Under the pieces are notes generated by a model, which saw only the letters and a list, made by a program, of their open reading frames with translations, did not search any database and was not told the DNA's origin. A program made the translations under genes and the position numbers. Shown here piece after piece: positions 1-64,000 of a DNA stretch of 64,000 nucleotides. This DNA is from Macrostomum hystrix (Eukaryota; Animalia; Platyhelminthes), in the NCBI GenBank assembly GCA_950097015.1, contig CATNEN010000007.1, positions 6,634,001 to 6,698,000 of the forward strand. The letters are read 5' to 3'. The first letter of the stretch is position 1. Each line of letters begins with the position of its first letter.

Positions 1-1136
1 TGGAGAGCGATTCTCTGAACCTGTTAGTTTTTGCTTACTCGCATTTTATGAGTGATATATAAATATGTCAAAACAGATAAACGAAATATTTCCTTTGCTA
101 TCATTTTGCCAGCAAAAAGTAAAAATTTGCACGAAGTGACTGGACTTTCTGTTTTAGGGCCGCGTCCCGAAGGGGGCCACCATAGATAGATTTTGCGCGA
201 CTATATTGGGCTTGGGTGCGCGTCAATGAATTGAATGATGACAATGACAATGAAGGGGCCGCGCCACCAATAATTTTAAGCTGGTTGGTTACAACTACTA
301 CCCAAACCAGGCCAAACACACGATTTTGATTCTTTTGACTATTCACTTGTCATTCAAATGTACTCTAAAAACGAGTCGTTGGATGGCAGTGAAAACGAGC
401 ATCGCAGCAGTGAAAAGGCGTTCGAGTGATTTTTTGAGCCCGCGTCAGTTTAGTTTAAATTAATTGTATTTTAAGCTCGAATGTAGGGTGCAGTAAAAAA
501 ATGTGTGTCTTTAAACCAGGGACAATTTTATTCCGTGCACATTTGCTTACTCAATTGTAAAATAAACTTTATTATTGCATTTGTGCAAAACAATTACAAT
601 GAAAAAATTTAGAGCTCCATCCTTTTCATTAGCGAAAAGTTATTTTGCTGCAGCAGATCGTACTGCAGTCTCTGAGCAGAGTGCGACTCACGAGATTACA
701 TGAACGAGCCACGAGCTTTAAGTAGTAGCAAGTAATGTTAAAATAACATTATATTCTTAACTTGAATTTTCGACTACTCGTTTCAAATCGAAAAAACAAG
801 TGAAGATAAAAACATTCAACAATTAAACTGCATAAAATTATAGCATTGCAACATTCTACTAATAACGCTCCGGATTGCATGTGCTTGGTGATGAGCTGGA
901 GTCGGTTAATGGTACGTTTGTAATTAGGTTGTGGCCATGATGAAATTCCTTAAGAATAACGGAGTTTTAGCTAGCATTCCACGGAATGGACAAAAACGTA
1001 AGGTGGTGCAAGTGGAGATAAAAACAAGATCTAAAAGCTGTAACAGCTTCACCCTCCTCGTTCAACCTGGTTCTCAAAGCCTGCATTCAATCATAATCAC
1101 TCAGCACAGTAACTTGATTAGATAGTACAATAGTAC

Positions 1137-3765
1137 TTAAAGCAGCCGGCCAAAGTCTCTGTGCACCCACAGCACATTTTCCGGCCATTTGTCTGTCCGG
1201 GACGAATCCAGCCGATGCTTGCCATCCACCTGGTGCGCCGAATAGCCGCGTGAGACGAAAAATTCCATAATGTCCTTGGCGTCGCTGCCCGTCAGGTGCC
1301 GGCCAAGCCACTCCATTTGGACTGCCGCCACCGTTCGCTCGCTGAATAGTCCATCTCCGCTGCGTAGGAAGTCGGCCTCGCCACCCTCGGCATCGAGTTT
1401 CACCAGCACTGTCTGGGTCGGTGCCAGAGAGCTGATCGCGTTGCCGCCCAGGGGCATCACCGACACAGGGTCGGGCACCGAGCGGGCGAACTTGGTAGCG
1501 CCGCCGATGTTGCAGTCGCCCGGATAGTTCAGCCTGGCCAGCCGGCTCGAGTCTGAGCTGATGAAGCCCCACAGGAGGCTGACGGAGCTGGGTCTCAGTT
1601 TGATGGCTGCGTTCGAGTCGACGGAGGGTGCCAGACTGCGAAGGGCCATGCCAATCCGAAGCAGGTTGCGCGCGTTGGCGTCAACGGCGATGACCTGGAA
1701 ATTTTATGGATAAGTTGAGGTATGCATTGCTGCATAAGTTGAGAAAGTATATTTTTGTTGAGTTGGAAATCCTACCGGAAAGCCGAGGGCCGCTGCCTGC
1801 ACTGTGTAGACCCCAATGTTGCACCCAATGTCAATCAGCGTGACGTTGCCAACCCCCAGTTGTAGAAGGCGTTTCAGCAGTGGCGCCACCAGCTGCTCCT
1901 CCCAGGTGTGGTCGCGCGCCACAGTCTCCGTGATCAAGTCTCCGCCAGTGTGGCCCCAGATCGGCACGCGGGGCGGCTCTGCGGCTCCAGCGGCTAGTCG
2001 AAGCCAGGTGCGAACGCTGCCTGCGCGGAGGCGCCTCGCCATCCAGGCGGGCGGGTCAGACAGCCGGCACAGCGGGTAGTCACCGGCTGGAAGGCGCTGG
2101 TAGAGGCGAACGCCACCGGTGCAGACTGCAGTATCATTGTCCTGCGAGAGTGGAGCAATTGCTCTGCTAAATGACTGCAAACAATTAGCTATTCAGCACT
2201 TTAGTGATTATTGTCTAAGTAACTATAGCCACTACCGCTCCTATTTGGAGTTTAAGTACCAATCAAGGCTTTTTCGTCGAATAATTTTCGCTGAAGCTGA
2301 ACAGAGAACCTTCTGAAACGAGAGCAATGTGGCCACCTCTCCAGAGCGTTGAGATAATAAACGATTCTGACAGAAAGGCAGCTTTTTTCTGAGAGCGCTC
2401 ATGCATTCAGTGCAGTACTCAGTGAATTCAGTACACCCATGCACGCCAATCAGCACTGCACTACCAAGCATTACCAAGCGCTCTAGTTTTACCAACCTTG
2501 TTGACCAGATGAGTCTGCATCATCTCAGCCTTGGCTCTGTTTAGGCGAAGCAAAAACTTTCTGGCTGGGTGGAATCAAGCTCCCCCTAGAGGCCCTAATA
2601 ATAATAATAATAATATTTGCAGGAGGGCTGTGGGCAATGGCACATCATTTGGTGACACTAGACCTGCAGCCAGCGAAGGCAATTCTGCCCATTTCGCTGA
2701 CTCCTGAGTACACACGCACACAGATACTTTACGCAGGCACACGCTCACACAGGTGTGTACATCTGCCCTGACTTTCTCATCGTCAGGCAGTGTACACTTC
2801 ACTGTGCCTTGGAGGTTGGCCCTCAAGGATGTAAATTGCACGACAAGCCTCCAAGCCTTCTCTCCGCGGCTGCGCCCCAAATAAATGTGGCCTCGCCGTG
2901 GCACCGAACTTAGGGACCTTGGTGTGAGAGGCAAACGCGTTAACCGCTCTGCCACCGACCCCCCCTCTAGAGGCACTACTTTACTTAGTTTAATTGTAAA
3001 GACAGAATACTAGGAAAAATGTTTGCAGATGACGGCAGAGCAGTTTTTAAAATGACACCAAATCAGGTCAATGCTACGTGAATTGCTATATATATAACCA
3101 TGGACAGACTTGAGACCAGAGACGATTGAGAGAATCATGAGAGCAGTGGAGTTGACAAAATTGAAGCAGAGATTCCGTAGAATTTACCATAGAGTGTCAC
3201 TTTCGAAGCGGCGAGTGTGAAATTTGAAAAGGATATTTAACATACGCAGACTTAAGCTTGTTGCATCGAACTAACAGAAAAGAAGAATCAGACTGGATAG
3301 GTGATTTTAAACTAAAGAAACATGTAAATAACTTTCTGATCTCTCACAAATGTCATAATACCTGGTCATTGCTCACGTGGCATGATTTTTTTCAAGATTT
3401 TGCACAGCAGGGGTTAAAAAACATATTTGTCAAAATTGAATGTGACTTGGTCAAAATTGAAGTTGACGCTGTCAAATTAGAATGTCGTTTTTTCAATTTA
3501 AAATTGATGTGGAGTTTGTTACTATAGAAGTTACTGTTGTTCAAAATTGAGGGTAAAATGGTGTACTCACGATGGCACCACTCACCTGCTCCACCCACAC
3601 GGCCATGTCACCGAGGCTCCATAGGCACTCGCAGCCGGCCTTTCTAATTTGGTTTCCTGAGCCGACGCCGGCGATAATCCGCGCCGTCATCCAGCGGATG
3701 AGTCCCACGGACAGCATGGCCGCGATAGCTACTAGTGCAAGCTTATTCCAGCGCATTATTTGCAT
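1137..3765 (-). CDS. FkbM-family (Methyltransf_21) SAM-dependent methyltransferase, type II membrane topology, 3 exons (3765-3586, 2141-1776, 1694-1137), ~367 aa
   Basis: Motif I LIDIGCNIGVYTVQAAALGFP joins VIAVDAN across an 81-nt GT-AG intron (1695-1775). C-terminal LVKLDAEGGE matches the FkbM motif KIDVEGxE. Exon 1 has a hydrophobic anchor (LALVAIAAMLSVGLI) and a CAG|GTGAGT donor. Both junctions are phase 0 and in frame. Confidence 0.85.
2598..2966 (-). mobile_element. tRNA-derived SINE in intron 1 of the methyltransferase gene
   Basis: The minus strand starts GGGGGGTCGGTGGCAGAGCGGTTAACGCG (A box), has a B-box-like AGTTCGGTGCC and ends in a (TTA)n tail. Flanking near-direct repeats are CTAGAGGCCCTA (2586-2597) and CTAGAGGCACTA (2967-2978). 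Confidence 0.75.
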
Positions 3766-4790
3766 TCCGAGCCTGACGCAGTATTTTTGACTCGTTTACT
3801 TGCCTTCGCTGTGTGGTGAAAAATCTGGACTTCGGTTCTTATAGGCTGGGCCCTCTATGCAAACACTATTACCAGTACTGTGTTTGTCCAAGCATCACGA
3901 ACGAGCTTGCAAAGTTGCAATTATGTTTAGAAGTCGCCACGATCATTCTTTTGGACCGACTCGTGTTTTCGCTGCGTTGTGCGGTCCTTGGGTTTAGTGT
4001 ACACTCATAAGTAAGGATTTGACCGACATTTGAATCGCAATCTGCAAGCGCCGAGCAGACCTCCCCTGCCCGATAGCCTGCGTACAGGAGCGGTGGGAGA
4101 GATTTAGACAGTCATCGATTTCACTTTCATTCCATACTCCTCCCCCCCCCAGGCCGGCGAACTAGGCGGGATTCATCGGGCGGCTCGGAGTGCCTTTCAC
4201 CCCAGGCCCTCACACGCACAGATCGCACGCAATTAGGCACAGAGCAGACCAAAACAGGGAAGGACTTAGATGCCTGAAGGGTAAGGGACGAGACCAAGCC
4301 ACGCGCGCAGACGGCTAGTGAAACCCGCCTCAGAGCATGAGGGGGGTTGGTGGCTAGTGTACACCCACCCCGGCCCCCAACCCCAACGCCCCACCCCCGG
4401 CCCAACGCGCATAACACAAACTCAGATAAGCACAGAAGGAACACAGGAAGGCAGGGGTAAGTGATTTAAATTAGCCTCCCCTCAGCGTCGGATCGAAAAT
4501 AGCTTATGAAAAAGCCCTCCTCGTCTTATAGCTCTCGTGTAGCAAAGTCGCTTTGATTGAAAGAAATTCAACCCGAAATCAATCTACAAAAAGATCTGAC
4601 TTTAAATCAAATTTAAGCAGTTAGAAAACTGATTTGTCCACTTGTCTGCTTTCATGTGTCGGCTTGTCTGTCGAAATGCTGTGCTCTGTGTACTGCTTTT
4701 CTTTCGCCTTGAATCAGTGTCATTAACTGACGACTAGAGATAATTGTAATCTTACATACATCAATTGCAAATTTCTAGGTAAAACACTGG

Positions 4791-4978
4791 GTGAACACTA
4801 GTATCTATGGGTAAACACTAGTAATCTATGGGTAAACACTAGTATCTATGGGTAAACACTAGTATCTACGGGTAAACAATAGTATCTATGAGTAAACACT
4901 AGTATCTATAGGTAAACACTAGTATCTATGGGTAAACAATAGTATCTATGGGTAAACACTAGTATCTATGGGTGAAAC
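4791..4978. repeat. 20-bp minisatellite (AAACACTAGTATCTATGGGT)n, ~9 copies
   Basis: Directly visible tandem units. Confidence 0.95.
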
Positions 4979-5367
4979 TAATTGGCTAGATAATGATCTA
5001 AATACGAGGGTTGTAAGAAACATTCTTGGCATTATCGAATGTTTAACCGTGAGGCAATACACTGCTTTCAATACGCTATGAAAAGTTAGACTAGCGTCCT
5101 TATAATATTCTCACTTACAAGATGCGCAACCTCAACCTTTAGGTATTTCCTCTACCGCCGCTTGAGCACTTAAATACCTGCTATCGTCCCATGTATTGCT
5201 TGCCATATATATTGCTCGCCGTATACTAAAACAATTAATACTGTAGCTGTCTCACTGACAGTATGGCCATCACTAAAACGCATTTTTATACATTAAAATC
5301 TGCGTTAACTATCTTCTTGACAAACTGAGTATTGCCTCCATCTACTTTTGTAGCCTAGCCCTTGCAT

Positions 5368-5556
5368 TGCAGCCTTACTGGAAGGAGTGATTTTTTAATC
5401 ATCACACCTTCCCCGATTGGGCCAGCTGTGCAGCCTTACTGGAAGGAGTAATTTTTAATCATCACACCTTCCCCGATTGGGCCAGCTGTGCAGCCTTACT
5501 GGAAGGAGTGATTTTTTAATCATCACACCTTCCCCGATTGGGCCAGCTGTGCAGCC
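5368..5556. repeat. 60-61-bp tandem repeat, 3 copies, each with an internal hairpin
   Basis: Unit TGCAGCCTTACTGGAAGGAGTGATTTTTTAATCATCACACCTTCCCCGATTGGGCCAGCTG starts at 5368, 5429 and 5489. Confidence 0.95.
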
Positions 5557-5691
5557 GAGAGCACAGCCGCAGCCGCGGCGCATCTGAAGGCTGAGTACGG
5601 CTGTTCAGTCCATGGACTGGTGGGACGCCTCACCCACCCTGACTTTTCACAGCTACCCATTTAACCTATTTTACCCATTTTTACCCATCTA

Positions 5692-5840
5692 ATGGTTAGT
5701 ACCCATTTAACAGCGAGATGAATCTAAACAATGCCTTGCAAACGTGTCTTGCAAAAGGACACAAATTGTTCCAATAGTGTCGGGAATCGAGCCCCTGACC
5801 TTTAAGTCGTGTGTCCGACGCTCCAATCACGAGGCTTAGC
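5692..5840 (-). mobile_element. tRNA-derived SINE with CORE-like central domain
   Basis: Minus strand reads ...GGAGCGTCGGACACACGACTTAAAGGTCAGGGGCTCGATTCCCG (B box)...TGTGTCCTTTTGCAAGACAC...CTGTTAAATGGGTAC. It is similar to the copy at 7388-7527. Confidence 0.65.
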
Positions 5841-6172
5841 TGCAGAGCGGTCCGAAGACTCAGCGGGGAGCCGAGAGTCGCCCATTGCGCTAAACCACTA
5901 GGCTGAAACTCATCCAGGAATTCAGAAAGAAGCCAGAGCAAGGACCGACCGAAATAAATATTTGCACGAGACAATAAACCCTGAGTTGAGCCATTTAGAT
6001 TAGAAAAACAAAAACCTGGCATGCGGGACAATGCGATCGAACCACAAGACCGAAAATTCATTGCTATACCTGAAATTTTTATCCGTAGTGGAAATCTAGG
6101 TCCATTATTTAAGTCTCACTGGAACGCATATAACCTGTATATCTAGGGGGTTGTAGCCTATAGTGGTCAGAG

Positions 6173-7387
6173 CAGGGGTCGGCAAACTCCAGCCAGCGGG
6201 CCAGATGCGGCCCTCGAAGCTACCAAATCCAGCCCGCTGCCCCTTTCAACAACTCTAGTTTCCTGGCTCATCTCTCTCTCATCTAGAGATGGGGAGTTTC
6301 ATCCTCTCCTCGGTCTCATCGTCTTGTCTCTCCCCTGTCTCATCCCTCCCTGTCTCATCTATCCCGTGTCTCATCTTTTCCCCTGCCTCATTCCTTCCGT
6401 GTCTCACCATCCCGTGTCTCATCTCTCCCCTTTCCCACCTCTCCCCTGTCTTATCTATCCTGTCTCATCTCTCCCCTGTCTTATCTATCCCGTGTCTCAT
6501 CTCTCCCCTGTCTTATCTATCCTGTCTCATCTCTCCCCTGTCTCATTCCTCCCTTTCTCATCCCTCCCTGTCTCGTCTATCCCGTGTCTGATCTCTCCCC
6601 TTTCCCATCTCTCCCCTGCCTTATCTCTCCCCTGTCTTATCTATCCTGTCTCATCTCTCCCCTGTCTTATCTATCTTGTCTCATCTCTCCTCTGTCTTAT
6701 CTATCCTGTGTCTTATCTCTCCCCTGTCTTATCTATCCTGTCTCATCTCTCCCCTGTCTTATCTATCCCGTGTCTCATCTCTCCCCTGTCTTATCTATCC
6801 CGTGTCTCATCTCTCCCCTGTCTTATCTAACTTGTCTCATCTCTCCCCTGTCTTATCTATCCCGTGTCTCATCTCTCCCCTGTCTTATCTATCCTGTCTC
6901 ATCTCTCCCCTGTCTCATTCCTCCCTTTCTCATCCCTCCCTGTCTCGTCTATCCCGTGTCTCATCTCTCCCCTTTCCCATCTCTCCCCTGCCTTATCTCT
7001 CCCCTGTCTTATCTATCCTGTCTCATCTCTCCCCTGTCTTATCTATCTTGTCTCATCTCTCCTCTGTCTTATCTATCCTGTGTCTTATCTCTCCCCTGTC
7101 TTATCTATCCTGTCTCATCTCTCCCCTGTCTCATTCCTCCCTTTCTCATCCCTCCCTGTCTCGTCTATCCCGTGTCTCATCTCTCCCCTTTCCCATCTCT
7201 CCCCTGCCTTATCTCTCCCCTGGGCCCTGTCTCATCTCTCCCCTGTCTCATCTATCCTGTGTCTCATTTCTCCCCCTGTCTTATCTCATCTCATCTCTCC
7301 TCTTTCTCATATTTCTACAGCTCATGCGGCCCGCTGTCGTCTTTGACCTTCTCTCCGTGGCCCGCATGCTAATAAGTTTGCCGACTG
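6173..7387. mobile_element. Non-autonomous hAT (Charlie/MER58-like termini) element inflated by a CT-rich minisatellite
   Basis: Left TIR CAGGGGTCGGCAAACT; right AGTTTGCCGAC-TG (CCC lost); subterminal GCGGCCC motifs; 8-bp TSD GGTCAGAG/GGTTAGAG. Confidence 0.85.
6320..7305. repeat. Pyrimidine-rich composite minisatellite (TGTCTCATCTCTCCCC / TGTCTTATCTATCC units)
   Basis: Tandem 14-16-bp subunits with longer higher-order blocks. The ORFs over it are low-complexity artefacts. Confidence 0.95.
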
Positions 7388-8399
7388 GGTTAGAGCGTCA
7401 GACTCACGATTGGAAGGTCGGGTGTTCGATTCCTGATTCCGCTGGAACAAGTTGTGTCCTTTAGACACTCAACTCTGCATTGCTCCAGTTCACCCAGCTG
7501 TTAAACGGGTACCAGCATCAGCCGGGGGTTATTGATGGTGGGTGAAAGCCTATATGCCAATTGTTTATGTCATTTAAATGCTTTACGCTAGAAGCAAGTA
7601 TAGCCGCTATATATAGATTTAGAGTTAATCTTGTATATAAATCACACACGCATCCTGCGAGAATCAAATTCATGAAAACAGAACATGTGAAATCTCTACA
7701 TATTCTTTACTGGAAAGCAGCTAGCCTAGAGCTATTTGGTAAGCTAAATCGATCGATTGAAGTGATGACAGTTAATAAGACTGCTTCATCGGAGCGTTGT
7801 GCTAGGGATGCACTGGCCTGCTCTCAAGTTCTACGAAACTTTATAGTAGAGTAAATAAAAGTGGAACAAAATAATTCCGCGGAAAGCTACTGTAAGTAGT
7901 GAAAATAGCGTACTAAAGCGAGTACATTTTCTTAACCCCAGTCATAGCTTAATTCAAGGATCTAAGCGGGAAATCGCCAATGCAAGCTATTTAATTCGAT
8001 GATCAAAAAATGACAGACGCATGCATGGTGCTGCACGCCCAGACGACAGCCCTCCGAACTTAATTATCATTATTATTAGTACACGCACACAATAACGTGC
8101 TGATCTTCTTACTCTTTTGTCTTCTAACTTCTGCACAATTAAAGAAATTGCGCAAAAACGATAGTATATATTCAATAGGTGGGTAACGATGAATAAGTAT
8201 ACTTAATATTTTTTGCAAAATAGCAAAATTGCAAAATTAATGACGTTTTCAATTACTATGGTTACAAAAAGAACGCATGTTGCTAAGGAAGCGAAAGTTG
8301 GCTAAACCGCAGCTGTTTCCCGAGCCTCTGTCATCTGTGCTATGTAAATTATCAGCATCTCTGTCAATTCTCCATCTTCTTGAACCATCTTGGACCATT

Positions 8400-8680
8400 T
8401 CAAATGCACTTAATAATTCAATGTTTTTACCTCTGCTGGAAATTTCAGCTGTACATATTTCTCGAATATTTTATTGTTTGTTCAACCTGTATTTAGGAAT
8501 AAAATGGATTTCCTTCTCTACCTCTGCCTGGCCCTTAAAGCAGATTCTGCGTTCACATTCTAATCTTGTTCTGTGTCTCGCAGCCCGGCTTGTGGTTAAG
8601 TCGAAGTGCAGCCAGTGCCTGTCTTTGCCGGCGGTTGTCCGCAGAATGTAAAGTTTTTTCAGAGTAAAGACTTATAGCTT
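8400..8680 (-). mobile_element. Possible degraded 3' fragment of a non-LTR retrotransposon ORF2
   Basis: Minus-strand translation ERRICFKGQAEVEKEIHFI resembles the C-terminal RxCxxC..VExExHF motif also seen in ORF 62523-63083. Confidence 0.35.
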
Positions 8681-9446
8681 GGATGATTATTCAATCCGCT
8701 TCAATTCAAGCTATAATAAATGAGTGAAGTTTGAATACCTTCTACCATATAGGCTTTGCTGATTTAATTTTTAATGACATAGTGAACGACATGTTTATAT
8801 ATTTGAGACAAAAACATAATGCCATCTCTCTGTACAGTATCGTAGGTTGAATTGTTAAAAGTGCTTAATCTCTCAGTCATTTTTCCACATGAACAAATGA
8901 AAGGACAACAAAAAAGTAACGACAGTGAAACACAGATGGGAGAGGGTTAACGCTGGGGAGACACAAAACAGGCGAATAAAATAACACTTCGAAATAAACG
9001 CTAATTTTTAAACACACTGAAAGGAGCACTGCAACACAATGAACAGGTCGGCTGCTTTTTATTAAATGAAAAAAGCCCACACAAATCACCCACACACAAC
9101 GGGGCTAAGGGCGAATTCCGGTGGTGCGAAGCTAGATAAGCGGATACAATTACGCAAGTCCATTGATAAAAAATAATTTATAGAGCAGGCCGACTAAGAC
9201 ATGACGGATGCAGACCCGGAATCCCGGAAACTATTAAACTGAACTCTAGTATGCAAGCATCTGACGCGTATACATGTGCATCGACATTCAACTGATTGCA
9301 AATAACCGTGGTGAAGCCGGGGCGAAGGTAAACTGACAGGTTCACAATGACATAAGCTATATTAGTAAACTCCTATAAATTCGAGGCGAATAAGCTATGA
9401 TTGGGAACAGCAAACTGGGGGAAATGGTAAACTAGACTTCAGCGCA

Positions 9447-11055
9447 TCAATTGCCTATGTCCAACAGTGCGCTGAGATCGTCAGAGTCTGGCGACGCCGC
9501 CGACGCAAGACCCGGCATCAGCGGAGTGTCCGAGAAGACGCCGGACTCGCTGGAGGGAGCGTCAGGACTGTCACAGAGAAGCAGCGCGTCTAGCTGGCTC
9601 AGCGTCGACTGGTCGAATAGCAGGTCACCGATGCCGGCTAGGAGGTCGCCGCCATCAGCACTGGAGGGCTCGGCAGCGACAGGAGGCCAGTCGACGACAA
9701 CATCGGCGTCTGGAAAGACTGCCGAGTCGGCGTTATTGTCGAGGGTGTCAACGACGGAGGCGGAGGCCAGCTGCCGGCCATCCAGGCCTGACACTTGCGC
9801 CGACTGGCCAGCGTCAACTGAAGACGGCGCCGGAGCCTGTCTGCCGCCGCGCAAGCCACCGATGAGCGGCAGGAGACGCCGCTGCTGTTGCTGGGGCTGG
9901 TGCTGATTGTGCCGCTGTGCGCAGCTGGGCGAGCCAACTGCAGCGCGAGCGCCAGCGTCATGAGCAGGCGCGCCAGACCCCGACCCTGCTGCTGAGGGTT
10001 CGCCACAGGCTCTGCTGTCCTGTCTGCCGGGGTCAAGCGCGCGCCGCCCAGAGCTGAAACGCCCTGGCCGCAGCCGCCCTCCAGCTGCACAAGCAGGTGA
10101 TTCAGCCTGCTGCCCAGCTTCTCAAGCTTCTCCTTAAGCTCAGAGTTTTCGCAGCGCAAGTAGCGATTCTCAACCTCGAGACGCTGCAGCGCCGACTCCA
10201 TCTTCTCCATTTTCTGTTTCTTCCGATCGCGCGCCTGCTGAGCCGCGATGCGATTCATCACTTTCCTGCAGAGGAATTTCAGTTTATGTTATAAATACGA
10301 CTGGCAGCTAATTTTCGCAACTGACTAGTAACAGTAAGCTACATACAATTTAATTATTAAAAAATTAAAGAAGTGTGATTGTAGAAAGAAACAATCTCTA
10401 AAATAAATATTCGGTTGGACAGAACCTACCGTCTAGTGAGCTTCTCGTCCGCTGTCAAGTGGTTGAGCCGAGCCCGCTTCCGGCCGTAGATAGACGAGCC
10501 TAGCAGATCGTCGTCATCATCAAATTCATCGAAGGACAACGCAGAATAAGTTGATGGATGATCCAGGGGGGCCTTCTGGAGTACCAGATTCTCCGAATCG
10601 GTGCGAATCTTTGAGTCAGTCCCGGCCATAATCGACGAAGCAGATGTCGACGTCGATAGAGTCGGCGATAAGGCTGTCGTAGCCGCCGACGAAGCAGTCG
10701 CCAGCGTCGGGCCGAGGACGATGCGTGCCGGCAGGGCGTCCTCCGTGTCGAGCAGACGCGGCTCTTGCATCATTTTGCGCTTGCGAAAATGCTGCTGGGA
10801 GCTGTCAGCCGGGCTAATGATCTTGGTGCCACCACCGACAAAGCAGGCAGACGGCGGAGGCGTTGCCGATTCGGAGATGTCGTCGAAATCCAGCGACACT
10901 CCGTTCCGCTTGTAGAGCGACTGCTGCTGCTGCTGCTGGGCCAAAGCAAGTTTGCCGCTGCCGCCGGGTACCTCAACCAGGCACACCTGTGAGCCAGTGA
11001 TGCCAGCCTTCTGCAGCAGTGCGTAAACCACTTTCGACGACGCGTTGATGGTCAT
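9447..11055 (-). CDS. xbp1: X-box binding protein 1 (bZIP). Exons 11055-10430 and 10265-9447. Unspliced form ends at 9638 (~417 aa); IRE1-spliced form ends at 9447 (~473 aa).
   Basis: The spliced bZIP RKRARLNHLTADEKLTRRKVMNRIAAQQARDRKK matches the XBP1 basic region. The GT-AG intron 10266-10429 is phase 2. A 23-nt non-canonical intron shifts the frame into the acidic C-terminal ORF. Confidence 0.95.
9992..10014 (-). other. IRE1-cleaved unconventional 23-nt intron of xbp1
   Basis: mRNA sense ACAGG-A-CAG^CAGA-G-CCTGT and ACCCT-CAG^CAGC-AGGGT form two stem-loops with CNG^CNG loops. The excised piece CAGAGCCTGTGGCGAACCCTCAG is 23 nt. Confidence 0.93.
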
Positions 11056-11283
11056 CTTAGTGCAGCTGTTACTAGTAGATGATCCTAACGGTAAGTTGAA
11101 ATTGTTTGATCAGCGATGTCAGCTTGATGATAAAATCACTAGGACACTGAGGTGGGGTAATTGTCTAACCCATTACAGAGCCATGCGGAAAAGATTTTAT
11201 AGGATGGCAAAAGCCCGGGGTATCGTCGAAAGTGTGCCTTACAGTGGTATCGAAAAACCTCAGGAAAACCCTAACAGAAACTT

Positions 11284-11347
11284 CCACGTCAGCAGTGAGC
11301 CAGTTATATAGGGCCGACTGCAAAGCGTCGTGGCGATTTCCTATTGG
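11284..11347 (-). promoter_or_regulatory. xbp1 core promoter: ERSE (11347-11329), TATA box (11310-11304), UPRE (11291-11284)
   Basis: Minus strand CCAAT-AGGAAATCG-CCACG is an exact CCAAT-N9-CCACG, followed by TATATAA and TGACGTGG. Confidence 0.85.
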
Positions 11348-12444
11348 ACCAGGACAGAGCGACAAAAACGGGCTGGCTGTGCACATGGCGCCAGAACTGA
11401 ATCAATACTGCAGCGTCACCCAACCTACCCTTTCCTTTTGGGCACGCGGGAGTCCTAGAATGTACAAATAGAACAAAGTCATGCGAAAAGCGCGTGATTC
11501 TGTACAGTTCACCCCTTCAAATACTACCCGCCTCGTCCTAAACCTCTCACCCCCCTTTTGCTATTTCTGCCAGCGTGGAACTGACGAAATAAGGCAACCC
11601 ACTTCAACCCCTCCAGCGTGGAATGGGGTGGGTTGAACAGGAAAATGCTGCTGCTTCTAAGCCTAGGCGAGTCGTAAATAGCAGCTGTTTACAGAGCAAG
11701 TTGCCAAAATAGAAACCAGAAGAGACAGAGAAAGAGTCGGGGTGAGAGCGAAAGACCACACACACAGTCCAAAAAAGCCTCACCCAAGCTAGAAAATGGG
11801 CCTAAGTCCCGAACCCGTAGAAGCGTTTTCCGCACGGCATGACTAGGCAAAATGAGAGCACTCTATTTTACGAGCATAGCTATTGGGCACTTCCGGGAGC
11901 CGTGTCTTGCTATAACAGTCTGTAAAGAAAGCGTAGCTGGATCGATATTACAGTAGTTTTGAAATTTAATTCAATAGTTATTAATACTCGGCTGCAAACT
12001 TGCTTAGCCAAAATGAAACAGAATATAATTATTAGCTCATTTGTTTTATTAAACTGAAGTTTACAAGCAATTAAAATGAGTAATGCGAGACACGTGTGTC
12101 AACGCAACGCAAATCAACACACATTAGCTAAAAACATCAGCTGAAACAGTGGAAAAAATATTATTAGTAGTACTGATAGTGAATATAAATAAGTGCGGAT
12201 TGCAGTTTGCAGTCATTGAATGATTAATCAATGAAATGGCAAAATCAAACAGTCTATGAAGACGGAAATCCTATATTGTCTGAATTCCAGTTTGCAAAAA
12301 ATGATATAATCGCTGAGTTGTAAAAAAACATACATTTATTTTCAAATGAACACGTGGGGAATAGGAGAAAACTATAGATATAGAAAATTGAAATCAATGA
12401 CTGCCTTTGAATTGGCTGTAGTAACTACAGCCGATAAAAGTAGG

Positions 12445-12915
12445 AGACAGTGTGGGAAGGAGAGAGGTAGGGTAGACAGTGTGGGAAGGAGAGAGGTAGG
12501 GAAGACAGTGAGGGAAGGAGAGAGGTAGGGTAGACAGTGAGGGAAGGAGAGAGGTAGGGTAGACAGTGAGGGAAGGAGAGAGGTAGGGTAGACAGTGAGG
12601 GAAGGAGAGAGGTAGGGAAGACAGTGAGGGAAGGAGAGAGGTAGGGTAGACAGTGAGGGAAGGAGAGAGGTAGGGTAGACAGTGAGGGAAGGAGAGAGGT
12701 AGGGTAGACAGTGAGGGAAGGAGAGAGGTAGGGAAGACAGTGAGGGAAGGAGAGAGGTAGGGTAGACAGTGAGGGGAGGAGAGAGGTAGGGTAGACAGTG
12801 AGGGAAGGAGAGAGGTAGGGTAGACAGTGAGGGAAGGAGAGAGGTAGGGAAGACAGTGAGGGAAGGAGAGAGGTAGGGTAGACAGTGAGGGGAGGAGAGA
12901 AGTAGGGTAGACAGT
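12445..12915. repeat. 29-bp purine-rich minisatellite (GACAGTGAGGGAAGGAGAGAGGTAGGGTA)n, ~16 copies
   Basis: Directly visible tandem units. Confidence 0.97.
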
Positions 12916-13625
12916 AAGGGGGGATATATATAGGCCTAGACATAAGAGAAGGAAAGCGCCAGCAAAATGAGAATGGCAGATGTAAGCGGTATGCCTAGCA
13001 AATGGTCATAGGGAAGGCGAGAGAAGAACCTTAAGCAAACGAATGGGAAATGCTCAACTTCCTCAGGCTTACATAAGTCGGCAACTTTCATTCATAAGAC
13101 GAGCACTCAAATTGAGATAAAATGAGGGCTTCTTAAACGAAGGCCACCATAAAAAGGGAAGTCTTGCAAAAACAAACACTGTGAACTGTCGTCACAAATA
13201 CCGGAAAACAGCATAGAAACATAAAGACAGTTAAGCTGTAGTATGCTGAGGGCAAACAAAGGAAATAGACTAATAAAGTGCAGAACACTACTGCTAAGAT
13301 CGGGGAGTCCCAGCTAGTCATTTTGCAATGGGATCAGAACTCCGTATTCTCAAGATCTTAGGAAAAACGGATCAGAAGTTCATGCGCACACTAGCTACTT
13401 AGCCATCATTTTATTAGTAGCATAATACTATGCACACAATGGACAACCTGTACACTCGCAAAAAATTTAGCTACGCATTTTTCAGCATTTAGATTTCGTT
13501 AATTAGATCATTAGCTTTCTAGCTCGTAGAAAAAAATAAAAGAAACTAGAAATTATTAGTTAAAAAAGTAGCTTTGAAAAAACAAAAAACAAAGGCTGCC
13601 AACAGAGTATCCGAGAAGGCTAGTA

Positions 13626-16600
13626 TCAAAGAAGGCTCGCAACACCACGACCGCCAGCCTGCGGCTTGTCAGTTCGACAGTAAACCGGTCCTTTGCTAGC
13701 CATGTACTTGTCTATGTAGGACTTGGCCTTTCCCTGCACATTGGCGTTAACCTCCAGGTCCTCAATGTGGCGCGTGTGCTTTAACTCCTTGAGCAGGATG
13801 GCGTGGCTCATTTTCTTGACAAGATATTTGAAGTCCTCCGGGTTGGCGATGCGGCCAGCCGGGCAGGCGGGGTTGCAGTAGCGCCGCAGGTAGTCCTGTA
13901 CGAAAGCTTTCATGGAGGATGAGAAGGCCTCCTTCTGCTGCAGCTCGCGCGAGCCGGCCACCTCACGTCGGCGCTGTTCGCATTTTTCGACGCGCTCTCG
14001 CCGGCGGATTTTCACCGCGTTGCGCGCAATCATCTCCTGAATCTCGTCGTGCGACACCTGATAACGCCAGGCGCTATTGTAGTCGAAGACAGCCTCACAG
14101 GCGGCGTCAGCGGCTGCGGCCGAAGTTAACGACGAAGCGGCCGCGTGCTCTTCTGGCACGGCGTCCCATGGATATGTCGGTTCCCAGTAGTGTTCGCTGC
14201 CCTCGAGAGCGCCGGGCCGGTCCCGCCACACCGTCCGCCTAGTGCCAAGGTGGTAAAAGTACACGCGCCCATCAGGGTCTCGAGCGGAGCGCCACTGCGG
14301 AGGCAGGCCGCCAGATGAGGCTGTGCTGGCTGTCGCTCCCGAAAATGCGTCAGATGCGCCTGAATTCCAGTTTGAATGCAAATATTTTGGATTTAGATCG
14401 TACAAAAAGATACGAAAATGTGCGAATGACACTACTCGTTAGTTTGTTTGTCCTCGAGGAGGATAACACTGTCGATTACTCCGCAGTACATTTTCAATAT
14501 TAATTTTCGCTCGAATCGACTCACCAGTATCAGCGCGCTGCGTGACAGCCAAGAGCAGGCGGTGCACAATAGGATCAGCCGCAGCAGCCGCTGCCAGATC
14601 CTCCTGGGTGACGCAGCTAGCGATGGCGGCTGATCGGCGCATTCGCTTGGCTTCGCTTTCGCCCCCGCTTTCGCCGCTGCTGCAACCGCCCCGCAGCAGC
14701 ATAGCTTCGAGCACGCGGCACAGTACGGCGTGAGCCCGGCCAGCGGAGCCGGATTCGGCGGCGGCCTGCAGTTGGCGCCTGTCCGCCTCTGCCATGATGG
14801 CGTAGGCCTCGAACAGGCGGTCAAACTCTGCGGCGGCGGCGTAGCTGTCCGCTGTCGGCTGCTTCTCGAATGTGGCCGAAGACGTCGTCGAAACTGTGCC
14901 AGAAACTCGAGCTGAAGCATCAGACGATGGCAACGCCACAGAGGCAAGCGTTGTTGATTCCTTCAAAGTCTCGTTTGGCAGGTGCTCCCAGCGGGCCAAC
15001 AACTCGGCAGCAAGACGACAGACTGGATCCGAGCCGCCCTGCCGCGTCTCAGTTGTCTTGGATAGTCGGCGAAGCAGTTCAAGTAGGCCGCCGACGACGA
15101 CACTCGAAGCTTTGGCCAGCTGGTCCGCCGAGGCCACAGGAACGCGGGCCATTGCGCCCAGAGCCGCCAGAGCCAGCGGTCTGGCATCTGTATCGGTATA
15201 ATCCCCATTCCGCTCTGTTGTTGCCAGACAGGCGGTCGCCAGTTCGAGTCCGCGATGTCTACGAAGTTTCAGAAGCAATTCTTCGGCCCCAGCGTCGATA
15301 TTCGCTAGCAATTGGAGCAGCCGCGTCTTGGCATGACCCAGAAGGCTGCGCTCGTGTAGCAGGACCTTATTGGAAAGAAAAAGTGAAGGATGAAATAGAA
15401 GCAACGAAGATTCGTTGTTTGGTCTGAGTTCGAAGTGGGATATATACTGGGACAGCTGAATGATAAACTGCGGATATAAGAAATTATAGGAGTTATAGAA
15501 CCTAGCCCAGTTGGGCAACATGCACAGCCAGTGGCACAATAGCAGCTTGTGAGCAAGGCTGCGTACAGTCTGTGTAGCACTCACCCACCCATTTGGTTTG
15601 GTTGTGATAATAGTCTTAGTTGGGAGTCAAACCAATAGGAATAATCCAACTCACCCTAAGCACGCCCACAATTTGCGCTGGCTGCGTGACAGCCTCTATA
15701 TTAAGCGCTGTCGAATCTTTGCCTAAACTTTCGCCAGCCTCCGCAGCTGGACGACCGCAGCAGCCGCAGCGAGGCGGTGTCTGCTTACCGTCCAGCTGAG
15801 CAGCGAACGCCAGCTGGCAACAGGCGATGGTCACCTCGTCGCCTCTGGCGATGCCGCGCCTGGCAAACAGGCCCAACCGGCGCTCGCCGCCGACGATCCA
15901 GACCTGAGCCTCGGCATTCGGCTCGACTACTCCAGCGCCGGCGCAGCAGCTGACAAATCTGGCTGCGTTGCCTTTCGACGAGGTGTCAATCGCCAGCTCG
16001 CCCAGGGGAGCAAAGTGCAGCCGCTTTCCGGCCGACTCGTATTGGACCTGGCGACGGAGAAATTCACTAGAGCCGACTAGTTCACCAACATACTCGATGA
16101 GAAAGTCGCCAGAGTCAATAGCAGCTGTGGCGCGAAGGCCCCAGCCACGCTCCGGGCCCAGATAGAACGGCTCCAGGGGTAGCGGCGAATTGACCGCCGC
16201 GTTGAAGTGCCGATTTGTGCACATCTCAGCGCAGGGGCAGCAATGGTTGTCGCACTCGATGTGTAGGACGCGATTCACGCACTCGGAGCCGCAGGCTTCA
16301 GCGCCCCGCGCCGCCTGGTCGGGTGTTGGCACGCTGCAATCGCAGGGCCAACTGGAAGCTGGCTCGGTGGCTAGTGACGACTTGGCCGTTGCCTGCCGAA
16401 TATTCCGTAGGATTGGCTCGTAGCTGGGTGGCGACATGCCCGGCGGCGCGGCTGGTTTAAGCGGCACTTCAGCTGCGGATGCAGCGGCCGCCCGCTCGGC
16501 AGCTTTGGCCGCAGCGGACGAATCCAACGCGTCATCGAGTGGCTCCTCGGGCTCAGCAACGTCGGAGGACAGACAGCCAGCTAGAAGTGACTGTCGATCC

Positions 16601-19600
16601 TGTTCGTCCAGTTCCACCTCGTTTACGCTACGATCGCTGGCGCCTCCGCCGCCATCGCCTCGGTCATCGAGAATTCGCGAATTCGATGATGCAACTGACA
16701 TGTCGCTGCTGCAGCCACCGCCACCACGAGCACCGCCGCTCGTTGCAGACATCGCGACAGGCGCCGGCAGACCAGGCGGTGTTGTCGGTGCAGCATTGGA
16801 AACTGCGGAAGCCACGGCCGATGCCGGGCCACGCAGGCGAGACAACTCCCGTTGCTGCATGGCCACCTGGCTCTGCATCTGCTTGGTAATTTTGGTCAGC
16901 GCTCCGAAGAAGTCCGTCAGCTGTTTCAGCGCTGCGTTGGCGTCTGCGGCGCCGCCAGTTTTAGAAGCAAAACTGCTACCGATGTTGGCGACACTGCCGC
17001 CAACTGCCGCAGCAGCGGCTGTGGCTACGGCTAACGGCGAGGTAGTCGACGGCAGCTGCTTCGGCGGGTCAAGCCGGGCCGGGATCGCCTTTGACTCCTG
17101 AGGTGGGTAACAGTTTGGGATTGCTTGCTGGATGAATGACGGTGGTTAGCGAGCGGGAATTCAGTCATTGATGGGGAGGCCATCATCATCATCCTCATTA
17201 TCATCATCATTATCTGACATCAAGAAGTCAGCATTATGTGTCGTTAAGCGCGCAAGAGCTGGGCGCCAACCACTGTCAAGGTCAGCGGGGCGACTGTTGG
17301 CGCATGCTTGTTGCTCATCCAGATTGGCTATTTTAGGCTTTTTCTATTATGCTGCAAAAATTGTGCGGATTCGGCGACGCGGGATAATTCAGGATTGACA
17401 GTAGACAATTGAGGATTAGAATGCTCTTGCACTGCGTCGCGGAGACTAGGAAACTAATCTTCCTGATCACTAAACATTGGCACTCGCAATTCAACACTCG
17501 ACTCAATAAAGGTTAACCCAAAACTACCAAATAGGCATCCAGTTTTTTGGTGCCTGGATGCCTGTTAGCTACTAAAATGTGCAAAAGCAACACAGACTGA
17601 GACTAGCCTAGTCTGTGTCTAGGCTTAAAAATACTATCCCAGATCCCTAATACCGGCCATCGGAGAACCACAGATGAGGTTCGACTACGTGAAGTTGGCA
17701 GCCCCTCTCTATACCGTGCAGTCTCCAAGCATTTAACCGATAACGAAAGAATCAAAGAGTGGAAGCAAATTCAAAACTCGGCAACGAAGTTAGCTTATCG
17801 AATCATTCGACGATGATCAAAAATGGGAAAAGCGGGGAAGGTGGTGCGGAAGGGGATTATAGAAACAGCTAGCGGGGTGACGACAATTAAGTATTTTTTA
17901 GCCAATAGCAGACAGGTCAGAGCAGAATGGTGCGAATGTTTGGACTAAAGCGGGTGGGCAATAAAAAACGCAAGAAACACCGAAGCATCGGTTTAGTGAT
18001 GAAAGAGAAACCGTTTCAGGGAGCATGCAGCTGGGCAAGGTCAATCAGTTAGACGTGCAGAGCGGAATGTCGCCGGTCACCCACCTGACGTGTGGCGTGT
18101 AGGCGATCCCCGGATGCGTTAGCATCTCCGCCGCTCCTCCTTCGGCTACTGCCGCTGTCATCGGCGTTGTCGCCTCCACCGCTGCTGCGCTGTCGCTGAA
18201 TCATGGCGTCGACTTGACGCAGCCGCTCTTTCACTTTTTGCCGCTCCAGATGTCGTCGCTCCCGTTCCTCAGCTTTGGAGGCAACCGCCACCACGGCGGG
18301 TTCAGAGGTGCCACCGCCGGATAAATTAGAGGCCCGCTGCTGATGCTGCCGCTGCCTTCTTGATCGGGAGCCAGATTTGCTACGACGCTGACGACTGCGG
18401 CTACGTTGGCGCTGATTCGAGCAGTGCCCGCCCCCGCCTCCAACAGCACCACCGCCGCCACCCCCAGCAGCAGCCGAATCATCCTCAGAGTCGTCGCGGC
18501 TTCGATGCCGCCTATGCCGCTTGGAGCGGTCTCGCCGGCTATTCGAGCCGCTGCTTCCAGAGCGGCTGCGGCTGCCGTCTCCGTCGCGACGATGCCGACG
18601 TCGAGATCGGCTTTTGTTCCCGTGACGGCTTCGACTGCCTTCGCGTCGGCGACTCCCACTGCCGCCCCGACGCTTTTGTCGGTTTTTTTCGTCCGCAGTA
18701 TCATCATGCGCTACACCCTCGTCTTCCTTTTCCTTGCTTCTCTCTCGCGATTGGTGGCGCTGGCGCGACTGAGTCGGCGTTCGAGAACGACGGCGGCGCT
18801 CCTCCTCCCGACGCCGGCCACTGACAGCCTGATCGTCATTCGATCGCTGTTCTTTTGAGGCTGGTGGCGAGGAACGGCGAGGTTCCGATGCGTCTCGAAT
18901 CAAAGTGGCAGCTTGGTACGAAGGTGTGTGACTCCTGCGCTGCTTCTTGTGCATCTCTGCCTCTTGCTGACTTGCAACAATCGGCGCTGCTTCAGAAGGC
19001 GGCTGCAAGGCAAGTTTTGATGAGGCGTCCTTGGGCTCCACTTTTTCACTGCCATCATCGACTACCTCGCCGCCTTCATCGTCATCAAACTCAGCTAATG
19101 TGGACTTTAAATGCCCCTTAGAGGGTACTTTACGGCGAACAGCAACGGGACCGCTTCCTTGGGCAGCTGCAGTAGAATCTCCACCAGAAAAGCTCATGTG
19201 TACCTTCTGGCGTACTTCTGGCAATTCATGTGGAGCGGAGCTCATGGCTGTATCGTCAGCATTGTCTGCATCCCCTAGGCCCATCTCATTGTCCGTGAGC
19301 TGCTGCGGCTCCTCATCTGACAGGGTGGCGTAGGAACTGGCACGAGACTCCTTGCGACCGGAGCCTTTGACTCCAGAATTCCCACCCTCGCCATCCCCAT
19401 TATTTTTTGAAGTCGCTTCTGTCGGTGACCGACGACGCTGGCTGCTGCGGCGCCTATGAGGCGACGCTGTGGGTGACGACGCCCGATGATGTCTACGCGA
19501 GGACGACGACGATCTACGATGCCTGTGACGATGTCGCCGGCTGTCCCGATCGGGCGAGCGCGAGCCGCGCTTTCTTTTCCGATGCCGATGGCGGTGCGAG

Positions 19601-21155
19601 TGTGAGCCGCTGGATCGACGCCGTCGCCGGCCGCCACCATCATCGTCTAGAGCGGCATAGGTGTCCTCGCGCTGCTGCATCTGTAACAACTCGCGCTCGC
19701 GCGAAGATCGCAACCGATCAGCCTCTTGACGAGTCATCAGGGCGCCTGGAATCGGCGGCAGCGTGGCCGGGTTCAAGTGCGACACGTCCGGGAGTGGTGG
19801 CGCCTCGGCCGCCTGCTTGGCTGCCAGCAGCAGGTTTGGTCGATTGTGCTTCGGCTTTGTCGGATTCAGCGGAATACCGCCGCGACCGCTCAGTACGCTC
19901 AGACCCGCTAGGCCAGTCAGGCCGGTTAGGCCGCCACCGACATTGCCCAGACCACCTAGGGTTCCAAGACCACTGACGCTGGATAAACCGGTGAGGCCTC
20001 CTAAGCTACCGAAGCTGCTCGGAACACCCACACTGCTGAGACTCGACAGGCCCCCGATGGTACTACTCATGAGACTAGTAATACTCATGGTGCCCACGCC
20101 CAACTCTGTGCCAGTCAGGCCGCTGCTCCTAGCACTGCCACCACCGCTGTTGATGCGAGCCCGACTGCCAGAACCGCTGATAGCACCGCTTCCGACTGCG
20201 GATGATGTCGGGGCGACACCAGACGAAGAGACAATCGAAGCAATCGGAGCACCGGAGCTTGAAGAGGCTGATTCGAATGGTTGAATCGGAGTTTTCTCTA
20301 TATCGGCTGCGTTTGGTAAGAACAGTTCGGAACGGCGGCCAAAGGCAGCAGCACTGTTGCCACCGCCAGCTCCACTGGGAGCGGCACCGCTGTTGCTTCC
20401 ACCGCTATCAACTTCGGGCATCTTCTTTCGTTTAGCTGGCAGGACGCCGGTTTGCAGTGTCAGCGGCTTCCGTTTGCCTGGTCCGGCCGGTGCTTGCACT
20501 GGCATCGGCTGCCTTCGTTGTTGCTGCTGCGTTGGCGATGTGGCATTCTGCTGACCTGGCTGCTGCTGTTGCTGCATGGAGGCTACCACGATTGCCGACT
20601 GTTGAGGCTGTTGCGAAGAAGTCGCAGCGGATCCACTCTTGGCGTAGCTGATCATGCCAAATGCACTTTTCAATGCGAATTTCACTGGGCCGCTACTCGC
20701 CGAAAGATGAGCAGTCAGGTCCGGCGGCGGCGGTGCCGCTGTATGCTCCATGGCGGCATGCTGCGAAGCCTGCGGATATCCCGGTGGTGGCAGTGGAAGC
20801 TGGTCCGGCAAGGGAATATCAGCCACATTTGAAAAATTGCTATCATCACCATTGTCGCTGCCAGATTTTAGCGGCGGCGACTTGCGTCGAACAGGCGGCG
20901 GTGGCGGCGGCGGCGGAGGTGGAGGCGACGTTGGTGGAGGTGGTGGAGGGGGCGGCGGTGGTGGCGGCGGGGGCGGTGGAGGTGGCGGAGGCGGTGGCGC
21001 CGTTCTCACCGCTCGCACCGGCATTGGAATTTCATCCAGCTCACTGAAACGTAAGTAGACGGAATAAAACTACATCCTAGACAAAAAAGAGTATGCAAAT
21101 GGTAGAATCGGACTTCTTAAACTTACTCAGTCGGAAATGCGGGATCGTACTCCAT
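13626..21155 (-). CDS. setd2: SETD2/Set2-like protein (AWS, SET, helical region, WW, SRI), ~2001 aa. Exons 21155-21127, 21043-18085, 17097-15655, 15365-14525, 14359-13626. SET active site degenerate.
   Basis: AWS: CGSECVNRVLHIEC...CPCAEMCTNRHF. SET: GWGLRA...FLIEYVGE. WW: LPPQWRSARDPDGRVYFYH. SRI: GRIANPEDFKYLVKKMSHAILLKE...YIDKYM. N-terminus MEYDPAFPT, then poly-Pro and RS-rich regions. All four GT-AG junctions are phase-consistent (6006 nt in total). Confidence 0.88.
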
Positions 21156-22056
21156 AACAGATTCCACTGACAGCAAACAGGGCCAACACAGGTACAGCTG
21201 GTTTGCGCAATGTCAACAATAAATTTAGTCCAAGTAGAAGATACTCGCGAGAGAACAGAAGCTCTCCGAAAGGCTTCTGTGGATCACCACATGGCCAAGC
21301 GGCTCTGCTGTAACAAATAAGCGACATGAATAAAAAAACGGAAGTATATTATCTAATTTCATGCACTATGTACGCTCGTACAACAATATTTGCAACAATA
21401 TTTTTATTATTATGCCTGATTGATTAACTTTCATATCTAATATGAAGGAGATAGCAACAGGGCTGGGTGGGACAATGTGATCAAGGTTGAGGGGAAAGAT
21501 AGGATCAAGGTTGGGTGGGAAGATGGGATCAGGGCTCAGAGGGAAGATGAGCTTAAAGCTGGTTGGGAAAAATGGGATCAGGGTTGGCTGGGATGATAGG
21601 ATCAAAGAATGGGAGGGAAGATGGGATCAGGGAATGGGTGGGATAATGGATCGGGGATGGCGGGGTTTGGGATTGAAGTTACCGCAAAACTCAAATAAAT
21701 CAATAATATAATCCCGCAAAAAAACAAAAGAAAACATGAATGAATTTGGCACAAAACTGTCGCACAAAAACGGCCTGCAATCCAAGTGCTTTGTACTTTT
21801 TTCTGCATCCTTCAATGCGCTAGATATTGGATACAATAAATAGAATAGCAACGCTCGTACTTCAGCAAGTCAAAACAAGAACAGGTGGCCGATTGAAAGC
21901 CACATGTCTTCAGATTTGGAGGTCCTTGATAATATATGCGCATCAAATTGAATATCTCAGCAACAAATCAGTCGTAAGTAGTGCAAATGCAATTATTTTA
22001 CTTAGTACAGCAATGCGAAACTGTAGATAATCTATCTGGCTAAGCAGATGGGAAAA

Positions 22057-25000
22057 TCACTTGGATTCTCCAAACACAACGCAGTCGCTGCGCAGTCGCT
22101 TCCGCCGTCTCGCAAACAGCTGGCGCGGACCCTCAAGCGCGTCAGCCAGTGACACAGGCGGCGGCTCCTGAACGGCATGGACGGCGACAGCAGCAGACGG
22201 CAGCTGCGCTGGCGGTGTAGTGCCCTTGAGCGGAACCTTGGTGCATGCATCCTGGATCCGTGTTGACTGCTGCATCGACGGTGAGGTTGGCGGCGGTGGC
22301 TCTTCTGGAAGCAACAGCGGCCGTAGCAGAGGCTCGCAGAGACTGAGGCCGTCCAGCGAGGCCGACAGCGGCTCATCGACACCGTCGACGACTGCGGCCA
22401 AAGCGGTAGCAGCTGTCGCCGCCGCGTCCAAAGTTGTTCGACGACGCTTCTTTCGCTTCTTTGATGACGAAGGTGCGCCGGCACCGCAGGCATTGGCGCC
22501 TGTACCGTCGTTGGCTTCGCCGTCAGACAGCGCGTCGATTGCGGCATTGAATTCGTCTAGATGATAACGACGGCATAACAGGGTGAAGCGGCTACGCAGC
22601 TCAGCCGGCAGGGCTGGCCACGGGTGCAGGGAAGAGCGGAGCACCAGGTGAAAATGCATTCCGGCTAGGCTGGCGGCGTCCTTGCTGCCAACGCCGAGGA
22701 GCTCCCGGTGCCGGTGGACGGCGATGCGGACGACCGCCCGAACGCAGGCGTGGAACAAACTGGCCTCGTCTGAGTTGAGAGTGCCAGCACGCTTGTCGTA
22801 TCTGGATGGGTTTGACGCGGGGGCGGAGGAGATGAAGTAAGACAAGATAGGATTGTGGATACGTCGTAAACTGGTCAATTTGTAAGTGTAATATGAGATC
22901 CTGCAGTTCAACAGGGATCTTCTGCCATATAAACCTCACGACAGCGGCCTTGAATGACAGGGAGGAGATGAGACAGGATAGGAGACAGGCGAGATTATAG
23001 GGAGGTAGGTGCTTTTAGGAGCAATAGATACTTCGAGATTTTAGAGGCAATGAAAAAGACCTTCGGATTGCCTAGGCCCAAGTTGCCAGCTCACACTGTC
23101 ACAATAAAAAAAGCGAGGCTAAATCACCTGGCCGCCATTAGCCTGGCCCGGTGCACCAGCATGAGCAGCACAGTATTGAGCAGGTGCGAATGCACAAAAG
23201 CGCATCGGGCGCACAGGTCGCCCAGCAGCGCCAGGCAGCGCAGTCGCAAATTCTCGCCAAGCCTGGAGTCAATAGCGCGCTTCCACAGATAATCAAAGAA
23301 GCCGTGAGCGATCCTGTCGCTGACAGAGCAGGCCAGAGCCAGAAGCAGGTGAATGCGCGACGGTCCGGCAAGGTGGGTGAGCTCTCTATCGAACACAGTC
23401 AGCAGGTCTTTGTAAATGGCGCGAGTGCGCGGCCAATCGGCCGGGTCGAGCTCGGCGCGCGCGTAGCAGAGCAGCGGGTGCAGGCAGGCATTCAGCTTTA
23501 GCCGCCTGTCACAGGAGCGGCAAGTGCCGGCTGCGGTGGCCTGCTGGAGAATGATGTGCAGGTCCAGCGTCAGCTTCCACCAGCAGTCGTCTGGTCGGCG
23601 GCCCACAAGGCGGACAGCGGCGGTGCTGGCAGCTTCGACCGAAGATTGAGTACAAGTGCAGATGGCGGAGGTGCCTGGCAAAGTGATTGACGTCTCTATA
23701 GTTTGTAAAGCGATTTGGCTCTATAAAAATGGTACCGATTTGAAGCCTTAGAGTTAGGCTTAACTGTAGATCCACATTTACGGTCAGTACATGTGACTGT
23801 ACACAGCCGCTGCTTTTGCGTGGCACTTCTTAAGGCTGCGAAAACCTTTTCAGTCCATAGACTGGATAGGGGCCGCCACAACAAATAAGAATGGAAGGCC
23901 ACGTTTAAATGTAAATCGGGGTGTATTAAATTAATAAGATGATTCATTGACACAACACAATAATATTAAGATAAATTCAATAAGATCACGTTTTGTTGGC
24001 TTTCTACTGATTAAAAAACATATATTTTAATTTTGGGGAGGATAACTACAGGCCAGAGTATGAGCTTTCGATTTCTGCCCGAGAAGTTGGACGTTCGAAT
24101 CGCAGTGCAATCGAATCAATTTTTGTCCCTTGCTCCAGTTGACTCAGCAAAATTGTTACCGGCATTTGCTGGGGCTGGGTGGGGGTAGCGGCCCCAGTCC
24201 ATGGACTGAACAACTGTCTGCATGCAGCTCGGCGCAATAGCTGCGACTGTGCCACTGACTGTACATCTGACCCAGACATTCCGGACGAAAAGTGACACAG
24301 TAACTATTTTTCAGACAGACCGAACTCACCAGCCTCATCCGCTAGACGCTCCAGCTTGGCCACAGTTCTGCAGGCTACAAATAGGAGGCGAATTCGCAGA
24401 CCGGCGGGTCCAGACAGGTAGGTAGCTGCGGCGCGCAGCATGTTGAGCAGGTAGCAGGCCAGCTGGCGAGTTGGCCGGCCCCACAGGCAGCGCTGCTCGG
24501 CCAAGTCGCAGATGACGTCGGGCGCTGAGGCGGGGAAGGCGGAGGCGAGGGCCTCCAGCAATCGGTGCGCTAAGCTGAACTGCAGCCTAAAATGGGGAAA
24601 TAAATGGAATTAGTTGCAGCTTATCTAGTAATGGAAAATACTTGGGGAGGGGCAATGCCAATCCCCGATCAGAAATCTGCAATATGCTAATCTCGCTTAT
24701 CAGAAATCTCTGATAACTATTTTACAGCTTAACGACTACATATTTTCCTGAGCTAAGATTAGCACTCTCGACCTCTCCTCGGTTAGAAGTCCAAAGCAAT
24801 AACCACTGAGATATGATCTGTTTCATTATTAGAGGCCATGAAAACAGAAGGAATGGATATTATAGGGTATTTTTTTACAAAAATCCTATACAAAAAATAG
24901 TGAATTTATTATTCAAACCAACTTATCAACTTCGAAGTCATCAGGCTGGGCCGCGTCATCAGGTAGTGCCGGGTAGAACCAGCCAACCGCAGTCTCTATA

Positions 25001-28000
25001 GCCAGATGGCGCAGGTCCGGATGCCGGCTGGCCAGCAGTAGACTAAGGCGCCGATATCTGTCTAGGCCGGTGGCGTCCAGCAGGCGAAATGGCGGCCGAT
25101 TGGCCAGCAGCAGGCGGGCCAGGTGACTGTGCCGCTCAGGGTCGATGCGGCCAGCCAGGGCTAGCAGGTAGCGCACAACAGCTCCAGCTTTCTCAGCAGT
25201 TGCTAGGCTACAGGCTGACAGGGCGCCATTTTGAAGCTCGTGACAGGCCAGATTGTAGTGCTTGGCGCTGGCCGGGTCAGGACCGAGGGCGCGGGAAAGG
25301 GCGCAGCACAATGGACCTGCTGCTTTGAAGGCTTCTAGTTGATGTCAGTTGCAGGGGGGGTGAAATGCATTATATAATTTCATTAGAATGATGATATGAT
25401 TATTCTATGACATAATTTTTGCAGTGATAAACATGTTCATATGTTTTGTAGCAAGGCATTAGTATACTCATGGTGGAATATTGAGCATACAGGATGTGTC
25501 TCAGCAGCTAGTGCTTGAAATTTGAAAATTATCTGTTGTAGCAATCAGCACAGATTTTATGCCTCTGTTATAGCTTATCTGCATAATGTAAAAACTTTTC
25601 TAATTATATTATCCACTGAGGCTAGATTGTTTTACTCTTATATTTTTTGTGATTAGGAAAGCATGGCATAGCTACCAGCAACTTCTTATAACTAGACAAG
25701 ACATTCACACATTCACACCAAAATAATTTATATTATAATATTTTTTGTTTGCTAGACTTGTAATATAGATCTGTAACAGCAAAAAGATGGTTAATATCTT
25801 TTACATTTTGCAGGAAAGTTTCTCATTATGGTATAATTATAGTTTCCTACTTGTAAGTATTTGTTGTAAAAATTGAGACTTGCAGCCATTCTACAAATGA
25901 ATACCACTATAAAAATACACATTTAAATTAAATTAACCAACATTCCTATATATAAAATCTATCAAAATGATTTTTTCGAGACATAGTTGAAGACTAACTA
26001 AATTCTGAGAAATTTCTAACACTTGGCAACCACTTTTTATTTGCACCTGCACATATATCTTTTTCCAGACAAGTCAGGAAAATATAACTTTTTTGTTTGC
26101 TAATGTCATTTACTGAGATCAGAGAACTATTAGCTACTTTTGCTAGACTAAATTAATGACAAACATATTTTTAAATAGGTACAACAAAACTTATGATCTC
26201 AAGAATGGCATGAGATAAAATTAAATAAAAACCAATTAACTTAAGAATAATAAATTTACTTATTGTCTAATTGAATCAAAGTTTGTATACAATACTCAGA
26301 ATTATGTTCTTTTCATTCTTTATAAAACATACGGAGACGAATACTAAGAAGGATTCCAGAGAGAGAAATAGAAAGTATTGCTGTACACTTGAGATCATTG
26401 GTAACGCTCTTCGGAAAGCCTATACTCAGAAATACATACATGCGATAAATTAATCGGCCAGAATAACTAAATATGCTACCTTAGACTAACTAAAGACGAT
26501 ATTCAAGAATAACTAAATACGCTACCAAGAAATTCTTTTGGATATATAGATTACGTTCTCAGAAATTAATTCTAAGAAACATTAACAGTAAAGAATACAA
26601 CAACATTGTGAGAGTAAAAGTTAGAATAATAATTAGCACTAGAACAACTTTGGTGGTATTCAGTAGAATATTAAAATTATATAAAATAACCCTAGGACAA
26701 CTTTGACAGCAGCAGTGAGATTAAATTAGCCCTACAACATAATCATTTGGGCCAACTATTAGAAATGAAAAGAAAGCCATGAGCTAATTTCAATGCTACC
26801 TTAGGGGCATGGAAATGCTACATCCTTAATAAAAAGTTGTGACTTATTGATTAGCATAGCAGGCCATATTCTATATATCTATTTAGAGTTACAATTCTCT
26901 AATGAGTCTAGTAAAGGAAGTTGTACTAATTGTGACATGGTTTTCTTAAACCTCAGTTTAGTATTTGAATTTGTGTTTATATTTTGCATTTAGTTAAGCC
27001 AACCAGGTTTGTTGTTATTGTCTTAAAATATTTTCTAATAACTCTGATTTCTAAGTAATATATAAAAGAATTAAAATGCCTTTCTTTGTGTCAAGATTTT
27101 GTTTATGTGAGTTAGCCTTAGCTAGCTATCTAGTTCCTGTCCATCTCTGATTAAAAATATTCAATGAGTTATTTTGTCCTCTTTGCCACATACCCCTATT
27201 AGCCCCATAGTCCGGATCATGTCGTTTACGCCGGAGATCTCCAGCGTAAATCTGGTTTGGGATCGGAGGCTGGCGTAAGTGCTTGGCGTAAGTATAGGCC
27301 AAAATGTGCCTTGGCGTAAGTGCTTGGCGTAAGTACATGGCATAAATCAAGTGGCATAAATGTTAGCACAAACGAGATCATTCATGATCAAATGTATCAC
27401 TATAGAACATAACACATTTGCGTTAATTATGATGTTAAGGAGCAGCATTAAAACAAAGTTCATTAAAATATTGCAGTTCGTATAAATGAGATAGCAGAAT
27501 ATCTATTGTAGGATAGCAAACGTTTTTTTAGCTTTAAGATGCTTACTTTGATACCTGATTCAGAATTTGCAACTTGTGAGATTTTTAAACAGTTTGCAAC
27601 TTCTTGAGGGCAGCAAGCAAGGAGGCCGATAAAGAGACATGGATTAACAAGAATTGTGAAGGACCTTTTTTGGGTGGCGTAAGTCAGAGGGACCTTTTTT
27701 TGGTTGGCGTAAGTCTGGCGTAAGTGCCAAAAAATGTTGGATTTTTCCTCCGGCGTAAGTCCAGCATGATCTGGACTATGGTATTAGCCTACTAGAATAT
27801 TTAAATTATTACCTATAGGCCCTAGCTAGTACCATCAAAATAAAAAAAGAAAAATAGCTATGTATGACACCAACACAGCTACCTGGCTTTATTTGACTGT
27901 ACTAGTGTCACTTAGCCAATCTACTATATAAATTGTCACATAATGAAAAGTTCCACAATTAATTTAAAGTACAACAAATGCTAAGTTGTATACTTACAAG

Positions 28001-28763
28001 GATAATTACTTTGGTAATTAGTACTTTAGCAACAAGTGATTTGATATAGCGATCTATTTATAAATTGTATTCAATATAAAACAGCTAAATTTTAAGACTG
28101 TATGGTTTTATTTTTAAATCAAACTTTTACGTATTTATCAACTTAAATATTTAATTACCACCAATGAGAGTAGTAGGCCTAAGAAAGTACAAATGTGTAC
28201 TGTGTATATATATATGTACACAAATTATAGCTTTAGTTATGACAGACAGAAGAGAAAACAAAATGCACGAAGCTTTAAGCTGTATTGTGTATAATTGTAA
28301 AATTATTACTAAATAGTAATTATAAAAGTTTTAACTTGGATAACATAACATTTACTATTGTATATAAAAAATAACTAGCTAAAAAAAGTTCACATATTTT
28401 TTCCCTAGCTAATTTCTTGTTAGTACATTAATTAGCTACACTATTAGAAAACAATAAATGCATAAAAATAATTTCACGGATTAATTACTAGGCCTATTAA
28501 CTTAATAAGCTGGATATTCAGGGTAGCTAAGCCTGCTTCTGCTAAAAAGGCAGCCATTTGCTAAATTCATAAATAGACAGTCCTAAGACAACCCAATTTA
28601 ATAGTGCTTTGGAATGACAATATGAGTATGCAGTCATATATCGAAGAAAATTAGACTTGTTACCATTCTCGATGTCCTTGAAGCCTTCATGGTGACAAGT
28701 TTCATCTTGCTTGTTTACATCCTGCAGCCAGTCAGCAACCTTTTCATTCCTTTTAGCTTCCAT
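22057..28763 (-). CDS. rrn3: RNA polymerase I initiation factor RRN3/TIF-IA-like. Exons 25316-24923, 24586-24330, 23674-23128, 22801-22057; first coding exon tentatively 28763-28664.
   Basis: Blocks LACYLLNMLR, IYKDLLTVFD...FFDYLWK...LGDLCARCAFV and LFHACVRAVVRIAVHRHRELL...VLRSSLHPW align in order with remembered RRN3 blocks. Splice phases are consistent. The 28.7-kb exon is supported only by phase match and splice signals. Confidence 0.75.
27205..27781. mobile_element. 577-bp MITE with 8-bp TSD (hAT or P superfamily)
   Basis: TIR CCATAGTCC(G/A)GATCATG...TTACGCCGGAG at both ends; perfect TSD TATTAGCC (27197-27204, 27782-27789); repeated subterminal TGGCGTAAGT. Confidence 0.92.
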
Positions 28764-29194
28764 TAAAGATTTACTGGTAGGAAATAAATTCCAGATTTAT
28801 TTGTGCATAACTTTACTTCACTAAAGAAATACTTAAATATGACAGTACGCTAAACGGAAAACATACGTCTGAACTTAAGCTGCCGTTTGAATTCGGATTC
28901 TAAATAAAAATCTATAACTGTGCTCTATTTGAAAATCTAAGATGTTAGAAGAAAAACAATTAAAATCGGATCGAATATTCTGATTGAATTTACCGTTTAA
29001 TTAATTTGATAAAAATGGTTCAAAAATGTTTAAGAAACAGCCCGAATGGGTCATTTTGTCTTCTTAAGTAGCAAAACAGAAGACGCTGCGAGCAGTGCTG
29101 CCCGTCCGAACGACCCAGTCGTAACATAACTAAATTTTGTACGGCCTCGGCTAACGAGATGCAGCGTGCTGCGGAGGCGCACGCAGAACGACGA

Positions 29195-31837
29195 CTAATC
29201 GCTGCTGATCAGGCATGATGGTGCAAGCGTCTTGGTGTGCGCTGTCCTACCTGCTGACCGCCAACCTGGCAGATAAGACAGACGGCTTCCCGTCGGATGC
29301 AGATGCGTGCCATGTTCTGGAGTTTCCATCAAACCTTCAGCGCCAGCAACGAATTCGCGAGGAGCGGCTCGCCGGCTGTTCCGTATGCTCGGCTGAGGCC
29401 GCGGACGCCGCAATCCAAAACGAGTCGCTACGTCACTACGAGAGGCCGTCTCTGTGCACCCCCGATCGCCATCATTCCGGCTCGCGTTGTCATTTGCATG
29501 CAGGCCGTCCAGAATCGAAAAGAACACAGCAGTTGAGCGCAACTTGAGCCAGTAGCGCGTTTCCTGCCTGGCCGTGAAGCAAAAACTTTCCTACTATCTG
29601 CACTAAGTATCTACATCTACACGCGTCTACAAGGAATCGGTGCATGTCCTTTAAATATCGCGACGTCTGCGTGTACTCTCTCGAAGAACGTCTGTGCATC
29701 CTCCCAGACGATAAATTGGAGTTAGTTCGCTTTCTTGCGTGAAGTTGACACTGTGCACACATTCGAACAAAGCTGTTTATCTGCGTGTCGATTCCTGGCC
29801 ACCAGAAATACTGTCGCGCCAAGCTAATCATGCGCACAACTCCGGGGAGATTTTCATGCAGCAGGTGTAAAATTTCCGTTCGAAAATCACTGGGTGGTAC
29901 AATCCGCAATCCTTTAAACACAATGCTATTCTGTATAATATACTCAAGCTTTCCTCTAGGTGGCCAGGTTCTTCCAGAACCAGTGCTGCCCTTTCTTCAA
30001 TAATGATCGAATACAATGGTCGAGCTATGATAGAAAAATTCTTGCAGAACAGGCCGTAGTGTCGAAGAGTACACAAGGCGCTTTTTAATTGGTCTTCATT
30101 CGCGGGTCCCGCCCGCCCGTCGACGACATCAGCTTTATTATTGTTAGGATTTCTTCTAGCTTTGGAAGCTTGTAGCGATCGGTATCGATTATGCGATTAA
30201 GCGTGACTGAGTTGTCGCCACATAGACGTATTGGTCTTGCTGAGCCTTGCTGCCTTAAAACTGGAACAATTGGCGCAGAAACGGTGGGGTGTTCTTCCAC
30301 TGGATATATAATGCTTACATTTACCAGTCACTTGAGCTCGGTTTCAACCAAATACTTTACATAAAAGTCTTTATAGAGATCTGGCAGGATATCGCATGCC
30401 GTCCTTTCTAGCATCCGAGCGGAGGCGGAAAGTCGCGAAAAATCTCGAATTTGCATTACGCACCACTAGCCTGACAAGAAGATCTTCTGAAATACTTCCG
30501 TCGATGTGCAGTATGTCCAGGCACGATAGGAAATCCATTCCCAGGATTGCCAATAAATCGCTGCCTACATATACACTTTTCCAGTGGCAGATCTTCCATC
30601 GGACAGAGTAATTGTGGCATCCTGAATGACTGAGTATATTTCTTGCTGGAAACCGCAGTACGACTTGAGCGCTTTAGTAATCAGGTTCGACCTTCAGATG
30701 GGAACTATCAGCAACATGCTTGGGCATGATGGTTTAACTTGACTGCCTGTATCTACCAACATCTTAGCACTCGCGTCTCCGATCTTGCATAAAACACTGT
30801 TCCATTCAATGACGATTTCCGATGTCAGTTGTCGCCTAGATTGCTCCCACATGTCCAAGTCTATAAGAATCCTCTGATCGGCACACGTTCTGCTGGGCAT
30901 TAACGGTCTTGGAGCGACGAACTGCTGCCAGGTTTCCAACCTTCCCACACTTTCGGCACTGCGCATCCCGAAATCGACAGTTTGACCTGACGTGTCCTGC
31001 TTTTCCGCCTGTGTGGCAGTGACCAGTTTCACGAGGCTTTGTAGGTCCTTTGCGGTTGTCCAAACAGTGCTGCTGCTTGTGGGCAGACGTCTTCTCTGGT
31101 CTCACCCATCCGGAATGACTCTTCTTCTGCACTGCCGCGACTGTATTCGGCTTGCTTGTTGCCATCCTAATCGACTCAGACAGCAAACCTTCTTGTATCA
31201 CGCTTTACAAAGTGACATCCTCTCTTGAAAGAAGCTTTTGCTTCTTTTGATTTCGCAAGCCAAATATGTACTACTGCGACAGAATTAGTTCGTCTCGGAG
31301 ATCACCAAATCTGCATTTGTTGGCTTGGCGCTTCAGACATTCGATGTATAGGTATAGCAATCGATTCACCCTCCTTTTGCACAATGGAGTGAAGCACGTG
31401 TCTCTCATAGTGAAGCAATGTTTGGGCTTAAAATGTGCGGTCAGCGAACTCTGGCTATCATCGAACGTTACTTCATCCTTCGTGATGTCTTTCGGCTATG
31501 CAAGCTCGTCTATCAGCGTGAAGGCTGCGTCCCCGTAGCCGCAAGAAGTACTGCTCTGGAATGACTGCTTTGCTTCCCTGAAGCCACCAAGTAAAAACTG
31601 CAGTCTTATGAAATACTGCTCAAAATCAGGATAAGAAAGAGGCAATTCTCCAAGTCGAAAATTCAGCGGCAGAGTCATCTGTCCTGCGAACGTAAGGTAG
31701 TCAATACACAACTTCTTCAGTGAATACAATGACTTTTCCTCGTCGCCATGCTACGTTTGAAGAATACGAAGACACTTGGATTTATTTATCCTTAAGGGTA
31801 TTGAAGTTTCTAGCAAACAATTTGAAGTACAGTAACA
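29195..31837 (-). mobile_element. Degraded Gypsy (Mag-like) LTR retrotransposon, internally deleted; 3' LTR not seen
   Basis: Short 5' LTR TGTTAC...GTAGCA (31837-31749) with AATAAA. PBS TGGCGACGAGGA is complementary to tRNA-Ser(GCU). Also present: double zinc knuckle, protease LVDTGS, RT start IRLCGDN, integrase H2C2 region LARQYFWWPGI...CAQCQ. Many stops and frameshifts. Confidence 0.9.
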
Positions 31838-32231
31838 TTTTGCTCCGATGGATATAGCTAGACTACTTTTAGAAGAGAACTAGCACACTAAGCCCCCCTT
31901 GGGGGGCACTACTGTTCAGACAAAAAAATATTGTGCAATGCATAGGGACAAAACACACCTGAAAGCAAACAAAAACGTAAACTCATTTCGTCAGTAATAA
32001 TTTCCCTGATTGCGAATATACGTGATTGCGAATCAAAGAAAATGTGAATTCTCACTAAATACAAAAATAGTCAGTCTCAGCTTGAATACATTCTGAGACA
32101 TCCGGTCTGTACACCAAGAGCCCAATTGGGGTAAAATTACACAAGTAACTTACGTTTGATACAACTCAGCTTAATGCTACTAAGGTACATGTGAATACAA
32201 TCCCCTCATCAGTAAAAAGTAAAAAACCAAT

Positions 32232-32375
32232 GTCCCCCCAGCAGCAGAGAACAAATTCCCTCCAGCAGCACAGAACTAATTCCCCCCCAAAGCAGCAGAG
32301 AACTAATTCCCCCCAGCAGCAGAGAACTAATTCCCCCCCTGCAGCAAAGAATTAATTCCCCCCCAGTAGCAAAGA
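32232..32375. repeat. ~23-25-bp tandem repeat (CCCCCCAGCAGCAGAGAACTAATT)n, ~6 copies
   Basis: Directly visible. Confidence 0.9.
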
Positions 32376-35045
32376 TTCTATCAATTGATTTCTATCAATT
32401 CTGAGCTTAGATATCTATCGATTCTGAGCCTAGATACGAGCGTATCAATCAACTCTGAGCCTAGGTGTGGACTGTGAACATGGCGGCGGTACTGGTTGCA
32501 CAGGCCGATGAACTGGCGGATCTCTTTGACTGACCTCGGCTCCTTCCACTGCTGAATCGCCTCCAGCTTCTCTTTGCTTGGCTGAGCTCCCTCCTTTGAA
32601 TAGCGCGTGCCGAGGAAGGTCACTTCAGGCACCGCGATCTTGCACTTGGAGCCTCTCAGTGTCAGCCCGGCTGCTCTGACTCGCTGAAGTGCCTCTCGCA
32701 GTTGCAGCAAATGCTCCTTCCTGGTCTTAGAGAAGCACAGGCTGTCATCGAAAAACGTGAAGACGAAGTCACAGCCATTGAAAACTTTGGACATGAGCAT
32801 GCAGAACGTGCTTGGGCCACCTGACAGGCCTTGAGGCATTCTCTTAAATTGGTATAGCGGCATCCCTGGTCCAGGGCTAAAGGCTGTCTTCTGTCTGTCT
32901 TCTTCAGCCAGAGGGATCTGGAAGTAGCCTCCATTGAGATCCAGCACTGAGAACACCGTGCTGCCCGCGATTCGATCTCGTGCCTCCTCCATTAGCGGAA
33001 TTCCCTGCGCCGACCGAATCGTCTTCTTGTTGAGCTCTCTGTAGTCGATGGTCAGCCGCAGACTGCCTTCCTTCTTGGTCACGTACACCGGTGGAGCCAC
33101 GTACGGACTCTCGCTCAGTTCGATCACGTCGTTCTCCAGCAGCTCCCGAATCAGTAGCTCCGCCTTCTCCCGGTAGTGCACGGGCATTCGGCGCGGTGGG
33201 ACACGAACTGGCACCTCATCAGCGAGAACAATTCGATGCTGCTGGAGATGCGTAAGTCCCGGCTTCTTCTTGAACACGTCCTTGAACTCCATCAGCAGTC
33301 GCTGAACTTCGGGATCATCGGTGGTTGGCAGCTCGAAATCCACGCAGCTGAACTCGGGCACGAGAGCATCCTCGATGTCAACTGGGTCGTCCGTCTCACT
33401 CTGGAACCTTGCACTGCAGATACGACCAGGAGCTGCAGGGTTGGCCTTGAAGTTCAGCTGCAAACGGTGCTTGCCGATGAAGTCGACACCGACGATGACA
33501 GTACAAATCAAATCGGACACCACGTAGAACAAATGCAGCGCTGTCACTTTCCTGACTGTGAGCGTCAACTCGATCTGCCACTCGATGCTGATTGGCTGCT
33601 TGTTCACCGAGTGCAGCTGCACTCCGGCTGAAGTTGCGCGGCTGAGCTGCGATTTCGTCAGAATGCTGGAGTCGACCAGTGAGCACTGGCTGCCGGTGTC
33701 TAAAAGCTCCTTCACACTTCTGCCATCAAGCTTGCACTCACACTGCGAAAGTCGGTCGGACGCTGCATCCACTGAAGACCCCGCCGACAGCGAGCGCTGG
33801 CCCCGGAGCCGGCGCTGGTGAACCCGCAGTTACTGCTGGCCGAGGTGGTGGGCCCGCCCACCCCAGCCTCTGGCGTTTCCCGACTGCTGCCGCCGGCTGT
33901 ATCAGTCCTTGGCGATGTGGCCGGTTTTGTGGTAGTTGTAGCAGACGATATCAGATCTCGGTCGGTGTGCCCTTGCTGTACTGCTGCTTCTCACTCCACA
34001 GGCTACCAGCTGCTCCAGCTGGGTGCTCAATGTGCTCACCGAGACCTGCAGACTCTGCACTGTCTCTGCACTGTGTCCCGCAGCTCCTGAACTTCGCTGG
34101 ACTGGCTCTGCCGAGGCTGTACCGCAGCTGCTTGCGTTGCTGCTGGATTGTGCTGCATCAGTAGCTGAGCCTTTTCAAGCGCTTGCACTGAGGTCTTGAT
34201 GTTGGTGTCTGCTCGAATCTGCCAGCCCACGGAGTCTGGCAGGCCACAGATGAACTGATGAAACAGCAGGGCTTCTCGAGCATCCACATCGACCACAGCA
34301 GAGCTCTGCAGCAGTTTCTTCAGCTCGTAAAGGTACATGCGTGGAGTCTCACTTGCCAAAATTCTCCTCGCCTTGAACGCTTCCATGACGGCGAAGTGCT
34401 CTCGGTCCGGGTGGAACGCATTCTCCATTTTCCACAAACGCTTTCTCAGCCATTGTGGAAACCACGCTCTGCTACCACTTGTGTACTAAGGCAGAGAGAC
34501 TGCGACTTAGTGTTGACGAAGTTTTACTGCGATTTATTTGTTGACTCACGAGTTAAATAGCAATCAGTGCCAAGGTGTAAAAGTGAGAGAGAAAGGCATG
34601 CACGCGGTTGATGTACATTAGACACCCTGAGAAGTGAGCGCATATGTACATTGCCACACACTACATAGGTATCTATCAATACTGAATTTAAATATCTATC
34701 GATTCTGAGCCTAGATATCTATCAATTCTGAGTTTAAAGATCTATCGATTCTGAGCCTAGATTTCTATCGATCCTGAGCATAGACATCTATCAATGTTGA
34801 GCCTAGATAACTATCAATGCTGAGCCTTGATAACTATTAATGCTGAGCTTAGATATCTAAAAAAATGTTGAGCCTAAAAATGTATCGATTCTGACCCTAG
34901 GAATCTATAAAATCTGAGCCTTGATATTATTCAATTCTGAGCTTAGATATCTATCGATTCTGAGCCTAGATATCTATCCCTTCTGAGCCTAGATATCTAT
35001 CCCTTCTGAGCCTAGATTTCTATCGATTCTGAGCCTTGATTTGTA
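32375..35045. repeat. 23-bp minisatellite (CTGAGCCTAGATATCTATCGATT)n, interrupted by the Gypsy at 32466-34665
   Basis: Units at 32375-32465 and 34666-35045. Confidence 0.92.
32466..34665 (-). mobile_element. Gypsy LTR retrotransposon, 5' half (LTR, gag, protease, RT)
   Basis: LTR TGTAGT...TACACA (34665-34480); PBS TGGTAGCAGAG (initiator tRNA-Met); degenerate knuckle CYNYHKTGHIAKD*; protease LLDTGS; RT LRLTIDYRELN...FFDDSLCFS; flanked by TAGG(T) duplication. Confidence 0.93.
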
Positions 35046-35692
35046 TTAAAGCGGTCTTATTGTGTCATTTTTGTGCCTGGAAAACGGTTCAAATTCCTGG
35101 AATTCGGTGCTTCGCTTGGCTAGGAAAAAATAGTTACTTGCTGCCAAGAAAGGCCGATCACTTGCATCAATTCAGTTCTCAGCTGTAGCCTTTTGGAGAA
35201 GCTGTGAATATGCTATATTGGTTGAATAAAACTCAATGAAATGAAAAATGAAAAAAGAAAAGAAAAATATATCTCAGTGCCGAACAGATAACAGAAGCCA
35301 GCTCAGCCTGTGCACATTGGGCAGTAATTATCTCGCCAGTGGGGTTGACACGTACAGCCATGCACATTTGGGTGAGAAATTTCTTATCAGTACGCTCGCC
35401 TAACAAAACTGGCTCTGATGCAATCATTAAAATTGGCACTGGAGCCTCACTGTGCACAAGCAGAAAACAAGAATGCATTAGAAAAGCCTATTTGAAACAG
35501 TTTTTCGAATATTTAATTCCCTTGAAAATGTAATTTAGGTTAACAAAAATTAGCCCGTGTACCGATTCGGGCCCATTTGACATATTTTGGCGAAGGAATT
35601 GTGTAAATCGGTTGAGCCGTTCGGGAGAAAATCAATTTCTCGTATAGAAATATAGTTTTGAATTTTAGTATATTGGATTTTAGTATATTGGA

Positions 35693-36008
35693 CTAGCAAG
35701 TTTTGCCCCCCTTCGGGGAGCAGAAATATTTTTAATTCGTCCAGTACATAAATTTTAGCAGCTGTATTTTCAGCTTTTTTAAAGCTACAATGATCCCCCA
35801 GTTGACAATGATCCCCCAGTTGACAATGATCCCCCAGTTTACCATGATCCCCCATTTGATGATGACTCCCCATTGATGATGATCCCCAGTTGACAATGTT
35901 CCCCAGTTTAATTTTTTTATTAGCTGCTTTTGTAGAAAATCGAGATGAACAAGAATTAAATGAATATTAGGCAAAAATTTTTATCATTCAAATATATATA
36001 ATTATGAC
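35693..36008 (-). mobile_element. Helitron B, 3'-terminal fragment with a short 18-bp array, fused head-to-tail to Helitron A
   Basis: 3' hairpin GCTCCCC-GAA-GGGGGGC plus AAAACTTG-CTAG directly abuts the TC start of element A. Near-identical to 36864-36990. Confidence 0.8.
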
Positions 36009-36770
36009 TGTTATGTTAGAAGTCAAGGCGAGTGTGTGCGAGCTACGAAACGCTTAAAGCCAGCGATGGGCAGAGAGCCGATATATATATTATTGTTTAG
36101 TCAAGTGCAGTGTGCAATGTACATTGTACGAGCGTACGCGTCAATGGGGGACTGGGGGGCAGGTGCACTGAGAGAGAAAGAGAAAGACTGTACGTCGGCT
36201 AGCCAGCATCGATCATTACACAACACCTCCTTACATTGAAAAGTATGAATATAATAGCACGAAAATAGTAGAACGAATATAGTAGCACGAATGGAGTCGC
36301 ACGAAAACAGTTGAATGGGGGAAAAACATAGAAATATTTTACGATCAAATAGAACAATACAATATTAATGTTGAAAAATATCATTTTAGACCGCTTTTTA
36401 AATCGCACGCTTGAGCAGCAAAGACAACACATCAACTTCTGCCTTACCTCCTTTCATCAAAATATAGAAACTTAAAAAGAGCTTTCAGTTAATTTAAATT
36501 CAGTCAACAGTCAGCTTTCACTCAAAAGTTCACCACGAGGCCTGGTACCTCTGCGGCTGATGGACAAGCCGACCTCGCTTGGTCCAGAACCCAGAGTCGT
36601 CCGAGCCTGAGCACGGTTGCACAGATGCCGGCTGCTCAGCTGGCAGCACTCGCTCTGCAGGCTGCTCTGTCGCGGGTTGCACGGCCGGTTGCACGGCCGG
36701 TTGCACGGCCGGTTGCACGGGTGCCTGCTGGTCTTCCGCCTCCGACAGATTGACACCCGCTGGGACTCAA
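36009..36770 (-). mobile_element. 3' end of an LTR retrotransposon (integrase tail, PPT, 3' LTR 36225-36009)
   Basis: WTKRGRLVHQPQRY resembles the TRSGRxVxxPxRY tail of Gypsy integrases. Purine tract TAAGGAGG abuts TGTTGTG...ATAACA. A 12-bp QPAV repeat is present. Confidence 0.7.
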
Positions 36771-36956
36771 CTCCGAAATTTTGCAGACTGTTGGGTTCGA
36801 TTTCGGACCGAAATTCACACGAAATGTAATTTCGAACCGATTTTGAACCGTTTTAGAGCCGAACTAGCAAGTTATGCCCCCCTTCGGGGAGCAGAAATAT
36901 TTTTAATTCGTCTAGTATATACTTCTTAGCAGCTGAATTTACGGCTTTTTAAAGCT

Positions 36957-39900
36957 ACAATGATCCCCCAGTTGACAATGATCCCCCAGTTGACAATGAT
37001 CCCCTAGTTGACAATGATCCCCCAGTTGACAATGATCCCCCAGTTGACAATGATCCCCCAGTTGACAATGATTCCCCAGTTGACAATGATCCCCTAATTG
37101 ATGATGATCAACCAGTTGACAATGATCCCCCAGTTGACAATGATCCCCTAATTGATGATGATCCCCCAGTTGACAATGATCCCCCAGTTGACAATGATTC
37201 CCCAGTTGACAATGAACCCCCATTTGACAATGATCCCCAAATTTATGATGATGATCCCCAGTTGACAATGATCCCCCAGTTGACTATGATCCCCAAGTTG
37301 ACAATGATCCCCCAGTTGACAATGATTCCCCAGTTGACAATGATCCCCTAATTGATGATGATCAACCAGTTGACAATGATCCCCCAGTTGACAATGATCC
37401 CCTAATTGATGATGATCCCCCAGTTGACAATGATCCCCCAGTTGACAATGATTCCCCAGTTGACAATGAACCCCCATTTGACAATGATCCCCAAATTTAT
37501 GATGATGATCCCCAGTTGACAATGATCCCCCAGTTGACAATGATCCCCAAGTTGACAACGATCCCCCAGTTGACAATGATCCCCCAGTTGACAATGATTC
37601 CCCAGTTGACAATGAACCCCCAGTTGACAATGATCCCCCAGTTGACAATGAACCCCCAGTTGACAATGATCCCCCAGTTGATGATGATCCTCCAGTTGAT
37701 GATGATCACCCAGTTGACAATGATCCCCCAGTTGACAAAGATCCCCCAGTTGACAAAGATCCCCTAGTTGACAATGATCCCCCAGTTGACAATGAACCCC
37801 CAGTTGACAATGATCCCTCAGTTGACAATGATTCCCCAGTTGATGATGATCCTCCAGTTGACAATGATCCCCAGTTGACAATGATCCCCCAGTGGACAAT
37901 GATCCCCCAGTTGATGATGATCCTCCAGTTGACAATGATCCCAAGTTGACAATGATCCCCCGGTTGATGATGATCCCCCAGTTGACAATGATCCCCCAGT
38001 TGACAAAGATCCCCCAGTTGACAAAGATCCCCTAGTTGACAATGATCCCCCAGTTGACAATGAACCCCCAGTTGACAATGATCCCTCAGTTGACAATGAT
38101 TCCCCAGTTGATGATGATCCTCCAGTTGACAATGATCCCCAGTTGACAATGATCCCCCAGTTGACAATGATCCCCCAGTTGATGATGATCCTCCAGTTGA
38201 CAATGATCCCAAGTTGACAATGATCCCCCAGTTGATGATGATCCCCCAGTTGACAATGATCCCCCAGTTGACAAAGATCCCCCAGTTGACAAAGATCCCC
38301 TAGTTGACAATGAACCCCCAGTTGACAATGATCCCTCAGTTGACAATGATTCCCCAGTTGATGATGATCCTCCAGTTGACAATGATCCCCAGTTGACAAT
38401 GATCCCCCAGTTGACAATGATCCCCCAGTTGATGATGATCCTCCAGTTGACAATGATCCCAAGTTGACAATGATCCCCCAGTTGATGATGATCCCCCAGT
38501 TGACAATGATCCCCCAGTTGACAAAGATCCCCCAGTTGACAAAGATCCCCCAGTTGACAATGATCCCCCAGTCGACAATGATCCCCCAGTTGACAATGAT
38601 CCCCCAGTTGACAATGATCCCCCCAGTTGACAATGATCCCCCAGTTGACAATGATCCCCCAGTTGACAATGATCCCCCAGTTGACAATGATCCCCCAGTT
38701 GACAATGAACCCCCAGTTGACAATGATCCCCCAGTTGATGATGATCCTCCAGTTGACAATGATCCCCAGTTGACAATGATTCCCCAGTTGACAATGAACC
38801 CCCAGTTGATGATGATCCTCCAGTTGACAATGATCCCCAGTTGACAATGATCCCCCAGTTGACAATGATCCCCCAGTTCATGATGACTCCCAATTGATGA
38901 TGATCCCCAGTTGATTATGCTCCCCAGTTGACAATGATCCCCCAGTTGATGATGATCACCCAGTTGACAATGATTCCCCAGTTGACAATGATCCCCTAAT
39001 TGATGATGATCACCCAGTTGACAATGATCACCCAGTTGATGATGACTCCCCATTGATGATGATCCCCAGTTGACAATGATCCCCAGTTGACAATGATCCC
39101 CCAGTTGACAATGATTCCCCAGTTGACAATGAACCCCCAGTTGACAATGATCCCCAAATTTATGATGATGATCCCCCGTTGACAATGATCCCCCAGTTGA
39201 CAATGATCCCCCAGTTGACAATAATCCCCCAGTTGATAATGATCCCCCAGTTGACAATGATCCCCCAGTTGACAATGATCCCCCAGTTGACAATGATTCC
39301 CCAGTTGACAATGAACCCCCAGTTGACAATGATCCCCCAGTTGACAATGATCCCCCAGTTGACAATGATCCCCCAGTTGACAATGAACCTCCAATTGACA
39401 ACGATCCCCCAGTTGACAATGATCCCCCAGTTGACATTGATCCCCTAGTTTACAATGATCCCCCAGTTCACAATGATCCCCCAGTTCACAATGATCCCCC
39501 AGTTGATGATGATCACCCAGTTGACAATTATCTCCCAGTTGACTATGATCCCCCATTGATGATGATCCCCAGTTGACAATGTTACCCCAGTTTACCATTA
39601 CCCCCTAGTTGATAATGAACCCCCAGTTGACAATGATCCCCCAGTTGACAATGATCCCCCAGTTGACAATGATTCCCCAGTTGACAATGAACCCCCAGTT
39701 GACAATGATCCCCCAGTTGACAATGATCTCCCAGTTGACCATGATCCCCCATTTGATGATGACTCCCAAATGATGATGATCCCCATTTGACAATGATCCC
39801 CAGTTGACCGTGATCCCCCATTTGATGATGATTCCCCAGTTGACAATTATCCCCCAGTTGACAATGATCCCCCAGTTGACAATGATCCTCCAGTTGACAA

Positions 39901-39967
39901 TGATCCCCCAGTTGACAATGATCCCCCTGTTTACCATGATCCCCCAGTTGACGATTATCCCCCAGTT
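36957..39967. repeat. 18-bp satellite (GTTGACAATGATCCCCCA)n, roughly 170 copies
   Basis: Directly visible, with 17-bp variants and block duplications. Confidence 0.98.
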
Positions 39968-42900
39968 CTGGTTTAGCCATGATTCAAAAGCTGGGTTGGC
40001 CATGATTCAAGCTCTGGTTTAGCCATGATTCTAACTCTTGTTTAGCCATGATTCAAGCTCTGGTTTAGCTTGAACTCTGGTTGGCTATGATTCAAGCTCT
40101 GTTTTAGCCATGATTCAAACGATGGGTAAGCCATGATTCAAACTCTTGTTTAGCCATGATTCAAGCTCTGGTTTAGCCATGATTCAAGCTCTGGTTTAGC
40201 CATGATTCAAGCTCTGGTTTAGCCATGATTCAAGCTCTGGTTTAGCCATGATTCAAACTCTGGTTTAGCCATTATTCAAGCTCTGGTTTAGCCATGATTT
40301 AAACTCAGGTTATAGCCATGATTCAAACTCTGGTTTAGCCATGATTCAAGCTCTGGTTTAGCCATGATTCAAGCTCTGGTTTAGCCATGATTCAAACTCT
40401 GGTTTAGCCATGATTCAAGCTCTGGTTTAGCCATGATTCAAACTCTGGTTTAGCCATGATTCAAACTCTGGTTTAGCCATGATTCAAACTCTGGTTTAGC
40501 CATGATTCAAGCTCTGGTTTAGCCATGATTCAAACTCTGGTTATAGCCATGATTCAAACTCTGGTTTAGCCATGATTCAAGCTCTGGTTTAGCCATGATT
40601 CAAGCTCTGTTTTAGCCATGATTCAAACTCTGGTTTAGCCATGATTCAAACTCCGGTTTAGCCATGATTCAAACTCGCGTTTTGCCATGATTCAAGCTCT
40701 GGTTTAGCCATGATTCAAACTCTGGTTTAGCCATGATTCAAACTCGGGTTTTGCAATGATTCAAACTCGGGTTTTGCCATGATTCAAACTCTGGTTTAGC
40801 CATGATTGAAGCTCTGTTTTAGCCATGATTCAAACTCCGGTTTAGCCATGATTCAAACTCGCGTTTTGCCATGATTCAAGCTCTGGTTTAGCCATGATTC
40901 AAACTCTGGTTTAGCCATGATTCAAACTCGGGTTTTGCAATGATTCAAGCTCGGGTTTTGCCATGATTCAAACGCTGGGTTAGCCATGATTCAAGCTCTG
41001 GTTTAGCCATGATTCAAGCTCTGGTTTAGCCATGATTCAAACTCTGGTTTAGCCATTATTCAAGCTCTGGTTTAGCCATGATTTAAACTCAGGTTATAGC
41101 CATGATTCAAACTCTGGTTTAGCCATGATTCAAGCTCTGTTTTAGCCATGATTCAAACTCTGGTTTAGCCATGATTCAAACTCCGGTTTAGCCATGATTT
41201 AAACTCGCGTTTTGCCATGATTCAAACGCTGGTTTAGCCATGATTCAAACTCGGGTTTTGCAATGATTCAAACTCGGGTTTTGCCATGATTCAAACTCTG
41301 GTTTAGCCATGATTGAAGCTCTGTTTTAGCCATGATTCAAACTCCGGTTTAGCCATGATTCAAGCTCTGGTTTAGCCATGATTCAAACTCTGGTTTAGCC
41401 ATGATTCAAACTCTGGTTTAGCCATGATTCAAACTCGGGTTTTGCAATGATTCAAGCTCGGGTTTAGCCATGATTCAAACGCTGGGTTAGCCATGATTGA
41501 AACTCTGGTTTAGCCATGATTCAAGCTCTAGTTTAGCCATGATTCAAACGCTGGGTTAGCCATGATTCAAGCTCTGGTTTAGCAATGATTGAAACTCTGG
41601 TTAGCTATGATTCAAACTCTGGTTTAGCCATGATTCAAACTCTTGTTTAGCCATGATTCAAATTCTGGTTCAGCCATGATTCAGACTCTGGTTTAGCCAT
41701 GATTCAGACTGTGGTTTAGCCATGATTCAAACTCTGGTTTAGCCATGATTCAAACTCTGGTTTAGCCATGATTCAAACTCCGGTTTAGCCATGATTCAAA
41801 CTCGCGTTTTGCCATGATTCAAGCTCTGGTTTAGCCATGATTCAAACTCTGGTTTAGCCATGATTCAAACTCGGGTTTTGCAATGATTCAAACTCGGGTT
41901 TTGCCATGATTCAAACTCTGGTTTAGCCATGATTGAAGCTCTGTTTTAGCCATGATTCAAACTCCGGTTTAGCCATGATTCAAACTCGCGTTTTGCCATG
42001 ATTCAAGCTCTGGTTTAGCCATGATTCAAACTCTGGTTTAGCCATGATTCAAACTCGGGTTTTGCAATGATTCAAGCTCGGGTTTTGCCATGATTCAAAC
42101 GCTGGGTTAGCCATGATTCAAGCTCTGGTTTAGCCATGATTCAAGCTCTGGTTTAGCCATGATTCAAACTCTGGTTTAGCCATTATTCAAGCTCTGGTTT
42201 AGCCATGATTTAAACTCAGGTTATAGCCATGATTCAAACTCTGGTTTAGCCATGATTCAAGCTCTGTTTTAGCCATGATTCAAACTCTGGTTTAGCCATG
42301 ATTCAAACTCCGGTTTAGCCATGATTTAAACTCGCGTTTTGCCATGATTCAAACGCTGGTTTAGCCATGATTCAAACTCGGGTTTTGCAATGATTCAAAC
42401 TCGGGTTTTGCCATGATTCAAACTCTGGTTTAGCCATGATTGAAGCTCTGTTTTAGCCATGATTCAAACTCCGGTTTAGCCATGATTCAAGCTCTGGTTT
42501 AGCCATGATTCAAACTCTGGTTTAGCCATGATTCAAACTCTGGTTTAGCCATGATTCAAACTCGGGTTTTGCAATGATTCAAGCTCGGGTTTAGCCATGA
42601 TTCAAACGCTGGGTTAGCCATGATTGAAACTCTGGTTTAGCCATGATTCAAGCTCTAGTTTAGCCATGATTCAAACGCTGGGTTAGCCATGATTCAAGCT
42701 CTGGTTTAGCAATGATTGAAACTCTGGTTAGCTATGATTCAAACTCTGGTTTAGCCATGATTTAAACTCTTGTTTAGCCATGATTCAAGCTCTGGTTTAG
42801 CCATGATTGAAACTCTGGTTAGCTATGATTCAAACTCTGGTTTAGCCATGATTCAAACTCTTGTTTAGCCATGATTCAAATTCTGGTTCAGCCATGATTC

Positions 42901-43010
42901 AGACTCTGGTTTAGCCATGATTCAGACTGTGGTTTAGCCATGATTCAAACTCTGGTTTAGCCATGATTCAAACTCTGGTTTAGCCATGATTCAAACTCTG
43001 GTTTAGCAAT
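39968..43010. repeat. 23-bp satellite (GTTTAGCCATGATTCAA[A/G]CTCTG)n, roughly 130 copies, with a ~1.13-kb higher-order duplication
   Basis: Directly visible. Diagnostic variants recur 1127 bp apart (e.g. 41091 and 42218). Confidence 0.98.
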
Positions 43011-44889
43011 AGGTAATTAAAAGTTTCGCCCTTGTTTTCAAAATAAAATAAAAATGAATTTGCTTTGCATCTATCACTACTGACTGACAATTAGTTTAAA
43101 TATTTGACGCAGTGAAGAGCCGAGCCAGGAACACTTCGCCTAGCCTAGCCTAACCTATTCCAAGTGCCTACACATCGGCTTCTCCGACTTGGATTGTGGA
43201 TGCAAAAATTAGCCTTATAAAATGAATTCTCAAAGTTCTGGCTTTGTACAAATAGAGTACCTTTAGGTTATGTACATTTATTTCAAATTTGTGTCCAGAT
43301 TGTTCAGGCTTCTAACTCAGTCAGCTAGGGGGGTGTTGCGCAAGTTGACGATGCAATTCCAATTCAGCGGCAGTCAGTGAAATTCTGACACGGGTGAGAA
43401 AAGCTATGATGCAATCTATTTGTAAACTCGCACTGACTGTCTAGCCAGTGGGGTTGACACAGTGAAATTCTTATCAGTGTACTCACTTTTAACAAAACTG
43501 GCCCTGATACAATCATTAGAATTGGCAGTGGTATGCACGTTGGCAAACCTGGCTCTGATGTAATGCATTAAAAATCCTATCTAAAACAGTTTTTTGAATG
43601 AAGTAAAGCTTAATAAAAATACGTGTATAATTGTCCCCATATTTGGCATCTTTGGTGAAGAAATGGTGAAAATCGGTTGAGCCGTTCGGGAGAAAATCAA
43701 TTACAAGCAAGCAAGAAGAAGATAAGTCTATATATATATATAACTTTTCACCTCTTTTTACATCTACATGTAAGTGTCATGAACATAAACCTACCTCCTA
43801 TATGGAAATAGGATAGGACGCTCCAGGTTTGTAAAGTTTTAAAGTATACCGGAGTGAGTATATAAAATGTCATGTTGAGAAATAACGATCCTCAAACACC
43901 GGAATTATGGGGATATTGTTTAGTAAGTTTTTTAAGCGTCGGTGCAAAGGTTTTTATGTAATTTTCAAAATATCACTAAGATTAGGTATTCAAAATTAGG
44001 GAATCTCCCAGTGCTTCGCTGACGAGTAGTGCTCCAAATCAGTTGCCGAATACCCCATTAGATATGATATAGTCGCATGTATAGCACTGCAAGCTTAGAA
44101 GTTACAATTATTGACATATGGATAGAGGATGAAAATGGAAATGAGTGGATTGTTTTGCTATTTATAGATATACTAATAAGATAACTAGTTCATCCTTACT
44201 GAAGAATATTAGCGTAAATGCCTCCTGCGCAAAACTAAATCAGATAAATATGGCTCGTGAACACGTTAAAACAAGACAAATGCTATTAACAAGACGTAAA
44301 CTTAGTAAGATGAATGTACCTATTATGTAGCCCAAAAAGCAATAAAAACTTAAGCTTAAACTTAAACTTAAACTTCTAATAACAGCAAGACATAATATTG
44401 ACAGAATTTTGAAGTCGTGAAGTCAAAAAGGATCGCGCGCGCCCTCCATGGTCCATGGACAGCGCGCTTTTCAGCTTAATTAAGAGTACATTTTACGAAA
44501 TACTGTTAAGGTTACTTTTGAATTCTTCAAGTAATACTCGTCGAATTGTCACTTTTAAGGTACGTACTGTAGTGCTTTCTGTTTGTATTAGATTCTTGTT
44601 TATTTATATTATCTTTAAAAGTGTAGTTCCAACTTTTAAAGCCAATTATTCGTATTGAGGTATGTAACTTAGTTTTAATAGTTAGTAATTAGCATTTTTC
44701 TATTGATGCGTTGTATTTATACTATAACAAAGTTGTAAATTATATTTTAAGCTTGTATTCTAGGTGGCTTCTCTTAGCAAAAACTCCACTCAGGTTAAGC
44801 ACTTAATGTTGGGTTCCAAAAAACTTGTAATTTAAGCCCAACAGAGCAGTCTAATCAATCCCTTCATTTAGCAATTGTATTTATAATTG

Positions 44890-45760
44890 CTAATTGATCT
44901 TCTCAAGCTTATGTAGCAGCATTCGAATGATAGGAATCAGAACAGATGTTGACTGGGCATCCTGGCTCAACTGCTCAGTTTCTTCATCAAGCAGCTCAAG
45001 TAGAGTTACTAGCCTAGCAGATATGTCAAGCTCTTTCTCAGTAAATGCCTGGAGCATTGTTCCAGAAAAAGCACTCAGCACAGCAGCAACAGCAGCATGC
45101 TGTTCATTATAGTGTTGGAGCATGTGCAGAGAAGAATTCCACCAAGTTTCCACATTTTGAATCAGTTGGTTTTTGGCCAGACCTAAAGCCTCTTGGAACT
45201 TCTGCAGCTGCACTTGGGCTGAATTCGACTGGTCATAGTGGCCTACTAGGCCCTTGAATTTTTTATGATGGTCTGTGTCAAAACTCCTTCCTTCAGGGCT
45301 TCTTTGACATAGCTGCAGAACATGATATGCATAGGAGGCACCAGGAACTTCTGGACAGGCTGGCTCTCCACTGTGATTATTTGTACAATAAGCCTATCTA
45401 TAGCATGGCTGGATGAGTTATTTTTATCCCATGGCTTATTGTCACAAAATATAGTGTCAATTTTGGCTTGCTTTGATATAGGAGCACAAGGTTCCAGATG
45501 TGAAACCTTGTCCCTGTTGGCACCACTAGCGTTATGGCCACTGTTTGCAGCACCAGCATTGTTGTTATTGCTTGTAGTTGATACTTGTGGACCTTGCGCA
45601 GTCTTAGCCTTTTCTTCTTTCTTCAAATTGTCATACACACAAACATGTTTGTTTTGTAAATGCCTCCACAGCCAAGTAGTAGAAGAACTTATTGTTTTCA
45701 ATTCTGCCTTGCATGACAGGCAGATTGCAGCTTCCTTAATAAACACCATTGAAGTGATTC
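44890..45760 (-). pseudogene. hAT transposase relic (BED finger plus insertion-domain motif)
   Basis: AICLSCKAELK..SSTTWLWRHLQNKH is a BED finger. LIQNVETWWNSSLHML matches hAT LIQDVxTRWNSTxxML. The central part is deleted. Confidence 0.85.
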
Positions 45761-47866
45761 TAGATAGGATTGTCCATGCTCATACAGACAAGCACAATAT
45801 ATGCTTAGCACATATAGTATAATTCTATTTTATATTTATTATCAATGTGAACTGAAATAATAAAAATATAGCTATAATAAGGTTAAAGATGTAAAACATT
45901 ACATTTCTTGACTAGAAAATAGAAGGCCATTGGCTCATGAATGTTTTTTATTTAATTTCTTTATACTCACCAATTACAATTAGTGATTCAGTATATTAGT
46001 ACTTTGCTGTTGCCCTAGCTAGATAGCTAGTGAATAGTTTTACGTGTTGATAAGACACACAAAACTCCCACTTCTAGAATCTAGACAATAGGGAACAATT
46101 GCCTAGGAATTTATAATAGTCATGTGACACTTACTGCAATTGCTTCTTATTCCTTATGTATTTTGTAGTCTTCTGGGTCCTTGTAGTCCAGTAGTTCTCT
46201 TTGTTCTGGTCGACCATGAGGTTGCAAGTGTGTGTCTTGTGTGTTTCTTGAGTCTTGTAGTCTTGTCTTCTTTTGTCTTCCTGGCAGCTGCTTGAATTTG
46301 TCTGTTGGCCAATAAATGACAAGAGCGAATCAGATTACTTGTCGGTTTCCTCAAGCTCCGAATTCACAGTAGAAACGTGTGCCCTAGTGAACAATTGAAA
46401 TCTCTCTTGTGTCTCTAATAGGTCCTCCTGAAGGGTGTCTTCTTCGTTACCTCTGAAAGATAACAGATAACTCAAATCAATCAATCAATAATCCTCTAGG
46501 AATGTATCCTAGGAAACAAGGAGGCCTTTCTCAATGTATTGACAATATGTGGCTCTCTTAAACTTAGTTCAATTCAACAACTATTGCTAGCAATAAATAA
46601 CTCTGTCTAGTAAAGTGCTTATCACTTGTCTTTCCCTCAGAGATGAGTCTTCTTCTTCGTAAGATGTTTTGAAGTCCAGTAGACTGCCCCAAGTCTGAAT
46701 TTTCAGCTTGGATTTTCGCTTGTATTTATAGTAAAATTTTGGGGAAAAACCAGTTCTATTACCGGGTGTTTACTTTGGTCACATAAATTTGTTTAGTGAT
46801 TGTGAGTTTTACCATATTTGGAATATTATGTAAATGATGCAAAAACCGATGAGTCATAATTGTTTGTTTTACTATATTTAAATTTAAAGCAAATACAGCT
46901 GTCAAAAACCAGTTCTCTGGTTTCATGTCACATGTCTTTGTTTCTAAAAATAACACATGACTCATTCCTAAAAATGGACTAAACATTCTATCTAAGGTTT
47001 CCTTCTGATATTACTTAATGTAGTGCGTTTAAGCAAATTGAATATTTTACTACTTCCTACTATATTTTCCTTTTTTACAAAAAAAATTCATCTGAATTTA
47101 AATTATTAAGGGGAAAAGAAAATGACTTTGATGAGTATAGAATTGCATAACAAGAATAGGGTAGCATCATGTATTGACACTATCAGGACTAGGTGAAATT
47201 GGTATAGGTACATATGGGTAGACATTAAACACAAATGGATTATATAATTGGTGTGAGTAGTTGATAAAATGTTCGTGAAAAGGAACTAATAGTTTGAGAA
47301 GAGATGCGTAACAATTTTGGCATTGTATTGGTTAACATAAGGGATTGATAAACATGGGGATGTGTAATTGTTTTAAATAAGCAATGAATAAAGGGTCTGT
47401 TTGTTTTACTATTTTATGCTAATAAAATTGTTACTCATTCAAGGCTGAATTGTTGCCAGATAAATTCATGTACTTGGGCTTGAATTTTTACCATTAGTTT
47501 GGCTATTGGCCAAAATAGTTTATATAGTTGTAGGTAGGCTGGATCTTCAGTATGCTCGAGGATATAGAGGTAGGCCTCTGTATCTGTGATAATTTCGGCT
47601 TGGTGTGTCAGGTGCTTGCCCAGTTGAAATAAATATCACTGATGTTGTTGGCATCACAGTGGTGTTGGTCACATCTTTATTGCCATCAGTAATTCATAAG
47701 GCTCCATGTCACTGATACAGGTGTTAGTCGTACCATAGCCAAGGATTCCTCCAGCAGCCGTAGGAAGCAATTGGGGCATTTGTTGATAATTCAACTGCTG
47801 AGTGTCTCTAGGCAGGCGAGGCAGCTCCAGTGTCTATTGTCACAAATTTGTATTTGTGGTTGGTTA

Positions 47867-48331
47867 CTACAAATGAGACAGTGGACCCTGTCTTGATGGC
47901 ATATTGGGCATATTAGGTTGCCACTGCCAGTTTGCCAATTCAACTTTTAGAAGTTGAATTATCTTGTTAGAGGAAAAAAGAGTATAGGTTAATGGACAAA
48001 GTTGGCAACCATAATTTGGTTTAATGCACACAAGTTTGTTACAAATCATGAATGGTGGTGTATTATTACTAACAGGACATTGGAAAATGGCTCAATAGGC
48101 AAACTTCTTCATGCATTGCGGACACATGAAATGTTGGTTTTGACAGTATTGTACAGTTTGTCATGAGTTACATATCATACATTGGTGGAGATTTCCATGG
48201 CACAGAGGACAGTTTTTAAATGTTTTTTTGTAGTGTGCAAGGCTTAAGCAAGAACTGCAAACATAGTGTTTATTGACACATACACATGGTAGTTTAAATG
48301 AGAATTCTTAAAGACAAACAGGACAGTCCAT
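47867..48331 (-). pseudogene. Tandem RING-finger ORF downstream of the Gypsy integrase (3 in-frame stops)
   Basis: Manual translation: MDCPVCL*EF...CVNKHYVCSSC...CPLC, then CMIC...YCQNQHFMCPQC...QCPV. It is in frame with ORF 47867-48049. Confidence 0.7.
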
Positions 48332-48599
48332 GGTAGTGTTTGTGAATATTGTGTGGGTGTTTGCAGAGAGCAGAGGTTTAGTTGCCTTTTACCACAAGGT
48401 TGAGAAGCTGTAGTGCTATTCTTAATCCCGGTCTACAGGGGCAACAATAAATAGTAATTTAACGAGGGTGTAGTTTATATGTATGAGTATTGGTAGTGTG
48501 TTTGTGGTTTGTGTCTTGGCATGTGCTGTTGTAATGTCCTTGTTTGTTGTTTTTGTGTGGTCTGGATTCTGTAACGTTGGAAGGAAATAGGAATGTAGT

Positions 48600-51500
48600 G
48601 TCGTTAGTGATGCGTTTTAAACGTTGAATGTGAACATACTTGTAAAACTGAGGTTAATGTGGATCCTGGATATTTGCAAGGTGTGCTGTTGTCGCGGATA
48701 TCAGTGCTGTTACACGGAAAGGTCCTTTGTATTTGAAGGCATGTTTGTGCATATGCTGTGCCGGGTAGTGTAGGTAGACAATATCTCCCACTTGTAAAGC
48801 AGATATGCATTATTACTTGTTGTAGGTACGGTAGATTGGTTGTCGAGATTGTTTTTTGCAATTTGCCATGCTAGGTGTAATTGAGAAGTGAACTTTTGTA
48901 GTGTCGTCGACAAGTCAGCATATTGAGATAGCAGTAATTTCTGGACTCATAGATTCGGTGGTTGAAAGTCTCGAGAGAATTCAGAAAGAATGGTATGTTC
49001 TCTGTTGAGCGATGAACTGCGCTGTTGTAGGTGATTGTCACTGATTGTATGTAGATAATCCAATCTTCAGGTTGTTTATAGACAAAGTGTGTCAACATTT
49101 CATGTAGGTTTCAGTGAAATCTTTCGACAAGGTTTGCTTTTGGATTATATGTCAAGGTGAATATCTGTTGAATATTTAGTAGTTTGGCGGCCTGTTGAAA
49201 TACTCGTAATTGCGATGTGAATTGTGTGTTATTGTCAGATGCTAGCATCTTAGGAGTTCGGAATTTGCAGATAATTTCATTATAGAAGGCCATTGCAACT
49301 TTTGTCGTTGTGATGTCAGGTATCGGAATGACAACGGCGAATTTCGAAAAGCATCCAAGGCTGTAAGAATGTAATTGTAGTCGATAGAGTGTTGTTGAGC
49401 AGGTGGTAGTGGTCCGGTAATGTCAATTGACACGGTGTCCCATGTACTCGTAGTTGTCTTCGGTACTGATTGGAGTTCAGGTTTTTGATGTCTTCCGATT
49501 TTTGTTGAAGCACATGAGTGACATTGTGTGCAGTACTTGCGAATGTCTAAATTCATTGTGACATTCGTAAGAATTCGTAAAATGTTTTTTTCGATTTTTA
49601 AAAGTTATTTTTCCGTTTCTTCTGTGTCTTCTTGTATGGCTTTGTAAAAGGAGTCGTCATGTTGTGCTTTCAACAAGTCTTTTATGGTTGGAATAGGATG
49701 AACTGCATTGATCTCGTATGTTCTGGACAGTGCATCAGCGGCTTTATTCATTGGCCCTGGTTTGTAAACCAGGTGAAAGTTGTAGTCCTGTATTTTGAGG
49801 ACCATTCAGATGAGTCTATTGTTCGTCTGTCCTTTTGTTTTAACAACGTGAGTCAGCGGTGCATGATCTGTGCGAATGAAGTTGGCAGTGGTGATCCATA
49901 GATGTAGTAATGGAATTGTCGAAGAGCAAACAGAACAGGTAGTAGTTCTCGTTCAGTGGCTGACCATTTTGTTTCGTTTGGTCTTAGAGCTCTACTGATG
50001 TAAGCAATCGGTTTTTATTTCTTTGGTTCCATTTCCTAATCCACTTCCTGATGCGTCTGTTTCTACTCGTATGATAAAAGGTTTGTGGAAGTTCGGGTGT
50101 TTAAGAAGAGCATCAATAGTTAGTTGTTGTTTGATTCTATCGAAACTTTCCTGTTGTTCCGCTTTCCAGTTGTCTTCTTTCCACTTTGGAATTTTTTGTA
50201 GTTCGTACAATGGTTTAGCCGTTTGTGCAAAGTTAGGTAGAAATTTTCGGGAATATTGGGCTAGTCCGAGGAATGACTGCAGTTTGGTAATTAACGTAGG
50301 TTTCGGGAACTTCTTGACCTTGTCGACGTTATTTGGGTCAGGTGATATGCCTCGTGATGAAACGTGATGTCCAAGATATCGGACCGAATCTCTGCAGAAG
50401 TTACACTTTGTAGGTTGCAGTTTTAGACCTTGTTGTCGGAGTAAGAAGAGAGCTTGTTCCATGACTTGTACTAGTTGTTCGAAGTTATTTCCAAAGGCAA
50501 GAATCTTCAAAGAACAAATTTGAATCTTCAAAGAAAAAAATTGAATCGTTTTGAAGCACTTTTAATTTGTATGTTGAAGCGCATAATTTAATTTTCGAGG
50601 AAATTATTCTTCCAATGTAAATCAAAGTTGAGCACTTAAAAAATTCTGGCATTTCAAAAGTTTCTTATTAGCAGTTCAACTTCTGCTGGACTTCCTGTGT
50701 CAGCGGTGTAAGCGCTAGCTCTAGATCTGCTTAGACTTCCATGTCATCCTTTTCATATTCGAAGGCCGATGACAGGCTTATCATGATCTTACACCTGAAG
50801 TTTTCATTGTTGTTCTCCTCCTGCTCGATGGTCTTTTTGTGATGCAGAAGCGTCTCGAACGAGTAACCGGTGTAGACGAGCGCTGGGTACAGCTGCACAA
50901 ATTCGTAGAACATTCGAAGTCTGCTTATGTAGGCCGATGTCAACTTCGTTTTTTCCATTAGGGATTCACGACTTTCGCTTCTCAACATCCAAGTGATGAT
51001 TTCAGCTTTTCGGAACATCGCCATTGTCCGAAGTACATCGACATCCGCCAAAAATTGCGTTAGCTCTTGAAAGCGGCGAAGAAGCTCGGTTGGTGATGTA
51101 TTTTCAGTACCAGCCAATAATAAATTGCGCAAAGTAAATTTTTTTAACTATAGGAAGAACTAAATGTGCTCTTCCTCAAAAAAAGTAAAAAATCTGTCCT
51201 AGAGAACAACCACCTCAGCCTTGCTCAGAAATTCCGATCGGGAACTTCCTTGAACAAAAAAAGTGCGAGTAGATCACTTTCTTGCTGTCGAAGTACTACA
51301 AGTTTAAGTTATCAGCATTTTTTCGGAGGATGAGCACCCTAGGTTTGGGGTCTTGAGTTTAGGGATTAAGATTTTAGCGCTAATTTGATTGTCTTGGCAC
51401 GCTTGTTGCAGGTTAACTTTTTTTCCTGATCTCTTTGAGAATAGTTTGTGGATTAAGGCGGCTGCGATAATTTTTTGTCCCAGATATGCAACTCACAAAC

Positions 51501-52030
51501 TGATATGGAATATTAAAAGTAGAGAATGTAGAATATGGAGACAGATTTTTTGGAAAAAGGCGGGGAACCTTTTTTCTGATCTCTTCGGGAAGAATAAAGG
51601 TAATGGGTTGTGCATTAAGGAGGCTGCGATAATTTTTGTCCTAGAAAAAAAATAAGAGAGATTTTTGGAGAGGCGAGGACCCTTTATATCCTTGATCTCT
51701 TCGGGAATAATGAATTTAATAAATTGTGGATTATGGAGACTGCGATAATGTTTGTCCTAGAAGGCCCCTTTGCATACTACGCAAGAATATCATCAACATA
51801 GTGAAGCAGATTTGTACATCCGGCTAGCATAAAGGCTGTAAGACGGCTCATTGTTGCTGGTGAGTTGGAGATTCCCATTGGACTTCTCTGATACGCGAAA
51901 ACTTCGTCTTTATAAGTTTTGAAGGCAGTGTATTGTTTTGATTCTTCTTCAAGTTCGATTTGCCAGAATCCATGTCGTAGGTCAAATACAGTGAAGAGTG
52001 TCGCCATATTGAGTCGTGCTAGCAGTTCCG
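48600..52030 (-). mobile_element. Degraded Gypsy pol (RT, RNase H, integrase); RT split by a 1.28-kb insertion
   Basis: RT: FDLRHGFWQI...HYVDDILA|FGNNFEQ. RNase H: ETDASGSGLG and YKPGPMNKAADALSR. Integrase: SIDITGPLP, SDNNTQFTS, YNPKANLVERFH. Confidence 0.92.
50505..51780. mobile_element. One-ended Polinton/Maverick terminal fragment (TIR plus small helical ORF 51132-50731)
   Basis: 51410-51780 is the reverse complement of 59750-60120 and ends ...CCCCTTTGCATACTAC. The fragment is flanked by a GCAAGAAT duplication (50497-50504, 51781-51788). Confidence 0.75.
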
Positions 52031-54319
52031 CAACTTTTGTCGTTGTGATGTCAGGTATCGGAATGACAACGGCGAATTTCGAAAATTTGACGGTTGTCTA
52101 ATAAGTTGCACAGTCGGATGCAATAGAGGATTTCACCCCAGATGCTTTCTGGGCTTCAAAATGATTTTTGCAAATCCATTGCGTCAATTTCTTCGAACAG
52201 CTCTGGTGAAAGTAAAAAAAATGAAATTTTTCTTAAGTGGGCAGAGTTTGCGAGTGCAAAAACTGTTGCTAAGAGAATAGTAAACTGCACAGAAGCCATG
52301 GATCGAAGCAAAATTAATCGAATGAATATTCGGATGGCTTTAAGAAGTGTTGGATGCATCTACCTATATCTTCATAGTCGACTCCTCGGGTCCAAGGCGT
52401 ATACTATTGCACCACCCTAGTTTTAAGCCTCTTGTCTTAAGATCTCTGAACAGACTTACGTCACTTAAACAGCAGCTCTATGTTCGCGAAGGAATTGCAT
52501 AAAGGCATTGCCATGAGAAAGCATCTGCTCTCGCGTTTTGGTTGGTAGGCTCATAATTTCGTATTTTGTCATTGCCTCTTGAATATATAAAGACGCTCAT
52601 TTTGGCGCAGTTACTTCTTCCTCCGCTTCATCATCAGCCGGTAGTAAAGGCTATTCTTCGTCAGTATCACCATTCTCCAAAAAGTGCAAGAAGTTTACAA
52701 ATTCTTCGAGATCCAATGGAGTTCGCTGTAGGTTACCTAAGCTTTCGACGGGCAGATTAGCCCAATTGATTAAATACGAGTTTTGTCCTCCCTCTCCATG
52801 GTACAGATCATGCAACCAAGTATATTCTCCCTGCTCTTCCTTTATTTCGCCCCCAAACGACCCAGACTTTATCAAACTTCTCTTTGTGTATGTCAAAATC
52901 CTCCCGAAAAAACAAAACCAATCTCTGCTCTCCCAGCTTATGTCTATGGCCATTCACTGAAGTTAGGCAATACATTTTGTCGTAAGTCCGAGTTTAGAAT
53001 AATAGGCCAATTCTCACTCGCGCACACTCCCATAAAAAAGCTTAATTTCCCTTCAACGGTTGACTCAATTATAAGGTGGCAGGGAACAACGCAGGTAGCC
53101 TTCGTCCAGGGTAGCCCATAGCAATCCCAGGCTGTGAATACGTATTCATTTTCGTATGGGTTTTACTTTGCCAAAGTTTTATATAATTCTTAGCTATTGA
53201 CACATCTATGATATGTTTCGTGTTTAGGACAGTCGGTGTTTGCGTGCTGCGCTAACATTGACTAAGTACGAGACATGGCTTGTAGAGGCTCGTACACTCG
53301 TAGGAGTGGCTCTTCTGAAGAATCGGGCAGATTAAACGTGTGCATCTTTCTGAAACAGTTTGTACCAGTCGCTCTTAGGATTTCTATCGCTTGAATCTCC
53401 TTTGCGACTGCAGCTAAAGAAGCTAGTGGTAGGTGGCCCGCTTTGCTGCTTGGATTGCAAACGCAAAGTAGATGTGTGAATGCATTTACTTGTCAGACAA
53501 AAAGCCATTTCTCGGGCTCCAGTGAGTCTATCAAATCCGTTAGGAAGTCTCCAGCACGGTTGAACCACACCTTTTCTTATTCAGCTGTGCCTGGCTGCTT
53601 TCAGTTTTTTTGTCGGCGATTCTTTTCTCTGTACTTTTAGCGAATAACGCGCTTGGTCCGTTGCCACTCCTCGTGAGAAAAACAAATAACTTCGTGCTTT
53701 GTCTTCCATCCAGATAACGTTGATTTTCCTCCTTTGTTGATAATGTCAAAAGCTGTCAATCGTTTTGAAATATTTTTACCATCCGCAAATAATACTTGAC
53801 ACATTCACCCTAGAAGCCTTGCCGAACTATTTTTGGTCGAAAAAATAAGCCTTCGAGCTTTAAGGTCGGAAAAATACGATTCTACGTAAGAGCTTTAAAC
53901 CTTAAGCAGTCGGGAAGGTCGTTGTCGACCATTTTCAACCTATTAATTCAGTCTGTTCGAAATGTCTATGGGCAGCACATTTATTTTCTACCCTCCGTTC
54001 CAGTCGGATGTGGGTTGAAATCGACCAAAAAGAAAATACCGGCGAGCGAGCCACAACAAAGCGTTAGGATAACGTTTAGGAGACTTAGCGTTAGGAGACT
54101 TTACAAGATCATTGTATGAACTAACGATTAATTTACGTGCTTAGCCCTTAATCATACAATTCTATTATTAATAAAAATGTTAGTAGGCATTATGCAACTT
54201 ATAGTTTTATGGTATGTACGTCAAACAATTTTGATTGAAAGCAAACAAAATCCAATACAGGAACACTGCGACCGAGTAAATTGATGCAAAGTTCTGGCTG
54301 TACCAATGGTGAAAATTTC

Positions 54320-55480
54320 CCTTTTAGTTATTATGCCGCACGCCAAAGCAGTTCGTCATGCATAGCGATAGAATGCTTAGACACTGCGAGAAAACGTATA
54401 TTGTCTTCTTCTGCCAGTGCCGGCATCGACGCCGATTGGTATTGGTCAATTTTGTCCAGCAACCTGGCCTGCCTTGCTTGGAATGTGCTCGGCTGCGGCG
54501 GGTGCTTGGCCGATTCGAACCGAAACGCAACGTCTGCCTGGTCCAGACTGCTCAATCAAATCCTCGATCGCGATTTTTAGGAAGCTAAGGAAGCTCTTTG
54601 TTCCTCCAAATTATGGCATACGATCCAAGCATTACGCACCAGCAGAAGGATGATGTGAAAACTGAGCTTCTGAAACCACTTTTGCGTTTTCCTGTTCGGA
54701 TGGTATGGCTGGAGTCCACTGTCCATGCGATCTACTCCGCCCATAAAGGACGAATAGTTAGTGATGCAAACCGGCTTTTAGATCACTTTCTCCACACCAC
54801 CTCGGCGAATTCGAGTGACGTTGACGCAGTCCGCCTCACCTGAGGTGTCCATCACGTAGACAATCTTCGTTCCGCTCTGTTTCTTGTTGACAAATTTGCA
54901 CGCCAGGACATTGTTGTTCCTCGCAAATAAAACGATCGCGAGACAGGCAGAACGGTTGATTTAGATATGGAGTGTGGTAGAACAAATCCTTCGACCAATA
55001 ACTATTCAATTCAGGCTTTTTGTTAAGTCCCATGTCGAGCACAATGCTAACAAGCTTTCGCATTTCATAAGGGCTACAATCCTTCTACTGAACTACCCTA
55101 GGCGGCACTTCTGGCTCTTCTTGTACACGCATGAACTCCTTCCAGGCTCTAGCATTTGTCCAGTTCGAAAGAAAGTCGAACATGTTACCTGTCAAGAACT
55201 TCTCGACGAAATAGGTCTCATTTTTATCGACTTCTTTAGGCAGATTCCAGGCAGGATTGCAGCCAGCTGTTCCCAGAGATTCTGGACGTTGATCCGGTCG
55301 TTTGTCATCATGCTCCGACACAATGTTTCAGGCTTCATGTTGTTCCATTGTTTCATCTTCTTGTCCCGAATTAACTTCGTTCTTCGAGTCAGCGTCGTTG
55401 GTGTTGGTTTCAGAATTGAGGCCAAGTCTGCGCCTTGCAACCAGTAAAGCTTGTCTAGGATGAGGTCTTCTCGACGCCAT
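54320..55480 (-). pseudogene. piggyBac (PGBD4-like) transposase relic, internally deleted
   Basis: MGLNKKPELNSYWS...LSRDRF and KPVCITNYSSFMGGVDRMD...RKTQKWFQKL are piggyBac signature blocks. Confidence 0.85.
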
Positions 55481-58400
55481 GACTTTTGGAAAGCTTTAGA
55501 AAGGTTAAAGATAGCTAGAATTTTTTTCTGTTGCAGAAACCTCCAAAATCAACCCTACTATATCTTAGAATTTCGAAGATATAGTAGAAAATCTTTCAAT
55601 CTATGGTCTTTCCGACAGAATTAGGCGTGCAGGGTGGGACAGAAAAAATTGTCAATGGCCCGAATTCGACTCATCCGTCTGGAAAGGGGGATGGCGTCTA
55701 TCTTAACAGTCTTAAAGAGGTTAAAACCAACTTTTGCTAAATCTGATGCCAAATGACTGGCACACTAAATGTGACATAGCCCACGAGAAGTCCATGACGA
55801 TGACAGCGGGTAGATAGTCATCGTCATTACAGGGAGTAAATAGCATGCAAATTTTTTGTACTGCTTGCCAGCGTGCCCAAATCAGACAGCAAACCAAAAG
55901 TGTTAAATCGATTCGGTCTTATGCTCACTTGTGATCGTTTCGACCACAGGCACGCCACGTGTCTGCCCGTTATCGGAGGGTAGAAATAGGGTATTCGGGA
56001 ATTATTATTCGAAAATAATTCAGTAGTATCTAGACGTAAAGCACATTGTTCTAAGCTTTTACTTCGCCGAAATGACAGTTTTACGTCGATTGCTTAGTAC
56101 TGTCTGGATATTCTATGGTATTTTGCATCCATACAGTATACGTAAATTTATGAATGTATTTAGAATGTTTGAATGAAAAGTAAAGATGAATGACAATGAA
56201 AGTAAGAAGTGTAAAGCAATGTCGATTGGGTCTCAGTAAAAGCATTCAAACAATGTGATTGCATAGTATGTTGCAGAGTGAAATAATGGCCAAAACACGC
56301 ACACACGCGTTGCGCACTCGATACAATCTACTATTGACGAATAGTTTGGACAAGCTGAGATGAAAAATTGCCAGGATTTACCATGACGGTTGGATAATTG
56401 TATTTTAGTCTACAAAACGGGTTAACACTGAACGGAACAGTGCAACGATGTGTTATAAGTTTTTATAATGCTTGTGAACGCTTCACCTTGCTGATAGACG
56501 ACTGACCGAGTGGGAGACACTACTGGTCTCCGAAGCGAAAGCTGCAGTTCTCAAACCTGCCGCTGAAGTTAAAAACAAACTCCGCACGCGTGTCACGCGT
56601 GTCACCAGACCAGCGCCCCAAACAGCGCCGCAACCAGCGCCGCGACCAGCGCCGCGACCAGCGCTGCGACCAGCGCCGCATTCAAAGCCGCCACTTTTGA
56701 AAAACAATATCCAATGCCTGCGCTGCTCAGAAAAGCTATTTTTATATATGCATCTTGCTTTACCATCCAATAATATGCACGCGGACTTTCCATCCAATGA
56801 ACGCGAATTTATAACATGCCATACTCGTATAATCAGACGCTGAGCGCAAGAGTAAAGTCCAACCCTTTCTTCCCATCCAGACTTGCTATCAGAATTATAA
56901 GACAACTTAGAATAGCTCTCCTGTCTGACAGGACTGTTAAATCCTAAACTCTGAGAGAACTCATATCAACATTAGGGTAACCGCTTCGACTTGACCGGAT
57001 CCTTAGCCTTGAGCTCCCGCTCCAGCCTTCGGAGACTCTTCTAAGATAAGTCGGACAATACTCTTGTTGTCTAATAAATATCTTTGCGTGATTCAACATC
57101 CATGTGTATTTGACAACATTACTGATCGTGAAATAGAGCATCTAAGTTAAAGGGTAAAACAGCAAGGAAAACAGTCGACCAGGCCTCCTGTCTCCTTGTT
57201 CAATAATAGGGAAGATAACCGGATCCTTAGTCCTAAGACCTATTCCTAGACCTAGACCTAGCCATAGACACATTTTAAATTATTTTACCACCAGTACCGC
57301 AGTCAGCGTCACGACCAATGTTGCAGTCAGCTCCAGCACCATGACTGCAGTGAGTGCCGCGACCCGTCCCGCAAGCAGGATCCCGATCAGTGTCGGAAAT
57401 AGTGCCTTGATCAATGTGAGGACTATTAGTATGTAGGTGGGTAGCAGCCACAAAAAGGGGTCAGTTTTACAGTCAGAATTGTCATCAGCAAGAAAATCCC
57501 ACAGCACAGATATTCGCTCGGCGTCAGATGCCAATGACGCATCGTGACGCAACGTAGCTTTACAAGTCCACCTTGTAAAGTTCGCCACCACTTAGCTAGA
57601 ATGCTGATTAGTTGAACTTTGTCATGAAGGCACGACAGCACGTTTAGCAATGAAACCTGCAAACATGATTGACCTTGTGAGGGTAGTACAAGAGCACAGT
57701 GAAACACTCTTTTAGGCAAGCAGCCTGGCCAGCTACTTGTAGCAATTGATGCGCCAGTTGAGTCAATAACTAGATTTATGTAAACTTTTGCCTTCTTCAT
57801 CGCGTAAAAGACGCCTGCCGTCAACTCAGGGTGAGATAAGGCGATGACGAGAAGCGTCAAATTTCCTGAACATTGCGTATACTGCGCATACTTTTATAGC
57901 GTTTCTGAGTGTGCGATACGAAGCATGTGATCGTGAGTAGAAATGTCTGCACATTTTTAGTTGAACTTCTCATGCTGCCGAATGTTAATTAGGGTTTTTA
58001 GGCGGCATTTCACGAGCATCGTGTGCAGATGCAGCTACAGGGGCCTGTAACGCAGCAATTTATCGTTTCTGTTCTTTTCGTTTTAAACTTCTACCGCGCA
58101 CTTTCCATCCCTAAAATCGTGTTCTATGGGCTCTGTGATGCACCTCATCGATCCGTTAGGCTTGGAATCGCACTTGCCATTGTCCTGGGCAAACGCCAGA
58201 TTCTTTCGAATGCAACAGAATGCTTACAAACATAAATGACGGTACGAGCACCGTGCTTGTCAAAGTGGCTGCGCTTGACACTAAGGCTGCAGCTTTACGC
58301 ATATGTCGTTTGAATAGTTAATATTACTTTACAGTGTATATTATCCTGAGCCTTCCTACGATCGTTTTTAGCTGCTCCAGACTGCTCCAGAGTCAAGTAA

Positions 58401-60419
58401 CCATTTAATACGTCGATTTCAGCGACATTGAAATAGGAATCACTTTCTGGTAGCTGTAGATCAGAAGCTTCTGTACGCTTCTCTGGCGGCTCGTCCTCAG
58501 GGGACAAGACAGTAAGGTTTTGCTCCTAAGTTCTCTTCTGTTCTGTTAAACATCGCATGGACTAGTTTTTATATCCCTTCTGCCATACTGTCCATTGAAA
58601 AAATGCATCTGGCTTGCGAGGGCGCTGTATACCAAACTTAAAGGAGCAGCTGTAACAAAATCAGAGCCAGAGAATCCTGATCATTCCGTCAAAATTTGCG
58701 TGCCTGCAACACGTGATTGTTATTGACACTAGGATATGTCTGAAAGGAAAGGGGGCATAAATATTACATGGAACACCCTATTAATTATAGACGCCGGGCT
58801 TTTCTATGCTTTTTTTGATTGCATAAGTGATCCTTTTACGAGAACGCCATCCACGGTACCACGGTTATTTTTGCTCTTAAATAAGCACCTATGTTGATCT
58901 TCTGTCAAGTTAGATTCTTACTTCGTTTCATTTTATCTTATAAACTTTGCATGCAGCTAAAAACTACTTTATGTCTAATGAGTATCGTGGTGTCTTTGAA
59001 AAAATAGCTTACCGTTGTTTCTTTGTTAAAGAATGATTTCACTTAAATATGTGAAAAAGTACTGCGCAATACCTACTCACATTTGACGTGACAGAGGAAA
59101 TCGCTTTTTTACAATACCTAGTTTTCCTATGCGGCATTATATGACCGATGGTATGCAGAGCATGCAATGAATGCATGTAGTGCTATATTTTTGCTACGAC
59201 TGATCAAGTATGATCAAGTTTTAGGTGTGATACTGTTACACCACGACTAATCCAGAGTTGATTTGATAAATATTCCTATATTAAATCGCACGCTCGTGTT
59301 ATTATAAATTTGGGAACGATAAAATCCACTTTAAAGCTGAAAACGGTATTTTAACTGCTTGCTTTTTAACTTAAACGCCAGACTTAAACGTCGAGTTTGA
59401 TGGCGTCCAGCTTCCGTCGTTCACTTTAATAGTTGTGATTGACGGCCATGACGTGATCGGTATCGAAAGTATGACCAAGCTCCACTTACTATTAGTTTAG
59501 TTAGTGAGACCTATGTCAGACCTCAGGTATGCCACCTATGTAAGTTTAGATTCCTTCCAAGTACCATACTTTAGGCAAGGGTCTTGCGAGATTCGGTACT
59601 CTTGCGAAAAGAGTTCTGCCACCGCCCCAGGATGGACTCAGATATTAAATATATTAACTAGATGGGCCACTCAGCACATGTTATATTAAGCTACTTTTAT
59701 TTCAGTAGAAATGTAAGCATTAGCATGTATTATGTATTCAAGAAGAAAAGTAGTATGCAAAAGGGGCCTTCTAGGACAAAAATAATCGCAGCCTCCATAA
59801 TGTAGAAACCATTAACTTTATTCTTCCCGAAGAGATCAGGAAAAAAGGGTCCCCGCCTCTCTCGCGAAAAATCTGTCTCCATATTCTAAATTCTCTACTT
59901 TTAATATTCCACATCAGTTTGTGAGTTGCATATCTAGGACAAAAATTACCACAGCCTCCATAATGCACAAACCATTACCTTTATTCTTCCCGAAGGAAAA
60001 AAGAGTCCCCGCCAAAATAAATCTGTCCCCATATTCTCTACTTTCCATATCAGTTTGTGAGTTGCATATCTGGGACAAAAAATTATCGCAGCCGCCATAA
60101 TCCACAAACTATTCCCTAAGATATTGTAGATCCTTACACAATCCAAAATCGATATTATTCGGATCCAGAATAATATTGATTTTCCTCCTGCTCATTTCGT
60201 GTACAGCAAATTGTATAGGGCAGAGGTCCTTCAGGGTTGATATAGATTTATACTTACTGGGTATACGTGCGCGTATACGAACCATATACGCGCATATACC
60301 ATATATACGAACCCTCCTGCATATCCTCGGTTCCACCAGCTGCTGCCACATTTGCCGCCCCAGGTATAACAACGTTACCATGAGCACCTTGCATTTGATT
60401 GGTTTGCGGAACTGTTGGG

Positions 60420-60809
60420 TCAGTCCAAATACTCACTTAAAATGAGAGTAGCGTTATCCAATAAGAAGGAAACTCGGACTTTACAGTGTTGCAACCGAGG
60501 CAGCGACGTCAGAAGTTCATAGATCTTGAGCTTCTTCTGCACCTCATGTTCCTTCACACCAAAAGTTTCCGCAACCCTCCGATTTGATGCCCGCTGTCTG
60601 GATTTTTCCTTCTTATATATAAGCCCCATGCAGAAAGCCGCAGCAACAGACTTTCCATCCGCCTGTTGCTCCGTTTGCAAGAGTTCTGTATGGTGCGTAC
60701 GATAAAAATCGTCCGAATCCATTTTGAATTCGGCAACAAAGTTCCTCATTAGTTGATAACTAAGAAGCAAATCTTCATCAGCAAAAAAATGATCGGTGAA
60801 GTTCGTCAA
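60420..60809 (-). CDS. Polinton-associated small helical/HTH-like protein of unknown function (start uncertain)
   Basis: VAETFGV..EVQKKLKIYELLTSLPRLQHCKVRVSFLLDN resembles SAYISRLRMFYEFVQLYPALVYTGYSFETLLHH of ORF 50731-51132. Confidence 0.5.
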   Translation of the reverse strand: MTNFTDHFFADEDLLLSYQLMRNFVAEFKMDSDDFYRTHHTELLQTEQQADGKSVAAAFCMGLIYKKEKSRQRASNRRVAETFGVKEHEVQKKLKIYELLTSLPRLQHCKVRVSFLLDNATLILSEYLD

Positions 60810-61366
60810 ACACCATTTTGGTTCTCATTGCGTAGTTGCGATCCTGGGCCTCCATGGCCGCTCTTGACCGAATTCGCTGGTTCTCAACTTTTTCATTGAA
60901 GAAATGATGGAGAACTTCTCGAATTCTCTCTGATGCCCGTTCGTTGGCATGCAATCCTTCAACGAGGCGACCGTGGAGATTTTTTTGGTCAGTTGAGTAG
61001 AACGTAATATTTTGTGGACTAAAAATAAGGATTTAAATAAAATAAGATATATTTAAATTCTTACCACAGGATTATCAGGAAGTAAAAAAATGAATAAACT
61101 TACAACATGATGAAATCAGCAGCCACAACAGTGGAGTATCGTGCGTGACGAAGAACGTTCGCGGGCGAAATAAGCTGAATTTGCTTGAATCATTCTGCTC
61201 TCTCAACCCCCAGCTCTTTCAGCAGAACTCCAAGTTCTTTACTTGGAGCATTCAATATAAAGCCCACCCCGCCAATCCCCAACCCCAACTTTGTCTTACC
61301 AAAAAACAGCTTTAACTAGCTTCCAAGCGATCGATTCCCTCCACCCGCTTGAATTAAAAAAAAATA

Positions 61367-63198
61367 ATGGCAGATCAGAAACTTCAAAAGCTCTACTACG
61401 GCGACAAAGGATTCTTTGTAGGAAAAAATGCAGTCACCAAACTCGCAAAACTAAGTAATGAATCAAAACAAACAGTTGAAAGATGGCTCTCTAAGCAAGC
61501 AGTTTACCAAGTCTATTTCCCACCTGTTAAATTTACAAGACCTCACTTTAAAATATATAAACCTAATGAAGCGCACCAAGCAGATCTTCTGTTTCTCCCC
61601 AATGAGTCAAGCGGTCTGGCTTCTTTATATCCGGAGGCAATGTCTATAACTGTAAGAGCATACTTGTAGCCTAAGACTAAGAAGTCAGAAGCAGTTGCAG
61701 CTGCCCTCCCAAGACATTTACAAAAACTCACCGCTCACATACCCCCAAACCTTTATGACTGATCCTGGCAAAGAATTCATGGGTGCAGTCAAATCCCTTA
61801 TGGAAAAGAAAAATACGAAAATGCGCTACGGAAGAACTGAGCTCCATAGAGACCAGGCTTTTGTTGAAAGATTGAATCTAACTCTAGCAAAGAGACTTTT
61901 TACAAAGCAGACAGCTGAAGAGCTGAAACTAAAAAGTGGCCAATACTTTACCAAGTGGACAGAAAGACTCCCCGCAGTAATAAGTCAACTGAACAAGGAA
62001 GTATCTCGAATGACAAACCTGAAACCAAATACTGCCATCAAACAAGACAGAGTTAATTCAAAACATCCGATCTCCAATTCCCAATTCCCAATTCCAAAGC
62101 TCCCTGGCGTTTATTCTCCGGAAGTTCTTACTAACTCTGAATTCGTTAGCTTCCTTTACTTACCAGGAGAGCTGGAGAAGGACACAAAGAGAAGAGCAAC
62201 AGACCCATACTTTAGTCTTGATGTACATTATTATTATTATTATTATTGAGGTGCGCACCGCGATTGGGTGCTGATTTTTTTGTTTATTTTATGTTTGAGG
62301 TTAAACAAATCGATTTTTTAAAGAGAAGGCGATAGGAAAACAGTAGCATGCGTAATTTTAGGTTAATAAAATATTTGAAAAAAAAACAATTTTTTTAAAG
62401 AAACAAAGGCATTAAAACAAAAAATGAAATATTGAAATTTAAAGAGAAAATTAAAACTTACCGAAAGGAGAATGGCTATTGTGTTTTCGCATTCTAACTA
62501 TGGGCCTCAGGGCAGTGGCTTTTTATCTAGCTTTAATTATGCTTTCTATGAAGTCCACAAAACTTTCTGTTAATTCTGTGCTTTCCTGTGTCATTAAATA
62601 CACAATTTTGTCATCAGCTGTTAGGCTTTCGAAATTTCGAACAGTACCTGCTACTTTCTCTATGAATTTATTTCTAATTGGAACATAAACGGACCAATCG
62701 CATCTAAAGAGAATATGAGTTTCGTTCTCTACATCGACTCTACATTTTGGGCATGTTCTGTTTTCATAGGCGATTTTCGGTCTTACAGTGCGCAATGTCT
62801 CACAGGCCAGTTTGTGGTTTCCTAGACGAAATCGGGACATTGTGCGTCTTTGTTCTGGGTTAGAGATTATTGTTAGGTACTTTTCTCGGGAGAAATCTTT
62901 CTTCAACGTGTAATAGAAGTGGCTGAGCTTGGCTGATTTTCCCATCCTCTGAGTCCAGTGCCTTCGAAACTCTGACTCAAAGTTCTCTCTGTGCGTTTTG
63001 ATGGACTTTGTTTTTCTAGTCTGTTGACAATTCCGCATTACTTCACTATTCATTTTTTCCCAATGAATAGACAGGCATTTCACATCAGTATCCGGTGATT
63101 ACTATTTTCTATCCCAAGACTTTAATTCAAAAGCCCCCACACGATCATTCACAAGGGCTGAGCTTCTAGTGATTCCACATGATACAGAAATAAATTAA
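61367..63198 (+). pseudogene. Polinton-type DDE integrase disrupted by a 64-bp inversion, a +1 frameshift and a LINE insertion
   Basis: HQADLLFLP, (inverted) GYKYALTVIDIAS, TDPGKEFMG, VERLNLTL, RRATDPYFS. The C-terminus resumes after the LINE as IDRHF...APTRSFTRAELLVIPHDTEIN*. Confidence 0.88.
62229..63062 (-). mobile_element. 5'-truncated non-LTR retrotransposon (ORF2 C-terminus, 3' UTR, (AAT)n tail)
   Basis: SRFRLGNHKLACET...RTCPKC..VENETHILFRC; the (AAT)n tail abuts the integrase. Confidence 0.85.
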
Positions 63199-63212
63199 TT
63201 TTTTTAAATAAA

Positions 63213-63659
63213 ATGATTGAAACCAAAATTGTGAATAAAATCAGCAGAATTATCGACTCTAAGAAGACAGGTGTTATATCAATTAAAGGTGTCAAAGTCA
63301 AAGTAGATCCAATCCAGCATCTAATGCATTGTAACAATCAAACGCACAATATCACTGATGAGAAGACAGGCGGGATTCTTCCTTTGCTAACTCTTATCCC
63401 CATCATCGCAGGTGCTCTTGGTGCTGCAGGAGGTGTAGCCGGCGGAGTTGCATCAGCTGTGAAGGCTGGCAATGACAGAGCACATCAACAAGAGATGGAG
63501 AAAATCGCTAGAGAAAAAGGATTCAGAATCGGAATGGGTAGTTGTGAATCAGTTAATGAATCAGTTGATGAATCAGTTGATGAATCAGTCAGCAAATCAG
63601 AAATCGTTAAAGCCATCATGACACTGCATAAAGCAGGATTTACAATACTCCGGATGTGA
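63213..63659 (+). CDS. Adenovirus pX (mu precursor)-like virion protein of the Polinton
   Basis: TGGILPLLTLIPIIAGALGAAGGVA resembles adenovirus pX RGG-ILPLLIPLIAAAIGAVPGIA. The 148-aa ORF is intact and starts 14 nt after the integrase stop. Confidence 0.75.
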   Translation: MIETKIVNKISRIIDSKKTGVISIKGVKVKVDPIQHLMHCNNQTHNITDEKTGGILPLLTLIPIIAGALGAAGGVAGGVASAVKAGNDRAHQQEMEKIAREKGFRIGMGSCESVNESVDESVDESVSKSEIVKAIMTLHKAGFTILRM

Positions 63660-64000
63660 AAACAGAACAGAACAGAATCTGCTCTCATAACTATATTTAG
63701 CACTGTTGGCAGTAGTTTCTCATACTTTACATTTCACTTGAGGGTGACCACCCAAGTTTATTAATTTAAATTTAAATTTAAATTAAAAAACTTTTTTTCT
63801 GCATCTGTTTTCTGTATCAAATCATTTCTTATCTTCCAGCTTTTCTGTAAAACTATAATATTAAATCTGTGTTCTTACTTCCACTGTTGGGCGAGCTTGT
63901 TTAGTGTAGCTTTATATATTGAGAAAAGTCTGAATAATAAAAGTCAAAGCATGCATGCAGTTGTGCCCATAAAAAGTCTGAGACAAACACTATCGGTAAA

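Follow-up and report, generated by a model that had tools for sequence, protein, structure and literature searches.

The writing of H3K36me3 on transcribed genes is ascribed to SETD2, whose catalytic and non-catalytic roles are under study by means of point mutants (PMC9167812, PMC13187324, PMC10557632). The SAM-binding motif of SET domains has been defined as NHS/CxxPN (PMC3178901). In SETD2, Y1666 forms part of the wall of the K36 pocket, and the cysteines of the post-SET segment complete a zinc site together with C1631 (PMC4973290, PMC11626819). Human SETD2 also carries an auto-inhibitory domain (AID) with an acidic insert that regulates nucleosome binding, and an SPT6-binding region that co-transcriptional methylation depends on for its efficiency (PMC12572195). 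Pseudo-methyltransferases are known from the Set3 subfamily (yeast Set3 and Set4, fly UpSET, human MLL5/KMT2E and worm SET-24), members of which are inactive in vitro and act via partners; in MLL5 and SET-24, loss of the N-H pair and of the tyrosine accompanies an absence of SAM binding and of activity (PMC5094779, PMC12886896). A catalysis-dead mouse SETD2 supports neuronal differentiation, and loss of SETD2 strips PAF1C and other elongation factors from RNA polymerase II (PMC13187324). The SETD2 lineage is reported to be preserved in parasitic helminths, in an account whose accessible text does not include Macrostomum (PMC10915263).

The stretch of DNA analysed here (the window) comprises 64 kb from Macrostomum hystrix and encodes a homolog of SETD2 (Table 1). 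We lean towards the view that this gene is a transcribed and spliced flatworm SETD2 with a SET domain that is predicted to be dead, that the protein is likely to serve elongating RNA polymerase II as an adaptor without enzyme activity, and that it is probably the only SETD2 of the genus. The spliced frame is 6006 nt in length (2001 codons plus a stop) and is interrupted by four introns, all GT-AG. An earlier inspection of the DNA (the sequence-only reading) had described an open frame of about 2001 codons; the 2001 open codons stand, and they are those of a spliced five-exon model rather than of a single ORF.

Table 1. Features of the SETD2 gene of M. hystrix, in coordinates of the window.
Feature	Position	Strand	Basis
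SETD2 gene, five coding exons, 2001 aa	13626..21155	minus	spliced-model translation; introns seen as joints in public contigs
Exon 1, opens with the MEYDPxxPTDEL motif common to flatworm SETD2 N-termini	21127..21155	minus	83-nt intron joint in X6 and X9
Exon 2, N-terminal half rich in Pro, Gly and Arg/Ser	18085..21043	minus	translation
Exon 3, holds the SET domain	15655..17097	minus	joints in public contigs
Exon 4	14525..15365	minus	joints in public contigs
Exon 5	13626..14359	minus	joints in public contigs
AWS zinc-binding domain, every conserved Cys retained	16198..16350	minus	Pfam PF17907; column census
SET domain, predicted inactive	15811..16185	minus	alignment; SET fold in structure model
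Post-SET remnant, CxCC in place of CxCx4C	15736..15771	minus	alignment and column census
AID helices, spanning intron 3	14973..15720	minus	alignment with flatworm and other SETD2
Position of the missing motif for SPT6 binding (Y/F-RIPK, from human residue 2023)	14961..15005	minus	alignment
WW domain	14214..14306	minus	Pfam, PDB match
SRI domain (phospho-CTD of Pol II bound by known SETD2)	13674..13946	minus	Pfam, PDB match
Acceptor for the spliced leader on long and N-half transcripts	21308	minus	20-letter loose end in X9, one contig only
Read-through into intron 2 (stop at 18049, 3' end at about 17770), which yields a 1007-aa protein of the N-half only	17770..18084	minus	contig ends
Internal spliced-leader acceptor opening the C-half-only transcript	17352	minus	24-letter loose end equal to the spliced-leader 3' end in X2, X3, X4 and X5

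The AWS, SET, WW and C-terminal SRI domains lie in one protein encoded by this single spliced frame, each above its Pfam cut-off (E values of 7e-9, 5.6e-13, 1.5e-8 and 4e-16, respectively). In the PDB, the SET region (E 7.6e-32) and the WW-SRI region (E 3.6e-24) each match human SETD2 best. No real match to exon 4 was found in the PDB, and no Pfam family matched exon 2 in a scan of the frame. The ESM Atlas assigned the SET region to the SET family, with recognition of exon 4 under threshold, and a metagenome scan with the WW-SRI region gave a single WW match of 27 residues. An AlphaFold2 model of the SET region built from 77 sequences retains the SET fold with a pLDDT of 85, its top match being SETD2 (8q5p, E 1.6e-20, TM 0.70); this model leans on mostly active homologues, and with 8 sequences the pLDDT is 53.

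Several residues on which catalysis depends in active SETD2 are missing from this domain. The position of the SAM-binding motif reads ARFVSCCAGAGVVEPN (15963-15916, minus strand), the sequence in place of NHS/CxxPN being RFVSCCAGAGVVEPN, such that the N-H pair is absent and five residues are inserted; the alignment chosen decides whether N-H reads as substituted by S-C or as deleted. EVTIACC (15837-15817, minus strand) occurs where ELxF/YDY is expected, with the final Tyr (human Y1666) replaced by Cys, and LHFAP (16020-16006, minus strand) has Ala at the position of human M1607. The lysine pocket thus retains Y1579, while M1607 is replaced by Ala, F1664 by Ile (likewise in other flatworms) and Y1666 by Cys. 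In the post-SET segment, RCGCCGRP (15771-15748, minus strand), the CxCx4C zinc site is represented by CxCC in both Macrostomum species and the third Cys position is occupied by A or M. R1625, Y1579 (in M. hystrix only of the pair) and all of the AWS cysteines are kept. These losses are not a chance effect: in a column census, the Asn and the final Tyr occur in 100% of 158 other SET domains and the His in 98%. From the 50 columns conserved at 90% or above, M. hystrix retains 36 and M. lignano 35 (98 of the 160 rows lose none), and the only rows in this alignment with more losses than M. hystrix are three distant outgroups and the M. lignano protein. The sequence-only reading had listed a missing N-H pair with an insertion in RFxNHSCxPN, the absence of the catalytic Tyr in EVTIACC, HFA in place of YFM and an irregular RCGCCGRP; each of these reads as described on the minus strand, and the losses hold when aligned to the SETD2 family and set against the 158 other domains. 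As loss of N-H and Tyr goes with inactivity in MLL5 and SET-24, and in view of the roles of Y1666 and the post-SET cysteines, we predict with high confidence that Macrostomum SETD2 has no methyltransferase activity.

The two best relatives of the protein are from M. lignano, with 57% identity in the SET region. The models of this orthologue, BOX15_Mlig017137g2 (PAA52569.1) and BOX15_Mlig028966g3 (PAA59591.1), are partial, and their sources label them “hypothetical protein” or “Histone-lysine N-methyltransferase” with no mention of inactivity. The M. lignano protein has RFVSCSGSAGVEAN without N-H, Cys for the final Tyr and CxCC in the post-SET segment, and in both species the downstream neighbour is a bZIP gene. 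Since M. lignano shares the N-H, Tyr and post-SET losses, the active-site loss is, on this comparison, older than the split between the two species. Further losses are species-specific: M. lignano lacks the invariant first Gly of GWG and Y1579, and M. hystrix lacks M1607 and D1665. RF[IV]NHSCEPN is present in all 31 parasitic-flatworm SETD2 entries (which include near-duplicates and one unnamed entry) and ExTIDY in 29 of them, the remaining two being partial.

Divergence between the two Macrostomum proteins is uneven. Identity is only 60% in the SET domain, 40% in the post-SET segment and 51-56% in the AID, compared with 97% for WW, 77-78% for SRI, 78% for the AWS core (69% including the preceding stretch) and 74% for the linker upstream; for two exons of the adjacent bZIP gene the figures are 84% and 97%. 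In every one of 45 pairs of parasitic-flatworm proteins the SET domain equals or exceeds SRI in conservation, and its identity never falls below 65%. Across a wider set, a SET-minus-SRI gap as negative as that of the Macrostomum pair is found in only 12 of 3486 pairs, and 29 of 129 pairs of similar SRI identity show a SET identity equally low. By these identities the SET domain and AID of Macrostomum diverge faster than WW and SRI, the order of SET and SRI being reversed from that in parasitic flatworms, a pattern indicative of relaxed constraint on SET and AID and stronger constraint on WW and SRI.

Losses extend to the region between the post-SET segment and WW. The AID helices align by eye with those of flatworm and other SETD2 proteins, and the AID alone has no match in Pfam, the PDB or the ESM Atlas. 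The insert between these helices is 27-36 aa in Macrostomum (about 36 aa in M. hystrix) versus 101-300 aa in five comparators. Beyond the AID, 80 of 96 other homologues with an SRI domain carry a Y/F-R/K-I/V-P-K/R motif, as do 26 of the 31 flatworm entries, and both Macrostomum proteins are without it. It maps to human residue 2023, where the SPT6-binding region begins, with an offset inferred from a PDB chain and checked on K2506, R2510 and H2514, and from its position we take it to be the 7-residue stretch of the SPT6-binding region (PMC12572195). This feature of active SETD2 is therefore lacking in both species. V2483, F2505, K2506, R2510 and H2514 have been named as critical for CTD binding by SRI (PMC9167812). 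F2505, K2506 and H2514 are as in human, R2510 is conservatively replaced by K, as in other flatworms, and V2483 by Q in M. hystrix and H in M. lignano. The description of AWS, WW and SRI as well conserved holds, with a qualification at two CTD-binding positions of SRI.

Nine public runs (given here as X followed by a number) contain a matching stretch and none is recorded as RNA; eight of them (X1-X7 and X9) were aligned to the window. We treated X2-X7 as transcript assemblies because their contigs skip introns and bear spliced-leader (SL) or poly(A) ends. X1 consists of short dissimilar pieces and was excluded, X9 (organism B, small share) contributes one joint and one loose end only, and X2-X5 derive from a different study to that of the possible source run. 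Over the SET region, the contigs of X2 and X6 agree with the window in every letter. X3 and X4 each have a single contig that runs from 15653 to 17101; the one difference here, R1142P, falls outside the SET domain. The spliced contigs of both studies are therefore identical in the SET sequence, and as they match the SET exon letter for letter, an assembly error is ruled out there; contigs of either study repeat the altered residues where an intact NHSC or FDY might have been restored. All four introns of the exon model are seen as contig joints. X2 and X6 contain the joints of the 165-nt and 289-nt introns, and X6 and X9 that of the 83-nt intron. For the 987-nt intron the joint occurs in five runs (X2, X3, X4, X5 and X7), on 55-letter contigs whose shorter side, at 25 letters, falls below the bar set for bridging; its GT-AG ends, the preserved frame and an identical junction in the M. 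lignano protein P0002 lend further support.

Three transcript forms are represented in the public contigs: a joined form, an N-half and an SL-started C-half. The joined exon 2-exon 3 form is found in 5 runs and in P0002. Contigs that read through into intron 2 terminate at 17778-17779 in X2, X3 and X4, and X7 has a 9-letter poly(A)-type loose end at 17770, where the genomic DNA is not A-rich. The internal SL acceptor lies 418 bases beyond this 3' end, and the first in-frame ATG of the C-half transcript (at 16878, encoding 932 aa) is preceded by 14 upstream ATGs. The loose ends at 21308 and 17352 match the published spliced leader of M. lignano, a species in which gene pairs less than 1 kb apart with a trans-spliced second member have been classed as operons (PMC8629364). 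The pattern of N-half and C-half transcripts looks like operon-type processing within a single gene. The M. lignano models of the orthologue bear two different gene numbers.

The gene shares with human and parasitic-flatworm SETD2 (e.g. Schistosoma rodhaini CAH8675669.1) the order AWS-SET-post-SET-AID-WW-SRI and a long disordered N-terminus, as well as flatworm N-terminal motifs and best PDB and fold matches to human SETD2. It differs from active SETD2, as does its M. lignano orthologue, in the absence of N-H and Y1666, the CxCC post-SET segment, an insertion of 4-5 residues, the loss of the acidic AID insert and of the SPT6-binding motif, and a SET domain that evolves faster than SRI. Phylogenetic analysis of AWS-SET-AID (304 columns) groups the Macrostomum pair with parasitic-flatworm SETD2 at a FastTree support of 0.994 (85 rows); IQ-TREE recovers the same clade (support 98/96, 46 of the 85 rows) on a stem of 1.36 changes per site. 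This tree by itself is no proof of descent because AU tests leave alternatives (the pair with two fungal Set2 sequences, p 0.106, or beside NSD, p 0.359), because the pair has an atypical composition, and because a SET-only tree places it among non-flatworm sequences on a very long branch. The N-terminal MEYDPAFPTDELDE matches the start of 15 of the 31 flatworm entries (MEYDPxxPTDEL), and the short motifs DIPLP, GPVKFALK and TGVLP of exon 2, the C-terminal part of which aligns with P0002, recur in flatworm SETD2. Tree and N-terminal motifs together indicate that the gene is of flatworm SETD2 lineage by descent, and it is probably the SETD2 orthologue itself.

An active paralogue was sought in the window and in protein databases. 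In the 64-kb window tBLASTn matched the gene alone. Word-based searches with the SET region (14 matches, 460-2000 aa) and with the WW-SRI region (3 matches, 427-2000 aa) had models of this one M. lignano gene as their sole Macrostomum matches. An exhaustive phmmer search of 1.84 billion cluster representatives with the M. lignano protein P0001 gave 3828 matches, the best after P0001 itself being a millipede sequence at 215 bits, and the best 150 of these included no Macrostomum SETD2 among those that could be named or placed (27 names were looked up). A profile built from five SET regions (three active flatworm ones and two from Macrostomum), for which 7988 candidates were scored, recovered many parasitic-flatworm SETD2 sequences and, from Macrostomum, just two dead M. 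lignano entries among the best 120 of 643; it is lossy, in that the insect SETD2 P0003 is not among the matches listed. The word-based searches, this one included, cover about 360-2000 aa; all of the protein searches are lossy, depend on M. lignano gene models and have the query gene as their only positive control from M. lignano. An Ala/Gly-rich protein, P0093, was considered as a possible Macrostomum paralogue and rejected, as it is without the flatworm motifs and separate from the pair in SET-AID trees. In an SRI-only FastTree P0093 falls near the Macrostomum pair (0.92). From these searches, the chance that this gene is the only SETD2 of Macrostomum seems to us a little above even. The suggestion in the sequence-only reading that the protein competes with an active H3K36me3 writer is weakened, given that four protein searches found no active Macrostomum SETD2 and that the SPT6-binding motif, by which SET is positioned on the nucleosome, has gone.

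Pseudoenzymes usually arise alongside an active copy, and it is possible, if doubtful, that this gene is a dead duplicate of a second, active Macrostomum SETD2 that was missed, in which case the copy described here would be an adaptor or would dampen the active writer by occupying the CTD of Pol II. The long stem would fit an old duplicate and the lossiness of the protein searches leaves room for one, but the millipede sequence that follows P0001, the single M. lignano gene found with both the SET and WW-SRI regions, the two dead entries recovered by the flatworm profile and the full ancestral flatworm layout of the gene all argue against it. An improbable alternative is that the SET domain is not idle: with a rewired zinc site it would bind nucleosomes or methyl-lysine, or it would retain a weak non-canonical activity. 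Both species have Cys at the His and Tyr positions as well as CxCC in the post-SET segment, and human H1629 adjoins the post-SET zinc (PMC11626819); the AWS core with its full set of cysteines and the SET fold of the structure model point the same way. Against this, SET diverges faster than the disordered linker, each species has lost additional and different active-site residues, and the confidence of the model falls away when few homologues are supplied.

More improbable still is that selection acts on functions away from Pol II or on the two halves separately, with SRI bound to tubulin tails, WW to proline-rich partners and the N-half free as an Arg/Ser-rich nuclear protein, in a gene that is splitting in two. 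The N-half-only and SL-started C-half-only transcripts in several runs and the two gene numbers of the M. lignano models are in keeping with such functions, human SRI also binds alpha-tubulin (PMC9167812) and the SETD2 N-terminus acts on the lamina without catalysis (PMC10557632); the joined form is nevertheless present in five runs and in P0002, and the C-half transcript may be poorly translated given its upstream ATGs. It is highly unlikely that the observations reflect an assembly error or a decaying pseudogene: relaxed constraint on SET and AID is what decay would produce, but independent contigs are identical to the SET exon, M. lignano shares the losses, 2001 codons are open and WW is almost unchanged between the species.

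Our best inference for the role of the protein, in line with the scaffold suggested in the sequence-only reading, is an adaptor on elongating RNA polymerase II, because what has been lost serves methylation, what has been kept consists of interaction modules, and dead mouse SETD2 can still sustain neuronal differentiation. In such an adaptor SRI would bind the phosphorylated CTD, and WW together with the Pro- and Arg/Ser-rich N-terminal half would retain elongation or RNA-processing factors there; we propose this holding role because mouse SETD2 aids PAF1C association independently of catalysis. The AWS-SET module is likely retained as a spacer that is folded and relaxed. Gene bodies would then carry less H3K36me3, or the mark would come from an enzyme of NSD/MES-4 type with no coupling to Pol II; in C. 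elegans, H3K36me3 is written by MES-4 (PMC6218224). Loss of the SPT6-binding motif counts against the adaptor, as it removes one known anchor to the elongation complex. We give about an even chance to a fuller account, whereby the only SETD2 has turned pseudoenzyme in an animal lineage that is without a co-transcriptional H3K36me3 writer, the catalytic centre, SPT6 motif and AID insert having decayed jointly while the adaptor parts for Pol II persisted and the halves came to be issued separately as well, by alternative polyadenylation and internal trans-splicing. The retained pseudo-methyltransferase proposed in the sequence-only reading is well supported by the shared losses in M. lignano, the spliced transcripts, the intact frame and the greater constraint on WW and SRI than on SET; that reading missed the probable orthologue status and the three transcript forms.

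Macrostomum SETD2 shares with the Set3 subfamily a SET fold minus N-H and Tyr, although here inactivity is predicted. Set3 proteins form a separate and ancient SET subfamily, mostly with PHD fingers, whereas the Macrostomum loss is independent and occurred in the Set2 lineage, with AWS, WW and SRI present. No PHD finger was found in a Pfam scan of four exon-level frames, and no MLL5 occurs in the best 60 of 92 PDB sequences. On these features the protein is not Set3/MLL5 by descent; it is a SETD2 by descent without the catalytic signature of the active class. The engineered dead mouse SETD2 (R1599H) is likewise full-length, has no H3K36me3 activity and still works in transcription (PMC13187324). 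This mutant is a laboratory point mutation in cells; the Macrostomum protein is a naturally occurring form, fixed in two species or more, and has kept the corresponding Arg. In a search of mostly open-access literature, neither this protein nor any dead SETD2 of natural origin was found to be described.

A naturally dead full-length SETD2 shows what selection retains once catalysis is lost. Should a working paralogue exist, the gene would still be a SETD2-derived pseudoenzyme, a type absent from the (mostly open-access) literature searched. If there is no working copy, Macrostomum would provide a natural test of SETD2 minus its enzyme activity. M. lignano is a model amenable to RNAi and transgenesis (PMC8629364), and this tractability makes the question of catalytic versus non-catalytic roles directly testable. 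In the event that no active paralogue is present, a flatworm that retains DNMT1 and DNMT3 (PMC9246332) would pose the question of whether an animal can forgo transcription-coupled H3K36me3.

Besides being expressed as one long transcript, this one SETD2 gene is also handled in the manner of a two-gene operon, since its intron 2 carries both a 3' end and a spliced leader (SL) acceptor. Many of the upstream ATGs in the leader of the resulting C-half transcript derive from an ATG/GAT repeat at approximately 17178-17216. The initial methionine of P0001, the Macrostomum lignano SETD2 orthologue, has no methionine at the corresponding place in M. hystrix.

One frame of the upstream RRN3-matching gene ends approximately 750 bases ahead of the SL acceptor at 21308, so this gene and SETD2 may belong to one common operon. 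The downstream bZIP gene, which we take to be XBP1-like, is joined to the C-terminus of SETD2 in a UniRef model from M. lignano (P0015); the neighbourhood is therefore conserved between the two species, and the fusion itself is likely to be a mis-annotation.

Features in and around SETD2
Feature	Position	Strand	Details
bZIP transcription factor gene, downstream of SETD2	9447-11061	(-)	Pfam bZIP
Tandem repeat, downstream of SETD2	12430-12930		
Small dispersed repeat, SETD2 intron 3	15500-15547		40-45 base piece
5' leader of SETD2 C-half transcript	17146-17351	(-)	14 upstream ATGs
SETD2 intron 2, 3' end and SL acceptor	17352-18084	(-)	3' end near 17770; SL acceptor 17352
Gene upstream of SETD2, RRN3 match	22057-25344	(-)	PF05327, E 3e-6
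Reverse-transcriptase ORF	32381-33292		PF00078
Long ORF, repeat-derived	37818-39437		

The intron 3 piece is classed as a small dispersed repeat because it has 80-90% matches in many other contigs. Within the protein, the stretches flanking the WW domain (residues 1646-1758 and 1807-1895) are 70-79% identical to P0001 and, among the sequences compared, match nothing outside the two Macrostomum proteins; judged by sequence, they are candidate lineage-specific interaction surfaces.
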